The notes below the pieces were generated by a model, which saw nothing but the letters and a program-made list of their open reading frames with translations, made no database searches and was not told where the DNA came from. A DNA stretch of 64,000 bases from an uncultured Verrucomicrobiaceae bacterium (lineage in GTDB: Bacteria > Pseudomonadota > Gammaproteobacteria > Pseudomonadales > CAMLJR01). The stretch covers positions 73,612 through 137,611 of the forward strand of contig CAZCNY010000005.1 of assembly GCA_964500675.1 (NCBI GenBank), in the 5' to 3' direction. The translations under genes and the position numbers were made by a program. Each line of letters begins with the position of its first letter. The stretch's first letter is position 1. This document shows, one piece after another, positions 1 through 64,000 of this stretch.

Positions 1-94
1 GCGTTCGATAGCTATAACGAAGAAGATGGGAAATGGTTGACGCCGGAATCAGAAAATTTGCGCAATGACTCCGCACAATATTCGATGCGAACGC

Positions 95-1030
95 TCAACC
101 CGTCGCGCCGGCGGTATTTTGCGTGATGATCTCCAGCGCCGTCTCATAAAATGCGCTGATCAAATTCGAGAACGACAGCTGGAACGGATAAATCATATAG
201 ACGTCCACCGACTCCGGGCTCCAGTCGGGCAATACCGGGATAATAGTCCCCTCTTGCAGCTCGCCGGAGCAGATGATTTGTTTCGGCATCACGCCGATGC
301 CAAGCCCATGCAGTATGTACTGCTTGCTGATTTGGAAATTGTTGGCGCGCGCCCTCACCAACGGCGACAGCTCGCAACGCTTTTTGCCCTTGGTGAGTTG
401 TAGCTTGTGCGCGCCACCGTAAAAGTCGGAGTCGATGAAAGGCAACTGGTTCAATTGCGCGGGAGCGGTTATCGGTTCCGGCAACTTATCGATGAACGCA
501 GCCGACGCGCAAAGAAAACTTTCCAGTGTGAATATTTTTCTGGCAATCAAGGTGGAGTCTTGCAGCGGACCGCTGCCAAAAACGACGTCGTAACCATCTT
601 TGATTGGGTGAACCATATTGTCCACCAGGCGAATTTCAAGTTGCGATTTCGGGTAGCGCTGCAGAAAAGCCGCGCCCACTCTCGAGGCGTAGTCGATGCC
701 GATAAAAACCGGTATGGCCGCGCGCAGCCCGCCCAGCGGTTCCTGTTTGCTGCCTTCCGCCAGCGCGCGGATATCGTTGGCTTCGGCCAGGATCTTAAGG
801 CCATGGCTATAAATTTTTTCGCCGAGATCGGTCACGGTTATCTGGTGCGTATTTTTTCGCAGCAGCTTAATGCCCAGATCGGATTCCAACTGGCTGATTT
901 TGCGGCTGACCGTGGATTTGGGCATGTTCAATAGCGCCGCTGCCCTGGAGAGACTGCGGCATTCGACCACTTTGCCGAACACAAGCAGCGTGTCGATTTC
1001 AAAAGGGAGTTTTTGCTCCATCGGGCTCAT
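95..1030 (-). CDS. LysR-family transcriptional regulator
   Basis: 311-aa ORF. N-terminal winged-HTH (SLSRAAALLNMPKSTVSRKISQLESDLGIKLLRKN) followed by a LysR-type effector-binding domain. Divergently transcribed from the oxygenase operon starting at 1191. Confidence 0.9.
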   Translation of the reverse strand: MSPMEQKLPFEIDTLLVFGKVVECRSLSRAAALLNMPKSTVSRKISQLESDLGIKLLRKNTHQITVTDLGEKIYSHGLKILAEANDIRALAEGSKQEPLGGLRAAIPVFIGIDYASRVGAAFLQRYPKSQLEIRLVDNMVHPIKDGYDVVFGSGPLQDSTLIARKIFTLESFLCASAAFIDKLPEPITAPAQLNQLPFIDSDFYGGAHKLQLTKGKKRCELSPLVRARANNFQISKQYILHGLGIGVMPKQIICSGELQEGTIIPVLPDWSPESVDVYMIYPFQLSFSNLISAFYETALEIITQNTAGATG

Positions 1031-1053
1031 TGCTCAAAAAGACGACTGTTCCA

Positions 1054-1076
1054 AATTTGCAACACCATGTTTGAAA
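1054..1076. promoter_or_regulatory. Imperfect dyad in the LysR/oxygenase divergent promoter region (candidate regulator box)
   Basis: ATTTGCAACA-cca-TGTTTGAAAT. The arms match 8/10 as reverse complements, and the site lies between the two divergent start codons. Binding is not demonstrated. Confidence 0.3.
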
Positions 1077-1190
1077 TCAGGCTCTTCTTGCGAGATTTAG
1101 TCAAGTGGTAAAGTCGTCGCGTTCGCCAGTCGCCACCGCGACAGCGCTGAATGCGGTCGCCCGCGACCCAACAATAATGAGGACAACGTT

Positions 1191-2486
1191 ATGAGTCTGA
1201 AGCCCATTGTCAGCAAGCCCGAAAGCGGATTCTGGCACGATGCCTATCCTGAGTTGGGCAGAGGGCCGGTTTCGTTAGAGGACAGCGTGTGCCCGCGGTT
1301 TTACGCGAAAGAAAAAGAACACATCTTCAAAAAGAATTGGCTGTATGTCGGGCGCGTCGAGCAGCTGCCCAAAAAGGGCAGCTACTTCACGCGCGAACTG
1401 CCCACGCTGGATACTTCGGTGATTTTGGTGCGCGACAAGGACGATGTTATTCGCGCGCTTCACAATATCTGTCCGCATCGCGGCAATAAACTGGTTTGGC
1501 AGGACGATCCCTTCGAGGAAACGCAGGGCACGGCGCCGTTATTTTATTGCCGCTTTCATGGTTGGCGTTACAACCTCGACGGCTCGCTGATTAAACCCTC
1601 GCGCGAAGATTTGCTGCTCGATTTCGACAAAACCAAGTGCAGCGTGCCGTCGATACAGTGCGAAATATGGAAGGGATTTATTTTCATTAATTTGAATCGC
1701 GACAACAAAGAAACGGTGCGCGATTTTCTCGGCGAGTTCGCTGAAGGGATAGAAGGTTATCCGTTCGAGCGGCCGTATCAGCTGTATAAATTCAAAGCGG
1801 AGCTGCAATGCAATTGGAAAATTTTCATGGATGGTTTTGCCGAGAGCTATCACGGGCCGTATTTGCACGCCGGTTCGTTCGGCGCGCTGACCGAAGTCGC
1901 CAAAATGGACAAAGCCAATCCTTACACCGACGCGCTGGCGTTCCAGATCAAAGGGCTGCACCGGATGTTTTCGTTTTACGGCGAGCCCTCGAAGCAGACG
2001 CCGTTTTCGCGCCCCATCGAATGTCTGACCGAATCGAGTCCGGCCGGACCGTGGCATAAAAAAGCCGACACGGGTCCGCTGCCAAAGGGGTTGAATCCAA
2101 CCCGCTCCGAGAAATACGGCTTCGATTCGTTTCAGTTTTTCCCCAATTTTGTGTTGATCTTCGGTTCTTCAGGCTTTACCACGCATACGCATTGGCCGAC
2201 CGGACCGCATTCGCACATTATCGAAGTGGAAATGTTTTACCGGCCGCCGCAAAGCCACAAAGAGCGCATCGCACAGGAGCTGACAGTATCGTTCCTCAAC
2301 GACATCGTGCTGGAGGATGCGAGCCCGCTCGAAGGCATGCAGGCGATGTTGAATAGCGGCGCGCTCAAGCAGTTTTACGTGAACGATGAGGAAATTTTGA
2401 TTCGTCATTTGCATAAAGTTGTGCAAGACGCCGTCGCCGATGGCGAGAAACAGAGCGAAGCGAAAAATAAAGGAGGCATCCAATGA
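1191..2486 (+). CDS. Rieske non-heme iron oxygenase, alpha (catalytic) subunit
   Basis: 431-aa ORF with GAGGA RBS at 1179-1183. Rieske [2Fe-2S] ligands CPHRG...CRFHGW. Mononuclear-iron motif DGFAESYHGPYLH in the C-terminal catalytic domain. No beta subunit, ferredoxin or reductase gene is adjacent. Confidence 0.9.
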   Translation: MSLKPIVSKPESGFWHDAYPELGRGPVSLEDSVCPRFYAKEKEHIFKKNWLYVGRVEQLPKKGSYFTRELPTLDTSVILVRDKDDVIRALHNICPHRGNKLVWQDDPFEETQGTAPLFYCRFHGWRYNLDGSLIKPSREDLLLDFDKTKCSVPSIQCEIWKGFIFINLNRDNKETVRDFLGEFAEGIEGYPFERPYQLYKFKAELQCNWKIFMDGFAESYHGPYLHAGSFGALTEVAKMDKANPYTDALAFQIKGLHRMFSFYGEPSKQTPFSRPIECLTESSPAGPWHKKADTGPLPKGLNPTRSEKYGFDSFQFFPNFVLIFGSSGFTTHTHWPTGPHSHIIEVEMFYRPPQSHKERIAQELTVSFLNDIVLEDASPLEGMQAMLNSGALKQFYVNDEEILIRHLHKVVQDAVADGEKQSEAKNKGGIQ

Positions 2487-2806
2487 GTTCGCTGCTGCCA
2501 AAACAATTCGCTGACCTCGAACATCTCGTTCCCGAATGGGCCATTGAAGATGGCCAGCAACGTTATTTAAAACGCGTCAATAGCACGATGGAGCAACTCA
2601 AGGCGTTTTACGACAAGATGTTTCCGCGCGGCAAAGAAGCGATCGAGTACATCGATCGGTTTGATTATCAACAGCCGCTGCCGCAGGATGCGGCGAATCT
2701 GCGCAATCTGGTTTATGCGTTGATCACCGTTGCGCTCGCGGTTGAAGTCTGGAAACAACCGCGCGTAAAACATTCGGCGCGTACGGTGCTGACACGTCTG
2801 GCTTGA
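2483..2806 (+). CDS. Hypothetical 107-aa protein, start/stop-overlapped with the Rieske oxygenase
   Basis: ATGA start/stop overlap with the upstream gene, on the same strand and inside the operon. No signal peptide and no motif I recognise. One hydrophobic stretch (LVYALITVALAVEVW). Confidence 0.55.
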   Translation: MSSLLPKQFADLEHLVPEWAIEDGQQRYLKRVNSTMEQLKAFYDKMFPRGKEAIEYIDRFDYQQPLPQDAANLRNLVYALITVALAVEVWKQPRVKHSARTVLTRLA

Positions 2807-2840
2807 TGCCGAGATAACGAATTTTTGCGAGGAACCAAAC

Positions 2841-3659
2841 ATGGCACTCGAAGTAATCGATCTGACGCCGCGTATCGGCAGCGAGATCAGAACAGATCTT
2901 GAAACCTTATTGCGCGGTTCCGAGGCGCAAAACATTCGCGGCATTTTGGAGCAGCGCGGCGTCATTTTTTTTCGCGGTCTTGATATCAGCGACCAGCAAC
3001 AGGTGACCATCGCCAAAACGCTGGGCCATCCGCTCAAGGAGGGCGGCGGCGAGGATGGCGTCTATAAAATTTCGCTGGATTCGAGCGTGAATAAAAAAGC
3101 CGATTATCTGCGAGGCTCGATGCTCTGGCACGTCGATGGCTCCACGCAGGAAAAACCGTATCTGGGTACGATGCTGCGCGCGGTCAAACTGGCAGACCAG
3201 GGCGGACAAACGGAATTCTGTAACACCTATGCCGCTTACGATGATTTGCCGGAAGCAGAAAAGTGCGCGCTCGAAAAACTTCGCGTCGTGCACAGCATGG
3301 AAAGGTCGCTGTGGTGTTTATACGCCGAGCCGAGCTATGAACAAGTGCAGGCGTGGCAGGAAATACCCGCTAAATCTTGCCCGCTGGTGTGGACGCATAA
3401 AACCGGACGCAAATCATTGCTGCTCGGCGCAACGGCCGATTACGTCGAAGGCATGTCGCCCGAAGCGAGCAGAAAACTGCTGGTGCGTCTGCGCGAGTGG
3501 GCGACCCAACCGCAATTTGTCTACCACCACGAGTGGCAAGTGAGCGATTTAATTATCTGGAGCAACACCGGCGCCATGCATCGCGCATTACCCTACGCCG
3601 CCGATAGCGGCCGCTTGATGATCCGCACCACATTGGAGGGCGAAGAACCGCTGAATTGA
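2841..3659 (+). CDS. TauD/TfdA-family Fe(II)/2-oxoglutarate-dependent dioxygenase
   Basis: 272-aa ORF. HxD of the facial triad in LWHVDGS and the distal His in GAMHRALPY. Length and layout are typical of taurine/sulfonate/phenoxyalkanoate dioxygenases. The substrate cannot be called. Confidence 0.87.
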   Translation: MALEVIDLTPRIGSEIRTDLETLLRGSEAQNIRGILEQRGVIFFRGLDISDQQQVTIAKTLGHPLKEGGGEDGVYKISLDSSVNKKADYLRGSMLWHVDGSTQEKPYLGTMLRAVKLADQGGQTEFCNTYAAYDDLPEAEKCALEKLRVVHSMERSLWCLYAEPSYEQVQAWQEIPAKSCPLVWTHKTGRKSLLLGATADYVEGMSPEASRKLLVRLREWATQPQFVYHHEWQVSDLIIWSNTGAMHRALPYAADSGRLMIRTTLEGEEPLN

Positions 3660-3748
3660 ATGTCTCGACCCGGCCCTTTGCAATCTTGCGGTTTTTGCGA
3701 ACCCAATGACGTCTTATCGACTTTGAAATGCCTAAGACAACGGTGGTG

Positions 3749-5059
3749 CTAAGCAGGGTTTTGAAATCTTACGATGACATCTAAACCGCCAAGCGAACCC
3801 GGGCTTTTGAGCTCGATATTGGCGTGATGGCGATCGGCGATTTCTTTGACGATCGCCAGCCCCAATCCATTGCCTTCAGTATCAGAATTTCTGCCTCGAT
3901 AGAATCGATCGAAAATCCGGGGCTGGTCTTCCGCAGCGACACCCGGACCTGCATCGCTTACGATTAGATGCGGTTCTGGAATCGAATTGATCAATACATC
4001 AACGCGACCGCCGCTGCTTGAATATTTAATGGCATTATCGATGAGATTGCGCAGTAATACTTTCAATGAAAAAGGATCGCCCAACACCAAAGCGGGCGCC
4101 GATGCCAATACGCCAAGGTCCATGTTTTTTTCGTGTGCATTGGGAAGCGCCTCCTCTACCGCAGCGCGAGCTGCAGCAACGAGATTGACGGTGCTAAATG
4201 CCGTGTGCGACACATCGGATGAACTGCGTGCCAACGCTAATAGCTGACGCGCAAGATTGACGCAGCGCTCCAGACTCGCCTTAACATCGTGCACGGCCTG
4301 TAATCGTCGCTCTTCAGTTTTCGCTCGCTCCAAAACTTGGAATTGCACTTGTAATGCCGTCAGGGGTGTGAGTATTTCGTGCGCAGCATCCGTAATAAAA
4401 TTCTTTTGTGAAGCAATAACTTGTTTCAGGCGCCCCAATAAATCATTCAGTGCATTGGCGACCGGCAATAACTCATTCGGCAAATTTTTCGCTGACACCT
4501 CGTGCAAAGCCGTGGGGGATCGCGCGCGAAGCTCATTTGTAAATTGTTTAAATGGCTTAAGGCTACGATCGACGACGAACCAGAGCACTAATAAAAAAAA
4601 TGGAATCAATAGCGTAATTTGCGTGGCTATACCCGATGTAAGCAGGGTTAATACTTTAGATTGAACTCGAAGCGGCTGAGCAACGGCGATGACACTGTCG
4701 GGTTCTATGCGGGTATAAACCCGCCAGTCTTCACCTGAAATCGCTTCGGTTCTAAAGCCGCTCGCAACCGGACGCTCGATATCAAGATGCCGGCACGAAA
4801 GATATGCCGGATTTTTAGCGTCGCCCTTCCATATCGCTAGCGCGAGGTTTACACGAGTGGTGTCTTCGCATGGATTGTCATCGATTTTCTTTTCGAGAAC
4901 GTCCTTGGGAACCACGCGAGAAAATTCCATGAGTTGAACATCGTAAAATTGAACAAGCCCACGCCGAGAATCCACGAGAAATTTACAAATAATGATGACG
5001 GTCAGTAGCACAATGGAAAGCAGTAGCGAAATCAGCAGAAAATGACGAATCGATTTCAT
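3749..5059 (-). CDS. Two-component sensor histidine kinase (periplasmic sensing, HAMP-DHp-CA)
   Basis: 436 aa. Two TM segments flank a ~120-aa periplasmic domain. H-box AAHEILTPLTAL, N-box LIDNAIKYS, G-boxes DAGPGV and GNGLGLAIV. 4-nt overlap with the response-regulator gene. Confidence 0.92.
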   Translation of the reverse strand: MKSIRHFLLISLLLSIVLLTVIIICKFLVDSRRGLVQFYDVQLMEFSRVVPKDVLEKKIDDNPCEDTTRVNLALAIWKGDAKNPAYLSCRHLDIERPVASGFRTEAISGEDWRVYTRIEPDSVIAVAQPLRVQSKVLTLLTSGIATQITLLIPFFLLVLWFVVDRSLKPFKQFTNELRARSPTALHEVSAKNLPNELLPVANALNDLLGRLKQVIASQKNFITDAAHEILTPLTALQVQFQVLERAKTEERRLQAVHDVKASLERCVNLARQLLALARSSSDVSHTAFSTVNLVAAARAAVEEALPNAHEKNMDLGVLASAPALVLGDPFSLKVLLRNLIDNAIKYSSSGGRVDVLINSIPEPHLIVSDAGPGVAAEDQPRIFDRFYRGRNSDTEGNGLGLAIVKEIADRHHANIELKSPGSLGGLDVIVRFQNPA

Positions 5060-5718
5060 GAAGCGGAGATAACCGTGTAACCAACGCCGCGAACCGTGAC
5101 GATAAAGTCTGCACCCAAGCGTTTGCGCAATGCGTGCACATAAACTTCGATGGTATTGCTCTCCACCTCATGCCCCCATGCGTAGAGTTTTTCTTTCAAT
5201 TGGTCGCGCGACAGGATGGCGCCTGGACGTTCGATTAGGGCATGCAGTAAAAAGAATTCACGTGTGGTCAGCGCAACATCCTGGCCACTCACATTCACCT
5301 GATGCGTCGCTAAATTTAAACTGACACCGCGATGCGTAATGATCGGTTCGGCCCGTCCTGCGCGGCGCCGCAGCAACGCACGAATACGCGCACCCAATTC
5401 ATCGAGATCAAAAGGTTTTGTTAAATAATCATCGGCACCGCTATCGAGCCCGAGTACGCGATCAGCAGGTGCTTCTCGAGCCGTTACAATGAGAACGGCG
5501 ATGTCATTATTTTCCGTGCGCAACTTGCGCAAAATACCGAGCCCTCCCTGTCCCGGCAAGCCCAGGTCGAGGATGACCAGATCGTGCAAGCGCGTTCTGA
5601 GTTGCGCGTCTGCTTCGTCACCATCGCGCACCCAGTCCACCGCATAACCTTCTTCGCGCAAGGTTTCGTAGACGCCGCGTCCGATCAGACGATCATCTTC
5701 TACTAACAGCAATCTCAT
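5056..5718 (-). CDS. OmpR/PhoB-family DNA-binding response regulator
   Basis: 220 aa. Receiver domain (MRLLLVEDD, LVILDLGLPG, TAR, KPF) plus a C-terminal winged helix (TTREFFLLHAL...TVRGVGY). Confidence 0.94.
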   Translation of the reverse strand: MRLLLVEDDRLIGRGVYETLREEGYAVDWVRDGDEADAQLRTRLHDLVILDLGLPGQGGLGILRKLRTENNDIAVLIVTAREAPADRVLGLDSGADDYLTKPFDLDELGARIRALLRRRAGRAEPIITHRGVSLNLATHQVNVSGQDVALTTREFFLLHALIERPGAILSRDQLKEKLYAWGHEVESNTIEVYVHALRKRLGADFIVTVRGVGYTVISAS

Positions 5719-5823
5719 CGTGTCGTATCCGAACTCCGCGTTGCGCGACCGCCGAGCATAAGTCTCAAGTCTTAACCCAACATTAAATTTATACGCTGAA
5801 TTGACTCGAATCCGGCCAAAAAA

Positions 5824-5859
5824 TTAAGGCCCCATTAAGCATAGCTTGGCAAAGTGCAG
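5824..5859 (+). promoter_or_regulatory. Phased motif TTAAG-N6-TTAAG-N6-TTGGCAAAGTGCAG upstream of paralog A, in the region shared with the divergent two-component operon
   Basis: TTAAG at 5824-5828 and 5835-5839 (11-bp phasing), and TTGGCAAAGTGCAG at 5846-5859. The same architecture recurs at 8009-8045, with different spacer sequences. Confidence 0.45.
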
Positions 5860-5953
5860 ATGACTGGCTGACCGATGCAGCAGTTAACCATAAGCATGTA
5901 TCCAACGGCAGATCAATAAAGCACCTAAACATAATTAAACAAGAGCTAATTTC

Positions 5954-7909
5954 ATGGACCCACTCAGTCTAACGAGCTTCAAACAACGTAAATTAAATGT
6001 GGCCCTGCTGTGTCTGCTTTCATTGTCCACTGTTGGGTTAATTGCCTGCGGTGGCGGACATTCATCATCACATGCCGCTTCATCTGCTACCGAAGATCAC
6101 CCCGCACCCGCCCCGGAGCCTGTCAGCGTCGAAGAATTACCGATGCCCCCGACAGCGCCATCGAATACGGCGGGCGCCTGCAATGCGACAATCAATTCGC
6201 ACGGAACTGGCTGCATCAGCGGCATTATACAATCGGGAAGTTTTTTACCCGACGGGCATCACGTCGTGGCTGCCGTCAATTTTGCAGGCGCACCGGCCGC
6301 CCCCGATCCGGCCAGTATTTACAGCGGCACGCAACTAATTATCGTCAAAACCGATGGCACGACATTTTCGAACGGCGATGCATGGAAATGCGTGACCTGC
6401 GGCATGCCCGATGCGAATGCGCAAGGCATTAATACAACCCGTGATTATCCGCAGACATTTCACGACGGCAAACGCTTAATGGCCGGAACGAATATTTTCG
6501 ATTGCTCGCCACATCTGTTGACCGATGACGATTGCACACCCGATCAAATGCACGCATACCCGATCCGCTGGAACGTAACGGCTGACGGCTCCGGCAATGG
6601 CGGCTCTATTCGCGAATTGCGTTTGCATCCCGACGACGCGCATCTGGGGTTTAACGCGGTATTTATTGGTGGCGGCAAATACGATGAGTACGGCTATCTG
6701 AGTCGTCTCGTATTTAATCCTTCGCCGAGCACCGGCACGCCGCTGGTACCGCGTTACGACCTCGAAAAAGTAACGCTGCTTTTTCAAGAGGGCTTGGATA
6801 AGCGGGTGCTAGCGGTGAATCCGAAAAATCCGAACGAATTAGTTATCAATCACCATGCGATTGAAGTCGGTGAATTTCGCGGCTTCACCAAAAATGGTCG
6901 CGAGGTGATGTACATCGGCTATCCATTCGAATCGAGTAACATTGATGTGTTCGCCGCCGACCTCACTACCGGCGCGGTGCGTCGATTGACAAGCAATCCT
7001 GAATATACCGATCCCGTCGATTCTTCGCCCGACGATAATTGGATTGTGGCAATGGATACACGCGGTTCCGATCGTCAAGAATTTCTCGCGGCAATGCGCT
7101 GGATTCCGCCGATTACCGACGTGGTAACCACCAGTGCGACATCCTCGACTCGCAACAACGGCAATCGCCGTTTCTTCCAACCGATTTTGATCGATCGTTA
7201 TGGCGATCGCGGTGATTATCAGGGACAGCAACTCAATGCTGGCAACGGTGCGCCCGGTAGCATTAGCGATCCGAATTGGAACGGTATGGCCGATCCGCGC
7301 TGGTCGCCCGATGGCACGAGCGTGGTGTATTGGCAAGCGATGGTGGTCAGCCCGGCATGTGGTGGCATCAATCCATTGCCTTGCCCGGTTTCGACAGAGC
7401 CTGGCGGGCGCACATCGCGCATGATGATTGCGCGCCTCACGAGTCGGCAGCCATTGTCGATCGCGCAGCCGGCGGTTATTTCCGATACGGTGCCGTGGGG
7501 CACGCCATACGTGCCAGGTAGCGCAGCTCCAGTACGTGCACATATTCCGGAAGGATCGTATGTATTAAAAGGACAAGTTTCGGGGACAGCGAATGTGCAA
7601 ATTACCGAAACCGCGGATAAAAGCGCAATTGCCACCGTGGCTGTCGATTACAAGAATTATGCGGATGTTTCTGGATACACCATCAATGGCACTGAAAGCG
7701 TAACAGGTACTCGCCCGAGTATTACGAAAATCAGCGTCGATTGGTATTCGAATTTGGATCAGCGCGGCAATGTAACTGGTTCTAAAGTAACGAGCGTGGA
7801 TGGGTTTCATCTCATCATCGATGTCTTGACGAATCTTTTCAATGCGACCGGTACGCTCACCACAACGATCGACGGCAAAGTGTATACACAGCCTGCCAAT
7901 GGTACTTAA
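5954..7909 (+). CDS. Predicted lipoprotein, Cys-rich PD40/TolB-like beta-propeller protein of unknown function (paralog A)
   Basis: 651 aa. Lipoprotein signal with lipobox LIAC followed by a low-complexity linker (GGGHSSSHAASSATEDHPAPAPEP). PD40-like blade motifs (FLPDGHHVVA, SSPDDNWIVAMDTR, DPRWSPDGTSVVYWQ). Eight Cys are conserved with paralog B. It has its own intrinsic terminator. Confidence 0.85.
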   Translation: MDPLSLTSFKQRKLNVALLCLLSLSTVGLIACGGGHSSSHAASSATEDHPAPAPEPVSVEELPMPPTAPSNTAGACNATINSHGTGCISGIIQSGSFLPDGHHVVAAVNFAGAPAAPDPASIYSGTQLIIVKTDGTTFSNGDAWKCVTCGMPDANAQGINTTRDYPQTFHDGKRLMAGTNIFDCSPHLLTDDDCTPDQMHAYPIRWNVTADGSGNGGSIRELRLHPDDAHLGFNAVFIGGGKYDEYGYLSRLVFNPSPSTGTPLVPRYDLEKVTLLFQEGLDKRVLAVNPKNPNELVINHHAIEVGEFRGFTKNGREVMYIGYPFESSNIDVFAADLTTGAVRRLTSNPEYTDPVDSSPDDNWIVAMDTRGSDRQEFLAAMRWIPPITDVVTTSATSSTRNNGNRRFFQPILIDRYGDRGDYQGQQLNAGNGAPGSISDPNWNGMADPRWSPDGTSVVYWQAMVVSPACGGINPLPCPVSTEPGGRTSRMMIARLTSRQPLSIAQPAVISDTVPWGTPYVPGSAAPVRAHIPEGSYVLKGQVSGTANVQITETADKSAIATVAVDYKNYADVSGYTINGTESVTGTRPSITKISVDWYSNLDQRGNVTGSKVTSVDGFHLIIDVLTNLFNATGTLTTTIDGKVYTQPANGT

Positions 7910-7930
7910 CGATTAACCGGGTTATTTTTT

Positions 7931-7957
7931 ACCCCTCGTACGAGGGGTCTTTTTTCT
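7931..7957 (+). terminator. Rho-independent terminator after paralog A
   Basis: ACCCCTCG-ta-CGAGGGGT perfect 8-bp GC-rich stem followed by CTTTTTTCTT, about 20 nt after the stop codon. Confidence 0.85.
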
Positions 7958-8008
7958 TAAGTCAATATTAAATTGAATGGCATTTGCTCCTTATATTGAA
8001 AAGCAAAC

Positions 8009-8045
8009 TTAAGACGTATTTAAGAAAAACCTGGCAAAGTGCCAG
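8009..8045 (+). promoter_or_regulatory. Phased motif TTAAG-N6-TTAAG-N6-CTGGCAAAGTGCCAG upstream of paralog B
   Basis: TTAAG at 8009-8013 and 8020-8024. CTGGCA-AAG-TGCCAG at 8031-8045 is a perfect palindrome. It lies 116 nt upstream of the ATG at 8161. Confidence 0.45.
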
Positions 8046-8160
8046 TGGGTAAAACGGTGAGGTATTTTTTATGCAGATCGATTGAGCGTGGTTTTTTGCT
8101 GCTCTTTCACTGGTTCCGTGACATCCAATAACGTCCATAAATCGCAACGGAGCGAGTATC

Positions 8161-10110
8161 ATGATTAAATCTAATCGAATATCGATTCGCGCGCGGCGCA
8201 CGCTGCTCGCAACATCGCTAAGTATTTTTTCTTGTTTTGGTGTCGCGATATCTGCCGCGGCAGACGAACCGTCGCTACATGATTTACTGAAATTGCTGCC
8301 ACCGAAACCCGAGCCGGTCAAGGTCGAGGAGTTGCCGGTTCCGCCGACATCTCCTTCGACTGCGATTGGCGCATGCACCACGGTTGTGAATCCTCATGGC
8401 ACCGGTTGCATCACCAATATTCAGCAATCGGGTAGCTTCTTACCGGACGGTCATCACGTTGTGGCGCTAGTGAATTATGCCGGCGCACCTGCCGCACCCG
8501 ATCCCACAAGTATTTATAGCGGCGTCCAGCTCATCATCGTCAAAACCGACGGCACCACCTTCGCGAACGGCGACGCATGGAAATGCGTGACCTGCGGTAT
8601 GCCAGCAGAAAATGCACAAGGCATCAGCACGGCACGTGATTATCCGCAGACATTTTTTGACGGCAAGCGTTTAATGGCGGGTACTAACATTTTCGATTGT
8701 TCGCCGTATAAATTGACGGACGATAATTGCACAGGGTCGCAAATGCACGCCTATCCCATTCGCTGGAACGTCACCGCCGATGGCTCGGGCGCTGGTGGAA
8801 GCATTCGCGAATTACGTATCCACCCCGACAATGTGCATCTCGGCTTTAATAGCACCGTCGTTAACAACGGTAAATTCGATCAGTTCGCTTATCTCGGCCG
8901 CTTGGTTTTTAATCCTGCTCCGGCGACCGGAACTCCGTCGGTTCCTCGTTATGATTTAACCAACGTAACGCGCATGTTCCAGGAGGGGCTGGATAAACGC
9001 GTGGTCACTGTGAATCCTTCAAAACCCAATGAATTGCTCATTAATAAGCAGGCGATCGAAGTTGGCGAATTTCGCGGTTGGACCAAAAACGGTCGCGAAG
9101 CAATGTACGTCGGCTATCCGTTTGAATCATCCAATATCGATGTATTCGCCGCCGATTTGCAAACCGGTAAAGTTCGGCGGCTAACACGCAACCCAGGTTA
9201 TGTCGATCCGGTGGACTCTTCACCCGACGACAATTGGATTGTCGCCATGGATACGCGCGCCACCGATCGCCAAAGTTTCGTGGCGGCGATGCGCGCGATT
9301 CCACCGATCACCGATGTGATTACGACGAGCGCGGTTTCTTCGGTACGCAACAACGGTCAACGTCGATTCTTCCAACCCTATTTAATCGATCGCTACGGCG
9401 ATCGCGGCAATTACAACGGCCAGCAATTAAATGCGGGCGATGGCGCGCCGGGCAGTATCAGCGATCCGAACTGGAATGGCATGGCCGATCCGCGCTGGTC
9501 GCCGGACGGTACCGCAGTGGTGTATTGGCAAGCGCTGGTGACGAGTCCCGCATGCGGTGGTATCAATCCATTGCCGTGTCCGGTTTCCACGGAACCTGGC
9601 GGCAGAACATCACGCATGATGATTGCGCGTTTGACGAACCGGAAACCGCTGCCGATTCCCACGCAACCGATAGCGCCGATTTCGGACACAATTGCTTGGG
9701 GCACTCCGTACGTACCTGGCAGCGCCGCGCCAGTACGCGCATTAATTCCGGCAGGCGCCTACACACTGCGCGGATTAATCTGGGGAACAGCGCAAGTTGT
9801 GGTAACGCACACGGCGGATGATCTCAATATCGATACCATTTCCGTGACGTATAACAATTATTCGGATGATCTTGTGCATTTTCTTAATGGTACTGAAAGT
9901 GTGCATGGCTCGCGTCCGAACCCGCTGACCACCGTGGTTGATTGGTATTCGAATCTTTTCCAAAACGGCATAGATACAGGCACCAAACTGACGAGTCAGG
10001 ATGGGTTTCATCTCAGCATCAATATCCTGACCAATCTGTTCAATGCAACCGGCACGTTGACGACAACAATAAATGGACACGCGTACATACAACCCGCCAA
10101 TGGGACTTAA
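8161..10110 (+). CDS. Secreted Cys-rich PD40/TolB-like beta-propeller protein of unknown function (paralog B)
   Basis: 649 aa with a GGAG RBS. Sec-type signal (..FGVAISAAA|DEP). Collinear with paralog A over ~590 aa, with most positions identical by eye. It has its own terminator. Confidence 0.85.
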   Translation: MIKSNRISIRARRTLLATSLSIFSCFGVAISAAADEPSLHDLLKLLPPKPEPVKVEELPVPPTSPSTAIGACTTVVNPHGTGCITNIQQSGSFLPDGHHVVALVNYAGAPAAPDPTSIYSGVQLIIVKTDGTTFANGDAWKCVTCGMPAENAQGISTARDYPQTFFDGKRLMAGTNIFDCSPYKLTDDNCTGSQMHAYPIRWNVTADGSGAGGSIRELRIHPDNVHLGFNSTVVNNGKFDQFAYLGRLVFNPAPATGTPSVPRYDLTNVTRMFQEGLDKRVVTVNPSKPNELLINKQAIEVGEFRGWTKNGREAMYVGYPFESSNIDVFAADLQTGKVRRLTRNPGYVDPVDSSPDDNWIVAMDTRATDRQSFVAAMRAIPPITDVITTSAVSSVRNNGQRRFFQPYLIDRYGDRGNYNGQQLNAGDGAPGSISDPNWNGMADPRWSPDGTAVVYWQALVTSPACGGINPLPCPVSTEPGGRTSRMMIARLTNRKPLPIPTQPIAPISDTIAWGTPYVPGSAAPVRALIPAGAYTLRGLIWGTAQVVVTHTADDLNIDTISVTYNNYSDDLVHFLNGTESVHGSRPNPLTTVVDWYSNLFQNGIDTGTKLTSQDGFHLSINILTNLFNATGTLTTTINGHAYIQPANGT

Positions 10111-10131
10111 TGATTAGAAAACTTCTGCTGA

Positions 10132-10158
10132 GCCCCTTTTCTAAAGGGGCTTTTTTTT
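10132..10158 (+). terminator. Rho-independent terminator after paralog B
   Basis: GCCCCTTT-tcta-AAGGGGC stem-loop followed by TTTTTTTT. Confidence 0.85.
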
Positions 10159-10251
10159 AGGTAGCATTAATTTTCCGACTGGCAGCAAAGATATTTACTA
10201 GAAATAGCGCCCGATTAATTAAGATAATCACAATAATAGGGAAGGCCGTGA

Positions 10252-12516
10252 ATGCAAAAGATTAAAATTTCCCGAGCATCGCTTGCGTCCATCTCACTGT
10301 TAACGATCGCCGCCACTCTCGGCAAAAATGCGGATGCTGCGGATAAATTGGACACTGTCATTGTCACCGCAAATAAAATCGAACAAGACGCGCAACAGAC
10401 CGCCATTTCAATGCAGTCGCTTTCGGGTGAAAAATTATCGAATATGGGTATCGGCAATGTTGCGGAGATCGCTCAATTTATTCCCGGATTGCAAATGGAC
10501 CAAGCGGGCGGCGGCTTGACCGCGACAGTTCGCATTCGCGGCATTGGCGCACCCGGTTATTCAGCGCTCGATCCTTCGGTGCCGATATTTATCGATGGTG
10601 TCGCGCAAGCACGCACAGGCGCTGGCTTTCGCGACCTTTTCGATATTGCGCATATCGAAGTGTTACGCGGACCGCAGAGCATACTCTATGGTCGCAACTC
10701 GACGGCAGGGGCAATTAATATTTGGACGAAGGATGCCAACGCCTATCGATGGAGTGGTTATTTACAGGCCCAAGCAGGCAATTACAATGACAGGGAGCTG
10801 AAAAGCACGGTTAATATTCCGCTGGTTGAAAGTTTGTTGGCAGCACGGCTCAGTTTTTTTTCGGTTTACCAGGATGGTTACATGAAAAATGTTTTACACG
10901 GCGATAATACAGAAAATGGTCATACCAGCCGCTTTGGAGGTCGCGCCAAAATCGCGTTAATCCCTGCAGAAAATCTGTCTATGCAATGGACGACAAGCTA
11001 TTCAAAAAACACCGAACATCCGGGGCATGCATGGGCCGTTGTACCTGCATTCTATTCCGATTACGCAAATAGTGCGGGCGGCATCGTTTCGCAACAAGGA
11101 AGCCATCAACTTCCTCACGACGATCGTTACAATGGCGATGTTTATCACAATGTATATCAGTCGGCTTACGATACTAATTTTTCCACGTCGATAACAGCGA
11201 ACTGGGATATCGACGGCGGTGTATTTTCCAAAAAAACACTGACGTCGATTACCGCCTACAACATTAATAAGTCCGATCAGTTGCTCGATCAGGATGCAAG
11301 CATTCTTGATTACGGTACATCGGCTGGTAAAGCCGACACCGATTCATGGTCGCAGGAGTTTCGCATAGCAAACAGCGATAGCGACGATCTCGAATACATG
11401 ATCGGGTTTTACTACTACGCAGAACGCGTAACCAGCACGCAAAATACCAATTCATTGCACAGTGACGCGATCGCTGCTTTTGACGCTTTGGGATTTAACG
11501 CCATCGGAAGCTACCCAACATCGGCTGATACAAAAAATGAATTCGGTGCCAATGACGAAGCCATTTTTAGCCACGTGACATATTCATTTTCGCCACAATT
11601 CAGTTTGACCGCAGGCCTGCGCGAATCTTGGGCGCAAAAGCGAGGCAACTCTACTCTTAACTCCGATATCTACGTCGGAAATTTGAATTTTTTACATATC
11701 GATAAAAACATTGTCGACCATGAGAATATTACCGATTCCGACACGTCGGGAACACTGCAAGCCCGTTATTTTTTGAACCCTGACGACATGATTTACATCG
11801 CTTACGATCGCGGCTTTAAGCCGGGAGGATTCAATCGCCTCATCACCAGCGCAAGCTTACCGACCACCTACAATAAAGAAATTTCGAATAATTATGAGAC
11901 CGGCGCAAAAACACAGTGGTTAAAAAATCGCTTACAAGCCGATATTGCTTTTTTCCATATGGATTTTAGAGATTTTCATCATCAGACGCTGACATCAAAC
12001 GGTGATGTCATTGTCGAGAATATTGGCAAAGCCACCTCTGATGGCGTCGAATTGGAGCTGCAAGCGCTTCCCGCATCCAACTTGAATTTGGCAACGAGTG
12101 TGGCGTACGTAAATCCGAGGGTACGCAGCGATACATCCGCTAGCTCTAATTTGCACAAAGGTGAGCTCATCCCGGATAGCAGCCAATACAGCGCCAACGT
12201 CAGCGCGGAATATAATCGCGCAATACCCACCGGGCATTCAAATGGCTTTCTGCGAATCGATTGGCTCTATCGAAGCCGATATGTTTTGGGCGACCCCCGC
12301 GACGGTTATTATCAGAACGGATATTCACTGATGGATATCCGCTGCGGCTTGCGTGATATGGGTGAGCACTGGGAGATAACAAGCTGGATTAAAAATGTTT
12401 TCGACAAGGAATATGCGGTTACCGGCAACTCCACCTCAGGGGCGCAAGGGACTGCCTTGTCGATTTATCCTGGGTCACCGCGCACCTTCGGCATTACAGC
12501 ACAATATAATTTCTGA
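10252..12516 (+). CDS. TonB-dependent outer-membrane receptor
   Basis: 754 aa. Signal peptide ending ..GKNADA. Plug-domain start DKLDTVIVTANK and IEVLRGPQSILYGRNSTAGAINI. The long beta-barrel ends in the aromatic terminal motif TAQYNF. Confidence 0.93.
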   Translation: MQKIKISRASLASISLLTIAATLGKNADAADKLDTVIVTANKIEQDAQQTAISMQSLSGEKLSNMGIGNVAEIAQFIPGLQMDQAGGGLTATVRIRGIGAPGYSALDPSVPIFIDGVAQARTGAGFRDLFDIAHIEVLRGPQSILYGRNSTAGAINIWTKDANAYRWSGYLQAQAGNYNDRELKSTVNIPLVESLLAARLSFFSVYQDGYMKNVLHGDNTENGHTSRFGGRAKIALIPAENLSMQWTTSYSKNTEHPGHAWAVVPAFYSDYANSAGGIVSQQGSHQLPHDDRYNGDVYHNVYQSAYDTNFSTSITANWDIDGGVFSKKTLTSITAYNINKSDQLLDQDASILDYGTSAGKADTDSWSQEFRIANSDSDDLEYMIGFYYYAERVTSTQNTNSLHSDAIAAFDALGFNAIGSYPTSADTKNEFGANDEAIFSHVTYSFSPQFSLTAGLRESWAQKRGNSTLNSDIYVGNLNFLHIDKNIVDHENITDSDTSGTLQARYFLNPDDMIYIAYDRGFKPGGFNRLITSASLPTTYNKEISNNYETGAKTQWLKNRLQADIAFFHMDFRDFHHQTLTSNGDVIVENIGKATSDGVELELQALPASNLNLATSVAYVNPRVRSDTSASSNLHKGELIPDSSQYSANVSAEYNRAIPTGHSNGFLRIDWLYRSRYVLGDPRDGYYQNGYSLMDIRCGLRDMGEHWEITSWIKNVFDKEYAVTGNSTSGAQGTALSIYPGSPRTFGITAQYNF

Positions 12517-12570
12517 TACACATCTTCATTTGTCGGCGATACGACTAAAAAGTACTTGACGCTAACGTGA

Positions 12571-12599
12571 CTATCGCAACTATCGCGACTATCGCGACT
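12571..12599. repeat. 9-bp tandem repeat (CTATCGCRA x3) in a convergent intergenic region
   Basis: ctatcgcaa ctatcgcga ctatcgcga ct, read directly from the sequence. Confidence 0.7.
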
Positions 12600-12790
12600 T
12601 AATCAGAGATTCAAAAAATCGCCTAGTCGGCTATTTTTTAAAAATGCCGTAGCTGATTATTTTCTGGTTCTGTTGAATCGATTCGCGTTCTATTGGTAAT
12701 TGGCCGCTATGGCCGGTGAAAGACCGATTACAAATTCGAGCCAGACAAAAACACACGGCTGCTTTTCACTCACCCATTACAGATGGCCTT

Positions 12791-13909
12791 TTAAAATGAA
12801 CGCTCAAACCATGTCGCCAGCGGCGCTGTTGCGCGTTGAATGATCCAGCCGATACCGATGAACACGGCGAGATATGCAAAGGTTGCCGCGGCGGCGGGCA
12901 GCGCGGCATAAATAACGTCGTAGCGCGACACCAGCGGCCAGTGCAGCAGGTAAATTTCGTAGGAATAGATTCCGATCAACGTGAACGCGCGCAATTCGAC
13001 GCGCTTGAGCGCGAACAACAGCACGAGTGACAGCGTGGTCACCATGCTCATGATTTGCTCTTTTGTCGTGCTTTCGCCGATGCCAGAATCGTAAGCGCTG
13101 TAAACCACAAGCGCGAGCAACAGCGCGAGCACGCAATAATATTGTACGCCGTTCAAGCGCGCGCGATATTCCCGCAGTTTTGGCGCCAATGCGCTGCTCT
13201 GTTCGCGATTCTCGAACAGCAGCGACGCGGCGACCATACCGAGCGGGAACGCCGCCGTGTGCACCTGGTACAAACGCGTCACCAACTCGATAACGCGCGG
13301 ATTCCACCACACCAAACCCTGCCCGAGCGCGAACAAGATCAGCGCCGACAGCCACACGCGCCGCCGCATGAAAACCAACGGCAGCAAGACGTAATAAAAC
13401 AATATCCAGGTGATATACCAGAGCACGGAATTGACGTCGCTCGGCATATCCGCCTTCGGGAAAAAACCCAGCAACGAGCGCACAATATACGCAACCGGGT
13501 AATAGCGATGCAGCACGAACGCGTCGAGCGCAAAAAAACCGATCAACACCGGCCACAATGGGATGAAAATTTTGAGCGCGCGCCTGCGATAAAAAAGTAA
13601 CGGCGCGAGCGGCTTTTTCATCATGCCGAGCGTGAGGCCGTAACCCGATAAGAACAGAAAAATATTGACGCCGACACCCGCACCCACCGAGAGCGGAAAT
13701 AGAAAGCGCGTGTCGTCGACAAGAAAGTAACCGATGTGGCCGAACACGACGGCGAGAATGGCGACGCCTTTGAGTTCCTGCGTCGCCGCGAGCGGCAACA
13801 AATCGCCGTACTCGATGCGCTTTGCAAACAACACCAGCGCAGCGGTGATGAAGGCGATGATAATCCACGTCTGCACGACGGCATTGGCGATGATGATGGT
13901 GCCTTGCAT
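12791..13909 (-). CDS. Acyltransferase family 3 (OafA/YrhL-like) integral membrane protein
   Basis: 372 aa and highly hydrophobic, with about 10 predicted TM segments. Conserved early His (VVFGHIGYF) and overall layout are typical of acyltransferase_3. The alternative 386-aa frame (12804-13964) is an Arg-rich shadow ORF. Confidence 0.8.
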   Translation of the reverse strand: MQGTIIIANAVVQTWIIIAFITAALVLFAKRIEYGDLLPLAATQELKGVAILAVVFGHIGYFLVDDTRFLFPLSVGAGVGVNIFLFLSGYGLTLGMMKKPLAPLLFYRRRALKIFIPLWPVLIGFFALDAFVLHRYYPVAYIVRSLLGFFPKADMPSDVNSVLWYITWILFYYVLLPLVFMRRRVWLSALILFALGQGLVWWNPRVIELVTRLYQVHTAAFPLGMVAASLLFENREQSSALAPKLREYRARLNGVQYYCVLALLLALVVYSAYDSGIGESTTKEQIMSMVTTLSLVLLFALKRVELRAFTLIGIYSYEIYLLHWPLVSRYDVIYAALPAAAATFAYLAVFIGIGWIIQRATAPLATWFERSF

Positions 13910-14005
13910 AGCGTCTCGCTTTTATTGTTCGGATAACGATAAATGCCGAACAGTATAGAAGCACCTCACCGCCGATGCATCGATGAGACGCGAATCAACG
14001 GTGAT

Positions 14006-16186
14006 TCAAAACGATTTGCTGACGCCGAAATACACTTCGCGGCGCAGCCCGAATTGCGGCGCGCCGACGCCGATACCCGAGCCATCGCGCAATTCGTAGC
14101 TGCGATCGAACAGATTCAACACCGCGACACGGCCATCGAGCGTGCCGTATTTGCCGAGATCGAAGCTGCGCTGCGCACTCAAATTAACCTGTGTGTAAGC
14201 AGGTAAATGGCCGGTATTGGCAAAGCCGTTGCGCAGTCCGCTGCCGTAGAGCAGATCGGTGCCGAATGTGGTCTCCTGCCAGCAATAACTGATGCCGGCC
14301 GAGCCCGACAGCGCCTGATCGTGATCGAGATGCACCCAATGCTGATTGATGTAATTCAATTCTTGCGCATCGAAATTGAATTGGCCCGTGACGATGTCGG
14401 TGGCCAGCGCCTGCGACCAGGCGAGATTGGCATACGCACTCACCGCGTCGTCGCGATACGAGCTCGATAGCTCGACGCCGCGAACTTGTCCGCGCTTGTA
14501 ATTGAACGCAGAATAAATCAGCGCGCTGCCAAACTGACCCTCGTCCTGCAAATTTTCCACTTTGCGATAATATGCATCGAGACCCACTGTTGTCGTCTCA
14601 CCCAGCTGCTGCGAAACGCCGACATCGAAATAATGCGAGCGCTCGGATTTGACCGCCGTGTTCGCATCGGATGGCAGCGCGTTAGTGGTGCCCTGAAACT
14701 TTTGAATCGACGTGGTATCGATGGTTTCGGTCGGCGGCGGCGTGAAATAGCGCGAATAGCCGGCGTGCAGATGCGTCTGCGGCGTCAGATCGTACACCAC
14801 TCCGATGCGCGGACTGAGCTGCTGCTCATCGACCACCGTCGTGGTTTTATCGTAGCGCGCGCCGTAATTCAGCGTCAGCGCTTTCGTCAATTGCCATTCG
14901 TCCTGAAGATAGACGCCGGTCAGTGCGCCGTTCAATGCCGCTTTATCGTAAATCGGCAACGGCGTGCCGTTGAGCTGATTGCCGCCGGCATCGGCCGCGA
15001 ACACAACGGCGTTATTCATCGCGCTGAAACGTTCGCCGCTGTAATACACGCCCGCGCGCAGCGTGTGATCGTTGCCGAGTTTGTAACTCGCATCGCCTTG
15101 CAGTCCCGCGCTCTCATTCTCGCGCAGAATATTCGCGGCGATGCCGTTGTATTGCAGATCGCCGATGGCGTCGGGGGTATAGCCAACGTTGGTATAGCGA
15201 TGAAACACGGCGAGCTGATACGTTGCACGATCGCCTACATTGCGTTGATACGAAATAATCTGAAAACTATTTTTTTCGTTTTGGTTGGCATCGAGCGCAA
15301 GCGAGTCCAACGGCGCCGTTCCATCGACATAAAAATTCGGCGTCTGTCCCGCAACATTCGGAATTTGAAAATGACTGTTCGAGATACCGAATAGAAAACT
15401 CAGACGGCTGTCGGGATCGACGATGTACGAGAGATAACCGAAGCCCTTACCCTGTTTCGTTTCATCGTGATGCGCATCGCGCGCCGCGGTGGGATTTTCG
15501 ATACCCATGTTATCGCTCAGATAAGAGCCCGTCGCGAAATACGTGAATGCGTTGTGCGAACCGCCCGCTTCGAGATTGGTCTCCTGATGATTGTGACTGC
15601 CGCCGAGATAACCGATGCTGCCACCGTTTTCGAGACCGCCGCTCTTGGTATGAATATCGACGACGCCTGCGGTGCGATAGCCGTACTGTGCGGGCAACGC
15701 GCCCGTGAGAAAATTAATCTGATCGGCGAAACGCGTATCGAGCACTTGACCGAATCCCGAAATCGGCTCGGGAATCACCACTTCGTTGATTCGATACTGC
15801 ACGTTGCCGTGATCGCCGCGCACGTGCAATTGGCCGTATGAATCCTGCACCACGCCGGGCGCCTGCAACACGACTTGATTGAGCGGTGTGGTGTCACCGA
15901 GCGGCAGTGTCTGCAACGCATCGCTATCGAAGCGATACACCGAACTGCCGGTCTCGGGCGCAAGACCATTGCGCGTCTCGTCGAGACGCTGGCCGACGAC
16001 ATCGACCGTTTCGATTTTTTGTGCGGTTGAAGCAGTCGCGGGCGCCGCCAACGCGCCACTGCTAAAGCCGGCGGCGAGCACGACATGCGGCCACGCGCTG
16101 CGCGCACGCGCGCTATTTTTAGCCATGGCACCCTGTTTAGACATAACAACGGCGGCGAATAATTTTTTCGCGAAAACGATTTTCAT
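14006..16186 (-). CDS. TonB-dependent outer-membrane receptor
   Basis: Start chosen at ATG 16186 (MKIVFAKK..), preceded by AGGAG. The track ORF extends to 16543, but that extension overlaps the upstream gene and is not receptor-like. Plug motifs (IETVDVVGQRL, GQLHVRGDHGNVQYRIN). C-terminal YFGVSKSF. Later in-frame starts (MSKQG, MAKNS) are also possible. Confidence 0.9.
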   Translation of the reverse strand: MKIVFAKKLFAAVVMSKQGAMAKNSARARSAWPHVVLAAGFSSGALAAPATASTAQKIETVDVVGQRLDETRNGLAPETGSSVYRFDSDALQTLPLGDTTPLNQVVLQAPGVVQDSYGQLHVRGDHGNVQYRINEVVIPEPISGFGQVLDTRFADQINFLTGALPAQYGYRTAGVVDIHTKSGGLENGGSIGYLGGSHNHQETNLEAGGSHNAFTYFATGSYLSDNMGIENPTAARDAHHDETKQGKGFGYLSYIVDPDSRLSFLFGISNSHFQIPNVAGQTPNFYVDGTAPLDSLALDANQNEKNSFQIISYQRNVGDRATYQLAVFHRYTNVGYTPDAIGDLQYNGIAANILRENESAGLQGDASYKLGNDHTLRAGVYYSGERFSAMNNAVVFAADAGGNQLNGTPLPIYDKAALNGALTGVYLQDEWQLTKALTLNYGARYDKTTTVVDEQQLSPRIGVVYDLTPQTHLHAGYSRYFTPPPTETIDTTSIQKFQGTTNALPSDANTAVKSERSHYFDVGVSQQLGETTTVGLDAYYRKVENLQDEGQFGSALIYSAFNYKRGQVRGVELSSSYRDDAVSAYANLAWSQALATDIVTGQFNFDAQELNYINQHWVHLDHDQALSGSAGISYCWQETTFGTDLLYGSGLRNGFANTGHLPAYTQVNLSAQRSFDLGKYGTLDGRVAVLNLFDRSYELRDGSGIGVGAPQFGLRREVYFGVSKSF

Positions 16187-16212
16187 GAGGAATTCTCCTG
16201 AAATAGCGTGAC

Positions 16213-16232
16213 GCGCCGATTTGCATCGGCGC
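16213..16232. other. Perfect 8-bp stem-loop between the small His/Cys protein gene and the receptor gene
   Basis: GCGCCGAT-ttgc-ATCGGCGC. No U-tract in the sense orientation, so it is not called a terminator. Confidence 0.3.
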
Positions 16233-16256
16233 ACTAAAAAATAGGTACGCGGTATT

Positions 16257-16562
16257 TCAGAAGTGAACGGGAGGAGCGCGGCTATCGTAGCAACGGCTGA
16301 AGCCGCCGCGTGTGGCAGGCAGCGTAAAAAGAAAAACAAATTCAGACAGCGCAACGGCAATAAACGGCACCGTGCTGTCGATCGCGGCGGCACCGTTGGC
16401 ACTGGAAAGCAGACATAACGCGCAATCAGCGTGATGCGTATCGCTGTTATCGTGCCAGTGACCGGCAGCAGCGACCTGACCGGCGACGAATAACGCGAGC
16501 ACGAGCAACAGCCAGTAGGGTCGGCGTGCGCGACGCTTGTCAATATCGTGCTGGCTATTCAT
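16257..16562 (-). CDS. Small membrane/secreted His- and Cys-rich protein (DUF2946-like, from memory)
   Basis: 101 aa. N-terminal TM/signal segment (PYWLLLVLALFVAGQVAAA) followed by GHWHDNSDTHHADCALC. Sits immediately upstream of a TonB-dependent receptor on the same strand. The family assignment is unverified. Confidence 0.55.
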   Translation of the reverse strand: MNSQHDIDKRRARRPYWLLLVLALFVAGQVAAAGHWHDNSDTHHADCALCLLSSANGAAAIDSTVPFIAVALSEFVFLFTLPATRGGFSRCYDSRAPPVHF

Positions 16563-16590
16563 TCAATCGAGAACATTTCCGTTGACGGTT

Positions 16591-16623
16591 GTCTCGCTCT
16601 CTCAGTGCGAGACGGAGCGAGGC
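16591..16623 (-). other. Strong stem-loop immediately downstream of the purC stop
   Basis: tCTCGCTC-TCTC-agtgc-GAGA-cg-GAGCGAGg, about 12 bp of stem. No U-run follows, so terminator function is uncertain. Confidence 0.3.
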
Positions 16624-17370
16624 TCAATCGAATTTAACGCCGAGGCGCTGGCCGATCAACTCGTACGACTCGACCACATTACCGAGATCTTGACGAAAGC
16701 GATCCTTATCGAGTTTTTCGCGCGTGGCTTTATCCCACACACGACAGCCATCGGGCGAGAATTCATCGCCGAGCATCAACTCACCGCTGCCTTTTTCCGA
16801 ATTAAAAAGACCGAATTCCAATTTGAAATCGACGAGCAGCATGTCGCCGCTCAGGAATAACGGCTTGAGCACATCGTTGATCTTGAACGTGAGTTCCTTC
16901 ATGCGATCGAGCTGCGCTTCGGTAGCCCAACCGAACGAACGCACGTGATATTCGTTGACGATGGGATCGCCGAGCGGATCGCTTTTCAAAAACAATTCGA
17001 AAGTCGGCGGATTTAATTCGAGACCTTCTTGAACGCCGTAGCGGCGGCAGATCGAGCCCGCCGCGATATTGCGCACCACGCATTCGAGCGGCAGCATCTG
17101 CAAACGTTTCACGAGTGCTTCGTTATCCGACAACATTTTCTCGAAATGACACGGAATGCCGGCAGCCATCAACTTCTGCATGATGAACGCGTTGAATTTA
17201 TTGTTCACCATGCCCTTGCGTTCGAGCTGCGCTTTTTTCTTGCCGTCGAACGCGGAGGTGTCGTTGCGGAACACCATGATGTAGTGATCGGGATCGTCGG
17301 TGGAAAATACCGACTTGGCTTTGCCCGTGTACAACTCTTCTCGCTTCACTAGGTCTTCGCGCTTTTGCAT
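16624..17370 (-). CDS. purC: Phosphoribosylaminoimidazole-succinocarboxamide (SAICAR) synthase
   Basis: 248 aa, near-collinear with E. coli PurC ([52 protein letters not shown]). Confidence 0.97.
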
Positions 17371-17389
17371 GGCGTCACAATCTCGCTCG

Positions 17390-18472
17390 TCAAGACAATT
17401 TGTTTTTGATGTGATTGAGCAATTCCTCTTCGATCTCCGGCGTCATGGCTTTGCCGTCCACCCGCGACAGATCGATGCGCATCGTCGATTCGTTACCCGC
17501 TTCCGGTTGCACGCGCAGCACGTACGCGATTTTCACATCCTGCAGATCATCGTGATCGCGAAACACCCACGACCAGAAACGGCTCCACCACCCAGGCTTA
17601 TCCTGAGGATCGATCGGCGGCGTGTAGCGCACCCAGAATTCGCGCTCGCTGCGATTGAGATCATCGACGGTGAAACCCGCCTTGGGCAGCGCCAATATCA
17701 AAGAACCCCAGGCGCGATCGAACGGTAATTCCAGGCGCAGATGCGGCGTATCTCCCGCCGCTTTGCTCAAAAACACTTTACCTCTGGATTCGATACCGCG
17801 CTGCGCCAGCATCGACACCGCGCCGGTGCTGCCGTTATCGGCGATAAATTGCGCCAGCACTTTGATCATCTCGGTTTCACGCGCGGGATCGCTCGACGTG
17901 GTGGGCCAGTTATCGCCAGCCTGCGCACCGGCCTGCAACACGTAAATTTCCGAGGAACTGCGTTGCACGCCCTGCTCGATGCGAAAACGATAACGCTCGC
18001 GCGCCACGTTTGCGGTCTCATGCCCTTCAGGGTATTTCGGCTGCAGCCAGCCGGTTTCGATCACACCGTCGGAGGCATCCGCGCGCGTGACATACAGCTG
18101 ATTGGTATTGAGAAACTGCCGCACGCGCGGCCACACCTCACCCGGTGATGCTTCCACCAGAATCCAGCTGGCGCCATCGAGCGAGCGAATTTTCACTTGC
18201 TCGGCGCTGGGATCGCCGTCGATCGGTTCGGGACGCGGCACCGTGAATTTACCGGTTAGCGGCTCGGCATGCGCGAGCGGCGGAATCGCGAAATCTTCGT
18301 CGCCCTCGGCCTGACTCAATTCGGGCGGAATTTGCAGCGGTTTCTCCACGCGTGCGCGGCGGTAGTCGTCGCTGCGATCGCGAAATACACCTTTATCGCC
18401 AAACAGCCAACCGCACCCGCTCACGGCGATCGAGACGGCAACCACCGCAGGTATCAAAATGATTTTTTTCAT
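17390..18472 (-). CDS. bamC: Outer-membrane protein assembly factor BamC (NlpB) lipoprotein
   Basis: Start taken at [20 protein letters not shown] (lipobox). The ORF track starts 8 codons earlier. Sits in the conserved dapA-bamC-purC position. Blockwise similarity to E. coli BamC (WPRVRQFL.., RYRFRIEQG.., [19 protein letters not shown]). Confidence 0.88.
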
Positions 18473-18550
18473 CGAACCTTCAACTGGCAAAAACACAGCG
18501 CCAAAAACAGGGAGTACGCCACACTAAGAATACGAAAGAGGCGCGCCGGA

Positions 18551-19423
18551 TTACACACCGGCGCTGCGCATGGCCGCGCGCACGATTGGTCTAACACTTT
18601 CACTGAGCGGCGTGAGCGGCAGGCGGATACCGCTGCCGATTTTGCCCAACTCAGCAACCGCCCACTTCACCGGAATTGGATTCGATTCGACGAATAATTT
18701 TTCGTGCAGTAGCATCAGCTTGTCGTTGATCGCGCGCGCCGCGCTGGCATCGCCGCGCAATGCCGCGGCGCACATTTGTGACATCAACTTCGGCGCAACG
18801 TTCGCCGTCACCGAGATATCGCCTCTGCCGCCTGCCAGCATCAAATCGAGCGCGGTGGCGTCGTCGCCCGAATACACTTCGAAATCGCGGCCGCAGCGCT
18901 GCATCAATTCGACACCGCGCGGTATATCGCCCGTGGCGTCTTTGATGCCGATGATATTGCCGATCGCGGCGAGCCGCTCGACCGTCTCGTTGCGCAAATC
19001 GCACGCGGTGCGGCCCGGCACGTTGTAGAGAATTTGCGGAATGGCGACGGTGTTGGCGATCGTTTTAAAGTGCTGATACAAACCTTCCTGCGTCGGTTTG
19101 TTGTAGTACGGCGTGACCAGCAGACAGGCATCGGCGCCGGCGTCTTTAGCGGCCTGCGTCAACTCGATCGCCTCGCGCGTGCAGTTGGCGCCCGTGCCCG
19201 CGATGACCGGAATACGGCCGCGGCAGACGGCAACGGTGCGTTTTATCACCGCGCAATGCTCCTCGACATCGAGTGTCGCCGATTCGCCCGTGGTACCGAC
19301 CGCAGCGATGGCGTTGGTGCCTTCGGCGATGTGCCATTCGAGGAGGTTATCGAGCGCGGGCCAATCGAGATCGCCGCTCGCCGTCATCGGGGTGACCAGC
19401 GCGACCATACTGCCAGAAAACAT
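18551..19423 (-). CDS. dapA: 4-hydroxy-tetrahydrodipicolinate synthase
   Basis: 290 aa. MFSGSMVALVTPM.., GTTGES, YYNKPTQEGLYQHF, and the conserved active-site region with IGIKDATG. Confidence 0.96.
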   Translation of the reverse strand: MFSGSMVALVTPMTASGDLDWPALDNLLEWHIAEGTNAIAAVGTTGESATLDVEEHCAVIKRTVAVCRGRIPVIAGTGANCTREAIELTQAAKDAGADACLLVTPYYNKPTQEGLYQHFKTIANTVAIPQILYNVPGRTACDLRNETVERLAAIGNIIGIKDATGDIPRGVELMQRCGRDFEVYSGDDATALDLMLAGGRGDISVTANVAPKLMSQMCAAALRGDASAARAINDKLMLLHEKLFVESNPIPVKWAVAELGKIGSGIRLPLTPLSESVRPIVRAAMRSAGV

Positions 19424-19605
19424 GCACTATCTCCAAGAAACAGATCCGGGAACGGAAAAGGCGCTATGGTACTGACGGCCATCTGTCAGTACAAGGACCG
19501 AGTCAGCGCCAGGGACCGGATCAGCGAAAGCGGCGGCGCCAGTACATGCCGCGCGCTCATGGGAAACATCAAAACGTTGTCGACGCTAGAAAGCAAAAGC
19601 GAAAA

Positions 19606-21774
19606 TCAGGGTTTGGAAAGACCCAGCTTGTGGACGATGGCGGTTAACGCGCGCTCCATGAAGCTGCGCTTTTCCGGCTGCACGATACGGATCGTGCCCG
19701 CGTGTAAGCCGTGGACAAGATTGGGAAGCGTTTCGACCAGCTGTTTGATGCCGGCTTGATTGACGAACATGTAATGCGCGCTGACGCGGCTGAACCACGC
19801 CATCTTCAGCAATTGCGGGCGCTGGCCCGGGCGATCGAATTCGAACAGCGTGCCGAATTCAACTTTGGTCTGCAGCATATCCGCCAACGCGTCCTCCTCG
19901 GGCGAAAACTCCGCGATCGGCTCGGGTGCGGGCATCGCCGCCTTCGGCGCGGGGGATTCCGGCGCGACAGCCGCCGCGGGTTGCACCAGCGGCTTGCCCT
20001 CGAATGCCTGCTCCTGCGCACGGCGCAGCGCAAGCAATAATTCCTCGCCCGACTCGCTGCTGTAACCGATCGTGCGCAATCCTTCGGCAATCGACTGTTC
20101 CAGCTGCTGCTGATAGCGCTGGAATTCTTCGCGCGATCGGCTGTTGTCTCCTTGTACGCTCCACAGCACGCCGTCGACGACTTTGAGCGCCGCTTTCCAC
20201 GACAAACTGTTTTCGCCGTTGCGCAAATAATTGAACGTGAGAAAGTCGGTCCACGGCTTTTGCAACAACTGTTGAATCGATTCCGGAATCGCAAAACCTT
20301 TGATGCGTTCGGCGATCTCGGTGTTCGCGCGCTGCTTCGCCGCAGCGAGACGCTCGATGCCTTCCTGCGCCGAGCGATTGCGCTTCTCGGCCATTTCAGC
20401 GCGCTTATCGAGCCCTTCGCGGAAGCGATTAAAATCTTCGAGCAAACGCGAAAACAAATCGATGTCGTCGACAAAGCCGCGCAAAATTGTTTCGACGATA
20501 TTGCGTAATTTCGGCAGCACGACGCGTTCCTTGTCGTCGGTCACCCAGCGCGAACCGGTTTCAGCCATGCGGTTGAGCAAAACGCGCGCGGGATGCTGCT
20601 GATTTTCGAGAAAGGTTTTATCGAGCAAGGCGAGTTTCAAATACGGTGTATGCAAATGGCTCAACAGCGACTTCACCACATCGGGAATTTTGCCGTCGTC
20701 GAGCATGAAGCGAAACACCATGCCGACCAGATCGACCGCATCGGCATCGCGCTGACCGAGTTGATTGCGCTGATCGGGATGCGCTTGTTGTTTTAATTGC
20801 GCAAACAGGCGCTGCTCAACGCGATCGATCGCGAGCGGCCGCTGCAACGCGACGCCGGCGTTGAATTCGGATGCCTGCTGTAACGCGGTCAACACCAGCG
20901 CATAATCGAGCGGCTGAAAATTTTCCACCGCGCCATCGCGCCCGGCCTGTAAACCACCGTAGCTGATGCCGCTCACCGTGCCGACACGCGGACCGCTGCC
21001 GGTGCGCTGACGCAGCTGTTCGATAATCGAGTTGTATAACTGCCGCTGCTCAAGCCCTTCTTCCGGTGCAGCGTTTGGAGTTGGGATCGGAGCGCTAGCC
21101 GGAGGCTCAGCCGCGATGGCGTCGACGTCTTTGCTGATCACGAATTTCAAATTCGGCAACACACCGCCATCGATCAACGTAGCGTTGAGCGAATCGAACA
21201 CCTTGCCGAACACGGCCAGCAATAATTTGCCGAGATGTTTATAAATGAAAATGCGCGCTTTCAGTTCGACATCGAGTTCGCTCATCGCCTGACGCAGCGC
21301 CATGCCCACTTTGGCGGGGCCGAACGGATTGCTGTCGTCCATCACTTTCTTACCGCCGCGCAAAACCGCGAGCCGGCGATTTAATTTCCACAGCGACTCC
21401 GCATACTGACTGCCCGCGCGCGATACGATCATCGAAACTGCGAGCTCGTCTTCAAGCTGCTCGCGCGCAACCAACGTCAATTTGTTTATGCGCAATGGCG
21501 GCGCGATATCGTCTTCGTCATGACCGATGAGAAATTGATCGTAGCCATGCTGCAACTGCGCGGTAAATGCGCGCTGCATGGCTGCCGCGACTTGATTCAA
21601 CTGCTGAATAGCGTCGTAGTAGCAGCGTTGTTCCTCGTTGCTGCTACCTTTTTCGGCTTGCTCGAACAAGCGATCGCGCAAGGTTTGCTGAGCCGATTGC
21701 AGAAGATTGCCGTAAAACGGCAAGGCAAGATCACGGCAGCGGGCAAGAAGCTCCATCAAAACGTCCCTAATCAA
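19606..21774 (-). CDS. Large conserved hypothetical protein (DUF1631-like, from memory)
   Basis: 722-aa mostly alpha-helical cytoplasmic protein. Clean codon structure, with several shadow ORFs on both strands. No catalytic motif recognised. The family name is unverified. Confidence 0.65.
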   Translation of the reverse strand: MIRDVLMELLARCRDLALPFYGNLLQSAQQTLRDRLFEQAEKGSSNEEQRCYYDAIQQLNQVAAAMQRAFTAQLQHGYDQFLIGHDEDDIAPPLRINKLTLVAREQLEDELAVSMIVSRAGSQYAESLWKLNRRLAVLRGGKKVMDDSNPFGPAKVGMALRQAMSELDVELKARIFIYKHLGKLLLAVFGKVFDSLNATLIDGGVLPNLKFVISKDVDAIAAEPPASAPIPTPNAAPEEGLEQRQLYNSIIEQLRQRTGSGPRVGTVSGISYGGLQAGRDGAVENFQPLDYALVLTALQQASEFNAGVALQRPLAIDRVEQRLFAQLKQQAHPDQRNQLGQRDADAVDLVGMVFRFMLDDGKIPDVVKSLLSHLHTPYLKLALLDKTFLENQQHPARVLLNRMAETGSRWVTDDKERVVLPKLRNIVETILRGFVDDIDLFSRLLEDFNRFREGLDKRAEMAEKRNRSAQEGIERLAAAKQRANTEIAERIKGFAIPESIQQLLQKPWTDFLTFNYLRNGENSLSWKAALKVVDGVLWSVQGDNSRSREEFQRYQQQLEQSIAEGLRTIGYSSESGEELLLALRRAQEQAFEGKPLVQPAAAVAPESPAPKAAMPAPEPIAEFSPEEDALADMLQTKVEFGTLFEFDRPGQRPQLLKMAWFSRVSAHYMFVNQAGIKQLVETLPNLVHGLHAGTIRIVQPEKRSFMERALTAIVHKLGLSKP

Positions 21775-21990
21775 TTTTCTTTTATCGGGGCGTTACAGCC
21801 TATACTGTTTTAAAAGCCGCGCGGGTATCGGTAAGAGAACCGCACGGGCTGCACGCCATATAGTCAAAAATGGTGTAGTGATTAAATGTAGACCAATTTC
21901 TTCCCGCTGCTGGTTTTGCGGTTGCCTGACTGGTGTTTTTTTCGCAGCATGGGCAACCCGCCGCGCCAACCGATGGAGATCGCCGTATCG

Positions 21991-22557
21991 ATGGACGCAA
22001 TGACGTTATTGAATCACCGCAATTCGGAACCCAAGCTCAGCAAACCCGGGCCCGACCGCGAAGCACTGCTGCAAATCCTCGGCGCCGCCGCGCGCGCTCC
22101 CGATCATGGCCGCTTACGGCCGTGGCGGTTTCTGTTGATCGAAGGCAAGGCGCGCTACCGCTTGGGCGAATTATTCGTGAGCGCGTTGCGTGCGCGTAAA
22201 CCCGACGCAACCCCCGAGGAAATCAAAAAGAACGAAGAGGCGCCGCAGCGCGCGCCCATCGTCATCACCGTGATCGCGCGCTTGGACCACAATCCGAAAG
22301 TGCCGCAAATCGAACAGATGCTATCGGCCGGCTGCGCCGCGCACGGCATTTTGCTCGCCGCGCAGGCACTCGGTTTCGGCGCGATCTGGCGCACGGGCGA
22401 TAATTGTTACGACCCCCACGTCAAAGCCGGCCTGGGCCTGAGCGAAAACGAAGAAATAATCGGCTACATCTACGTCGGCTCGCCGCTCGGCGCGCCGAAA
22501 CCGCTGCCCGATATTCGCGTCGAAGATCTTTTACAAACGTGGGAAAACGCAGAATAA
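21991..22557 (+). CDS. ydjA: YdjA-like NAD(P)H nitroreductase family protein
   Basis: Start set at MDAMTLLNHRNS, which aligns with E. coli YdjA MDALELLINRRS. The ORF track begins 25 codons upstream. Conserved APDHGRLRPWRF, APIVITV and GFGAIWRTG. Confidence 0.82.
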   Translation: MDAMTLLNHRNSEPKLSKPGPDREALLQILGAAARAPDHGRLRPWRFLLIEGKARYRLGELFVSALRARKPDATPEEIKKNEEAPQRAPIVITVIARLDHNPKVPQIEQMLSAGCAAHGILLAAQALGFGAIWRTGDNCYDPHVKAGLGLSENEEIIGYIYVGSPLGAPKPLPDIRVEDLLQTWENAE

Positions 22558-22568
22558 GATTGCGCCAA

Positions 22569-23558
22569 TCATTTTGATGCCGGCGCGAGATTTTTCGAAT
22601 AATACAACTGACCTTTGTCGTCGATAACGATGGCATCGACACCCGGAATTTTATCGATAATCTCCATACCGCGTTCGACACCGAGAATGAACAGCGGCTT
22701 GGTCAACGGGTCGGTTTCAAAACCGCGCGGTGCGAGCACACTCACGCTGCGCACTCCCGTCGCCGATTTTCCCGTTTTCGGGTTGATGATGTGATGCACG
22801 CGGCGCTTGCCATCCATGAAATAGCGCTCGTAATCGCCCGATGTCGATATCGCCGTATTCGATAATGGCAGCATCACGGCCGATTTATTTTCCGCGCGCG
22901 GATCTTTGATGCCGACCATCCACGGCCGGCCGCGATGATCGCCGAGAATGCGGCTGTCGCCGCCCGCCGTGACGATGGCGTTGTTTATGCCGCGCGCAAG
23001 CAAAATAGCCGCGCCTTGATCGACCGCGTAACCTTTCGCGATACCGCCGAGATCGATGCGCATGCCGGGCTTCATGAATTGCACCGTGCTCGCGCCCTCA
23101 TCCAATTTGATCGAGCGGTAATCGATCGCGTTTAAATGGCTCGCGATTTGCGCATCGGTGGGCTCGATATGCTTGCGATAATCGTACATGTAGCCAACCG
23201 AGGCATAACTGATATCGAAAGCGCCGTGACTGATTTCGGAATAGTGAATCGAGGTTTTCAGCAGCAGCATCATTTCGGCAGAGATTTTCACCGGATGCTG
23301 TGTCGCTTCGCGGTTGATCAGCGCGAGCTCGCTCGTTGCAATATAGGGGCTCATCGTTTGATCGATGCGCCTCATCTCCTGCATCACGGCCTCGATCGCA
23401 GCGTGCGCGGTTTTATCGTCGTCGGCCCACAGTTCGACGCTGACCGCGGTGCCCATGATCGCGCGCGTATCGCTGTACCATTCGGCGCGGGCGCTCGACG
23501 CTGCCGCGCATGCTGCAAACAACAATGAATACCGGACGATAACGCGAAAAACACTCAC
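22569..23558 (-). CDS. apbE: FAD:protein FMN transferase (ApbE family), probable lipoprotein
   Basis: Start assigned to GTG 23558, overlapping the gspN stop (GTGA). N-terminal signal with LLFAAC. ApbE motifs AIMGT, IDLGGIAKGYA, SGDYERYF and HHIINPKTG. The 512-aa track ORF is an over-extension. Confidence 0.87.
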   Translation of the reverse strand: MSVFRVIVRYSLLFAACAAASSARAEWYSDTRAIMGTAVSVELWADDDKTAHAAIEAVMQEMRRIDQTMSPYIATSELALINREATQHPVKISAEMMLLLKTSIHYSEISHGAFDISYASVGYMYDYRKHIEPTDAQIASHLNAIDYRSIKLDEGASTVQFMKPGMRIDLGGIAKGYAVDQGAAILLARGINNAIVTAGGDSRILGDHRGRPWMVGIKDPRAENKSAVMLPLSNTAISTSGDYERYFMDGKRRVHHIINPKTGKSATGVRSVSVLAPRGFETDPLTKPLFILGVERGMEIIDKIPGVDAIVIDDKGQLYYSKNLAPASK

Positions 23559-24391
23559 CAATGCCCGCTCCGTTTCACCGCGTATTTGCCCTGCGCATCG
23601 GGTTGCGCCGCGAGCATCAACTGCAAACTCTGACGAAAATCTTCGGGCAGCGAAGATGCCATTTTCACTTGTAGCTGCAGCGACCATTTGTGCGCACCGG
23701 CATCGACGTCGACGGCGCCATCGATGTCGAGCGCACCCTGTCCCTGCACACCACAGTGAATTTGTTGCGACGCGGGCATGCTCAACGCGCAGCGATAATC
23801 GCCGAGCGCAAGCCAGTGCGAATTCCACTGCCACTGCGCCTGCTGCCAATACAGCGCGCCCTGCAAACCGTGTATCTGCGCGCGCGATAATTCGGCGCGA
23901 TCGAGTTTCAAGGCAATCTGTCCGCGCGCCGGAATCGGCGCCCAATTCGATAACAGCGCAGCCGGCAACGCCGCGCTCGTGTTCGTCAACGTCAATTGTC
24001 CCAACGGCGAAACGCGCAGTCGCGCATCGGCGAATTGCTCGCCGTAGGTCATCGTAATATGCGCCGACGGATGCAGCCACAACAACGACCACGGCTGCAA
24101 ATGCCATTCGATACTGCCGAGCGCGAAAGTCTGATTATTTTGCTGACCCTCATTCTGCTGCCAAAACGCTTGGGCCGCGCTGCCGTTCCAAAAACTGCCC
24201 GCAACATTTTGCAATTGCAGCTGCGGCGCCAGCATGCGCGCAAGCGCCGTAAACAGCGCAGCGGGAGCGCTATAAAGCAGACAGATAAAAAACCAAACAA
24301 TCGCCGCGATAAGCGCGCGTTTGCGCCAGCGGCGATCGAACGAAAAATTCATTGCGGATGCAGTCATCACGTCGGTCAAAAATTTCATCAT
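23555..24391 (-). CDS. gspN: Type II secretion system protein N
   Basis: 278 aa. N-terminal TM anchor, the GSFWNG motif, last position of the gsp operon, and ATGA overlap with gspM. Confidence 0.8.
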   Translation of the reverse strand: MMKFLTDVMTASAMNFSFDRRWRKRALIAAIVWFFICLLYSAPAALFTALARMLAPQLQLQNVAGSFWNGSAAQAFWQQNEGQQNNQTFALGSIEWHLQPWSLLWLHPSAHITMTYGEQFADARLRVSPLGQLTLTNTSAALPAALLSNWAPIPARGQIALKLDRAELSRAQIHGLQGALYWQQAQWQWNSHWLALGDYRCALSMPASQQIHCGVQGQGALDIDGAVDVDAGAHKWSLQLQVKMASSLPEDFRQSLQLMLAAQPDAQGKYAVKRSGHW

Positions 24392-24870
24392 CAGGCGCGA
24401 TACAGTCTTGCCGAGACATTCACGACACCCGCCGTCGATCCCGGCGCGATCACGAGTTCGCGGATCGTCACACCTTTGGCTGACTCCAGCTCATTGAGCC
24501 AGCGCAGCACCTGATCGAAAGACATGTTGTCGAGCCGCACCTGCACATCGCCGCTGCTGCCGGGTTGAAACCGGCTCATCTTTAAACCGTTTTCCGCGAC
24601 CGTGCGATCGATCAGCTGCGTGAGGTTTTCATTTTGCGCCGACACATTTTGCGTGCTGCTCTGCTGCAACGCGTGCAACTGCGCCGCCATCTGTGTCACT
24701 TCCGCAAGACTTTTTTGCGCAACCGCATTTTGATTTTCAAGGCGCTGATTCGCCGCCGCAAGCGGATGCCACAGCGCCTGATAGAGCACATACACAATGA
24801 GCGCGCCCGCCAACAGCGCGAGCATGGCCTGATCGCGCAGACTCAGTTGTTGTTGCAGTTTTTCCAGCAT
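24391..24870 (-). CDS. gspM: Type II secretion system protein M
   Basis: 159 aa, a bitopic protein with a single TM (AMLALLAGALIVYVLY), positioned after gspL. Confidence 0.86.
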   Translation of the reverse strand: MLEKLQQQLSLRDQAMLALLAGALIVYVLYQALWHPLAAANQRLENQNAVAQKSLAEVTQMAAQLHALQQSSTQNVSAQNENLTQLIDRTVAENGLKMSRFQPGSSGDVQVRLDNMSFDQVLRWLNELESAKGVTIRELVIAPGSTAGVVNVSARLYRA

Positions 24871-24886
24871 GATTCGATTACCAAAC

Positions 24887-24955
24887 TATTTACTTTCAGT
24901 GATGCCCATTATTTACTTTCAGTGATGCGCATTATTTATTTTCGGTAATGCGCAA
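24887..24955. repeat. 23-bp tandem triplication comprising the last codons and stop of gspL
   Basis: Copies at 24887-24909, 24910-24932 and 24933-24955. The two spacer copies differ at 1 position. The genic copy differs from its neighbour at 4/23. On the minus strand each copy reads ..RITE(N/S)K-stop. Confidence 0.85.
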
Positions 24956-26116
24956 TTGGGCACGGGTTTTATCGCCATCGGTATTACTGCCGACCAACTG
25001 CGCGTTCAGCCCCGTATTCGCAATCGCGGCGCGCACCGCTTCCACATCTTTAAACGCGTTCGCGCTCAGGCTCACACGCAACTCGCCCTGATGCTCGCTG
25101 TAAGTCAAATTCTGCACGGCGACGCCATCGACGGTTTTGAGCACCCCGCCGACCTGCTGCAACAACGGCAGCACGGCACCGCCCTGATGCCCCTGCAAGG
25201 TCTGCAATTTGCGCCGCAATTGCAGTTCGGGATCGTTGACGACACCGCGCGGCTCCACCGAGCGATACACATCTTCGATCTGTCGGCGCAGCGCGATGTT
25301 TTGCTTATTGAGTCGATGATGCTGCACGCCGCCCACCACAAGATGCAACGCAACCGCTGCCGCAAACATAATTGCGGCGGGACGCCATTGCCACCACCAG
25401 CGCTGCCACGGCAGCGTGCGCGCAAACGCGCCCTGCATGAAATCGATCAGCGGACTATTTTCGGCGAGCGTCAGCGTCTGTTTTTCGAGTACGTCGATCA
25501 TGCCGCGCAATAACTCCGGCAGTTGCGGCAACAAGGTTTCAATTGGCTCATCGCTACACACCAATAATTGCTGCGGCAATTCATCGACCCTGTCGAGCAA
25601 TAATTGCAACGCAATTTTTGCGCTTTCAGGCTCCAGCGCAAAACCGCGATAGGCGCCGACGCGCACGAGCCAGCGCCGCGGCTCGACCTGCAATGTCCAG
25701 CAATGCTCGCGATACGGCAGCAGCAATTGCTCCGGCAGCACGCGTTTGATATCGAGGCCGGCCTTTTGACATTGTTGCAGCCACGCAGCGAGCCATTGCT
25801 TATCGATAATCGCCACCGGCACGTGTTCGTCCGCAATCGCACCGAGCGCGAAATGCTGCGTGTCGACATCGTCGAGCAGCTGCTCTTCGAGCGAATACGG
25901 AATGGTCTGCCGCAATAATTTGCGTTCGTGCGCGGCGAAAGCCACTTCCTGCAACAGCACTTTCTGCGCGGGCACCACCAGCACGAGATCGGCTGTGTGC
26001 GCGCGCGCATCCTCGGCAAACACTTGTGCATCGCCGCGTAACGGCGCCGCGGCATACGGCGCAGTCCAGCTCAGTTGATCGTCGTCGCCGACTTGCAGCA
26101 AAACGGTATTCTTCAT
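24932..26116 (-). CDS. gspL: Type II secretion system protein L
   Basis: 394 aa. Cytoplasmic actin-like domain, single TM (AAIMFAAAVALHLVV), periplasmic domain. Operon position between gspK and gspM. Confidence 0.88.
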   Translation of the reverse strand: MKNTVLLQVGDDDQLSWTAPYAAAPLRGDAQVFAEDARAHTADLVLVVPAQKVLLQEVAFAAHERKLLRQTIPYSLEEQLLDDVDTQHFALGAIADEHVPVAIIDKQWLAAWLQQCQKAGLDIKRVLPEQLLLPYREHCWTLQVEPRRWLVRVGAYRGFALEPESAKIALQLLLDRVDELPQQLLVCSDEPIETLLPQLPELLRGMIDVLEKQTLTLAENSPLIDFMQGAFARTLPWQRWWWQWRPAAIMFAAAVALHLVVGGVQHHRLNKQNIALRRQIEDVYRSVEPRGVVNDPELQLRRKLQTLQGHQGGAVLPLLQQVGGVLKTVDGVAVQNLTYSEHQGELRVSLSANAFKDVEAVRAAIANTGLNAQLVGSNTDGDKTRAQLRITENK

Positions 26117-26199
26117 GCCTGCTTCATCTGTTTGTTATGTCGATTGTCTGCATTTGAATGACTGATCGTGCGTTCGCATCACCGATCGCCAGCTCTCTA

Positions 26200-27243
26200 T
26201 TACCAATCGCCAAAGCTGCGCGCGAGAACCTCGGTAATTTTCTTACTGCCTTCGACTTTTCGATGCAAAATACTGCGCATCGCGTAACGATGTCCTTCAA
26301 AATCCGTGATCGTATTCAGCAGAAAATAATCGCTGAACAAAACGATCGGCGTTTCAATTTTCCGGCTGGCTAAAATACCGCTATTGAACAACACAAGAGC
26401 AGTTTTGGCGTCGATAAATTTAGGCGGTTTACGCGCCTCCAGCAAAACCTCGACCTCGGCATCGCTCAACGGCTCCATCGAGTCGGCGCCGCCCAGCGAG
26501 CGCAACACCTCAACCGGCGCCGTATTGATATTGATGCCACTGATCGCGCCGCTCGGCCATACCGTCACCAGCGGCGCCAGCGCGCGATAAATCGCCGGCG
26601 TCATCCCCTTCACGAACATCAACTCCGACGGCCCCACCAGCGTGCGATTCGCCGGCCGTCCAGGCGGATTGGCCGATTCGTAAAACTGGCTTTCGGCGCC
26701 GCTTAAATTGCTGACATCGGAATCCGCATCGATCCAATCGGAGATCGCATCGGTCAGCGCCTCGGCCTGATCGAGGCCTAGCGGCTCGTCGAGTTTGAGT
26801 GCAAGCAACAGTCGAATCAACTGCTTTTGCTGCGGCGAATACGTTCCAGGCGGCAGCGGCTTGGTCTGCGGGATGGCGAGCACATTCAGATTAAAGCGCC
26901 CCTGCAAATCTTCCAACTGCCCGCCGATCCAACCGTAATCGGTCGGATACTGCTGCGGCTGCGCCCAATCCTCCGCGAGGTTATCGTTGCGATCCTTGTC
27001 GTCTTTTTTCAAATCATAAAGCAACGCCGCGCGCGACAACGCCTCGGCACCGCGCATGTACGCATACGCCTGCTCGCTGTAGAGTTGATTTTCAACGCGC
27101 CGGAACATCAATAAAAAATTGCTGCTCAATTCGGTGGCCAACAACACCACCATCGCCACAACGAGTAGCGCGACGATCAACGCCACACCGCGCTGATTGC
27201 GCTCGCCCCTAACCCCTGGAAATTTACTGCACGGGTTGTTCAT
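26200..27243 (-). CDS. gspK: Type II secretion system minor pseudopilin K
   Basis: Start set at MNNPCSKFPGVRGERNQRGVALIVALLVVAMV, 63 codons inside the track ORF. GspK-type N-terminus without a conserved Glu5. About 347 aa. Confidence 0.88.
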   Translation of the reverse strand: MNNPCSKFPGVRGERNQRGVALIVALLVVAMVVLLATELSSNFLLMFRRVENQLYSEQAYAYMRGAEALSRAALLYDLKKDDKDRNDNLAEDWAQPQQYPTDYGWIGGQLEDLQGRFNLNVLAIPQTKPLPPGTYSPQQKQLIRLLLALKLDEPLGLDQAEALTDAISDWIDADSDVSNLSGAESQFYESANPPGRPANRTLVGPSELMFVKGMTPAIYRALAPLVTVWPSGAISGININTAPVEVLRSLGGADSMEPLSDAEVEVLLEARKPPKFIDAKTALVLFNSGILASRKIETPIVLFSDYFLLNTITDFEGHRYAMRSILHRKVEGSKKITEVLARSFGDW

Positions 27244-27907
27244 TCGCCAACCCCACCACGCGATGCACGATACCGATGCCTTCGATATCGATATCGAACT
27301 GCACGGCGAGCGGCATTTTATCGGTGTCGCTTGGGCTCGCCGGCCATTGCTCAACCCACTCGCCGCCCAGCGCTTGCTGCTTGGCGTTCTGCGATTGACC
27401 GTTGAGAAATTGGATTTTGAAACTCTGCACACCGGTCAACAATTTGATTTGCTGCAGATGATCTTCATCGTCGGTGCGATCGAGCACGAGCCAGTCATCG
27501 CGCCACAAATTGTGATCGGCATCGAGCCGGTAATGCACGCGCTGCAATGTGCTGCGGCGCTGCCCGCGCGGATTGTCCCAGCCGCTGTGCGTGAACTCCA
27601 ATAACTCCTCGGCATCGTCGTTGCCGCCGATCATCGCGGGTCGCAACTCGCCGCGCGCATCGGTAATTGAGCGATCGACGCTCTGGCGCAAATCGCGCAC
27701 GATCCAGCCGATCGCGGTTTCGACTTCGCCGAGCCGCTGCACCATTTCGCCGTGACGCGACGCCGCATTGATCGCCGTGCTCAATCCTGCATAAGCCATA
27801 ACCGCAACCAACGCAGTGATCGCCATCGCGAGCAACACTTCGATGAGCGTAAAGCCCCTGAACGCAGCGAGGCCGCACGCCATTTTATTTCGGCACGATG
27901 CATTCAT
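27224..27907 (-). CDS. gspJ: Type II secretion system minor pseudopilin J
   Basis: Prepilin N-terminus ..FRGFTLIEVLLAMAI. ATGA overlap with gspI. 227 aa. Confidence 0.9.
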   Translation of the reverse strand: MNASCRNKMACGLAAFRGFTLIEVLLAMAITALVAVMAYAGLSTAINAASRHGEMVQRLGEVETAIGWIVRDLRQSVDRSITDARGELRPAMIGGNDDAEELLEFTHSGWDNPRGQRRSTLQRVHYRLDADHNLWRDDWLVLDRTDDEDHLQQIKLLTGVQSFKIQFLNGQSQNAKQQALGGEWVEQWPASPSDTDKMPLAVQFDIDIEGIGIVHRVVGLANEQPVQ

Positions 27908-28311
27908 TGCTGATGATAACTATCGAGCAGCACATCGATACTCGCGAGCGAGCTGGCATCCTTACCTTCGACATCGGACACGGTGATCGTCAGCTGCGCG
28001 ACGCCGGGCTGTTGCAGATTTTTCGGCTGCGCGCGCCAATACCATTTACGGCCGACCATTTCCTCCGTACCTGAAAATGCGTCGGTCGGTAATTGATTGG
28101 TATGCGCATTCGCGAGCAAGGCCAACTCCATTTGATTCTGCGCCACATAATTCGCAAACATTTTTTCGCGCAAATACGCTGTGCCATCGATCTGCCGCAT
28201 CATGGCGGTGAGAATTCCCGTCACGGCCAATGCCACAATCGCAACGGCGACGAGCACTTCCACCAGGGTGAATCCGCTGACGTAATTGGACGACGATTTA
28301 CTGTTCTTCAT
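27904..28311 (-). CDS. gspI: Type II secretion system minor pseudopilin I
   Basis: 135 aa. Prepilin motif SGFTLVEVLVAVAIV. Confidence 0.9.
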   Translation of the reverse strand: MKNSKSSSNYVSGFTLVEVLVAVAIVALAVTGILTAMMRQIDGTAYLREKMFANYVAQNQMELALLANAHTNQLPTDAFSGTEEMVGRKWYWRAQPKNLQQPGVAQLTITVSDVEGKDASSLASIDVLLDSYHQQ

Positions 28312-28909
28312 CGTCTTTTATTTCGAGTTGAATTCGTCCCAACGCATCCGAACGCACAATCGGACCTTTATCGTCACCTTTAAAACGCAGGTGCAATACA
28401 AACGGCGTTACATCGCCGCCCGGCGCGAGCCAGATGGTCGGCGTATTTGACGATGACTTTTTCTTATTATCGGATGTGCTTTTTTTTACATCCGCCGCGG
28501 TGTCGCCCATATCTTTCGGCAGCGGTTCGATCAATTGCTGCTCGCCTTCCACTTCAAGCTCAGCGATGACGTTGTCGGCGAACTCGCCGCCGCTCGGAAT
28601 ATCGCGCGGATGATCCGGCAACCAGCCGTGATCGGTCAGGCGCATAAACCGATAAGCGATCTTGTCGCCGCCGTCATCGGTTACACCGGCGCGATACAAT
28701 TGCACGCCCCACGACTCGCGACTCAGCACGGCCTCCTCCTCGACGAGCGCGGTGAAATTGGCAAAATCGCGCGCATTGTTGCGCAGCTCCTGCGGCTTAT
28801 TGTTGCCGATCGCGACACCGACAATCGCCACGCCCAATCCGATAATGAGCACAACCACCAACAATTCGAGCAGCGTAAAACCCGTCGCCGATTTCTCAAA
28901 TCGCCTCAC
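28298..28909 (-). CDS. gspH: Type II secretion system minor pseudopilin H
   Basis: Prepilin motif TGFTLLELLVVVLIIG. I prefer GTG 28909, which gives the short leader VRRFEKSATG. The track start 28990 would overlap gspG by 47 nt. Confidence 0.8.
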   Translation of the reverse strand: MRRFEKSATGFTLLELLVVVLIIGLGVAIVGVAIGNNKPQELRNNARDFANFTALVEEEAVLSRESWGVQLYRAGVTDDGGDKIAYRFMRLTDHGWLPDHPRDIPSGGEFADNVIAELEVEGEQQLIEPLPKDMGDTAADVKKSTSDNKKKSSSNTPTIWLAPGGDVTPFVLHLRFKGDDKGPIVRSDALGRIQLEIKDDEEQ

Positions 28910-28943
28910 GCATTCGCCATCTCGAACGCACTCGTCAATCAAC

Positions 28944-29426
28944 TCACTGCTGCTCTTTCTGTTCGGTTTGCCAATTGCCGATATCCGCATTTTGATCGTC
29001 GCCGCCCGTCACGCCGTCGGCGCCGAGCGTATAAATATCGTAATCGCCGTGCCCAAACTCGGGCGGATTTAAATATTTGTACGGGCGCCCCCACGGATCC
29101 TCGGGAATTTTTTCGAGATAGCCACCCTGCTTCCAATTGCGCGGAATCGGGTCCATCGTCGGTTTTTCGACGAGCGCCCCGAGCCCCTGTTCGGTCGTCG
29201 GATAAGTGAAATTATCGAGCTTGTACAACTTCAATGCGGTTTCGATATTTTTGATATCGGCTTTCACTTTTTGAATGCGCGCTTCGTCCGCGCGCTGCAA
29301 CACATTCGGCGCGACAATACTGACCAGCAAACCGATGATCACCAGCACCACAAGAATTTCGACAAGACTGAAGCCGTCCTGACCGTTACGCTGCTTCACT
29401 GTACGCTCCCCTTTCACCGTATTCAT
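28944..29426 (-). CDS. gspG: Type II secretion system major pseudopilin G
   Basis: GFSLVEILVVLVIIGLLVSIVAPN plus the conserved GspG core (YKLDNFTYPTTEQGL, DPWGRPYKY, LGADG). An internal GTG at 29399, preceded by GGGGAG, would give a more typical 9-aa leader. Confidence 0.95.
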   Translation of the reverse strand: MNTVKGERTVKQRNGQDGFSLVEILVVLVIIGLLVSIVAPNVLQRADEARIQKVKADIKNIETALKLYKLDNFTYPTTEQGLGALVEKPTMDPIPRNWKQGGYLEKIPEDPWGRPYKYLNPPEFGHGDYDIYTLGADGVTGGDDQNADIGNWQTEQKEQQ

Positions 29427-29432
29427 TTTTAA

Positions 29433-30656
29433 TCAAGTCACCAGATTATTCATTTGAATAATCGGCAATAATATCGCCAACACAATGAGAATGACGAAAC
29501 CTGCCATCACGATCACCATCGCCGGTTCGACGATGGCCATCAAGCTGCCCAATGTCATTTCGAGTTCGCGCTCTTGATTGAGCGCGGAGCGCGCCAGCAT
29601 CGCTTCAAGTTCGCCGCTCGCTTCACCGCTCGCCACCATGTGCACCATCATCGGCGGAAATAATCCGGTTTGCGCGAGCGCGCGATTCAAACTGCCGCCT
29701 TCCTGCACCGAGTTCGCCACTTGTCGGCTCGCTTCGCGCAGTTCAATGTTGGTCAACACTTCGCCCGCGATACGCAAACCTTCCAATAAAGGCACGCCGC
29801 TCGATGTCAAAATACTGAGCGTCGAAGCGAAGCGCGCCGTATCCATCGCCGTAAGCAATCCTGCAATAAACGGCACGCGCAATAAAAATCGGTGCCACCA
29901 ACGCCGGCGGCCCGGATCGCGCAATAAGCGTCGCGCGCCCCACACCAATGCAATCAACACGAAAAGCGTGAATACAAAATAGCTTGAGAAAAAATGGCTG
30001 ACCGCGATCAACAGTTTTGTCAACAACGGCAATTCAGCTTTGCTATGCGCGAATAATCCGACCAGCTTTGGCACCACCACAATCATCAGCATCGAAATTA
30101 CCGCGACCGCCACGCCCACCAAAATAAGCGGGTATATCATCGCCATTTTTAATTTTTGCTGCGTGTACTGACTATTTTCCGTGTAGTCGGCGAGACGCTC
30201 CATCACCGTGCCGAGAAAACCCGCGCTTTCACCCGCGCGCACCATCGCGCGATACATTTCGCTGAACACCTGCGGGAAATCGCCGAGCGCATACGCGAGC
30301 GTGTGTCCCTCGACGACGCGCGAACGCACTTGCAGAATCAGCGCTTTGATTTTGGCGCGACGCGCCTGCTGCGCCGTCGCGGCGATCGCTTCGTCGAGCG
30401 GCATATTCGATTGAATCAGCGTCGCGAGCTGGCGTGTAATCAGCGCCAAATCGGTTTGACTGATGCGCGTGCCGAACAGATTGCGCCAATTACCGACCGC
30501 TTTTTCCTTGGTGCTTTCGCCGGTCGCGACAACTTCGACCGGTTTTAAATCGCGCGCGCGCAATTGCGCGCGCACGTGGCGCTCGGAGTCGGCTTCGACA
30601 ACGCCCTTGACGATTTTGCCGCCGGCGTCGAGTGCACGAAAATTGAAGGCGCCCAT
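29433..30656 (-). CDS. gspF: Type II secretion system inner-membrane platform protein F
   Basis: 407 aa with duplicated GspF domains and three TM segments. Typical N-terminus MGAFNFRALDAGGK..G. Confidence 0.95.
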   Translation of the reverse strand: MGAFNFRALDAGGKIVKGVVEADSERHVRAQLRARDLKPVEVVATGESTKEKAVGNWRNLFGTRISQTDLALITRQLATLIQSNMPLDEAIAATAQQARRAKIKALILQVRSRVVEGHTLAYALGDFPQVFSEMYRAMVRAGESAGFLGTVMERLADYTENSQYTQQKLKMAMIYPLILVGVAVAVISMLMIVVVPKLVGLFAHSKAELPLLTKLLIAVSHFFSSYFVFTLFVLIALVWGARRLLRDPGRRRWWHRFLLRVPFIAGLLTAMDTARFASTLSILTSSGVPLLEGLRIAGEVLTNIELREASRQVANSVQEGGSLNRALAQTGLFPPMMVHMVASGEASGELEAMLARSALNQERELEMTLGSLMAIVEPAMVIVMAGFVILIVLAILLPIIQMNNLVT

Positions 30657-30660
30657 CGCA

Positions 30661-32208
30661 TCAACCCGCCGTCACACGCAACACTTCTTCGACCGTGGTT
30701 TGGCCAGATACGATGCGACGATAACCATCTTCGACAATGCCGGGACTGCGCGTGCGCGCATAAGCGACCATATTCTGTTCGCTCGCGCGCTCATGAATCA
30801 TCGTGCGCAGACGATCGTCGATTTCGATAAATTCATAAATACCGGTGCGGCCGCGATAGCCGCTTTTATTGCAGAGCGCACAACCGCGCGCATGAAACAG
30901 CTGCGGTGGATTCGTTGCATCGAGATGCAGCAGCGCGCATTCGGCTGCATCGGGTGTGTACGACTCTTTGCACTCATTGCAGAGCAAACGCACCAAACGC
31001 TGCGCCATCACCGCGAGCAAACTCGACGACAACAAAAACGGTTCGATGCCCATATCCTGTAAACGCGTGATCGCGCCGATCGCGGTATTCGTGTGCAACG
31101 TCGACAACACCAAATGGCCGGTCAAACTTGCCTGCACCGCGATCTGCGCAGTTTCACCGTCGCGAATTTCGCCGACCATCACCACATCGGGATCCTGGCG
31201 CAAAATCGCGCGCAAGCCCCGCGCAAACGTCATATCGACTTTCGGATTAACCTGCGTCTGCCCGATGCCGGGCAACAGATATTCGATCGGATCTTCGATC
31301 GTCAAAATATTGCGGCTCGCATCGTTGATATGCGTAAGGCCCGCGTACAGCGTCGTGGTTTTACCCGAGCCCGTCGGCCCTGTTACCAGCACGATACCGT
31401 GCGCGGTGCCCAGCGCTTTGCGATAGCCATCGAGCACCTGCCTGTTCATTTGCAGCTGATCGAGCTGCAATTGGCCGGCCTGCTTATCAAGCAGACGCAA
31501 CACGACGCGTTCGCCGTGCGCCGATGGAATTGTCGAGACGCGAATATCGACGGCGTGGCCCGCGAGCTTGATCGAAATACGCCCGTCCTGCGGCACGCGC
31601 TTTTCGGCGATATCGAGTTTCGCCATTACTTTCAACCGCGAAACGAGCAATGGCGCGAGCATGCGTTTGGGCGACAACACTTCGGTCAACACGCCATCGA
31701 CGCGATAGCGCACGGTCAATTTGTCCTCGAAAGTTTCGATATGAATATCGGAGGCTTTTTCGCGCACCGCTTGCGAGAGAATGGCGTTGATTAAACGAAT
31801 GACGGGCGCATCGTCCTCGGCATCCATCAAATCGCCCGTTTCGGGAATTTCGTCGGCGAGGCGCGTGAGATCGATGTCAGCGCCCATATCCTCTGCCATC
31901 TGCACAGCTTCGTTGTTGCCGCGTTGAAACGCCAAACTCAAATGCTGCTGAAATTGTTCGGGAGACAGCAATTCCCATTGCAGCGGTGTGTCGAGCGCGC
32001 GCCGCAGCTCGATCATCACATCGACTTTGAGACCGGGGCGATACCACACGCGCAATGGCGAACGATTTTCATCGACGCTATCGAGATCGAGCAGTACGCC
32101 GTGATTTTGCGCGAAGGTAAAATGCAATTGTCTAACCGCGCGCGGGCTATCGACGCCTGCCGTCGACGCAGCTACCGCTTGCGGTTCAACCGGAACCATT
32201 TCGTTCAC
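30661..32208 (-). CDS. gspE: Type II secretion system ATPase E
   Basis: 515 aa. Walker A GPTGSGKTTT, Asp box, Walker B, His box, and tetracysteine motif CNEC..CALC. GTGA overlap with gspD. Confidence 0.96.
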   Translation of the reverse strand: MNEMVPVEPQAVAASTAGVDSPRAVRQLHFTFAQNHGVLLDLDSVDENRSPLRVWYRPGLKVDVMIELRRALDTPLQWELLSPEQFQQHLSLAFQRGNNEAVQMAEDMGADIDLTRLADEIPETGDLMDAEDDAPVIRLINAILSQAVREKASDIHIETFEDKLTVRYRVDGVLTEVLSPKRMLAPLLVSRLKVMAKLDIAEKRVPQDGRISIKLAGHAVDIRVSTIPSAHGERVVLRLLDKQAGQLQLDQLQMNRQVLDGYRKALGTAHGIVLVTGPTGSGKTTTLYAGLTHINDASRNILTIEDPIEYLLPGIGQTQVNPKVDMTFARGLRAILRQDPDVVMVGEIRDGETAQIAVQASLTGHLVLSTLHTNTAIGAITRLQDMGIEPFLLSSSLLAVMAQRLVRLLCNECKESYTPDAAECALLHLDATNPPQLFHARGCALCNKSGYRGRTGIYEFIEIDDRLRTMIHERASEQNMVAYARTRSPGIVEDGYRRIVSGQTTVEEVLRVTAG

Positions 32209-34388
32209 GGCTGCGCCCCAGCGGGAGCGGCCTCGGTGGCGGGATTGGTAGTCGCAGGAGCATTGGTGGCCGCCGGAGCATTGGTAGCCGCGGGAATATT
32301 GTTAGCGGCAGCGGGCGCACTGGATGGTGTCGGCGCAGCGGATTTTTCCGCGGAGTCTTGCAGATCGCTTTGATGTTTCTGGCGCTGCATCTCTTCAATT
32401 TTTTTTAGCTGCTCCTCCCATTCGGGCAGCAATGGCAATTCGCTCTTCTTGAGAAAATCGGAGCCGCGCTCGCGCGTACCCAACTGCTCGTCGCGGATGT
32501 AACGATATTTTTCGCCCGTGGCCCCCGTTAGCTCGCGGCCATCCCGCACGATTATCGGCCGCAAAAATACCATCAAATTCGTTTTTTGTTTGGTTGCCGA
32601 GCTGCTGCGAAACAGCCGCCCCACAAGCGGAAGATCGCCCAACAAAGGTACTTTCTGCGCCGTTTCCTGAACTTCATCCTTGATCAACCCCCCCAGCACA
32701 ACGGTTTGGCCGTTATCCGATAAAATTTTGCTTTCGATTTTGCGCTCGTTAGTGATGACATCGGTGGCGCCAACCGTGCCCGCATCGCCGCTGACACTGG
32801 AAACTTCCTGCGAAATTTCCAGTACCAGCGAATCGCCTTCGTTGATATGCGGTGTCACTTTCAACGTGAGGCCGACATTTTGGCGCTGAATGGTTTGAAA
32901 CGGACTGCTGACGGCCGATGCGCCGCCCGTCTGCGTGTACGAGCCAGTTTTAAACGGAACTTGCTGGCCGACAACGATCGATGCTTCTTCGTTGTCGAGC
33001 GTCAACAGCGAAGGCGTTGACAAAATATTTGCATCGGCATTTTTCTGCAGCGCGCTTAATACCGCGGTAAAACTGAAGTTATTGCTGACACGACCAATAC
33101 CGAATATCTGCCCTTCCGATCCCGCGATGGCCTTCCCGAGCAAAAAGCGCGGGTCGGTACTCGTAGTCGAGGTTGAAGTTGACGCCGCGCTGAGATCGAC
33201 ACCGAAAGCTGCCCCGGCCGCATTCGCCAACACGCCATTATTCTGCGACGAGCCGCCGAATCCTCCACCGGCATTGGCGAACATCCACTGAATACCGAGG
33301 TCGTTTTCCTTGGTACCCGTCATTTCAACGATAATCGCCTCGACCAATACCTGCGCGCGGCGAATATCGAGACGGTCAATGACCGCATCGAGCGACGACA
33401 TCACATCGGCTTCCGCCGTGATAATGAGAGAATTGGTGCCTTCATCGGCTTCGATGGTCGCTTTACCTTTACCGCCGCTGCTTTGGGCGGCTTGACCCGG
33501 TTGCATCTGTGCAACGTTTTGCATGACCTTATTCAAAACCGTCGCCAAATCTTTTGCTTTCGCATATTGCAAATAACGCACTCTGACATTGCCGCTTTGC
33601 GCGAGCGGGCCATCGAGATGCGAGATTAATGAGCGCACACGTTGACGCTGTATATCGTCGCCGCTGACAAGAATGCTGTTGGTGCGCTTATCCGCGACAA
33701 GCGTCAGACTTTTTCCGGCGATCTCACCGCCCTGCGCTTTGGTCGGATCGCCCTTGTCCAGTTCGTTAATCATGCGCACGATTTCGTCAGCCGATGCGTG
33801 CTGAAGCTGAATGACTTCGGTCTCGCCAACCGCCGCTTTGTCGATGCGCTCAATCACGGCGCGGATGCTGGCGATATTCGAGGCCATATCCGAAATGATG
33901 ATCGCGTTGCTCGGACCATACGCCGCCATATGTGCTTGTTGCGGCGCCAGCGGACGCAATACCGGAATCAATGTCGCCGCAGAAATATTTCTGAGCTGAA
34001 TGACTTCGGTGACGATCGCGCTGTTGTCGCGCTGATTGGCACCGACAACGGGTGCCGCCGAGGATTTTGCGTCGCGTGCAGGCACAATTTTCACCACGCC
34101 GCCCGATTCGATCGCGGCGAAGCCGTTGACATCGAGAATCGACAAAAATAAATCGTAGAGTTGCTGTTTGTTGAGCGGCTGCGACGAAATGACTTGCACA
34201 TGACCTTTCGCTTTCGGATCGACAATAATCGTTTTTCCCGTCACCTGCGCGACAAAACGCACGACTTCTTCCAATTCCGTATCTTTAAAATTAATCGTGA
34301 AAGTCTGCTCTTCAGCATGCGTGAACATTGCCGTCAACATACACAGCACCAGCAGCGGTACACGCAGAATTTGCAACAATTTACTCAC
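32205..34388 (-). CDS. gspD: Type II secretion system secretin D
   Basis: 727 aa. Signal peptide, N0-N3 domains and a secretin core (VPLLGDLPLVGRLF). Unusual Ala/Pro/Thr/Asn repeat tail at the C-terminus. Confidence 0.95.
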   Translation of the reverse strand: MSKLLQILRVPLLVLCMLTAMFTHAEEQTFTINFKDTELEEVVRFVAQVTGKTIIVDPKAKGHVQVISSQPLNKQQLYDLFLSILDVNGFAAIESGGVVKIVPARDAKSSAAPVVGANQRDNSAIVTEVIQLRNISAATLIPVLRPLAPQQAHMAAYGPSNAIIISDMASNIASIRAVIERIDKAAVGETEVIQLQHASADEIVRMINELDKGDPTKAQGGEIAGKSLTLVADKRTNSILVSGDDIQRQRVRSLISHLDGPLAQSGNVRVRYLQYAKAKDLATVLNKVMQNVAQMQPGQAAQSSGGKGKATIEADEGTNSLIITAEADVMSSLDAVIDRLDIRRAQVLVEAIIVEMTGTKENDLGIQWMFANAGGGFGGSSQNNGVLANAAGAAFGVDLSAASTSTSTTSTDPRFLLGKAIAGSEGQIFGIGRVSNNFSFTAVLSALQKNADANILSTPSLLTLDNEEASIVVGQQVPFKTGSYTQTGGASAVSSPFQTIQRQNVGLTLKVTPHINEGDSLVLEISQEVSSVSGDAGTVGATDVITNERKIESKILSDNGQTVVLGGLIKDEVQETAQKVPLLGDLPLVGRLFRSSSATKQKTNLMVFLRPIIVRDGRELTGATGEKYRYIRDEQLGTRERGSDFLKKSELPLLPEWEEQLKKIEEMQRQKHQSDLQDSAEKSAAPTPSSAPAAANNIPAATNAPAATNAPATTNPATEAAPAGAQP

Positions 34389-34419
34389 TTCAATTCCTTA
34401 GCGATAAAATAATTTTTAT

Positions 34420-35427
34420 TCAGTCGGCATTGCCGTTGTTTTGTAACGACACCATCAGCACAACATCTTCGTTGCCGCGATGCACGGTAATCGAGGCTTC
34501 ATTCTGCGTGCGCAACAAGTTGTACAACTCCAATGCGCGCTGCGGGTCATCCAATCTGACATCGTTGATCATCGTGACAACATCTCCCGGCTTCAAACCG
34601 AATTTCGCGAACTGAGCGGGGTCGCGACCGGGATTGATGCGATAGCCGATCAATTTCCCATTCTCGCTGGCCGGCGTAACCTGGATTACATCGGCGAGAC
34701 TGCCGGGATTTTGATAAAGCTGGTTGCGATAGGTTTGCGCCAACTGCGTAACGGTCTCATTGCCGCGCATATCGACCGTGCTCGTTGGCGCCGACTCCGA
34801 GGCAGCAGATTGAGATTGCGATGAAGTGCTGTTCGGATCGTACAACCAAAGCGTTTCGTAGCGACCGTTATTGTCGATGATGGCGCGGTCGACCAATACC
34901 TTGCTCAGCACCACCTTGCCCGCACCAGGCAATTGCTCGCCGATTGCAAACTGTTGCTGACGTCCATCGGCCATGATGAAAGCGCGCGCCTGTGCCGGAT
35001 CGCTTGCGCTGATCACACCGAGCAATTGCAGATTGAGCGTTGTCTCTTGCGCCTGCTCTTCGACCGCAGCCACCACGCGCGGCTGCGCTCCGGCTTCACC
35101 GAACAAATGCCAGCCCGCCATTTTCTCGATATCGACCGCGCCGGCTTTTTTGCTGACAGCAGCTGCTGCGACATTGACCGGCATCACCAGCACGGGCGGG
35201 GTCGCGCGCGACGGTAACGCCAGCCACACCAAGCGCGCCAAATCCGCCAGCATGGCCGCGCCGAGCAGCACCATCAACAGCATCTGCCAACGCCGTACTG
35301 GCACTGCGGCCAAGCGCGCCAGCAACGGCTCAAGCAAGCGCAGAGTGTTCTGCTGGTATCGTGTCCAATTATCGTTAACTGTTTGTGCCGGCAAACGGAC
35401 ACCCTCGCTGCAATTAAAGCGCCTCAC
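34420..35427 (-). CDS. gspC: Type II secretion system protein C (PDZ-containing)
   Basis: 335 aa (GTG start). Single TM (WQMLLMVLLGAAMLADL), HR domain, and C-terminal PDZ-like segment (GLKPGDVVTMINDVRLDDP). First gene of the operon. Confidence 0.8.
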   Translation of the reverse strand: MRRFNCSEGVRLPAQTVNDNWTRYQQNTLRLLEPLLARLAAVPVRRWQMLLMVLLGAAMLADLARLVWLALPSRATPPVLVMPVNVAAAAVSKKAGAVDIEKMAGWHLFGEAGAQPRVVAAVEEQAQETTLNLQLLGVISASDPAQARAFIMADGRQQQFAIGEQLPGAGKVVLSKVLVDRAIIDNNGRYETLWLYDPNSTSSQSQSAASESAPTSTVDMRGNETVTQLAQTYRNQLYQNPGSLADVIQVTPASENGKLIGYRINPGRDPAQFAKFGLKPGDVVTMINDVRLDDPQRALELYNLLRTQNEASITVHRGNEDVVLMVSLQNNGNAD

Positions 35428-35570
35428 TTTTTCGGGCCACAGGCATTATAGGTAGAGGGGCCGACAATAGGAATTCGGAGGCAGTACTTTAGTCGCCGTG
35501 TATGAAACTCGTGTGACGCGCTAGATGCAAATGGAGCATGGCCACGACCAGCGATGCTCCACAGCTCATT

Positions 35571-35600
35571 TATTGTTGCAGCACCTATTGTTGCAGCACC
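35571..35600. repeat. 15-bp tandem duplication containing the protease gene stop codon
   Basis: tattgttgcagcacc x2. On the minus strand it reads GTGCTGCAACAATAG GTGCTGCAACAATAA, that is VLQQ-stop VLQQ-stop. Confidence 0.85.
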
Positions 35601-36943
35601 AAAAACAACCCTGTGCCGCCGCGCATAATCTGCAACAGCAACCGATTTGGTGAATTTTTCGCGGCATTTTTAAGATCGTCCAGCGTATGCACTTGCATGC
35701 GATTGACCGCAACGATGACGTCCCCCGGCTGCAATCCCGACGATTGCGCCGCCGAGCCCGACTCGATACCGACCACTCGAATACCATGACCGTCGCTGCG
35801 CGGCTCCAGCTTCGCACCGGAAAGGAATGGATGTATCCCGCCAGCCGTGGCGACCTCGGCTTGCGGCGCCGCAATCGTTGCCTCGACCGTCTTGCTGCTG
35901 CCTTCGCGCAAGAGCGTCAACTTGATGGTGTCGCCGATGCGGCGCGTGCCGATTTCATTGCGCAACTCAGCCGCACTATCGATCGCCTTGCCGTCGACAC
36001 TGATGACGATGTCACCCGCTTCGATCCCGGCTTTGGCCGCAGCGGAGCCCGCTTGCACTTGGGCGACCACAACGCCGCGCTGATTGCCGCCGAGATTAAA
36101 AGCCTGCGCCAAATCGGGCGTCAGATCTTGAATGACGACACCGAGCTGACCGCGCTTGACCGCGCCGTATTTGAGGATTTGATCGGCGCTATTCTTGGCC
36201 ATATCCACGGGTATGGCGAAACCGATACCGACATTGCCGCCACCCGGCGCGATGATCGCGGTATTTATGCCGATCAATTCGCCTTTGAAATTCACGAGCG
36301 CGCCACCGGAATTGCCCGGGTTGATCGACGCATCGGTCTGAATGAAGTTTTCGTAGCCTTCAATGCCCAAACCTTTGCGCCCCAGTGCGCTGACCACACC
36401 CGTCGTTACGGTTTGACCAAGACCAAACGGGTTGCCGATCGCAATCACGAAATCGCCGACCTGCGCGCTATTCGAATCGCCGATTTTCAACGCAGTGAGC
36501 CGCACGGGGTCGATCTTCAGCACGGCGATATCGACTTCGGAATCGGAGCCGATCAATTTCGCTTTAAATGTGCGTCCATCCTGCAAGCCGACGGTAATTT
36601 CGTTAGCGCCATCGATGACGTGATGATTGGTTAAAACGATGCCTTTCGCCGCATCGATAATGACGCCGGAACCCGCGCTCTGCGTCCGCCGCTTTTGTAC
36701 CTCCGCCCCCGGCGGCAGCTGGAAGAAATGACGAAATACGGGGTCGCTGAGCAACGGGTTCTGAATAGTTTGCGTACCGACCGTGGAGATGTTGACCACC
36801 GCGGGACTGACCTGTTTGAGCAGCGGCGCGATGCTGGGTACCGCGCGACCGTCGCTATCGAAGGGGGGCAAAGAAGCCAACACGGGTTGCGCGACAACGG
36901 CGCAAAGCAGTATCAGCGCCGGGATAACTTTTTTTACTCGCAT
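35585..36943 (-). CDS. degP: Periplasmic serine endoprotease, HtrA family with two PDZ domains (DegP/DegQ/MucD-like)
   Basis: Start set at MRVKKVIPALILLCAVV with AGGAG 8 nt upstream. The track ORF starts 36 codons earlier. Catalytic triad contexts TNHHVIDGA, DIAVLKI and GNSGGALVN, with two PDZ-like segments. Confidence 0.93.
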   Translation of the reverse strand: MRVKKVIPALILLCAVVAQPVLASLPPFDSDGRAVPSIAPLLKQVSPAVVNISTVGTQTIQNPLLSDPVFRHFFQLPPGAEVQKRRTQSAGSGVIIDAAKGIVLTNHHVIDGANEITVGLQDGRTFKAKLIGSDSEVDIAVLKIDPVRLTALKIGDSNSAQVGDFVIAIGNPFGLGQTVTTGVVSALGRKGLGIEGYENFIQTDASINPGNSGGALVNFKGELIGINTAIIAPGGGNVGIGFAIPVDMAKNSADQILKYGAVKRGQLGVVIQDLTPDLAQAFNLGGNQRGVVVAQVQAGSAAAKAGIEAGDIVISVDGKAIDSAAELRNEIGTRRIGDTIKLTLLREGSSKTVEATIAAPQAEVATAGGIHPFLSGAKLEPRSDGHGIRVVGIESGSAAQSSGLQPGDVIVAVNRMQVHTLDDLKNAAKNSPNRLLLQIMRGGTGLFLVLQQ

Positions 36944-37083
36944 GCACGTAACTCCTATCAAACGGAAGGGCAAATCTGGAATGTTGCCGTTAGATGCAAA
37001 AATGCGCGGCTTTCTCCCAGCCCGACAGAATTTCCCTTGATCATCGCGCAATTGCGATGACCCAAATGCAATTGCCCAAATGC

Positions 37084-37111
37084 AAAAACCCCCGCTAAAG
37101 CGGGGGTTTTT
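37084..37111 (-). terminator. Bidirectional rho-independent terminator downstream of rpoS
   Basis: AAAAA-CCCCCGC-taaa-GCGGGGG-TTTTT, 18 nt after the rpoS stop. Confidence 0.85.
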
Positions 37112-37128
37112 GCATTTGCGATTACGTT

Positions 37129-38175
37129 TCAGTTGAATACGGATTCGCCCGTCAGACCGTGCTTCTCCAGAATGTCGCGCAGACGCCGCAACGCCTCGAC
37201 CTGTATTTGTCGCACGCGCTCTCGCGTCAACCCGATTTCGCGGCCGACCTCTTCGAGCGTACTCGCCTCATATCCGCGCAAACCAAAACGACGCGCAACC
37301 ACTTCACGCTGCTTCTCGGTCAACTCGCCGAGCCATTCAGCAATACTGGAACGCATATCTTCGTCTTGTAAAAGTTCGGCGGGATCGGACACCTGCAGAT
37401 CGGGAATCGTATCGAGCAACGATTTATCGGAGTCAGGCCCCAGCGGCGTATCCACCGAGGTCACACGCTCGTTCAAACCGAGCATGTGTTTAACATCCTC
37501 CACCGGCTTGTCGAGCAAATCGGCGATCTCTTCGGCGGAGGGCTCATGATCCAACTTCTGCGTCAACTCGCGCGCTGCGCGCAAGTAAACATTCAATTCT
37601 TTCACCACGTGGATCGGCAAACGAATCGTGCGCGTTTGGTTCATAATCGCGCGCTCTATGGTCTGGCGAATCCACCAAGTCGCATAGGTCGAAAAACGGA
37701 AGCCGCGCTCGGGATCGAATTTCTCGACCGCGCGAATCAAACCTAAATTACCTTCCTCGATCAAATCGAGCAGCGACAAACCGCGATTTACGTAGCGCCG
37801 CGCGATTTTAACCACCAAGCGCAAATTGCTTTCGATCATGCGTTTGCGGCCAGCCTCTTCACCTTTCATGGCGAGACGCGCGTAATAGACCTCCTCTTCG
37901 GGAGTTAATAGCGGCGAGAATCCAATCTCATTGAGATAGATCTGGGTAGCATCAAGCGTTTTTTGAAGACTCACCGTTTGGCTAACGCGCCCGGTATAAA
38001 CTTTGGCAGGTTTGGGTGTTACAGGAGCTTCAGACTCGCCTTCGTCGACCGCGTCCAATAAACCGGGGCCCGACGCCAGCTCACCGGCGCCATCAATCGT
38101 AAACTCCAACTCTTCCATTCCGGGAAGGTTATCGAAATCACCGCCACTGTACTGACCGTCTCTTTCGATTTGCAT
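37129..38175 (-). CDS. rpoS: RNA polymerase sigma factor RpoS (sigma-38)
   Basis: 348 aa. Long blocks identical to E. coli RpoS ([88 protein letters not shown]). Confidence 0.95.
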
Positions 38176-38995
38176 AGTTTTGCCCCTTCCTCAAAGTCAT
38201 TCTCTATTATTCTACGCTTCGCGAATCGCATCACACCTGAATGCAAAGCAATTCAACCGCGACCGGCTACTGCAAAATGGTCAATGGCACAACCTTCTTC
38301 TCTACCCGCTATATCTCGGCATTTGTACCGCGAGCTTTAGCGATTTTCTCCATCAAGCAAAATTAAGGCCCAAGTAGAGTTGACAGGCTCGCTGATATCG
38401 CAACAAGAATCAACCACTTTGTACACGCCAACACGACGGCGCAGAGTCTCAATAACAAAGGCAGTTCACTCACTAAAATCTTCTAACCAGCCGACTAAGG
38501 CGCACGATGCGCTCAGGGCAAATTGCCGAAACGATTTTCGCTTTTGCGATCTCCCCATCCGATATATTCATCCACTCCACGGAGCCGTGGCGAGCGACAC
38601 AAAGAATTCCGGGATTATTCGCGATCGCATTACCCGTTAGACGCCTGATTCCGACCACCTTTTAAAATTTATAATAATTTGATTTGTATAGGCTTTTCTC
38701 AAGAATGATCATGCTGCGCAAATAGAGCAGGCCGCGCGCTAAATCGAAATTTGACACCTGAACTTTCGCATCCGTTGGATGAAAGCGGTAGGACACCTGC
38801 GAATCGCGCAAAGGAGCATACACAAATAGCCCCACAATCTTCAGCGATAGAACACTAAGCCAATTATCAACTTTATCTCATAGCTCAATGATTTTATTTG
38901 AATTATAGATAAAACAGAAAGTGAATACCCAACCAAATAATAACCAAAATAAATATAAAAATATTTTTAATTTAAAAAAAATCTAAAAAATCCTC

Positions 38996-39670
38996 TTATT
39001 TTCTCACTGTTCCGGCAAGTAACGGTACGAAACGGACGGGCTCGATCACGCTACTCACGATTTCATCATCGATCCGATCAATGGCAATTAGTTGTTGTTC
39101 ATGCTCATCCCCCACCGGGATGACAAGTCGACCGCCTTCGGCCAACTGCGCAATAAGCTCGGATGGAACCTCTAACGGCGCCGCCGCAGCCAAGATACCA
39201 TCGAAAGGCCCTTTATCGGGCCAGCCGAGACCGCCATCCGCCAAACGCAGATTCACATTGTAAATTTTCAGCAGTCGCAATCGCTGCCGAGCTTTTTCTT
39301 GCAACGGCTGAATGCGCTCCATGCTGTACACCTGCTCGACATCGGGCATGCGGGCCAATACCGCGGTTTGATAACCCGAACCGGTGCCGATTTCTAAAAT
39401 ACGCGAGCGGGGACCGCTCTGAAACAACAACTCGGTCATGCGCGCGACGATATAGGGTTGCGATAACGTCTGCTGATAACCGATAGGCAGCGCGCTGTCT
39501 TCATAAGCGCGCTGGGCGAGTGCTTCATCGAGAAAAATATGGCGCGGCGTGCTGCGCATCAAATCGAGCACGGCGATATTGCGAATTCCCTGTTCGCGCA
39601 ATCGCTGCATCATACGATCGCGCGTGCGCTGGGAGGTCATGCCGATCCCAGTCAGTTTTTCTAGCTCCAA
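38996..39670 (-). CDS. pcm: Protein-L-isoaspartate O-methyltransferase
   Basis: 224 aa. TLSQPYIVARMTELL, SAM-binding ILEIGTGSGYQTAVLA, and a conserved C-terminal VRFVPL. Confidence 0.95.
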   Translation of the reverse strand: MELEKLTGIGMTSQRTRDRMMQRLREQGIRNIAVLDLMRSTPRHIFLDEALAQRAYEDSALPIGYQQTLSQPYIVARMTELLFQSGPRSRILEIGTGSGYQTAVLARMPDVEQVYSMERIQPLQEKARQRLRLLKIYNVNLRLADGGLGWPDKGPFDGILAAAAPLEVPSELIAQLAEGGRLVIPVGDEHEQQLIAIDRIDDEIVSSVIEPVRFVPLLAGTVRK

Positions 39671-39692
39671 GCTGAACTCCTACTATCTGTTG

Positions 39693-40754
39693 TTAGCTTG
39701 TGTAGTGCGATTCAGCTACGGGCAAATAATAATGAGCCAATTCTCGCATAAGACTGGTAGCGAAGCAGCCTCTAGCCAGAGTAAACGAAAATCGCCATAC
39801 GCCGCCGCCAACCTCCTCAACCCGCAAATTCTCCGGCAGCAAACGCAAACTGCGACGCGCACTCTCGACTTTCGCGGCCACCAAATAATCAACGAGATGG
39901 CCGTATTCGCGCAGAACAACCTGCTCCAAAAACAATACGTCATCAGTCGGCGCAGCATCGCCCATGCAACCGGGCAAAGGCCCGGACATATGAATATCGC
40001 CCGATTCAACACGCGCCAAAAGCGTCGCATCAAGCGCTTGTCGAAACACACTATTGCTGCGATTCAACATAAATACCTCGCCAGGCAACGGCACCGCCCA
40101 GGTATTTTCATTGATACGATGCGCTAACACCGCGTTGAACAAATACGAGCGTAGCGCGGAAAAATATAGGCCCGCCTGTTGGCGTGGTAATCGGCTTTGC
40201 CGCTCGGCGGCTCGCTGCGCCAATTCGAGTGTGCGTCCATCGCGGCCGAAGCGCTGCTCGCCAAAATAATTCGGCGCGCCGCGCGCGCAAATCTTCGCGA
40301 TGCGCATTTGCAGCGCATCGTGATCGCCTTGTACTTCGCGCAGCGTGATTTGGAAATAATTACTGCGATGCGTGCCGCGCCGCAGTTTTTTGGAATGCCG
40401 TGCAGCGCGTAAAATCCGCAGCATCGGATCGTTCCATTGCTGCCAATCGATATCGCGATTGAGCAGATGCAAACTGAACCACTGACGTGCAACCGCGCGC
40501 TTATCCTTGAGTCCAGAATAGGAAATATCGCGCTCGCGCAATCCGGCAAACCGCGCGAGTCGCTGCGCGGCATCCGCTGTGTTCAGATTCTCTTTTTCGA
40601 CCCACAACCAACAATGTTCGCCGACACCATCGGGTTCGAAGCCCAACTGCTCTTCGACAAAAAAATCGGCGGGGGTTTGCCGCAATATCCCGCGTACCGG
40701 TGGCTCACCCCAAGTGCGCGGCCAGTCGAGTAGCACCGCCAATTCTGAAACCAC
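39693..40754 (-). CDS. truD: tRNA pseudouridine(13) synthase TruD
   Basis: Collinear with E. coli TruD (PADFFVEEQLGFEPDG, SYSGLKDKRAV, GAPNYFGEQRFG, SFATSLMREL). Start proposed at GTG 40754, overlapping the ispF stop by 1 nt. The track ORF's upstream extension overlaps ispF. Confidence 0.9.
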   Translation of the reverse strand: MVSELAVLLDWPRTWGEPPVRGILRQTPADFFVEEQLGFEPDGVGEHCWLWVEKENLNTADAAQRLARFAGLRERDISYSGLKDKRAVARQWFSLHLLNRDIDWQQWNDPMLRILRAARHSKKLRRGTHRSNYFQITLREVQGDHDALQMRIAKICARGAPNYFGEQRFGRDGRTLELAQRAAERQSRLPRQQAGLYFSALRSYLFNAVLAHRINENTWAVPLPGEVFMLNRSNSVFRQALDATLLARVESGDIHMSGPLPGCMGDAAPTDDVLFLEQVVLREYGHLVDYLVAAKVESARRSLRLLPENLRVEEVGGGVWRFSFTLARGCFATSLMRELAHYYLPVAESHYTS

Positions 40755-41236
40755 TAGTCGAGCGACTCCAGCAACACCACGGCATAAGCGGCAATTCCTT
40801 CGCTGCGACCGATAAAGCCGAGCGTTTCGCTTGTTGTCGCTTTGATATTGATCTGCGCGATGGAGCACTCAAGATCGGCTGCGATATTTTCACGCATCGC
40901 CTGCGCATGCTTCATGACGCGCGGTGCCTCTGCAACCAGCGTTATGTCGGCGTTGCCGAGCAGATATTTTTTTTGCCTGAGCAACGCCAATACATGGCGC
41001 AGCAATTTGCGGCTGTCGATACCGCGATATTGTGCATCGGTGTCGGGAAAATGCTGACCGATATCGCCCAGCGCCGCAGCGCCGAGCAACGCATCGCAGA
41101 GCGCATGCAGTAACACATCGCCATCGGAGTGCGCAACAACGCCATGCGTATGCGCGATACGCACACCACCCAACGTAACGAAATCACCGGAGCCAAAGCG
41201 ATGCACATCGTAACCATGCCCGATTCTCATCGTCAT
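40754..41236 (-). CDS. ispF: 2-C-methyl-D-erythritol 2,4-cyclodiphosphate synthase
   Basis: 160 aa. [38 protein letters not shown] overlap with ispD. Confidence 0.96.
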
Positions 41237-41964
41237 TACTTGCCGCTCTCTGATGACATTTGGCTTTGCAGAAGCTGGCTTTGCAAAAAAAAAGCGGCGA
41301 GCGCCAAATCTTCGGGACGCGTAATTTTAATATTGCTGCTCGCACCTTCGACCACCTGCGCCTGCCAGCCCAATGCTTCGATCGCCTGCGCCTCGTCGGT
41401 CACGGCAATCCCCATGCTGATGCAATGATTGAGCGCATCGAGCAGCAACCGCATACGAAATAACTGCGGCGTCTGCGCCCGCCACAGCCACGAGCGATCG
41501 ACTGTCTCTTCAATTTGGCGCGCGGAATCGACGCGCTTGATCGTATCGCTCGCCGGTATCGCGAGAATGCCGCCGACAGGATGATGTTCGAGTTGCATAA
41601 TCAGTTTTTCAATATCGCTACGCAGACAACAAGGCCGCGCCACATCGTGCACGAGCGCCCATTCGCTGCCGCCGAATTTTTGTTGCAGATGCTGCAAACC
41701 ATTCAGTACCGAATGGCAACGCTCGTCGCCACCCACGGTGACTTCGATGCGCGGATCGGAGAAAACCGCGAGATCGCGCCAGCGGCGATCCTCTGGATGC
41801 ACGACAACGACGATGCGCTCTAACCGCTCGATACTTAGCAGCAAACGCAGACTGTGCTCGATAACGGTGGCGTTGTGCAGCAGCAGATATTGTTTAGGAA
41901 TCGCAGCACCGAAACGTTTGCCGGTACCTGCGGCGGGAACAATGGCGCTATAGGTGTTCACCAT
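41236..41964 (-). CDS. ispD: 2-C-methyl-D-erythritol 4-phosphate cytidylyltransferase
   Basis: [14 protein letters not shown]-loop-like motif. Start uncertain between ATG 41964 (preferred) and TTG 41994, which would overlap ftsB. Confidence 0.92.
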
Positions 41965-41983
41965 TCTTGAGCGACGACTGACA

Positions 41984-42256
41984 TTATTGATCAACGACGA
42001 GATAAAACGTTTCGCCGCGCTTGATCATACCCAGATCGTTGCGCGCGTGCTCTTCGATGGCTTCGTTACCCGATTTTAAACTGAGCACTTCGCCGGCGAG
42101 CATTTGATTGCGCGCAATGAGATGGCTGTTGTGTTCGCGCTGCGTCTCGATATCGCGCTGCAGCGATGCGATCTGCGCCCAACTGCCCGGCCCGACCCAC
42201 AGCCGGTACTGTATACCAGCGAACAGAATCACCAAAATGACATTGAGCGCACGCAT
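41984..42256 (-). CDS. ftsB: Cell division protein FtsB
   Basis: 90 aa. N-terminal TM followed by a coiled coil (QYRLWVG.GS....L...I..Q). Conserved position between eno and ispD. Confidence 0.88.
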   Translation of the reverse strand: MRALNVILVILFAGIQYRLWVGPGSWAQIASLQRDIETQREHNSHLIARNQMLAGEVLSLKSGNEAIEEHARNDLGMIKRGETFYLVVDQ

Positions 42257-42347
42257 CGTTGCTTATTTTCCGAGAGCCGCTGGTTTCAAAAACGATAGCG
42301 GCAAACCTAGCATAAGTTTGCCGCCACTGCACACGACATATCCGCCG

Positions 42348-43637
<1,290 letters not shown>

Positions 43638-43670
43638 TTATTTTTCTCCGTTGCAAAATCATCATTAAGT

Positions 43671-43700
43671 TTTTTATTCCCCTCTCCCGGCGGAAGAGGG
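43671..43700. repeat. REP-like palindromic element (copy 1, between kdsA and eno)
   Basis: TTTTTATTCCCCTCTCCCGGCGGAAGAGGG. Its reverse complement shares GGGAGAGGGGAATAAAAA with the copy at 47676-47707. Confidence 0.6.
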
Positions 43701-43712
43701 AACTAAACCCCT

Positions 43713-46270
<2,558 letters not shown>

Positions 46271-46330
46271 TCAGACTGCGGTCCTGCAAGATGGGCGCTC
46301 AGCTTAACAGAAAGCGGGGGGCGGCTCAAT

Positions 46331-47641
46331 TTAAGGGGAAGGTCGCACTACCCAGCCTACTTGCCAACCCCGCGCGGCAAGCGCTGCGGTAAACCCCTCG
46401 CAGACCCACAAATTTCCGACCGCAGCAATTCGATCCCCACAATAAATAATCGGCAAGCGATCGCGTAGCCACGGCGGTACATTGTATTCCTGCAATAATT
46501 TTTTGAGCGTTTGCGAATGCGCGCGCCCCGCTGGTTTGCAACGCTCGCCGCCAATGCGATTGCGCACGCGATAATTTAAATCGGCGCGTAAGCCTGAACC
46601 GATAATCGAACTCACGGTTAATTTTCCCAAACCTTGAATAATCAATGGCTGCGAAAAATTCCATTCGATGTCGATGGGTGCAGTGGGTAAAGGTGGCAGC
46701 GGTGGAACTGCGTGTAAGCAATCGCGAAAACGATGCACTTCGACACCCGGCCACGTCACGCAAGGCTGTGCATCCGCGCGCGCATGCGAAATTGCGAGCA
46801 CCTCCTGCAGTTGTTCGCGACTCGGTTGCGGCAGATTTTTTTGCTGAAACCAAAAACGCAGCAAATTTCTCTGGCGCTCCACGTTTAAGTGCTCAGATGC
46901 GACAAGCGATAAATTGCCCTCTGCATTAATTGCTCTTTCGGCGTCAATGCGCGCGAGCTCGTCGAGCAATCGTGCAGCTTCATCCGCTTGCGTAACAACG
47001 CGCGACAGCGTTGTGCGATACGCAGACCAGCGTTGCTCAACAACGGGCAATACCTTGAGGCGCAAAAAATTGCGGTCGAATCGATCACGCTGATTACTGT
47101 CATCTTCAATCCATTGCAATTGATTCGCTTGCGCGTAGGCGAGCAAATCGCTACGCGAATAACCGAGCAACGGACGCAACAGTTGTCCGCGACCGAGCGC
47201 GCGCCGTGTAGGAATGGCTGCCAAGCCGGCAATACCGCTGCCGCGCAGCAAACGCAACATCAGCGTTTCGATTTGATCGTCGCGGTGATGCGCTTGTAGC
47301 AATAGTTCATTCGCGCCGATGTGTCGTTCAAATGCAGCGTAACGCGCGGCTCGCGCCGCGGCTTCGATGCCATCGCCACCGTTAACGACGCTCACCACTT
47401 CCGAAATGAATTCGATATCGAGCCCTGCACAAATACGGCGGCAATGCTCGACCCACTCACGGGCGCTCGGGTTGAGTTGATGGTTGATATGAATAGCCGT
47501 TAATGCGGGCGTTTTTTGCTGTTTGCGCAATTGCGCGAGCAGATGCAACAACACATGCGAATCGACACCACCGCTGTAGGCGATCCACCAGCGGTGAGAA
47601 TTGAAAAATGGTTTTAGGATTGCGTCGAGGTTTATCGACAT
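46331..47641 (-). CDS. tilS: tRNA(Ile)-lysidine synthase
   Basis: 436 aa. PP-loop SGGVDS, HINHQL, AHHRDDQIET, and a C-terminal TilS domain. Confidence 0.93.
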   Translation of the reverse strand: MSINLDAILKPFFNSHRWWIAYSGGVDSHVLLHLLAQLRKQQKTPALTAIHINHQLNPSAREWVEHCRRICAGLDIEFISEVVSVVNGGDGIEAAARAARYAAFERHIGANELLLQAHHRDDQIETLMLRLLRGSGIAGLAAIPTRRALGRGQLLRPLLGYSRSDLLAYAQANQLQWIEDDSNQRDRFDRNFLRLKVLPVVEQRWSAYRTTLSRVVTQADEAARLLDELARIDAERAINAEGNLSLVASEHLNVERQRNLLRFWFQQKNLPQPSREQLQEVLAISHARADAQPCVTWPGVEVHRFRDCLHAVPPLPPLPTAPIDIEWNFSQPLIIQGLGKLTVSSIIGSGLRADLNYRVRNRIGGERCKPAGRAHSQTLKKLLQEYNVPPWLRDRLPIIYCGDRIAAVGNLWVCEGFTAALAARGWQVGWVVRPSP

Positions 47642-47675
47642 ATTTGCATTGTTAAGTCATTGTGCAGGTACAGCT

Positions 47676-47707
47676 CCCTCTCCCCCGCGGGAGAGGGGAA
47701 TAAAAAT
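47676..47707. repeat. REP-like palindromic element (copy 2, between accA and tilS, opposite orientation to copy 1)
   Basis: CCCTCTCCC-ccgc-GGGAGAGGG (9-bp perfect stem) followed by GAATAAAAAT, abutting the accA stop. Confidence 0.6.
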
Positions 47708-48655
47708 CTAATTCCCGTACGCCATCAAACGCTCATAGCGCTTGTGCAACAACTCGTCGACGGGCATATCTTTTAAGCGTTTGAGTTGGGTGAGAAGATG
47801 TTTTTTCACGCGCGCAGCCATCAGATCGACATCGCGATGCGCGCCACCTTTGGGTTCTTCAATCGTGCAATCGACAATACCGAGTTTTTCCAGCGCGCTC
47901 GATGTCACGCCCATCGCCTCGGCCGCTTCGGGCGCTTTCGCGGTGGTTTTCCAAATGATATTCGCACAACCTTCGGGCGAAATAACGAAGTACGTGCCGT
48001 ATTGCAGCATGGCGAGATGATCGCCGACGCCGATACCGATCGCGCCGCCCGAGCTGCCCTCGCCGATGACCACGCACATGATCGGCGTTTTCAGGCGCGA
48101 CATCACCGCGAGATTTTGCGCGATCGCTTCGGAAATGCCGCGCTCTTCGCTATCGATGCCGGGATACGCACCGGGCGTGTCGATCAGCGTAATCACCGGC
48201 AATTTGAAACGCTCGGCCATCTCCATCAAACGCAACGCTTTGCGATAACCTTCAGGCTTGGGCATACCGAAATTGCGTTTAACTTTCTCCTGCACGCCGC
48301 GGCCCTTTTCCTGCCCGATCACCATCACCGGTTCATTGTCGAGCCGCGCGATACCGCCGACGATAGCCTTGTCATCGCCGAAGCGGCGATCGCCGTGCAA
48401 CTCATCGAATTCGGTGAACACGCGACCGATGTAATCGAGCGCGTATGGACGCAGAGGATGCCGCGCCACCTGCACGATTTGCCACGGCGAAAGATTGGCA
48501 AAAATCTTTTCGGTCAGCTTGTTGCTTTTTTCGCGCAGTTTATTGATTTCGTCATTGATATTGAGATTGGCATCGTTGCCGACGAGACGCAGCTCTTCGA
48601 TTTTAGCTTCGAGATCGGCGATGGGCTGTTCAAAATCCAGATAATTCGGGTTCAT
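47708..48655 (-). CDS. accA: Acetyl-CoA carboxylase carboxyltransferase alpha subunit
   Basis: 315 aa. [46 protein letters not shown]-like IGEGSSGGA. Confidence 0.97.
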
Positions 48656-48726
48656 GGTCGTTGTTAAAATCGCCCTTTCCGGTTGATTGGATCATCTCTG
48701 ATCGAGTTGCGAATAACGATACGCGA

Positions 48727-51700
48727 TTACGCCGAATAGGCCAAGCGCACGCGCTCGGACCCGTAGCGGTCGCGCAGCCGCTGCAGCAATTCGTCGGACG
48801 GCTGCACGCGCCACATTTCGGGCAGCCGCAAATTCGCCGCCGCGCCGCGCCGCCGGTACGCGATCAGCACCGGACACGCGCCGCGATGGTCGTTAAGCAG
48901 ACGCTCAAACTCTGCGCGAAAATCGCCGCGAAAATCGTTTTCGTCGAGCTGCAATTCGAGCGCACGCACGGCCTGACTGCGCGCCTCCAGCAACGTGCGC
49001 ACGCCCTTGCCGCGCATTTTCAAGCCGCCCGAATAATCGTCGTAGCTGACCTGTCCTTCGATCACGAGCAGCGCATCCTTGACGAGTTTTTCGCGATGCT
49101 CGTTATACGCATCGGCGAACAGCGTCACCTCGATGCGCGCGCTACGATCATCGAGCAATACGAATGCCATGTTGTCGCCGCGTTTGTTTTTCATCGTGCG
49201 CAAACTCACGACAAGTCCCGCGATGCTTTGATTGTGATTGTCGGCCTTGAGATCGACGATGCGATTCGGCACGAACGCGCGCAGCTCGCTTTCGTAATCG
49301 TCGATCGGATGCCCGGTCACATATAAGCCGAGCGTTTCTTTTTCGCCTTCGAGCCGCTGCTTCGTGCTCCACGGCCGCGCACTGCGAAACGCCTTGTAGA
49401 CATCGCCGCTCGCGGGCACGGGCACCACATCGCCGAATAAATCGAGCATGCCGCTGTCCTGATTGACTGCGGCCTGCTCCGCCGCTTGCACCGCATCCTG
49501 CATGCTCGCCATTAAAATCGCGCGATCGACGCCAAGCGGATCGAACGCACCGGCTTTTATCAATGCTTCGAGCGCGCGCTTGTTAACCTTGCGCGCATCG
49601 GTGCGCGTGCAAAAATCGAAAAGACTTGTGAACGGCCCGCCGCTGTTGCGCGCGGCGATAATGCTTTCGATGGGACCTTCGCCGAGCCCTTTGATCGCGC
49701 CGAGCCCGTAAATAATTTCGCCGCGCTCGTTGACGGTGAACATATATTCACCGACATTCACATCCGGCAATTTCAATTGCAATTTCATCGCGCGGCATTC
49801 TTCGATGAACACGACGATCTTGTCGGTGTTCTGCAATTCCGAACTCATCACCGCAGCCATGAACGGCGCCGGATAATGTTGCTTCAACCACGCGGTTTGA
49901 TACGATACCAGCGCGTACGCGGCCGAGTGCGATTTGTTAAAGCCGTAGCCCGCGAATTTTTCCATCAAATCAAAAATATTCGACGACAGCTCTTCGCCAA
50001 AGCCCTGCGCTTTCGCACCGTCGATAAATACCGCGCGCTGCTTCGCCATCTCCTCGGGTTTTTTCTTGCCCATCGCGCGCCGCAGCAGATCGGCGCCGCC
50101 GAGCGTATAGCCCGCCATCACCTGCGGAATCTGCATCACCTGCTCTTGATAGAGAATGATGCCGTAGGTCGGCTCCAAAATCGGAATCAAACATTTATCC
50201 TGGTAGCGCGGATGCGGATACGCGAGTTCGGCGCGGCCGTGTTTGCGATTGATAAAATCATCGACCATGCCCGATTGCAGCGGCCCCGGACGGAACAGCG
50301 CCACCAGCGCGACGATATCCTCGAAACGCGACGGCAGCAGGCGCTTGATGAGATCTTTCATGCCGCGCGATTCGAGCTGAAACACCGCCGTGGTTTCGGC
50401 GCGCTGCAATAATTTAAAAGTGGCTTCGTCGTCGAGCGGAATCGCCATGATGTCGAGCGGCGGCTCGCCAATTTCGGCGCGTTTGCGATCGATGATTTTT
50501 TTCGCCCAGTCGATAATCGTGAGCGTGCGCAGACCGAGGAAGTCGAATTTGACGAGACCCGCATCCTCGACATCGTTTTTATCGAATTGCGTGACGAGCC
50601 CTTCGCCCGTTTCGTCGCAATAAAGCGGCGCGAAATCGGTGAGTTTCGACGGCGCGATCACGACGCCGCCCGCGTGTTTGCCGACATTGCGCGTGATGCC
50701 TTCGAGCTGCAATGCCATTTCCCAAATTTCCTGCGCCTGCGCATCGGTGTCGAGAAAATCGCGCAGCACTTCCTCTTTCTCAAAAGCATCCTGCAAGGTG
50801 ATGCCGACTTCGAACGGAATCATTTTCGATAATTTATCGCCGAGTCCGTACGCTTTTCCCTGCACGCGCGCGACATCGCGCACCACGGCTTTCGCCGCCA
50901 TCGTGCCGAAGGTGATGATTTGCGACACCGCTTCACGGCCGTAACGCTCGGCCACGTAATGAATCACGCGATCGCGCCCTTCCATGCAAAAATCGATGTC
51001 GAAGTCGGGCATCGACACGCGCTCGGGGTTGAGAAAACGCTCGAACAGCAGATCGTATTGAATCGGATCGAGGTCGGTGATTTTGAGCGCGTACGCGACC
51101 AGCGAACCCGCACCCGAACCGCGCCCCGGCCCCACGGGAATATCGTGATCCTTCGCCCAGCGAATAAAATCCATCACGATAAGAAAATAACCCGGGAAGC
51201 CCATTTGAATAATCACGTCGAGCTCGAAATCGAGGCGATCGCGATATTGTGTTTGCGTCGCGGTAAATTCAGGCGAATTTACCGCGAATTCTTTTTGTTT
51301 AAAAAGAACCGCAAGCCGTTCGTCGAGGCCTTGATGCGCGAGCTGACGAAAATACTCGCCCATCGTGAGCCCTTCGGGCACGGGATAATCGGGCAGAAAC
51401 GGCGTGCCGAGTTTGATCGTGGCATTGCAGCGCTTGGCGATTTCAACGCTGTTTTCAAGCGCGGCTGGAATATCGCTGAACAGCTCGCACATTTCTTCGG
51501 CGGAGCGCAGATATTGCTGTTCGCTGTAGCGGCGCACGCGGCGCGGATCGTCGAGCGTGCGGCCTTCATGAATGCACACGCGCGCTTCGTGCGCTTCGAA
51601 TTGCTCCCGGCGCAAGAAGCGCACGTCGTTGGTCGCCACCACCGCGCAATCCATTTTCACGGCGAGCTGAAGCGCCGCGTGCAGATACTCTTCTTCGCCC

Positions 51701-52221
51701 GCGCGGCCGGTACGGTGCAATTCGAGATAGAAACGATCGCCGAATAAATTCCGCCACCACTGCAAGCGCTCGGCCGCGAGTTGCTCTTTACCATTGCCGA
51801 GCGCGCGACCGATATCGCCGTAACGCCCGCCCGATAACACAATCACGCCATCGCTGCATTCGCGCAGCCAATCGCGCTGAATATATGCAACATCCTGATA
51901 TTGACCTTCGAGCCACGCGCGCGAAATCAATTGCGTGAGGTTGCGATAGCCCATGTCATTTTGCGCGAGCAGGCAGACCACGTTGATGTGACTTTCGTCG
52001 GTGTCGTCGCGCATATAAAAATCGGCGCCGAAAATCGGTTTTAAACCCGCCGCACTCGCCGCTTTGTAAAATTTGATCAACGCAAAAAAATTGGTGAGAT
52101 CGGTAAGCGCGCACGCGGGCATGCCATCGGCCGCCACGGCTTCAGCGAGCTCATCGACGCGCACCAAGCCGTCGACGAGCGAGTATTCGGAATGAATGCG
52201 CAGATGGACAAAGTTTTTCAT
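48727..52221 (-). CDS. dnaE: DNA polymerase III alpha subunit
   Basis: 1164 aa. N-terminal PHP domain (FVHLRIHSEYSLVDG), the polymerase core (PDFDIDF, GLVKFDFLGLRTL) and an OB fold. Confidence 0.98.
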   Translation of the reverse strand: MKNFVHLRIHSEYSLVDGLVRVDELAEAVAADGMPACALTDLTNFFALIKFYKAASAAGLKPIFGADFYMRDDTDESHINVVCLLAQNDMGYRNLTQLISRAWLEGQYQDVAYIQRDWLRECSDGVIVLSGGRYGDIGRALGNGKEQLAAERLQWWRNLFGDRFYLELHRTGRAGEEEYLHAALQLAVKMDCAVVATNDVRFLRREQFEAHEARVCIHEGRTLDDPRRVRRYSEQQYLRSAEEMCELFSDIPAALENSVEIAKRCNATIKLGTPFLPDYPVPEGLTMGEYFRQLAHQGLDERLAVLFKQKEFAVNSPEFTATQTQYRDRLDFELDVIIQMGFPGYFLIVMDFIRWAKDHDIPVGPGRGSGAGSLVAYALKITDLDPIQYDLLFERFLNPERVSMPDFDIDFCMEGRDRVIHYVAERYGREAVSQIITFGTMAAKAVVRDVARVQGKAYGLGDKLSKMIPFEVGITLQDAFEKEEVLRDFLDTDAQAQEIWEMALQLEGITRNVGKHAGGVVIAPSKLTDFAPLYCDETGEGLVTQFDKNDVEDAGLVKFDFLGLRTLTIIDWAKKIIDRKRAEIGEPPLDIMAIPLDDEATFKLLQRAETTAVFQLESRGMKDLIKRLLPSRFEDIVALVALFRPGPLQSGMVDDFINRKHGRAELAYPHPRYQDKCLIPILEPTYGIILYQEQVMQIPQVMAGYTLGGADLLRRAMGKKKPEEMAKQRAVFIDGAKAQGFGEELSSNIFDLMEKFAGYGFNKSHSAAYALVSYQTAWLKQHYPAPFMAAVMSSELQNTDKIVVFIEECRAMKLQLKLPDVNVGEYMFTVNERGEIIYGLGAIKGLGEGPIESIIAARNSGGPFTSLFDFCTRTDARKVNKRALEALIKAGAFDPLGVDRAILMASMQDAVQAAEQAAVNQDSGMLDLFGDVVPVPASGDVYKAFRSARPWSTKQRLEGEKETLGLYVTGHPIDDYESELRAFVPNRIVDLKADNHNQSIAGLVVSLRTMKNKRGDNMAFVLLDDRSARIEVTLFADAYNEHREKLVKDALLVIEGQVSYDDYSGGLKMRGKGVRTLLEARSQAVRALELQLDENDFRGDFRAEFERLLNDHRGACPVLIAYRRRGAAANLRLPEMWRVQPSDELLQRLRDRYGSERVRLAYSA

Positions 52222-52233
52222 TCTTTCTTCGAC

Positions 52234-52893
52234 TCAAACATTCACGACGAAGTCCGAAATTCCCTCTCCAGCAGGAGAGCGAAGATGACCATCAACATCT
52301 GATAAACGCTCGCGCACCGGCGCAAACGAACGCCGGTGAATCGGCGTCGCGCCAAATTTTCGCAGCGCCTCTAAATGCACTTTCGTGCCATAGCCTTTGT
52401 GATCGGCAAAACCATATCCGGGATAAACCGCATCGAGTTCGATCATTTCACGATCGCGCGTGACTTTCGCGAGAATCGATGCCGCCGCGATTGCCGCGAC
52501 GCGCGCGTCGCCCTGCACGATGGCTTGCGATGAGTAATGCCAGCGCGGCAATTTATTGCCATCGACCAGCACGTGCTCGGGTTGCACGACGAGCGTTTCG
52601 ACCGCGCGCTTCATTGCAAGCAGACTTGCCTGCAAAATATTTAAGCTATCGATTTCCGCAACCGATGCACGCGCGATAGCAAAACTTTTCGCCTTCGCGC
52701 AAATTTCGGCATACAGCTTTTCGCGGCGCGCGGCGCTGAGTTTTTTCGAATCGTCGAGGCCATCGATCGGTTGCTGTGGATCGAGAATTACAGCGGCCGT
52801 AACAACATCCCCCGCCAGCGGCCCGCGCCCGACTTCATCGACGCCGGCCAGCAGATCGCCGGTGTACGCACACGCAAACAAATCGAGCATCAT
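52234..52893 (-). CDS. rnhB: Ribonuclease HII
   Basis: 219 aa. [25 protein letters not shown]. The C-terminus runs about 17 aa beyond the E. coli end, through a REP-like palindrome. Confidence 0.94.
52258..52281. repeat. REP-like palindrome (degenerate copy 3) inside the 3' end of the rnhB ORF
   Basis: aaTTCCCTCTCC-agca-GGAGAGcg, with the same left arm (ATTCCC(C)TCTCC) as copy 1. Translated as ..SPAGEGI.. Confidence 0.45.
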
Positions 52894-54137
52894 CGCGGTT
52901 GGACTCCGGGCGCATTCGCGCTCAAGGCATTATCTCCTGGCAAGAGATTGTCACCGAGCAAGAGATTTTCATCGAGCAAGCGCAGCAACGCCGTGGCTGC
53001 GCTCGCGCTTGCGTTGCGTCGCAACGTTTGATGTATCCGCAAAAACTCATGCTCGAGTTGCGCGCGCAGCGTTACATCGTGCAAGCGCTCCAGCAACAGC
53101 GGGCCGAGCACGTCGGCGCAGACATCCGTCTGCAAACGCTCGGGCACCAGCTCGCGCGCAGCGAGCAAATTCGGCAGCGCCATAAATTGAATTTTCACGA
53201 GCCGTTTCACCAGCGCGAACGACCACGCACCCATGCGATACGCGACGACCATCGGCTTTTTCAGCAACAGCGCTTCGAGCGTGGTCGTACCCGATGTCAT
53301 CAAGACCACATCGGCGGCGGTCATCGCCAATTGCGATTGACCATCGAGAATTTGAATCGGCAGAGACTCGCTGCGCGCCGCCAGCAACGCTTCGATTTGC
53401 GCACGGCGCGCGGCGTTGGCGGCCGGCAATACGAAATGCAAATCCGGATGCCGCTGCAATAGCCACGCCGCCGTATCGAGAAACGCGGCGCCGACTTGCG
53501 CGATTTCACCGCCGCGACTGCCGGGCAACAGCGCCACTACGCGCTGGTGCGGATCGATATGCAATTGCGCGCGCGCCGCCGCGACATCGGGCACGAGCGG
53601 CAATTGATCGGCGAGCGGATGGCCGACGCAGGTAACCGGCACCGCGTGATCGCGATAAAACTGTTCCTCGAATGGAAACAGCGTCAACATCAAATCGACC
53701 GCGCGTTTAATTTTGTGAATGCGCCCCTGACGCCACGCCCACACCGAAGGGCTGACATAATGCGCGGTTTTAATGCCGCGCTCGCGCAGCCACAATTCGA
53801 GGCCGAGATTAAAATCCGGTGCATCGATGCCGATGACAAGATCGGCGCGCCAATTCAAAAAATATTCGCGCAACGTTTTGCGCATCGTGAGCAATTCGGG
53901 CAGCCGTTGCAGCGGCTCGACAAAACCCATCACGGCGAGGCGCTCGATATCGAACAGGCTGTGAAAATTTTCGGCGAGCATGCGCGCGCCGCCGATGCCG
54001 CAAAACTCGATCGCACGAGGGCTGATGTTACGCAGTGATTTAATCAAATCGGCGCCGAGTAAATCGCCGGAAATTTCACCCGCGACGATGCCTATGCGCA
54101 GTGGCGCAGGAGCGTTCGACACCGGGTCATTCGACAT
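52890..54137 (-). CDS. lpxB: Lipid-A-disaccharide synthase
   Basis: Start set at [25 protein letters not shown]. The track ORF begins 20 codons upstream, inside lpxA. Conserved [10 protein letters not shown] and a GT-B fold. C-terminal repeat extension overlaps the rnhB start. Confidence 0.93.
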
Positions 54138-54156
54138 AAGTGCCGCCCGTCGCGAT

Positions 54157-54927
54157 TTAGCGCACGATGCCGCGCTTGGAATTGGCAACCGAGTCAATCA
54201 ACGGCTGAACTTCGGGTGTGTCGCTGGCGAGCGCGCGCAATTCGATCAAGGCGTCGTCGACGCTCAGGCCTTGCCGATAAATAATCTTGTACGCGCGGCG
54301 CAGCGCGTTGACCGCATCGGCGGAAAATCCACGGCGTTTCAAACCTTCGACATTGATATTGCTCGCTTCGGCGGGATTGCCGGCGACGAGCACATACGCC
54401 GGCACATCTTTGGTGACAAGTGTCGATGCGCCGAGAAACGCGTGCGTGCCGATATGACAGAATTGATGCACGAGCGCATAGCCGCTGAGTATGGCCCAAT
54501 CGCCAACGTGCACATGCCCTGCCAGCGAAGCGTTGTTGACGAAAATGCAATGGTCGCCGATCACTGAATCGTGACCGATGTGAACGTAGGCCATGAACAA
54601 ATTGTGATTGCCGATCGTGGTCTCGCTACGATCCTGCACCGTGCCGCGATGGATCGTCACACCTTCGCGAATGCAATTGTTGTCGCCGATCACCAGCCGT
54701 GTCGGCTCGCCCCGGTATTTCATGTCGGGCGTAGCTTCACCGATCGTCGAAAATTGCAAAATTTGATTATCGCGGCCGATGGTGGTCGGGCCTTTGATCA
54801 CAACGTGCGATGCGACGCGAGTGCCGCTGCCGATTTCGACATTGGGACCAATCAGCGTCCACGGACCGATTTCGGCGTCGGGCGCGACGCGCGCGCTGGG
54901 ATCAACGATGGCGGCGGGATGAATCAC
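54157..54927 (-). CDS. lpxA: UDP-N-acetylglucosamine O-acyltransferase
   Basis: Left-handed beta-helix hexapeptide repeats. Start proposed at GTG 54927 (M/V-IHPAAIVDPSA), with GGAAGG 6 nt upstream and 1 nt after the fabZ stop. The track ORF's upstream extension overlaps fabZ. Confidence 0.93.
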   Translation of the reverse strand: MIHPAAIVDPSARVAPDAEIGPWTLIGPNVEIGSGTRVASHVVIKGPTTIGRDNQILQFSTIGEATPDMKYRGEPTRLVIGDNNCIREGVTIHRGTVQDRSETTIGNHNLFMAYVHIGHDSVIGDHCIFVNNASLAGHVHVGDWAILSGYALVHQFCHIGTHAFLGASTLVTKDVPAYVLVAGNPAEASNINVEGLKRRGFSADAVNALRRAYKIIYRQGLSVDDALIELRALASDTPEVQPLIDSVANSKRGIVR

Positions 54928-54928
54928 G

Positions 54929-55366
54929 TCAAGCCTTCCGGTCTGCGCATAAAATCGTTCCCGCCGCCGCCAGCTCTTCGCCGACAAACGAGCTGCACGC
55001 GAATTTCCAAATGCCGCGCTTATCGGAAATATACTCGGCTTTCAGGATCAATTGATCGCCGGGAACCACGCGACGTTTGAAACGTGCATCGTCGATGCCG
55101 ACGAAATAATAAATCGAACCATCGACGGGTTTTTTGTTTTGTATTTTGAAACCGAGAACGCCCGCCGCCTGCGCCATCGCTTCGATGATGAGCACGCCCG
55201 GCATGATCGGAAGATCGGGGAAATGGCCAGTAAAAAAGGGCTCGTTGACCGAGACATTCTTGACCGCGACGATCGACTTCGGCAAATTCAATTCGAGTAC
55301 GCGATCGACGAGCAGAAACGGGTATCGATGCGGCAGATACTCGCGAATTTCATTCACTTCCATCAT
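54929..55366 (-). CDS. fabZ: 3-hydroxyacyl-ACP dehydratase FabZ
   Basis: 145 aa. [34 protein letters not shown]. Confidence 0.97.
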
Positions 55367-56417
55367 TGTTTTCGCCTTTAACGGGTAATTGCGATTTTTT
55401 CAATTGTTTTTCGAGCGCGACGACGCGCCGGTACAACTCATCGAGCTGGGCGAAACGCACCGCATTTTTTCGCCACACATTCGTTGCCATCATACCGGTG
55501 CCCGATGTGTAAGAGCCCGGCCTGTCGATCGAGCCGATGATGCGCGCGCGACCTTGTATCTGCACACCATCGACGATGGTGATATGTCCTGCGATGCCAG
55601 CACCGCCGCCGATCATGCAGTGCGCACCGATAATCGCGCTGCCCGCAATACCGACGCAACCTGCGATCGCAGTGCCTTCACCGATTTGCACGTTGTGCGC
55701 GATCTGACACAGATTATCGATGATGGCGCAATCACCGATCACCGTATCTTCAAGCGCGCCGCGATCGACGGTGGTATTCGCGCCGATTTCAACACCGCGA
55801 CCGATGCGCACCGAGCCGAGTTGCGCAATTTTTTCCCAACCACCTGCGCGCGGCGCGAAACCGAAACCATCGGCACCGATGACGGCACCGCTGTGTATTG
55901 TGCAGGCGTCGCCGATGACGATACCGTGATACAGCGTCACATTCGCATGCAGTGTGCACTGCACACCGATTTTACTTTCCGCGCCGATGACCGTACCCGC
56001 GCCGATTTGCGTGTCCGCACCGATATGCACGTTATCGCCAACCACGCAGCGCGGACCGATCGCGACGCCCTTGTCGATGTTCGCGGTGGGCGCGACGATC
56101 GCGCTGGCATCGATACCCGCGGGCAAACGCGGGCGTCGATCGAACAAATGCGTCGCACGCGCATAGCTCAGATAGGGATTGTCGGAAATCAAGCAATCGA
56201 AACGCGCGCTGGCGGCTAATTCTGCCGTCAGAATCACTGCGCCCGCGCGCGTGTCATCGAGAAATTTTTTGTATTTCGGATTGGCGAGAAAACTCAGTTG
56301 CGTCGCGTTGGCCAACGCCAGATTCGCAAGACCGGTTAATGGCCGCGAACGATCGCCGCGGCATTCCAAACCGAGATGATTCGCTACCTCACCGAGTGTC
56401 AGCGAACCGTTGGTCAT
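55350..56417 (-). CDS. lpxD: UDP-3-O-(3-hydroxyacyl)glucosamine N-acyltransferase
   Basis: 355 aa. N-terminal LpxD domain followed by extended hexapeptide repeats. Conserved position between skp and fabZ. Confidence 0.95.
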
Positions 56418-56438
56418 CCGCGGCAGCCTCGCAGTCAG

Positions 56439-56969
56439 TTATTGAGCATTCGCCTTATTGAGCGCATCCGTGACTTTGCTGGTGATATTGTAACTGTTGT
56501 CGACATGCATAGCGCTGCGCGCATCCAACAACAGACCGATATTTTCCGATTTGATAATATCGGCCACGACTTTCTTGAATTTCGCTTCCTGCTCCTGCAT
56601 CAGCGATTGCATCAGCTCCTGTTGCTTGCCTTGCAATTTACGGCCGAGATACTCGATATCGGAGGCCTTGGCTTCCAACTTCTTGCGCTGTTCTTCTTTC
56701 TGATCATTGCTCATGACGGCTGCGTCTTTCTGCAGCTGATCGACCATATCCTGATACTCTTTCTTAAGCTTTTCGAATTGTTTTTTATCCGCGTCAAAAT
56801 CCGGCTGCGTGCCCAGCGCCTTGAGTTTTTTCTGCGCGTCATCGGTACTAAAAATGGCTGCTTGTGCGTCAAGCACCGCAATTTTTCCCTGTACAGCGGG
56901 TTGCGCGATAGCCATGGTGGAAGCTAACAAGGCGACTAACAGCGCAATCGATTTGGTTAGTTTGAACAC
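56439..56969 (-). CDS. skp: Periplasmic chaperone Skp (OmpH)
   Basis: 176 aa. Signal peptide followed by a Lys/Gln/Glu-rich coiled coil. Conserved position downstream of bamA. Confidence 0.88.
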   Translation of the reverse strand: MFKLTKSIALLVALLASTMAIAQPAVQGKIAVLDAQAAIFSTDDAQKKLKALGTQPDFDADKKQFEKLKKEYQDMVDQLQKDAAVMSNDQKEEQRKKLEAKASDIEYLGRKLQGKQQELMQSLMQEQEAKFKKVVADIIKSENIGLLLDARSAMHVDNSYNITSKVTDALNKANAQ

Positions 56970-57018
56970 GTTCGATCTCCGTTAACTAATTCGTTATGTT
57001 AAAATTAAAAACCGGCAC

Positions 57019-59589
57019 TTAGAAACCAGTACCCAGCGAGAATTGGAAGAATTCCGTACGATCGTATTGGCTGTCGCGAATCGGCTTGGCGATACTGAAC
57101 GTCAACGGCCCAAAACCCGTGATCCAGGTCAGGCCAAAGCCGGCAGAATAAACCAATTTGGATAAATCGACGCCGTAGCAGTTTACCTCCGACGCCGTGC
57201 AATTGGTACTGTAGACCTGACCGGTATCGACGAATAACGCGGTGCGCAGCGAACGCTGATCTTTTATGAACGGCAGCGGAAATAATAACTCCGCACTGCC
57301 CGTCATCATGATATCGCCACCGATCGGTTCGGGTTTTTGCACGCTATCCGAAGTATATATATCGTATTGAGAAGGGTTTTTGCTGGCGATTCGCTGGTAA
57401 CCCAGGTTGCTATTGTCACCATAGACAGTGCTGTAGATGAAAGAAGGCGTACCGCGCGGTCCAAGGCTGCTGCTCTGAAAGCCGCGCACCGAACTGTAGC
57501 CGCCCGCGAAATAATTCAAATAGAACGGTAATTCGTTGACATTGCCATAGCCGTCACCATACCCAAGCTCTGTGTGAAAACGCAGCGTGAGCGCATCGTT
57601 GAGCGGCACGAACAACTGACCGTTGTAAGTGAGTTTGTAATATTCAAGATTACTGCTGGGTACCGCGAGCTCGAACGCCACGCTTTGCGAATGGCCGCGC
57701 GTTGCCAGCTGACCGCGGTTCAAGGTCGATTGAACCCACGCCGTAGTGAACGTAAACTCTTTAAAGGTATTGCCATACCTATCCAGAAAACCTGGACCAC
57801 CGCTCTTCGCGTATATTTCATCCTGCGTATATAAATATTTCGGATCGAGCGGTATTGCGGATCCATAATTCACCGTTCCGTCGGCATTGGTTGTCACATC
57901 GTAATAATAATCAACGCCTTTCAACTGCCGCGGGCTCGCAATAATTTCAAGTGGCGTCGTATAACCGGCATCAATTTTCGTACGCGCGGCACCGACACTA
58001 AAGGTCAATCGCTCGGTTTCGCTGAGCGGATAACCGAACGACATAGTCCCGCCCGTGGTGCTCGTGGTGTAATTCGCCAGATTGATTTTACTGAGTTCGG
58101 CTTTGCGATAAAAAATCGAAAAGCCGCGACTGACGCCGTCCTCGGTGAAATACGGATCGACATAACTGAAGCGAACGTCGGTGAGATATTTACTGCGATT
58201 CGCGCCGATACCGATTTGCTTACCGGTCCCCAGGAAATTGTCCTGCTGCAAGTTGGCGCCAAGCACGAGACCGGTGCCCTGCGCAAAACCGATACTCGCA
58301 CCGATGCTGCCCGACGGTTGCTCTTCGACGCTGTATTTCAGATCGATGAGATCGTCGCTGCCGGGCACTTCCTGCGTATCGACCTTGGCCTCTTTGAAAT
58401 AGCCGAGACGTTCGAGCCGCACGCGCGATTGCTCGATCTTATCCGACGACGCGGGCGCGCCTTCCATCTGCCGCATCTCCCGGCGCAATACCTCGTCGGC
58501 GGTGCGCGAGTTGCCGCTAAAGTTGATGCGGTTGACGTAGGTGCGCTTACCCGGATCGACGAAAAATTTAATATCGACCTGTTTGGTTTCGTCGTTCGAA
58601 TCCGGCACGCCTTTCACTTTAGCGAAGTTGTAACCCTCATTGCCGAGGCGCTTCTGCAACAGTTGCTCGGTGTTCGTCACCAGCGCCTGCGAAAAAGTTT
58701 GTCCGCTGTGCACGAGAATAAATTTTTGCAGCTCGCTCTCGGGCAAAATGATGTCGCCCGACAAATCGACCTTGCCGACTTTATATTCGCCGCCTTCGTT
58801 GACGTTGATGGTGATGTAGACGGCCTTGCGATCGGGTGTGGTGGATACCTGCGTCGAATCGATATGAAACTTAGTGAAGCCGCGATCGAGATAGTACGAA
58901 TTAAGTTTTTCAAGATCGCCTTTGAGTTTTTCTTTTGAATACTTGTCGTCACTCGTGAGCCACGACCACCAGCCAGTCGTTTTCAGCTCGAACAAATCGA
59001 GCAGCGTGTCATCGTCGAATTTTTTATTGCCGACGATGACGATATGTTTGATTTTTGCCGTATTGCCTTCGTCGATATTGATATGCACCGATACGCGATT
59101 GCGCGGCTCGGCGACAACTTCAGTCTGAATATTGGCGTCGTACCGGCCCTGCGAAACGTATTGCTGAGTCAACTCCTGACGCATTCCTTCGAGCGTCGAA
59201 CGCTTGAATACCTGCCCTTCGGCAAGCCCCTGCTTTTTCAAACCGTCCATCAATTGCTCGGTCTTGAGCGCTTTATTGCCATCGATTTTAATCTCGCTGA
59301 TCGACGGACGCTCCTGCACTTGCACGACCAGCACATTGCCTTCGTGCGCGATGCGCACATCATCGAAATTGCCGGTTTGAAACAGACTGCGAATGGTATT
59401 GGCAATCACGTCGGCATCGATCTGATCGCCGACATTGAGCGGCATGGCGGCAAACACAGTGCCCGCGGAAATACGCTGCAAACCCTCGACACGGATGTCG
59501 GAGACGACAAAATTTTCAGCAGCGTGTGCGGAGAGCGTACCTAATATGAATCCGATAGCAGAGATTAAACGACGGCGTTTCATCGACAT
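57019..59589 (-). CDS. bamA: Outer-membrane protein assembly factor BamA
   Basis: 856 aa. Signal peptide, five POTRA repeats (VSDIRVEGLQRIS..) and a C-terminal barrel ending FQFSLGTGF. Confidence 0.97.
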   Translation of the reverse strand: MSMKRRRLISAIGFILGTLSAHAAENFVVSDIRVEGLQRISAGTVFAAMPLNVGDQIDADVIANTIRSLFQTGNFDDVRIAHEGNVLVVQVQERPSISEIKIDGNKALKTEQLMDGLKKQGLAEGQVFKRSTLEGMRQELTQQYVSQGRYDANIQTEVVAEPRNRVSVHINIDEGNTAKIKHIVIVGNKKFDDDTLLDLFELKTTGWWSWLTSDDKYSKEKLKGDLEKLNSYYLDRGFTKFHIDSTQVSTTPDRKAVYITINVNEGGEYKVGKVDLSGDIILPESELQKFILVHSGQTFSQALVTNTEQLLQKRLGNEGYNFAKVKGVPDSNDETKQVDIKFFVDPGKRTYVNRINFSGNSRTADEVLRREMRQMEGAPASSDKIEQSRVRLERLGYFKEAKVDTQEVPGSDDLIDLKYSVEEQPSGSIGASIGFAQGTGLVLGANLQQDNFLGTGKQIGIGANRSKYLTDVRFSYVDPYFTEDGVSRGFSIFYRKAELSKINLANYTTSTTGGTMSFGYPLSETERLTFSVGAARTKIDAGYTTPLEIIASPRQLKGVDYYYDVTTNADGTVNYGSAIPLDPKYLYTQDEIYAKSGGPGFLDRYGNTFKEFTFTTAWVQSTLNRGQLATRGHSQSVAFELAVPSSNLEYYKLTYNGQLFVPLNDALTLRFHTELGYGDGYGNVNELPFYLNYFAGGYSSVRGFQSSSLGPRGTPSFIYSTVYGDNSNLGYQRIASKNPSQYDIYTSDSVQKPEPIGGDIMMTGSAELLFPLPFIKDQRSLRTALFVDTGQVYSTNCTASEVNCYGVDLSKLVYSAGFGLTWITGFGPLTFSIAKPIRDSQYDRTEFFQFSLGTGF

Positions 59590-59614
59590 GAAGGACCAGA
59601 ACCAACCTCAAATA

Positions 59615-59659
59615 TCAGGACAACCGCTTTCAGGACAACGGTTATCAGGACAAGCTCAT
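59615..59659. repeat. 15-bp tandem repeat x3 (TCAGGACAA core) in the rseP-bamA spacer
   Basis: The TCAGGACAA core recurs at 59615, 59630 and 59645. Confidence 0.75.
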
Positions 59660-59663
59660 CAAC

Positions 59664-59688
59664 GCGGCATCGGTGGATTCGATGCCGC
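59664..59688. other. Perfect 9-bp stem-loop in the rseP-bamA spacer
   Basis: GCGGCATCG-gtggatt-CGATGCCGC. No adjacent U-tract on the transcribed (minus) strand. Confidence 0.5.
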
Positions 59689-59693
59689 CGCTA

Positions 59694-59740
59694 TTATTGA
59701 AGCGACAATTCTTATTGAAGCGACAATTTTTATTGCAGCA
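59694..59740. repeat. 18-bp tandem repeat x2.6 (TTATTGAAGCGACAATT) in the rseP-bamA spacer
   Basis: Identical 17-mers at 59694-59710 and 59712-59728, with a partial third copy from 59730. Confidence 0.8.
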
Positions 59741-59807
59741 CGCATTTCTGGTGGCGCAATAATGTTGCTGGTGACTTTATTGGTGACTACTTCATTCTTG
59801 CTGTGCG

Positions 59808-61169
59808 TTAGAGTCGAAGCAGATCGTTGTACAGCGCCAGCACCATCACTCCGATCACAACGAACAGCCCAACTTGATAACCCACTGCCTGCACTTTCTC
59901 CGACAGCGGTTTGCCGGTGATCAACTCCGGCAGCGAAAACAAAATATGGCCGCCATCGAGCACCGGGATCGGCAGTAAATTCAATACGCCGAGACTTACG
60001 CTGAGAAAAGCCAGGAAAGCCAGAAACGGTTCCCACCCTGACTCGGCGGAAGCGGTCGCCACTTTAGCAATCGTGATCGGCCCACTCAAGTTTTTTGCGG
60101 ACACCATGCCGAGCAACATTTTTTTCATCGTGTCGAGCGAGATCGCCGCGGTCGCCCACGTGCGATCGAGCGCCTTGCCGATCGCAGCGATCGGTCCATA
60201 GCGAAAATCGCGCTTCATGTTATCGGGCCATTCGATTTTGCCGCCCAACCCGGCCAAGCCAAACGCTTTACCGGCATCGTCGAGTTTGCGCTCTGGCGTA
60301 AGCTCGATATCGTGTCGACCATCGGCGCGGACGATAACGGTATGGATCACCCGCTCGGGACGCGCGCGCACATATTCCTGCCATTCGCGCCAATTGGCGA
60401 TGGGTGTGCCATCGGCGCTCTCGATACGATCCCCCACCATGAATCCCGCCTGCGCCGCCGGACTAGCGGGCACCACGGTCTCGATAACAGGCTCGCCGCG
60501 CGGATACCACAGCGTAATGCCGAGCCCTTCGACCATATCGGGAGCTTCCGCGCCGGCCAGCCAATTATCGAGCGCAATGGTTCGCCTCTCGACCAGATCG
60601 GAATCGGGGTTTTTCACCGAGATTTGCAGCGTGCCGGTTTCGCCGATGCGACGCAGCAGGCGCTCTTGCAGCGCCTGCCAGGTCGGCGTCGCAGCGCCAT
60701 CGACAGCGACGATTTCCTGACCCGTTTCAAGACCGGCGTGCGCGGCCAGCGAGTCGGGCTTGATGGTATCGATGACAGGGGTGACGCCGCTGATGCCGGT
60801 CATGAAAATAATCCAGAACAGCACGATCGCGAGCACGAAGTTGGCGATCGGACCTGCGGCGACAATCGCGATGCGGCTCAACACGGGCTTGCGCATAAAA
60901 CTCTGCGGCAACAATTCCGGCGGCACTTCGCCTTCGCGCTCATCGAGCATCTTGACGTAGCCGCCGAGCGGAATCGCGGCGATGGCGAATTCGGTGCCGT
61001 GACGATCGAGCCTGCGCCATAGCGGCTTGCCAAAACCGATACAGAAACGCAGCACTTTTACACCGCAGCGCCGCGCCACCCAGAAGTGGCCGAATTCGTG
61101 AACCGTCACAACCACGGCCAGCGTGAGGGCGGTGACCAATAGCATTTGCAGCAGATGAGGCATGCTCAA
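59808..61169 (-). CDS. rseP: Site-2 (RIP) zinc metalloprotease RseP
   Basis: 453 aa. HEFGHFWVARR zinc motif, PDZ domains, and a C-terminal LNLLPIPVLDGG motif. Confidence 0.95.
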   Translation of the reverse strand: MSMPHLLQMLLVTALTLAVVVTVHEFGHFWVARRCGVKVLRFCIGFGKPLWRRLDRHGTEFAIAAIPLGGYVKMLDEREGEVPPELLPQSFMRKPVLSRIAIVAAGPIANFVLAIVLFWIIFMTGISGVTPVIDTIKPDSLAAHAGLETGQEIVAVDGAATPTWQALQERLLRRIGETGTLQISVKNPDSDLVERRTIALDNWLAGAEAPDMVEGLGITLWYPRGEPVIETVVPASPAAQAGFMVGDRIESADGTPIANWREWQEYVRARPERVIHTVIVRADGRHDIELTPERKLDDAGKAFGLAGLGGKIEWPDNMKRDFRYGPIAAIGKALDRTWATAAISLDTMKKMLLGMVSAKNLSGPITIAKVATASAESGWEPFLAFLAFLSVSLGVLNLLPIPVLDGGHILFSLPELITGKPLSEKVQAVGYQVGLFVVIGVMVLALYNDLLRL

Positions 61170-61198
61170 TTACCTGTTTTCTTCGCGATAAGCGGCAA

Positions 61199-62398
61199 CT
61201 AATTATCCCTATCGGAGACCAGCGCCGCCGCCAATTCGCGCGCATAAAGATCCGCGTTTTTGACATCGGTCAGCGTGCGCGGTTCAACCGCGGCAACTCG
61301 CGCAAGTACACGTTCGATAATCGAGGAAATCGTCGTGAATGGAATTTTCCCCGCGAGAAATGCCGCCACGGCCACTTCGTTAGCCGCATTCAGTACAGCC
61401 GGCGCGGTGCCGCCGGTTTGCATCGCCTCGCCGGCGAGGCGCAGGCACGGAAACCGCGCGTAATCCGGCGCTTGGAAATCGAGCCGCGCCTGCGCGACGA
61501 GATCGAGCGTACCGACACCCGATTCGATGCGCTCGGGCCACGCCAGGGCGTGCGCGATCGGCGTGCGCATATCGGGATTGCCGAGCTGAGCGAGCACCGA
61601 GCCGTCGATATATTCGACCATGCTGTGAATCACCGATTGCGGATGCACGACGATCTCTACCTGCTCGGGTTGCGCATCGAACAGCCAGCACGCCTCAATG
61701 AACTCCAGGCCCTTGTTCATCATCGTCGCCGAATCGACCGATATCTTCGGCCCCATCGACCAATTCGGATGCGCGACCGCCTGCGCCGGCGTCACTCTAA
61801 CAAGATCGCTCAGCGGCGTATTGCGAAACGGGCCGCCCGACCCCGTCAACAAAATTTTGCGTACGCCGACACGCGTCAACGTCTCGCGCCCCGACGCACC
61901 GCACACATACGCGGGCGGCATGCATTGAAAAATCGCGTTGTGCTCGCTGTCGACGGGCAGCAATGTGGCGCCCGCTGCCGCCACCGCTTCCATGAATAAA
62001 CGGCCCGCCATCACCAGCGCTTCCTTATTCACGAGCAGTACCCGCTTGCCGGCTTGCACGGCCGCGAGAGTCGGCTCCAAACCGGCGGCACCGACGATGG
62101 CGGCGACAACGATATCGACATCAGGATGTGCAGCGATATGTTGCAACCCCGCATTGCCGCACAGCACTTCGATATCGCGCCCACACAACACGGAACGCAA
62201 CTGCTCGGCGCCTCGCTCATCACCGATCACGACATAGCGCGGCGCGAAACGCTGCGCCAATTCCGCCAGCTTATTCACGCTCGCATGCGCGCTCAGCGCG
62301 AACACGCGGTAGCGTTCGGGATGGCGCGCGATCACGTCGAGCGTGCTCGCACCAATCGAGCCTGTCGCGCCCAATACGGTTACCGCTTTGATCGTCAT
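61199..62398 (-). CDS. dxr: 1-deoxy-D-xylulose-5-phosphate reductoisomerase
   Basis: 399 aa. [14 protein letters not shown]-binding motif, [21 protein letters not shown]. Confidence 0.97.
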
Positions 62399-62434
62399 AA
62401 CGCGAACGCTATCTGCATAAAAAAAACCACCCGT

Positions 62435-63280
62435 TCACGGCACGAGCAAAAGGCCCAATACAAAAATTGGCGCGGCGGCGCTGATGCTATCGAGCCGATC
62501 AAGCACACCGCCGTGACCCGGCAGAATACTACCGCTGTCTTTGACCCCGCGATGGCGCTTCAACATGCTTTCCAGTAAATCGCCGAGCACCGAAGCGACC
62601 ACCGTTACCGCTGCGATTATCAACATCGCCAGCAACGGAAATTGCTCCCAGAGTAAACGCCAGGCCAGCGCGGTGAATAAAACGCTCGCGGCGAGCCCAC
62701 CCCAAAAACCCTCCCACGACTTGCCGGGACTGACCACCGGCGCAAGCTTGTGTCTTCCCCATAGCGTGCCGCTGAAATAAGCGCCGATATCCGCCGCCGC
62801 AACCAGAGCAAGCAAAAATATGACCCTCCATTCCCCCTCGGCCTGAAAGCGCAAATAGGCACACGCGAGCCATGACGGCAACAGCGCCAGCCAGCCCAGT
62901 AGCAATTGCGCACCGGTTGAGCCCCACCAGGAGGCGCTAGCGGGAAATGTTTTTATGCCGAACCACGCCACGCACCACCACACGGCGGCAACGGCAAATA
63001 CGCCCTGAAGCACATGTATGCTGGGCGTCGCGGCGAATAAATTCGTCGCACCTAACAATACAATCATGGCGCATGCGGATAACACGCAATAAAGTAATCG
63101 CGCAACGGGGCTTACGATACCCGCGAGATCAGCCCACTCCCAACAGCCGAGCAACGTCACCAGCGCCAACACAATTACCAGGGCGCGCGCAGGCAAAAAA
63201 ATAATGGCCGCAATCGCGGCCAGCGCGAGCACTGCGCCCGTGATGACGCGTTGCTTAAGCAGCGCCGGTGGCTTAGGCAT
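62435..63280 (-). CDS. cdsA: Phosphatidate cytidylyltransferase
   Basis: Start set at MPKPPALLKQRVITG, 62 codons inside the track ORF. Polytopic membrane protein with the signature SMLKRHRGVKDSGSILPGHGGVLDRLD. Confidence 0.92.
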   Translation of the reverse strand: MPKPPALLKQRVITGAVLALAAIAAIIFLPARALVIVLALVTLLGCWEWADLAGIVSPVARLLYCVLSACAMIVLLGATNLFAATPSIHVLQGVFAVAAVWWCVAWFGIKTFPASASWWGSTGAQLLLGWLALLPSWLACAYLRFQAEGEWRVIFLLALVAAADIGAYFSGTLWGRHKLAPVVSPGKSWEGFWGGLAASVLFTALAWRLLWEQFPLLAMLIIAAVTVVASVLGDLLESMLKRHRGVKDSGSILPGHGGVLDRLDSISAAAPIFVLGLLLVP

Positions 63281-64000
63281 CACCCGACGCCTCAGCGACG
63301 ATCGTTGCGGATTCGTCGCGGCCGCCAAAACGGCGCTCACGTTGCGCAAATACTTGCAGCGCGCGCAGCATTTCGAGCTCGCCGAAATCCGGCCAAAACA
63401 CATCAGTGAAATAAAACTCGGTATACGCGCACTGCCACAACAAGAAATTGCTGATGCGCTGTTCACCCGCCGTGCGAATCAATAAATCAGGTTTTGGCAG
63501 TTCCGATAAGGCCGTGTGACGATCGAATAACTCGGCGTCGATTTGTTCGGGGCGCAACTCGCCTCTTGCCACTTGCTGCGCCAATGCGCGCGCCGCGTTG
63601 ACGATATCCCACTGTCCGCCGTAATCGACTGCAATCACAAGATGCGAAGCGGTATTCGTCGCCGTGAGCCGTTCGGCTTCGGCCATTTTCTTTTGCAGAC
63701 CGGATTTGAGCCGATCGCGCTGACCGATAAAATGCAAGCGCACATTATCTTCATGCAGTTTTTTTACTTCGCTGCCGAGATAAACGGAAAACAATTGCAT
63801 CAAGGCGGTCACTTCAGCACTGGGTCGCGTCCAGTTCTCGCTGCTGAAAGCGAACAGCGTCAACACTTCCACGCCGTTTTTACGGCAGGTGCGCAGTACC
63901 GTGCGAATCGTTTCGACACCCGCGCGATGACCAGCCGCGCCGGGCAAACCGCGGCGTTTCGCCCAGCGATTGTTGCCGTCCATGATAATCGCGACGTGAC
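63273..64000 (-). CDS. uppS: Undecaprenyl-diphosphate synthase, 5' end cut by the window edge
   Basis: The frame stays open to position 64000 and reads HVAIIMDGNNRWA, as in E. coli UppS HVAIIMDGNGRWA. Conserved ENW.RP and RTAGEQRISNFLLWQ. Confidence 0.95.
   Translation of the reverse strand, partial: HVAIIMDGNNRWAKRRGLPGAAGHRAGVETIRTVLRTCRKNGVEVLTLFAFSSENWTRPSAEVTALMQLFSVYLGSEVKKLHEDNVRLHFIGQRDRLKSGLQKKMAEAERLTATNTASHLVIAVDYGGQWDIVNAARALAQQVARGELRPEQIDAELFDRHTALSELPKPDLLIRTAGEQRISNFLLWQCAYTEFYFTDVFWPDFGELEMLRALQVFAQRERRFGGRDESATIVAEASGDA

Follow-up and report, generated by a model that had tools for sequence, protein, structure and literature searches.

Five adjacent genes in the 64,000-nt stretch of DNA analysed here (the window) are best explained as a two-component-regulated pair of Sdn1-type hydrolases, at least one of them lipid-anchored, probably coupled to TonB-dependent uptake; this reading is given a probability of about 0.55. 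The two paralogs, A and B, the regulator pair and the importer would most likely form a glycoside-scavenging unit. Open reading frames were confirmed at exactly the coordinates first proposed for the kinase and regulator (both on the minus strand) and for A, B and the receptor (all on the plus strand), and Pfam confirmed their domains (Table 1). In GC3, the five genes all rank within the lowest seven of the 48 genes in the window (0.476 for the kinase; Mann-Whitney p = 0.0004). This atypically low GC3, which they share, suggests a common origin for the module. No glycan-degrading, uronate, P450 or short-chain dehydrogenase (SDR) genes lie beside the module within the 64 kb window.

Table 1. 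Genes and regulatory elements of the module; positions count from the first nucleotide of the window.
Feature	Position	Strand	Evidence or sequence
Sensor histidine kinase, 436 aa	3749..5059	-	Pfam HisKA + HATPase_c
OmpR-family response regulator, 220 aa, PmrA/QseB-like	5056..5718	-	Pfam Response_reg + Trans_reg_C
One-mismatch box, divergent intergenic region, facing regulator operon	5771..5786	-	TTAATGTTGGGTTAAG
Paralog A promoter motif; candidate regulator site	5824..5857	+	ATTAAG-N5-ATTAAG + 7 nt + TGGCAAAGTGC
Paralog A, predicted Sdn1-type saponin-hydrolase-family protein, 651 aa	5954..7909	+	Homology, model
Intrinsic terminator of paralog A	7931..7956 (also placed at 7931-7948)	+	ACCCCTCGTACGAGGGGT then CTTTTTTC
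Extra one-mismatch box ahead of paralog B promoter	7956..7972		Similar extra box in L080
Paralog B promoter motif	8009..8042	+	CTTAAG-N5-TTTAAG + 7 nt + TGGCAAAGTGC
Paralog B, predicted Sdn1-type saponin-hydrolase-family protein, 649 aa	8161..10110	+	Homology
Intrinsic terminator of paralog B	10130..10160 (also placed at 10130-10152)	+	GAGCCCCTTTTCTAAAGGGGCTT then T run
Degenerate box + TGGCA element upstream of receptor, two mismatches, spacing +1 base	10156..10184	+	
TonB-dependent receptor, 754 aa	10252..12516	+	Pfam Plug + TonB_dep_Rec_b-barrel

Searches of Pfam, NCBIfam and the PDB assigned the paralogs to no family. In contrast, a homology search led to the saponin hydrolase family: it returned 1155 homologs, the top matches sharing 56-83% identity over >90% of the length and including fungal proteins at about 61%. 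Fungal family members are 56-61% identical to the paralogs over the full length, and A shares 59% identity over 604 aa with an Aspergillus flavus 'saponin hydrolase precursor'. The name 'saponin hydrolase (precursor)' is widespread in the family, including among proteins of Neofusicoccum, Macrophomina, Colletotrichum, Xylaria, Hypoxylon, Rosellinia and Aspergillus flavus/parasiticus. The founding member, the biochemically characterised Sdn1 of Neocosmospora vasinfecta, is described in PMC8120277 as an extracellular enzyme that converts soyasaponin I to soyasapogenol B and the intact triose; the source study cited there is Watanabe et al. 2004 (AEM 70:865). We infer that A and B belong to this Sdn1-type family as bacterial representatives, the tie to Sdn1 itself running through database names assigned by similarity. 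The original prediction, which placed the paralogs outside any characterised family, is contradicted by these full-length homologs, and it is weakened by the fact that the substrate and products of Sdn1 are known. No bacterial family member with a characterised function was found in the literature searched.

Both paralogs carry signal sequences and are predicted to be exported, as had been proposed. The N-terminus of A contains a canonical lipobox (L-I-A-C32) followed by a Gly/Ser/Pro-rich tether, which marks A as a lipid-anchored protein with a flexible tether. The Sec signal of B is compatible with an atypical lipobox (I-F-S-C25) as well as with a signal-peptidase I site (AAA|D); B would be soluble in the periplasm, secreted, or anchored through the atypical lipobox. 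The two proteins are 72% identical over the full length, and the C-terminal part is indeed more divergent than the propeller core (60% identity for residues 534-651 vs 80% for residues 49-533). The eight conserved Cys residues reported for both paralogs (76, 87, 146, 149, 184, 194, 469 and 477 in A) are present and are kept in 34-35 of 35 aligned family members, secreted fungal members included; they would form four putative disulfides. The reported absence of GxSxG and HExxH motifs holds for A and for B. An AlphaFold2 paralog model (pLDDT 86.6, pTM 0.85) points to a six-bladed propeller at about residues 57-500 of A and a C-terminal beta-meander domain at about 534-645. The best PDB matches of the model in Foldseek are TolB and S9-peptidase propellers, with TM-scores of 0.2-0.5 against TolB structures, and the structure comparison matched no known glycosidase fold. 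The proposed PD40/TolB-like propeller is therefore supported as a fold, whereas its sequence-level signal is marginal (TIGR02800, 15-17 bits vs a cut-off of 343).

In the kinase, HisKA and HATPase_c come after a periplasmic domain of ~110 residues that lies between two predicted membrane helices. The protein resembles QseC and PmrB, its best NCBIfam hits, although neither score (195 bits for QseC, 144 bits for PmrB) reaches the equivalog cut-off. The best NCBIfam match of the regulator is PmrA, at 233.5 bits vs a cut-off of 330, and QseB scores 210.6 bits. The two genes are assigned to one operon because the regulator stop overlaps the kinase start. Across the 64 kb, the motif TTAAG-N6-TTAAG has exactly two copies (5824-5839 and 8009-8024; 0.06 expected), each followed by a 7 nt spacing and TGGCAAAGTGC. 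The PmrA-box consensus is a hexamer direct repeat of the YTTAAK-N5-YTTAAK type, and the shared motif is, judged by its sequence, a PmrA-box-like direct repeat. Six matches with at most one mismatch were found in 64 kb, all in the two promoter/intergenic regions; the one facing the regulator operon may be an autoregulation site. In the nearest relative, a Spongiibacteraceae MAG (L080), the tandem pair is kept together with the divergent two-component genes, the regulator at the matching position is 85.5% identical to the module regulator, and the box with a TTGGCA element precedes both orthologous genes. Thus, the shared upstream motif first described is real and non-random, and a separate terminator follows each paralog as proposed. 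The occurrence of the repeat at both promoters, kept in L080, argues that A and B belong to one regulon but are controlled separately.

The genomic context of homologs was surveyed in 78 genome loci, with receptors counted within ~10-kb flanks. The regulator-propeller-receptor neighbourhood expected under the original prediction is not broadly conserved: the only loci in which a regulator pair adjoins a homolog are L080 and, as an independent case, about five of the Frankia group, and a receptor is present in 15 of the 30 Gram-negative loci. The neighbourhoods fit glycoside catabolism. SDR genes lie near homologs in 28 of the 78 loci, several directly adjoining, and further neighbours include GH3 (7 loci), GH39 (6), GH79-like (5) and P450 (7) genes as well as TetR regulators; the order TetR-P450-SDR-hydrolase recurs in proteobacterial loci. 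GH1 adjoins a homolog in one contig, and a GH106 rhamnosidase accompanies GH1 in another. Eight Novosphingobium genomes and a root isolate of Phenylobacterium also carry homologs. Soyasaponin Bb is reported to enrich Novosphingobium significantly (PMC7503093); the discussion of that study names Phenylobacterium together with Novosphingobium as not enriched by daidzein.

Besides a signal peptide, the receptor contains a TonB-box-like DTVIVTA; it lacks an N-terminal signalling extension. A less probable reading is a unit made up only of the regulator pair and the two hydrolases, the receptor being an independent importer of an unrelated organic nutrient or metal chelate. Consistent with such independence, the receptor follows the strong terminator of B, has its own promoter-like site, and is preceded only by a shifted box with two mismatches. 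Its best NCBIfam match is a generic siderophore-receptor subfamily (149 bits vs a cut-off of 223.5). It belongs to a small subfamily whose 41-55% identical relatives lie in catabolic rather than iron clusters (P450, thiolase/ChsH2-like, CoA-transferase, Amidohydro_2, MFS), and no hydrolase homologs adjoin its orthologs in the clusters examined from other Spongiibacteraceae. The low GC3 shared with the other four genes argues against independence, as does the lack of iron-uptake genes near the receptor and of any Fur box within three mismatches of the consensus. Receptors also adjoin the closest metagenomic homologs: in two contigs (L088 and L090), a receptor lies immediately upstream of, and co-directional with, homologs of 67-68% identity. 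A receptor-like gene is found in 11 of 16 acidobacterial and 4 of 12 alphaproteobacterial loci; part of this adjacency (the 4 of 12) may be chance because acidobacteria and sphingomonads encode many receptors. The receptors beside homologs elsewhere are not orthologous to the module receptor (25% identity), and the L080 contig ends short of the receptor position. Box plus TGGCA element at up to three mismatches occurs four times in 64 kb vs 0.72 expected, three of these being the module promoter regions, which weakly suggests that the receptor may join the regulon via its degenerate box. The proposed processing system with a TonB-dependent transporter is thus plausible from the adjacent receptors in two contigs and the shared low GC3, and is weakened by receptor orthologs that lack hydrolase neighbours.

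It is unlikely that the bacterial proteins share only fold and ancestry with the fungal enzymes and act on another substrate class or by another chemistry (other glycosides, glucuronides of lipids or aromatics, ester or lyase chemistry), which would make the name 'saponin' misleading here. The family spreads across Acidobacteria, Actinobacteria, Proteobacteria and fungi from many habitats, its neighbours vary by locus (tannase, acetyl-xylan esterase, PQQ dehydrogenase, alpha/beta hydrolase), and its C-terminal domain is the most variable part, all of which would suit such a divergence. However, the family is compact and very highly conserved, with 145 representatives at E <= 1e-30 and most members falling into one 50% identity cluster, and a conserved chemistry is suggested by the about 90 residues that do not vary among 35 diverse members. 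Glycosidases (GH79-like, GH106) and steroid/terpenoid-type oxidising enzymes dominate the neighbours.

Close to the picture originally drawn, the paralogs could be non-catalytic ligand-capture proteins (TolB-like, or analogues of hemophores and surface lipoproteins) from which the receptor takes over a ligand. The lack of a recognised catalytic motif, the non-enzymatic TolB propellers and S9-peptidase propeller domains among the best structural matches, and the lipoprotein paralog in a block adjoining a receptor agree with this, yet it is improbable in view of the 59% full-length identity to fungal enzyme-family proteins, fungi having no TonB systems, the many Asp, Glu, His and Arg residues that are invariant, and the distribution of the homologs, most of which belong to fungi or Gram-positive bacteria and have no receptor. 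A regulon for envelope stress or PmrA-type surface remodelling with structural propellers in the envelope, as the PmrA/QseB-like regulator, the PmrA-like box and a downstream Acyl_transf_3 gene (12791-13909) might indicate, is very improbable: neither the regulator nor the kinase reaches the PmrA/PmrB equivalog cut-off, the block contains no lipid A modification genes, the acyltransferase has a normal GC3 (0.74) outside the low-GC3 block, and the context of homologs elsewhere is catabolic.

For the favoured glycoside-scavenging unit, the following scheme is proposed. A periplasmic cue would activate the QseC/PmrB-like kinase, which would phosphorylate the OmpR/PmrA-like regulator, and this would bind the direct repeat. 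Each hydrolase gene is its own transcription unit, with the terminator seen in the sequence. A and B would act as extracytoplasmic, disulfide-stabilised enzymes, each with a six-bladed beta-propeller and a C-terminal beta domain, and would cleave the bond between a hydrophobic aglycone of triterpenoid or steroid type and a uronic-acid-initiated sugar chain. The products would be the aglycone and an oligosaccharide. The prediction draws on the 56-61% full-length identity to fungal members and the genomic context of homologs. In the least secure step, the receptor would import the substrate or one product.

The module combines features of several known systems. Like TolB/PD40 proteins, the paralogs appear six-bladed with PD40-like blade motifs, and TolB is among their best Foldseek matches; unlike TolB, they lack its N-terminal domain and a tol-pal context and are extended by a C-terminal domain, with four putative disulfides. 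The regulator and kinase share domain order and best family matches with PmrA/PmrB (BasRS) and QseB/QseC, but the predicted targets are hydrolase genes instead of lipid A modification genes, and the PmrA score is 233.5 vs 330. TonB-dependent glycan loci include the Sus-like PULs of Bacteroidota and the receptor-bearing carbohydrate-utilisation loci of Xanthomonas and Caulobacter. As in such loci, surface or periplasmic hydrolases are encoded alongside a TonB-dependent outer-membrane importer and a sensor/regulator of their own. In contrast, the module has no SusD-like partner and its receptor no SusC signature (15.9 bits vs a cut-off of 46.2), the hydrolases are not of a classified glycosidase fold, and the block holds no inner-membrane transporter or downstream sugar-catabolic genes. 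Root-associated Sphingobium sp. RC1 deglycosylates steroidal saponins stepwise with exo-glycosidases (GH3, GH39, GH78, GH106), after which dehydrogenases oxidise the aglycone; soyasaponin Bb is not degraded (PMC10653915). The GH3, GH39 and SDR neighbours of module-family homologs recall the RC1 gene set, whereas the paralog family is unrelated in sequence to the RC1 enzymes and its fungal prototype takes the glycan off as one piece. With Sdn1 and its fungal homologs, the paralogs share the length class (620-650 aa), export, the same eight Cys and, across the alignment, the propeller plus C-terminal domain layout; they differ in their bacterial host, tandem genes, one lipoprotein copy, two-component control and position beside a TonB-dependent receptor.

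Paralogs A and B (651 and 649 aa; 72% identical to each other) lie in tandem between a kinase–regulator pair and a TonB-dependent receptor. The observation behind the original prediction is sound, and its gene coordinates were reproduced exactly in a six-frame ORF list. That prediction placed the paralogs in no characterised family; full-length homology instead assigns both, as bacterial members, to the saponin hydrolase family. The tie to the characterised enzyme Sdn1, the saponin hydrolase of Neocosmospora vasinfecta, is by annotation, through the public names of close homologs. A large protein collection contains 1155 homologs of A and B, and the best 120 share 56–83% identity with them over more than 90% of the length. 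These 120 come from a Spongiibacteraceae MAG (83%), Acidobacteria, Actinomadura, Frankia, Streptomyces and ascomycete fungi (approximately 61%). Several homologs carry the UniRef name 'Saponin hydrolase', and cluster members include a 'putative saponin hydrolase precursor protein' of Neofusicoccum parvum and a 'saponin hydrolase precursor' of Aspergillus flavus (P0221), which is 59% identical to A over 604 residues. A profile search with fungal seeds recovered dozens of additional fungal 'saponin hydrolase' proteins, interleaved with bacterial members. PMC8120277 tabulates Sdn1 as an extracellular enzyme that converts soyasaponin I to soyasapogenol B and a triose (Watanabe et al., 2004).

The Sdn1 family is compact and unusually conserved. 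Approximately 60% identity is kept between Proteobacteria, Actinobacteria, Acidobacteria and fungi, and an exhaustive HMMER search matched only 441 of 1.84 billion representatives clustered at 50% identity (145 at E ≤ 1e-30); many of the 441 are fragments. Invariant acidic residues include D134, D171, E221, D227, E307, E317, E326, D331, D353, D414, D447 and D453. The eight cysteines noted in the original prediction are retained in 34–35 of 35 aligned homologs, fungal sequences included; this pattern, the export signals and the full-length homology all agree with membership in the Sdn1-type family. The predicted export of both proteins also stands, with a nuance for B: A carries a canonical lipobox (LIAC); in B, the signal sequence can be read as carrying an atypical lipobox (IFSC, conserved as ILSC in its ortholog) or a site for signal peptidase I. 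The profile check proposed with the original prediction left the paralogs unassigned, with no Pfam or NCBIfam family above threshold, and it was the homology search that yielded the saponin hydrolase family. Searched by sequence, the PDB yielded nothing beyond a marginal TolB-like match (E = 0.031). Because Pfam, NCBIfam and the PDB contain no representative of the Sdn1 family, routine annotation misses it. No characterised bacterial member was found in the literature searched. A TolB identity was rejected, as TIGR02800 scored 15.0 and 16.6 bits against a cut-off of 343.15 and no tol-pal genes were found nearby.

Some family records are unusual. A rotifer entry (Rotaria magnacalcarata, P0176) holds a 59% identical copy, which could reflect transfer or contamination. 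Oversized members, 200–350 residues longer, include fungal proteins of Daldinia/Hypoxylon (P0146–P0148, P0151, P0158, P0159 and P0162; approximately 960–1005 aa) and bacterial proteins with an extra domain (P0052, P0066, P0099, P0103 and P0109; 830–894 aa). Several long fungal members contain a fungal transcription-factor domain (PF11951) and are possibly gene-model fusions.

The AlphaFold2 model of A, calculated from a 35-sequence alignment, has a pLDDT of 86.6 and a pTM of 0.85. It comprises a disordered signal/tether (residues 1–46), a propeller of approximately 24 strands (~57–500) and an all-beta C-terminal domain (534–645). Modelled alone, the C-terminal domain forms a meander of 7–8 strands (pLDDT 83.6) with no significant match in the PDB. 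As originally proposed, this part is more divergent: A and B are 60% identical over residues 534–651 versus 80% over 49–533. Foldseek searches of the PDB with the A model supported the propeller fold, matching TolB, S9-peptidase propellers and WD40 proteins at TM 0.2–0.5, and returned no solved glycosidase or lyase propeller. Known folds therefore do not reveal the catalytic machinery; this explains why the original prediction, correct in finding neither GxSxG nor HExxH in either paralog, saw no catalytic signature.

Coordinates of the module and neighbouring features in the window
Feature	Position	Strand	Domains and remarks
LysR regulator, divergent Rieske oxygenase alpha subunit, 107-aa ORF, TauD-family dioxygenase	95-3659		oxygenase weakly GbcA-like; 107-aa ORF without family match
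Kinase	3749-5059	-	HisKA + HATPase_c
Regulator	5056-5718	-	receiver domain + OmpR-type DNA-binding domain
Predicted box copy	5771-5786	-	
Box upstream of A	5824-5839		TTAAG-N6-TTAAG
Paralog A	5954-7909	+	
Box upstream of B	8009-8024		TTAAG-N6-TTAAG
Paralog B	8161-10110	+	
Degenerate box with TGGCA element	10156-10184		upstream of receptor
TonB-dependent receptor	10252-12516	+	Plug + TonB-dependent barrel domains
Acyl_transf_3 membrane acyltransferase and second TonB-dependent receptor	12791-16543	-	convergent with module receptor
DUF1631 protein, 722 aa	19606-21774	-	539 bits; between BamC/SAICAR-synthase region and nitroreductase/ApbE genes
Type II secretion operon	24932-35427	-	complete (GspC, D, E, F ... 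K, L)

The substrate class was approached through the neighbours of the homologs in 78 genome loci and nine further contigs, in which neighbouring ORFs were clustered and recurrent clusters were scanned with Pfam. Short-chain dehydrogenases (SDRs) occur in 28 of the 78 loci and directly adjoin the homolog in approximately nine. GH3 (7 loci), GH39 (6), GH79-like (5) and P450 (7) genes also recur, as do TetR regulators, and the order TetR–P450–SDR–hydrolase is repeated in proteobacterial loci. Among closer relatives, one contig has an SDR upstream of the homolog and a GH1 gene directly downstream, another has GH79-like and SDR genes, and another has a GH106 rhamnosidase and GH1. Such neighbours are expected for an enzyme that would free a sugar chain with both uronic acid and rhamnose from a hydrophobic aglycone. 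Homologs are also present in eight Novosphingobium genomes (L047, L050, L052, L054, L056, L058, L060 and L078) and in the root isolate Phenylobacterium sp. LjRoot219 (L048). These are 45–49% identical and are often accompanied by TetR, P450, SDR, GH39 and GH79-like genes. A soil study found Novosphingobium significantly enriched by soyasaponin Bb, and its discussion names Phenylobacterium beside Novosphingobium as not enriched by daidzein (PMC7503093). This occurrence is circumstantial support for a saponin substrate and marks the homologs of both genera as candidate soyasaponin-degradation genes.

The regulator–hydrolase–receptor neighbourhood, on whose conservation the original prediction leaned, is not widely kept across the 78 genome loci. 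A receptor-like gene lies in the ~10-kb flanks of 11 of the 16 acidobacterial loci, where TonB-dependent-like barrels recur, and in 4 of 12 alphaproteobacterial loci, which is near background. Close-relative contigs contain the order receptor–hydrolase–P450 or TetR...receptor–hydrolase; in L088 and L090, the receptor directly adjoins a 67–68% identical homolog. The receptors that adjoin homologs elsewhere are non-orthologous to the window receptor (25% identity). In the Frankia group (L012, L030, L053, L067 and L077; Frankia, Parafrankia and Pseudofrankia), a regulator–kinase pair lies directly upstream of the homolog in the same direction, apparently a second, independent link to two-component control. 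Frankia L012 and three Streptomyces loci (L031, L037 and L041) likewise hold tandem duplicates of the hydrolase.

The upstream motif that the original prediction described is a non-random TTAAG-N6-TTAAG direct repeat (box). It occurs exactly twice in 64 kb, once at each paralog promoter, against 0.06 expected, and all six matches with at most one mismatch fall inside the two intergenic regions. The sequence TGGCAAAGTGC follows 7 nt 3´ of each box. Written as hexamers, the boxes read ATTAAG-N5-ATTAAG and CTTAAG-N5-TTTAAG. The PmrA box, too, consists of directly repeated hexamers of the NTTAAG-N5-NTTAAG type; both paralog promoters carry repeats of this PmrA-box type at 5-bp spacing. PmrA also ranks best among regulator families, followed by QseB, both under their equivalog cut-offs. 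Equivalog status was rejected for the pair (PmrA, 233.5 bits versus 330; PmrB, 143.6 versus 314), leaving OmpR-family membership. The arrangement is conserved in L080, the locus of the nearest relative, a Spongiibacteraceae MAG. There, a kinase and a regulator (85.5% identical to the window regulator) are transcribed divergently from a tandem pair, first a lipoprotein-type paralog and then another, and the box and a TTGGCA element precede both paralogs. We infer from these sites that the adjacent regulator would directly activate both paralogs through the predicted boxes; a minus-strand copy perhaps mediates its autoregulation. A sigma-54 promoter for the TGGCA...GC element was rejected on inspection, since GG and GC are 8 nt apart, not 12. 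No convincing -10 hexamer was found downstream of the boxes, and an Rfam scan of 3500–13000 gave nothing significant. A hairpin with a T run lies 3´ of both A and B, which bears out the predicted terminators.

The window receptor is a TonB-dependent transporter, with PF07715 and PF00593 above cut-offs and the TonB-box-like segment DTVIVTA after its signal peptide. Against its functional link to the paralogs stand the strong terminator and the promoter-like site of its own that lie between it and B, the non-orthology of the receptors beside homologs elsewhere, the near-background alphaproteobacterial count and the hydrolase-free loci of its subfamily. In favour are a degenerate box with a TGGCA element in its upstream region, the receptors that adjoin homologs in L088 and L090, the acidobacterial loci and compositional coherence with the other module genes. 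From kinase to receptor, the five genes have GC3 values of 0.476–0.558; the other 43 genes average 0.65 (sd 0.053). The five are five of the seven lowest in the window (p = 0.0004), which suggests a shared origin.

A Sus-like PUL was dismissed because TIGR04057 (SusC signature) scored 15.9 bits against 46.2 and the block has no SusD-like gene. A siderophore receptor was rejected as well: TIGR01783 reached 149.1 bits against a cut-off of 223.5, the receptor orthologs lie in catabolic clusters, and the receptor promoter has no Fur box match within three mismatches. The receptor subfamily comprises approximately 20 proteins at 41–55% identity, below which identity falls to 31%; a metagenome scan found no close relatives. 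In Spongiibacteraceae, its neighbours are P450, flavin reductase, thiolase/ChsH2-like, CoA-transferase, Amidohydro_2, Rieske and MFS genes, and no hydrolase homolog is among them. Subfamily loci comprise L084, L085 and L087 (Spongiibacteraceae MAGs) and L086 (from the same sample as the window), where ferredoxin is also found among the neighbours; L085 and L087 share one ten-gene arrangement. The clusters look like uptake-plus-catabolism systems for a hydrophobic or aromatic compound. Together with the lack of a Fur box, this catabolic context argues for organic catabolic substrates over iron chelates, and import of an aglycone or an amphipathic glycoside would fit it.

Over shared columns, A is 86% identical to the A-type protein of L080, and B shows approximately 80% identity to every sequence compared, its positional ortholog among them. 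A rough neighbour-joining tree without support values has B branching below the A-type lipoprotein clade (A, L080 A, P0003 and P0004), which places the duplication before the split of the two Spongiibacteraceae lineages. In the same tree, fungal sequences form one clade adjoining actinobacterial ones; with the approximately 60% identity across the family (P0088, P0097, P0116, P0119, P0173 and P0176), this points to either transfer between kingdoms or extreme constraint.

The flanks of the module contain no glycosidase, uronate or aglycone-oxidising genes. The LysR–Rieske–TauD genes probably form an unrelated small catabolic operon, given their normal GC3 and lack of recurrent association with the hydrolase family. 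On the other side, the acyltransferase (GC3 0.74) and the second, larger receptor (GC3 0.65; 845 aa as an ORF, 726 aa in the public gene call) both have normal GC3, lie outside the low-GC3 block and have no recurrent link to the homologs. The genes on both sides were not counted as parts of the module. Beyond 16.5 kb, the window is housekeeping chromosome (SAICAR synthase, BamC, DUF1631, DegQ-like protease, sigma factor, TruD, enolase, CTP synthase, TilS, DnaE, LpxB, BamA and RseP). The type II secretion operon, approximately 15 kb from the module, is a potential export route for B should this protein lack a lipid anchor; no specific link to the module was found.

Most likely, the module would cleave amphipathic glycosides outside the cytoplasm in a regulated manner, with one anchored enzyme and one further form, and this cleavage is probably linked to TonB-dependent uptake. 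The analysis shows the homology, the fold class, the export signals, the promoter motif with its conservation and the compositional coherence; enzymatic activity, substrate class, binding of the regulator to the boxes and coupling to the receptor are inferred. A more far-reaching reading is tentative, with a probability of roughly 0.3: the block would be a self-contained, horizontally acquired locus for triterpenoid/steroid glycosides in a gammaproteobacterium, in which a surface-tethered and a soluble Sdn1-type enzyme would strip the glycan whole, the receptor would import the aglycone or the intact glycoside, and a PmrA-like two-component system would sense the substrate. If so, the Sdn1 family, with its propeller and C-terminal beta-meander domain, would be a mechanistically new glycoside hydrolase family of bacteria and fungi. 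The receptor subfamily would be specialised in hydrophobic catabolic substrates, importing aglycone or intact glycoside, and the reason why soyasaponins enrich Novosphingobium would be at hand. A, B and their kin supply candidate genes for the breakdown of glucuronide saponins by bacteria, the soyasaponin-enriched Novosphingobium lineage among them. The locus offers a compact test system for regulation, localisation and uptake, with a defined promoter motif, anchored and non-anchored tandem enzymes and an adjoining receptor. The novelty is moderate, because this kind of enzyme is already known from fungi and the logic of the system resembles that of other TonB-dependent glycoside utilisation loci; the window locus differs from known members in being bacterial and differently organised.

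Follow-up and report, generated by a model that had tools for sequence, protein, structure and literature searches.

Predicted PmrA-type operators upstream of two saponin-hydrolase-like genes and an adjoining two-component system

Genes and repeat elements of the locus

[quoted passage not shown] Homologs of paralog A are named 'Saponin hydrolase' or 'TolB family protein' in their source records, and the protein had no match in the Pfam library used. Since a terminator-like hairpin follows paralog A, paralog B is expected to have its own promoter. Neither hydrolase-upstream intergenic region gave a promoter-like site in a standard sigma-70 scan, as would be expected if the promoters depend on an activator. 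Additionally, no Rfam RNA family matched anywhere in the window.

An earlier note on this DNA had described the pattern TTAAG-N6-TTAAG-N6-YTGGCAAAGTGC, equally spaced, upstream of both paralogs. Both copies are where it placed them, with TTAAG at 5824–5828 and 5835–5839 and TTGGCAAAGTGCAG at 5846–5859 (copy A), and TTAAG at 8009–8013 and 8020–8024 and CTGGCAAAGTGCCAG at 8031–8045 (copy B), and their spacing is indeed the same. This 34-nt pattern had two matches in the window with up to three mismatches tolerated, against 0.00 expected (100 shuffles). The shorter pattern TTAA-N7-TTAA occurred four times in the 64 kb (expected: 0.48), in each case inside one of the two hydrolase-upstream intergenic regions. 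In fact, each hydrolase promoter contains a second pair exactly 52 bp upstream of the first-noted one (TTAAC 5772/TTAAA 5783 for paralog A; TTAAG 7957/TTAAA 7968 for paralog B). The surrounding DNA, previously considered not obviously alignable, thus aligns at this second box, although the 35-nt spacer, with 26% identity, is at the random level. We refer to the first-noted pairs as proximal boxes and to the second pairs as distal boxes.

Table 1. Genes and predicted regulatory features of the locus (window coordinates)
Feature	Position	Strand	Remarks
Sensor histidine kinase	3749..5059	-	Pfam HisKA + HATPase_c; best family QseC
Response regulator, OmpR/PhoB family, PmrA/QseB subgroup	5056..5718	-	Pfam Response_reg + Trans_reg_C
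Predicted -10 hexamer TATGCT, regulator-kinase operon	5755..5760	-	10 nt past distal box
Distal box, paralog A side	5771..5787	-	TTTAAT-GTTGG-GTTAAG (plus: CTTAAC-CCAAC-ATTAAA)
Proximal box, paralog A	5823..5839	+	ATTAAG-GCCCC-ATTAAG; 11-bp period; predicted -39 to -23
Predicted extended -10, paralog A	5847..5855	+	TGG + CAAAGT; predicted transcription start ~5861-5863
Paralog A, 651-aa lipoprotein, saponin-hydrolase-like/TolB-like beta-propeller	5954..7909	+	Named after homologs
Intrinsic-terminator-like hairpin + T-run, 3' of paralog A	7931..7948	+	
Distal box, paralog B	7956..7972	+	CTTAAG-TCAAT-ATTAAA; kept in L001
Proximal box, paralog B	8008..8024	+	CTTAAG-ACGTA-TTTAAG
Predicted extended -10, paralog B	8032..8040	+	TGG + CAAAGT
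Paralog B, 649 aa	8161..10110	+	72% identical to paralog A
Degenerate look-alike 5' of TonB-dependent receptor	10156..10190	+	TTTAG-N6-TTAAT, then CTGGCAGCAAAG 1 nt off

Box type and the adjoining regulator

The half-sites are direct repeats of xTTAAK, namely ATTAAG...ATTAAG and CTTAAG...TTTAAG in the proximal boxes and, on the minus strand, TTTAAT...GTTAAG and TTTAAT...CTTAAG in the distal boxes. The published PmrA box consists of two hexamers, CTTAAG and XTTAAT, with 5 bp between them, and overlaps or replaces the −35 element (PMC3973317, PMC10570014). A 5-bp inter-hexamer spacer is exact in all four window boxes and in all boxes of the related loci L001, L097, L102, L103, and L105, and at the sequence level the putative xTTAAK-N5-xTTAAG operators match the published pattern. 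The sequence does not settle which way the half-sites point, because their core, TTAA, is itself a palindrome.

The proposal that this is an OmpR/PhoB-type architecture was borne out, as direct repeats phased by approximately one helical turn adjoin the gene for a regulator with receiver and winged-helix domains. The best PDB matches of this regulator were the PmrA/BasR structures 8jo2 and 4s04 (E ~2e-46). Against NCBIfam, PmrA ranked first (233.5 bits; cut-off, 330) and QseB second (210.6 bits; cut-off, 345), both under the equivalog cut-offs, and the system cannot be called orthologous to PmrA/PmrB (BasRS). In PmrA, residues T187, N188, V192, and H195 are reported to contact the TAA bases (PMC10570014). 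The regulator, aligned ungapped to 4s04, has S187, N188, V192, and H195, such that three of the four base-contacting residues are the same and the fourth is a conservative change, and the backbone-contacting R171, R198, and R210 are retained. Given the scores below the PmrA and QseB cut-offs, its specificity is inferred from these four residues only.

The kinase, which has a periplasmic domain of ~120 aa between two transmembrane segments, matched QseC best (195 bits, under the cut-off), with PmrB third (143 bits). A PmrB-like kinase combined with a lipopolysaccharide-modification regulon (arn, eptA, ugd) was thus not found, the kinase being nearest to QseC and the targets being β-propeller hydrolase-like lipoproteins. 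The adjoining PmrA/QseB-like regulator most likely binds the TTAAG repeats, which lie beside a predicted promoter −10 element.

Promoter elements next to the boxes

We aligned the promoters of both hydrolase genes of the window, both of L001, and paralog A of L102, which together represent three genomes. These five promoters aligned without gaps, and the spacing was 0/11/52/63/+78 in every one. The earlier note had included YTGGCAAAGTGC in the regulator motif. This sequence is indeed conserved beside the boxes, but it is best read as a putative extended −10 element (TGG + CAAAGT), 10 nt past the box, rather than as a regulator site. Bases G−14, C−12, A−11, G−8, and T−7 were invariant in all seven target promoters, at a constant 10-nt gap from the box; TGG + CA..GT was present in four of the five hydrolase promoters, and T−15 in four of the seven target promoters. 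The proposed −10 hexamers share three to four of six bases with TATAAT, and CAAAGT itself is a weak match (3/6). A hexamer of the form nAnnnT was located 10 nt past the box in 14 of the 16 promoter-facing boxes, at predicted positions, and the remaining gaps were 11 nt (L102 regulator) and 9 nt (L022). The invariant C−12 and G−8, as well as the G or A at −13, are not explained by sigma-70 recognition.

The same boxes might instead serve OmpR-like class I activation through the alpha-CTD, with YTGGCA as the −35 element and a −10 element ~17 bp further downstream. TTGGCA does share five of six bases with TTGACA in four of the five hydrolase promoters, and OmpR binds upstream of the −35 element (PMC10570014). 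However, none of the five promoters has a conserved or recognizable −10 element 16–18 bp downstream, identity past the element being 0.27, and we rejected this assignment for that reason. Moreover, window B has C as the first base and L102 has GCGACA, and this assignment gives no role to the G-T that is conserved two positions past TGGCA. The promoters of the regulator operons and TonB receptors lack TTGGCA altogether and have a plain TATGCT, CATGCT, TATTTT, or TAGAAT at the same 10-nt gap. We therefore consider class I activation unlikely.

We likewise see little likelihood that the boxes repress transcription by covering −35 to −23, or that a second, dimeric regulator uses GCA-N3-TGC as its operator. 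The overlap of the box with the core promoter would fit the former. The latter would fit the presence of GCA-N3-TGC in four of the seven target promoters, in one of which (window B) it is lengthened to a palindrome of 6+6. Conversely, there is no −35 element to sustain constitutive transcription, and PmrA- and PhoB-type boxes in this placement activate (PMC10570014). As for a second regulator, the palindrome is missing in L001 A (CAATGTAT) and L103 (CAAAGTAA), and the neighborhood has no conserved gene for a second regulator. The perfect palindrome CTGGCA-AAG-TGCCAG (8031–8045) noticed earlier is exact in copy B, but it is missing in the other four hydrolase promoters, which read TTGGCAAAGTGCAG, TTGGCAATGTATTT, TTGGCAGAGTGCAG, and GCGACATAGTGCGA. 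A minus-strand terminator-like hairpin was called at 8045–8031, again in copy B alone. Both a palindromic operator and a bidirectional terminator were rejected, since the inverted repeat is not conserved among the homologous sites.

Conservation of the boxes in other genomes

Mean pairwise identity among the five hydrolase promoters was 0.84 for the distal box, 0.66 for the proximal box, and 0.72 for the −10 region. The spacer and the gap had values of 0.26–0.28, and downstream identity was 0.27. Boxes that are 66–84% identical beside a spacer at the random level (26%) indicate selection on the motif rather than carry-over from the duplication, as the earlier note had argued. Presence of the motif upstream of orthologous paralogs had been set beforehand as a test, and it was found in L001 and L102. 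Paralog A, scanned against a genome collection, matched only loci from Actinomadura, Frankia, and the like, which lack the two-component genes and are therefore of no use for footprinting; the remoter hydrolase homologs P0005 and P0012 occur in different contexts, with neither the regulator nor the motif.

That the boxes are a functionless remnant of the tandem duplication is highly improbable. The paralogs share 72% of their amino acids and the box spacing is the same in both copies, but the comparative data already contradict this explanation: DNA between and around the boxes is 0.26–0.32 identical (random level) while the boxes are 0.66–0.84 identical, and orthologs in three genomes spanning 54–66% G+C give the same pattern of conserved boxes and diverged flanks. 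In addition, unrelated genes beside orthologous regulators are preceded by the same architecture, and the diverged spacers oppose recent transfer of one segment.

A box followed after 10 nt by nAnnnT was found upstream of the regulator orthologs (74–86% identical) in L001 (CATGCT), L097 (CATGCT), L103 (GATGGT), and L105 (CACCCT), and with an 11-nt gap in L102 (TATCCT). The box upstream of the regulator gene in L099 was half-convincing, and the orthologs in L096 and L098 (79–82%) had no box upstream of their own gene. Among the neighboring genes, an outer-membrane efflux gene in L103 is preceded by GTTAAG-N10-CAAAGT, an OEP-RND operon in L105 by CTTAAG-N10-CATCGT, and the TonB receptors in L096 and L098 by CTTAAG-N10-TATTTT. 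The layout extends to the remoter regulator homologs of L016 (57%; GCTAAG-N5-GTTAAG-N10-TAGAAT) and L022 (48%), the sole informative loci among the metagenome matches listed for the regulator, which were mostly 37–60% paralogs. In 741 kb of unrelated loci, we found four bare boxes and no complete architecture.

A more elaborate possibility, to which we assign a small probability, is that the two boxes form a portable bidirectional cassette traveling with the two-component system, in which the boxes are jointly needed and the −10 region is read by more than sigma-70. Such a cassette may have the form [-10 <- 10 nt <- box]-35/36 bp-[box -> 10 nt -> GGCAnnGT(GC)], and may stand in front of hydrolase genes in the window and of efflux-pump genes in L103 and L105. 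Joint need for the boxes may reflect a loop or the binding of two dimers to one face of the DNA, and the constrained target −10 region (G−14, C−12, G−8, and the frequent GCA-N3-TGC) may be read by a second factor or through a special regulator–polymerase geometry. If true, an extra reader of the −10 region would separate the target promoters from the autoregulatory one.

Proposed mechanism and other candidate signals

Autoregulation had been suggested to act through copy 1. It is plausible, but it is better explained by the distal box (5771–5787, minus strand), which is followed by TATGCT (5760–5755) and from which the regulator-kinase operon is probably driven. Paralog B also has a distal box, but this one faces no divergent gene, and the minus-strand hexamer past it (CCTCGT, within the terminator) does not resemble a −10 element. 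Its retention without a divergent gene suggests that it helps the hydrolase promoters; our guess is that it assists, for example, by holding another dimer along the same face of the DNA.

In the model that we favor, a phosphorylated dimer of the regulator (5056–5718) would bind xTTAAK-N5-xTTAAG, whose hexamers lie head-to-tail and one helical turn apart. The proximal box, at predicted positions −39 to −23, would stand in for the missing −35 element, and TGGCAAAGT, exactly 10 nt past the box, would provide the extended −10 element (TGn + CAAAGT), such that the regulator could bring in sigma-70 RNA polymerase by class-II activation, as has been shown for PmrA and PhoB. Between the regulator gene and paralog A, the distal box, read on the opposite strand and 10 nt from TATGCT, would drive the regulator-kinase operon in positive autoregulation. 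Transcription would then start at approximately 5861–5863 and 8046–8048 on the plus strand and approximately 5748 on the minus strand. Our analysis shows the sequences, their spacing and conservation, and the family and contact residues of the regulator; from these we infer that it binds and activates rather than represses, where the −10 elements lie, and where transcription starts. We consider the model as a whole (PmrA-box operators with the adjacent regulator, class-II activation of the hydrolase genes, and autoregulation) fairly probable.

The weaker variant reported upstream of the TonB-dependent receptor (10167–10190) exists as a sequence, but it is statistically unremarkable, with 18 one-mismatch pairs against 13.3 expected. 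Its TGGCA is 1 nt off and its −10-like hexamer has no T at the last position; it thus misfits the promoter model, and with no comparative support its function is doubtful. A sigma-70-like site, TAGAAA-N18-GATAAT at 10199–10228, is an alternative for this gene. A candidate Fur box upstream of the receptor (13/19) was rejected as not significant because 16 other places in the window equaled it. Finally, although the TGGCA of TGGCA...TGC resembles the −24 element of sigma-54 promoters, TGGCAC, a sigma-54 (−24/−12) promoter has almost no chance of being correct, since GG and GC in TGGCAAAGTGC are 8 nt apart rather than the canonical 12 (TGGCAC-N5-TTGC) and the adjoining regulator belongs to the winged-helix OmpR family rather than to the enhancer-binding AAA+ proteins.

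Relation to known systems and significance

The closest parallel is the PmrA (BasR) box of Salmonella, E. coli, and Klebsiella (pbgP/arnB, ugd, pmrCAB), which likewise has xTTAAK direct repeats 5 bp apart. In that system, the box takes the place of the sigma-70 −35 element and is bound by a head-to-tail OmpR/PhoB-family dimer, as predicted here, and the regulator operon pmrCAB is itself box-controlled, resembling the present layout (PMC3973317, PMC10570014). The regulator here is nearest to PmrA and has N188, V192, and H195; in contrast, it has S at 187, scores 233.5 bits against the 330-bit threshold, and is paired with a kinase nearer to QseC. Furthermore, the targets are saponin-hydrolase-like lipoproteins rather than lipopolysaccharide-modification genes, an extra box lies 52 bp upstream, and the −10 element follows the box after 10 nt, compared with ~8 nt at pbgP as derived from positions in PMC10570014. 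The Pho box of pstS also has 11-bp-phased direct repeats that replace the −35 element, with the activator PhoB contacting sigma region 4; PhoB occupies −41 to −25 (PMC10570014), close to the −39 to −23 predicted for the proximal box. The half-sites (CTGTCAT for PhoB, TTAAG here) and the recognition-helix residues differ.

The Legionella and Coxiella PmrA regulons reportedly combine TTAAT-type tandem repeats with a fixed distance to the −10 element upstream of non-lipopolysaccharide genes, and their PmrA is reportedly a homolog outside the enterobacteria that is sometimes annotated as QseB. That regulon (Zusman et al. 2007, cited in PMC6989116 and PMC4117601) is global, covering secretion-system and effector genes, whereas the one predicted here is local, with two or three promoters beside the two-component genes. 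PMC6989116 describes a further system, in which a winged-helix regulator is encoded divergently from its target and both promoters have a conserved site whose distance from the −10 element is fixed, but that site is a copper-responsive inverted repeat (ATTACAAnnTTGTAAT), not a direct repeat.

These findings leave general concepts of bacterial transcription control unchanged; the locus is most likely an ordinary bacterial switch of an already-known type, placed before new target genes. They offer a concrete map of the predicted regulation of an uncharacterized two-component system of Spongiibacteraceae-like marine gammaproteobacteria, comprising three promoters, four regulator sites, and an autoregulatory loop, all of them predicted, and tie it to two saponin-hydrolase-like enzymes that are secreted or lipoproteins. 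Across cargo as varied as hydrolases, efflux pumps, and TonB receptors, the PmrA-type box persists together with its fixed 10-nt distance to the predicted −10 element, and xTTAAK-N5-xTTAAG-N10-nAnnnT is thus usable as a search key for the regulons of this regulator clade in metagenomes.

The TTAAG pairs upstream of the tandem saponin-hydrolase-like genes (paralogs A and B), together with the adjoining elements TTGGCAAAGTGCAG and CTGGCAAAGTGCCAG, lie exactly where the earlier note had placed them (see table). The 34-nt pattern matched twice in the 64-kb window with three or fewer mismatches and never in 100 shuffles, and TTAA-N7-TTAA occurred 4 times against 0.48 expected in 64 kb, all four within the two intergenic regions; TGGCAAAGTGC alone, allowing two mismatches, was not enriched (20 matches vs. 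23.7 expected). Exactly 52 bp upstream of both TTAAG pairs (proximal boxes), we found further 11-bp-phased pairs that had been overlooked (distal boxes).

Feature positions (window coordinates unless a locus of another genome is named)
Feature	Position	Strand	Sequence or basis
Rieske/ring-hydroxylating oxygenase alpha subunit	1191–2486		
TauD/TfdA-family dioxygenase	2841–3659		
Histidine kinase	3749–5059	-	HisKA/HATPase_c domain matches
Regulator	5056–5718	-	Response_reg and Trans_reg_C domain matches
Regulator −10-like element	5760–5755	-	TATGCT
Distal pair, paralog A side	5772 / 5783		TTAAC / TTAAA
Proximal pair, paralog A	5824, 5835		TTAAG, TTAAG
−10-like element, paralog A	5846–5859		TTGGCAAAGTGCAG
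Paralog A	5954–7909	+	72% identical to paralog B
Terminator-like hairpin 3′ of paralog A	7931–7948		
Distal pair, paralog B side	7957 / 7968		TTAAG / TTAAA
Proximal pair, paralog B	8009, 8020		TTAAG, TTAAG
−10-like element, paralog B	8031–8045		CTGGCAAAGTGCCAG
Paralog B	8161–10110	+	72% identical to paralog A
Terminator-like hairpin 3′ of paralog B	10130–10152		
Look-alike upstream of TonB receptor	10156–10171	+	TTTAG-N6-TTAAT, then CTGGCAGCAAAG
Sigma-70-like sequence	10199–10228		TAGAAA-N18-GATAAT
TonB-dependent receptor	10252–12516	+	domain match
L001 regulator promoter			−10-like CATGCT
L097 regulator promoter			−10-like CATGCT
L103 regulator promoter			−10-like GATGGT
L105 regulator promoter			−10-like CACCCT
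L102 regulator promoter			−10-like TATCCT, gap 11 nt
L016 regulator promoter (57% homolog)	about 1800–1835		GCTAAG-N5-GTTAAG-N10-TAGAAT
L022 regulator promoter (48% homolog)	1411–1427		xTTAAG-N5-sTTAAG type box, then GATAAT at 9-nt gap
L103 target, outer-membrane efflux gene			TTTCAG-N5-GTTAAG-N10-CAAAGT
L105–L107 target, OEP-RND operon			degenerate first hexamer GGTCAG, N5, CTTAAG-N10-CATCGT
L096 target, TonB receptor	12732–12748		TTTCAT-GTTGG-CTTAAG-N10-TATTTT
L098 target, TonB receptor	7244–7260		TTTCAT-GTTGG-CTTAAG-N10-TATTTT

Paralogs A and B encode lipoproteins or secreted proteins of ~650 aa each, for which a Pfam search gave no match in the version used; some sources label their homologs “Saponin hydrolase” or “TolB family protein.” Conservation of the family is unusually high, with 55–70% identity from gammaproteobacteria to Actinomycetes (Actinomadura, Frankia, and Streptomyces) and, in the same range, fungi (Neofusicoccum, Lasiodiplodia, and Macrophomina), which suggests horizontal spread. 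Terminator-like hairpins follow both genes, and because of the first, paralog B needs a promoter of its own. The oxygenase and dioxygenase genes beyond the kinase gene possibly share a catabolic neighborhood with the hydrolases and the TonB receptor; the box is absent upstream of both.

The nearest hydrolase homologs (83% and 80% identical) are adjacent to each other on L001, a Spongiibacteraceae MAG contig, with a divergent regulator and the same arrangement as in the window. At L102 (66% G+C), a regulator 80% identical is divergent from an A-type hydrolase 77% identical. All five hydrolase promoters (window A and B, L001 A and B, and L102 A) aligned without gaps: their boxes fall at 0, 11, 52, and 63, and positions +78 to +83 hold a CA..GT hexamer that is conserved. 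Mean pairwise identity was 0.84 in the distal box, 0.66 in the proximal box, and 0.72 in the −10-like element, vs. 0.26 in the 35-nt spacer, 0.28 in the gap after the proximal box, and 0.27 in the downstream segment. Such conservation of discrete elements and their spacing, with intervening DNA at 0.26–0.28, bears out the earlier proposal of selection on the motif rather than carry-over from the duplication. Absence upstream of orthologous paralogs had been named as grounds for refutation; the motif is present in both L001 and L102. Comparison strongly supports the motif observation as real.

The regulator’s best solved-structure matches were Klebsiella and E. coli PmrA/BasR (8jo2, 4s04; E about 2e-46), and in NCBIfam the top-ranked model was PmrA, whose 233.5 bits fall short of the 330 cut-off, followed by QseB; the kinase’s nearest NCBIfam family was QseC. 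The PmrA box comprises hexamers CTTAAG and XTTAAT with five base pairs between them; binding is head-to-tail, and at pbgP, ugd, and pmrCAB the box either overlaps the −35 element or takes its place (PMC3973317, PMC10570014). The window motif has this form, with xTTAAG-N5-xTTAAG in the proximal box and TTTAAT-N5-sTTAAG (minus strand) in the distal box; the half-site core is palindromic, and half-site orientation was assigned from the flanking K only. PmrA residues T187, N188, V192, and H195 reportedly contact the TAA bases (PMC10570014), and in an ungapped alignment to 4s04 the regulator has S187, N188, V192, and H195 at these positions and retains R171, R198, and R210. From the family matches, the box form, and the retained contact residues, we infer on good grounds that the adjacent regulator binds the boxes. 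The initial reading as an OmpR/PhoB-family site with autoregulation was essentially right, and is refined here to a predicted PmrA-type box with a class-II promoter. The kinase’s periplasmic domain has ~120 residues (protein residues about 26–145) and two cysteines, C64 and C89. PmrB senses Fe3+/Al3+; no obvious PmrB-type ExxE iron-binding motif was found in this domain, so the kinase signal is probably a different one.

The YTGGCAAAGTGC element occurs in five versions (TTGGCAAAGTGCAG, CTGGCAAAGTGCCAG, TTGGCAATGTATTT, TTGGCAGAGTGCAG, and GCGACATAGTGCGA), and is palindromic in window B only (1/5), so that the palindrome should be dropped from the motif. G-14, A-11, and T-7 are invariant in the five hydrolase promoters, TGG is present in four, and the hexamer begins exactly 10 nt past the second TTAAG, all of which fit an extended −10. 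The proximal box would then lie at about −39 to −23 from the predicted start site, which is intermediate between the positions of the pstS Pho box (−41 to −25; PMC10570014) and the pbgP pmra-box (about −37 to −21, as deduced from PMC10570014). Among seven target promoters, C-12 and G-8 of the putative −10 regions are invariant, −13 is G or A in all, and GCA-N3-TGC occurs in 4/7; this conservation exceeds what sigma-70 requires. TTGGCA was rejected as a −35, as nothing is conserved at the corresponding −10 position, and so was a sigma-54 promoter, the GG-to-GC spacing being 8 nt, not 12.

On the regulator side, the minus-strand distal box (TTTAAT-GTTGG-GTTAAG) is followed after 10 nt by TATGCT, ~37 nt upstream of the regulator ATG, and this layout recurs upstream of regulator orthologs in L001, L097, L103, L105, and L102 and of the L016 homolog. 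The more distant PmrA/QseB-like regulators of L022 and L016 likewise have such a box with a good −10 after it upstream of their own genes, and autoregulatory boxes of the xTTAAG/xCTAAG-N5-sTTAAG form appear widespread in the clade. In divergent arrangements, the box-to-box distance is always 52 or 53 bp regardless of which cargo gene is present. Unrelated loci totaling 741 kb contained 4 bare boxes and no instance of the full architecture. At L103 (1600–1812), L105 (5802–5977), L106, and L107, regulator orthologs 74–82% identical are divergent from OEP/RND pump genes instead of hydrolases, and the two-box intergenic layout is kept (boxes 53 bp apart; target-side −10 CAAAGT or CATCGT). The regulatory cassette appears to have been reused for other cargo genes. 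In L096 and L098, genes for cytochrome b561 and cytochrome c′ precede the regulator–kinase pair and are cooriented with it, and no box lies upstream of the regulator’s own gene; the box is instead carried by the neighboring TonB receptor gene.

A weaker third copy had been proposed upstream of the window’s TonB receptor. This should be abandoned: one-mismatch pairs are at chance level in the window (18 vs. 13.3 expected), TGGCA is shifted by 1 nt, and T-7 is missing from the hexamer. The look-alike resembles the distal box located after the terminator upstream of paralog B and may be a decayed copy; the sigma-70-like sequence is a better promoter candidate. The receptor may nevertheless be controlled by the regulator, as in L096 and L098 the box precedes genes for TonB receptors 48% identical to that of the window. 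An AT-rich stretch, GATTAATTAAGATAATCACAATAATAG, lies within 10199–10239; as a Fur box it was rejected, its 13/19 consensus match being no better than at 16 other window places.

In the proposed mechanism, a phosphorylated regulator dimer on the proximal box would recruit sigma-70 polymerase to a hydrolase promoter with an extended −10 and no −35, by class-II activation as visualized for PmrA, and regulator bound at the distal box would drive divergent transcription of the regulator’s operon. Since the distal box upstream of paralog B is kept in both genomes, with neither a gene nor a −10 facing it there, it probably also assists the hydrolase promoters. A switch of this type, with a PmrA-type box and a class-II promoter, is already well known; the system would constitute a new local regulon.
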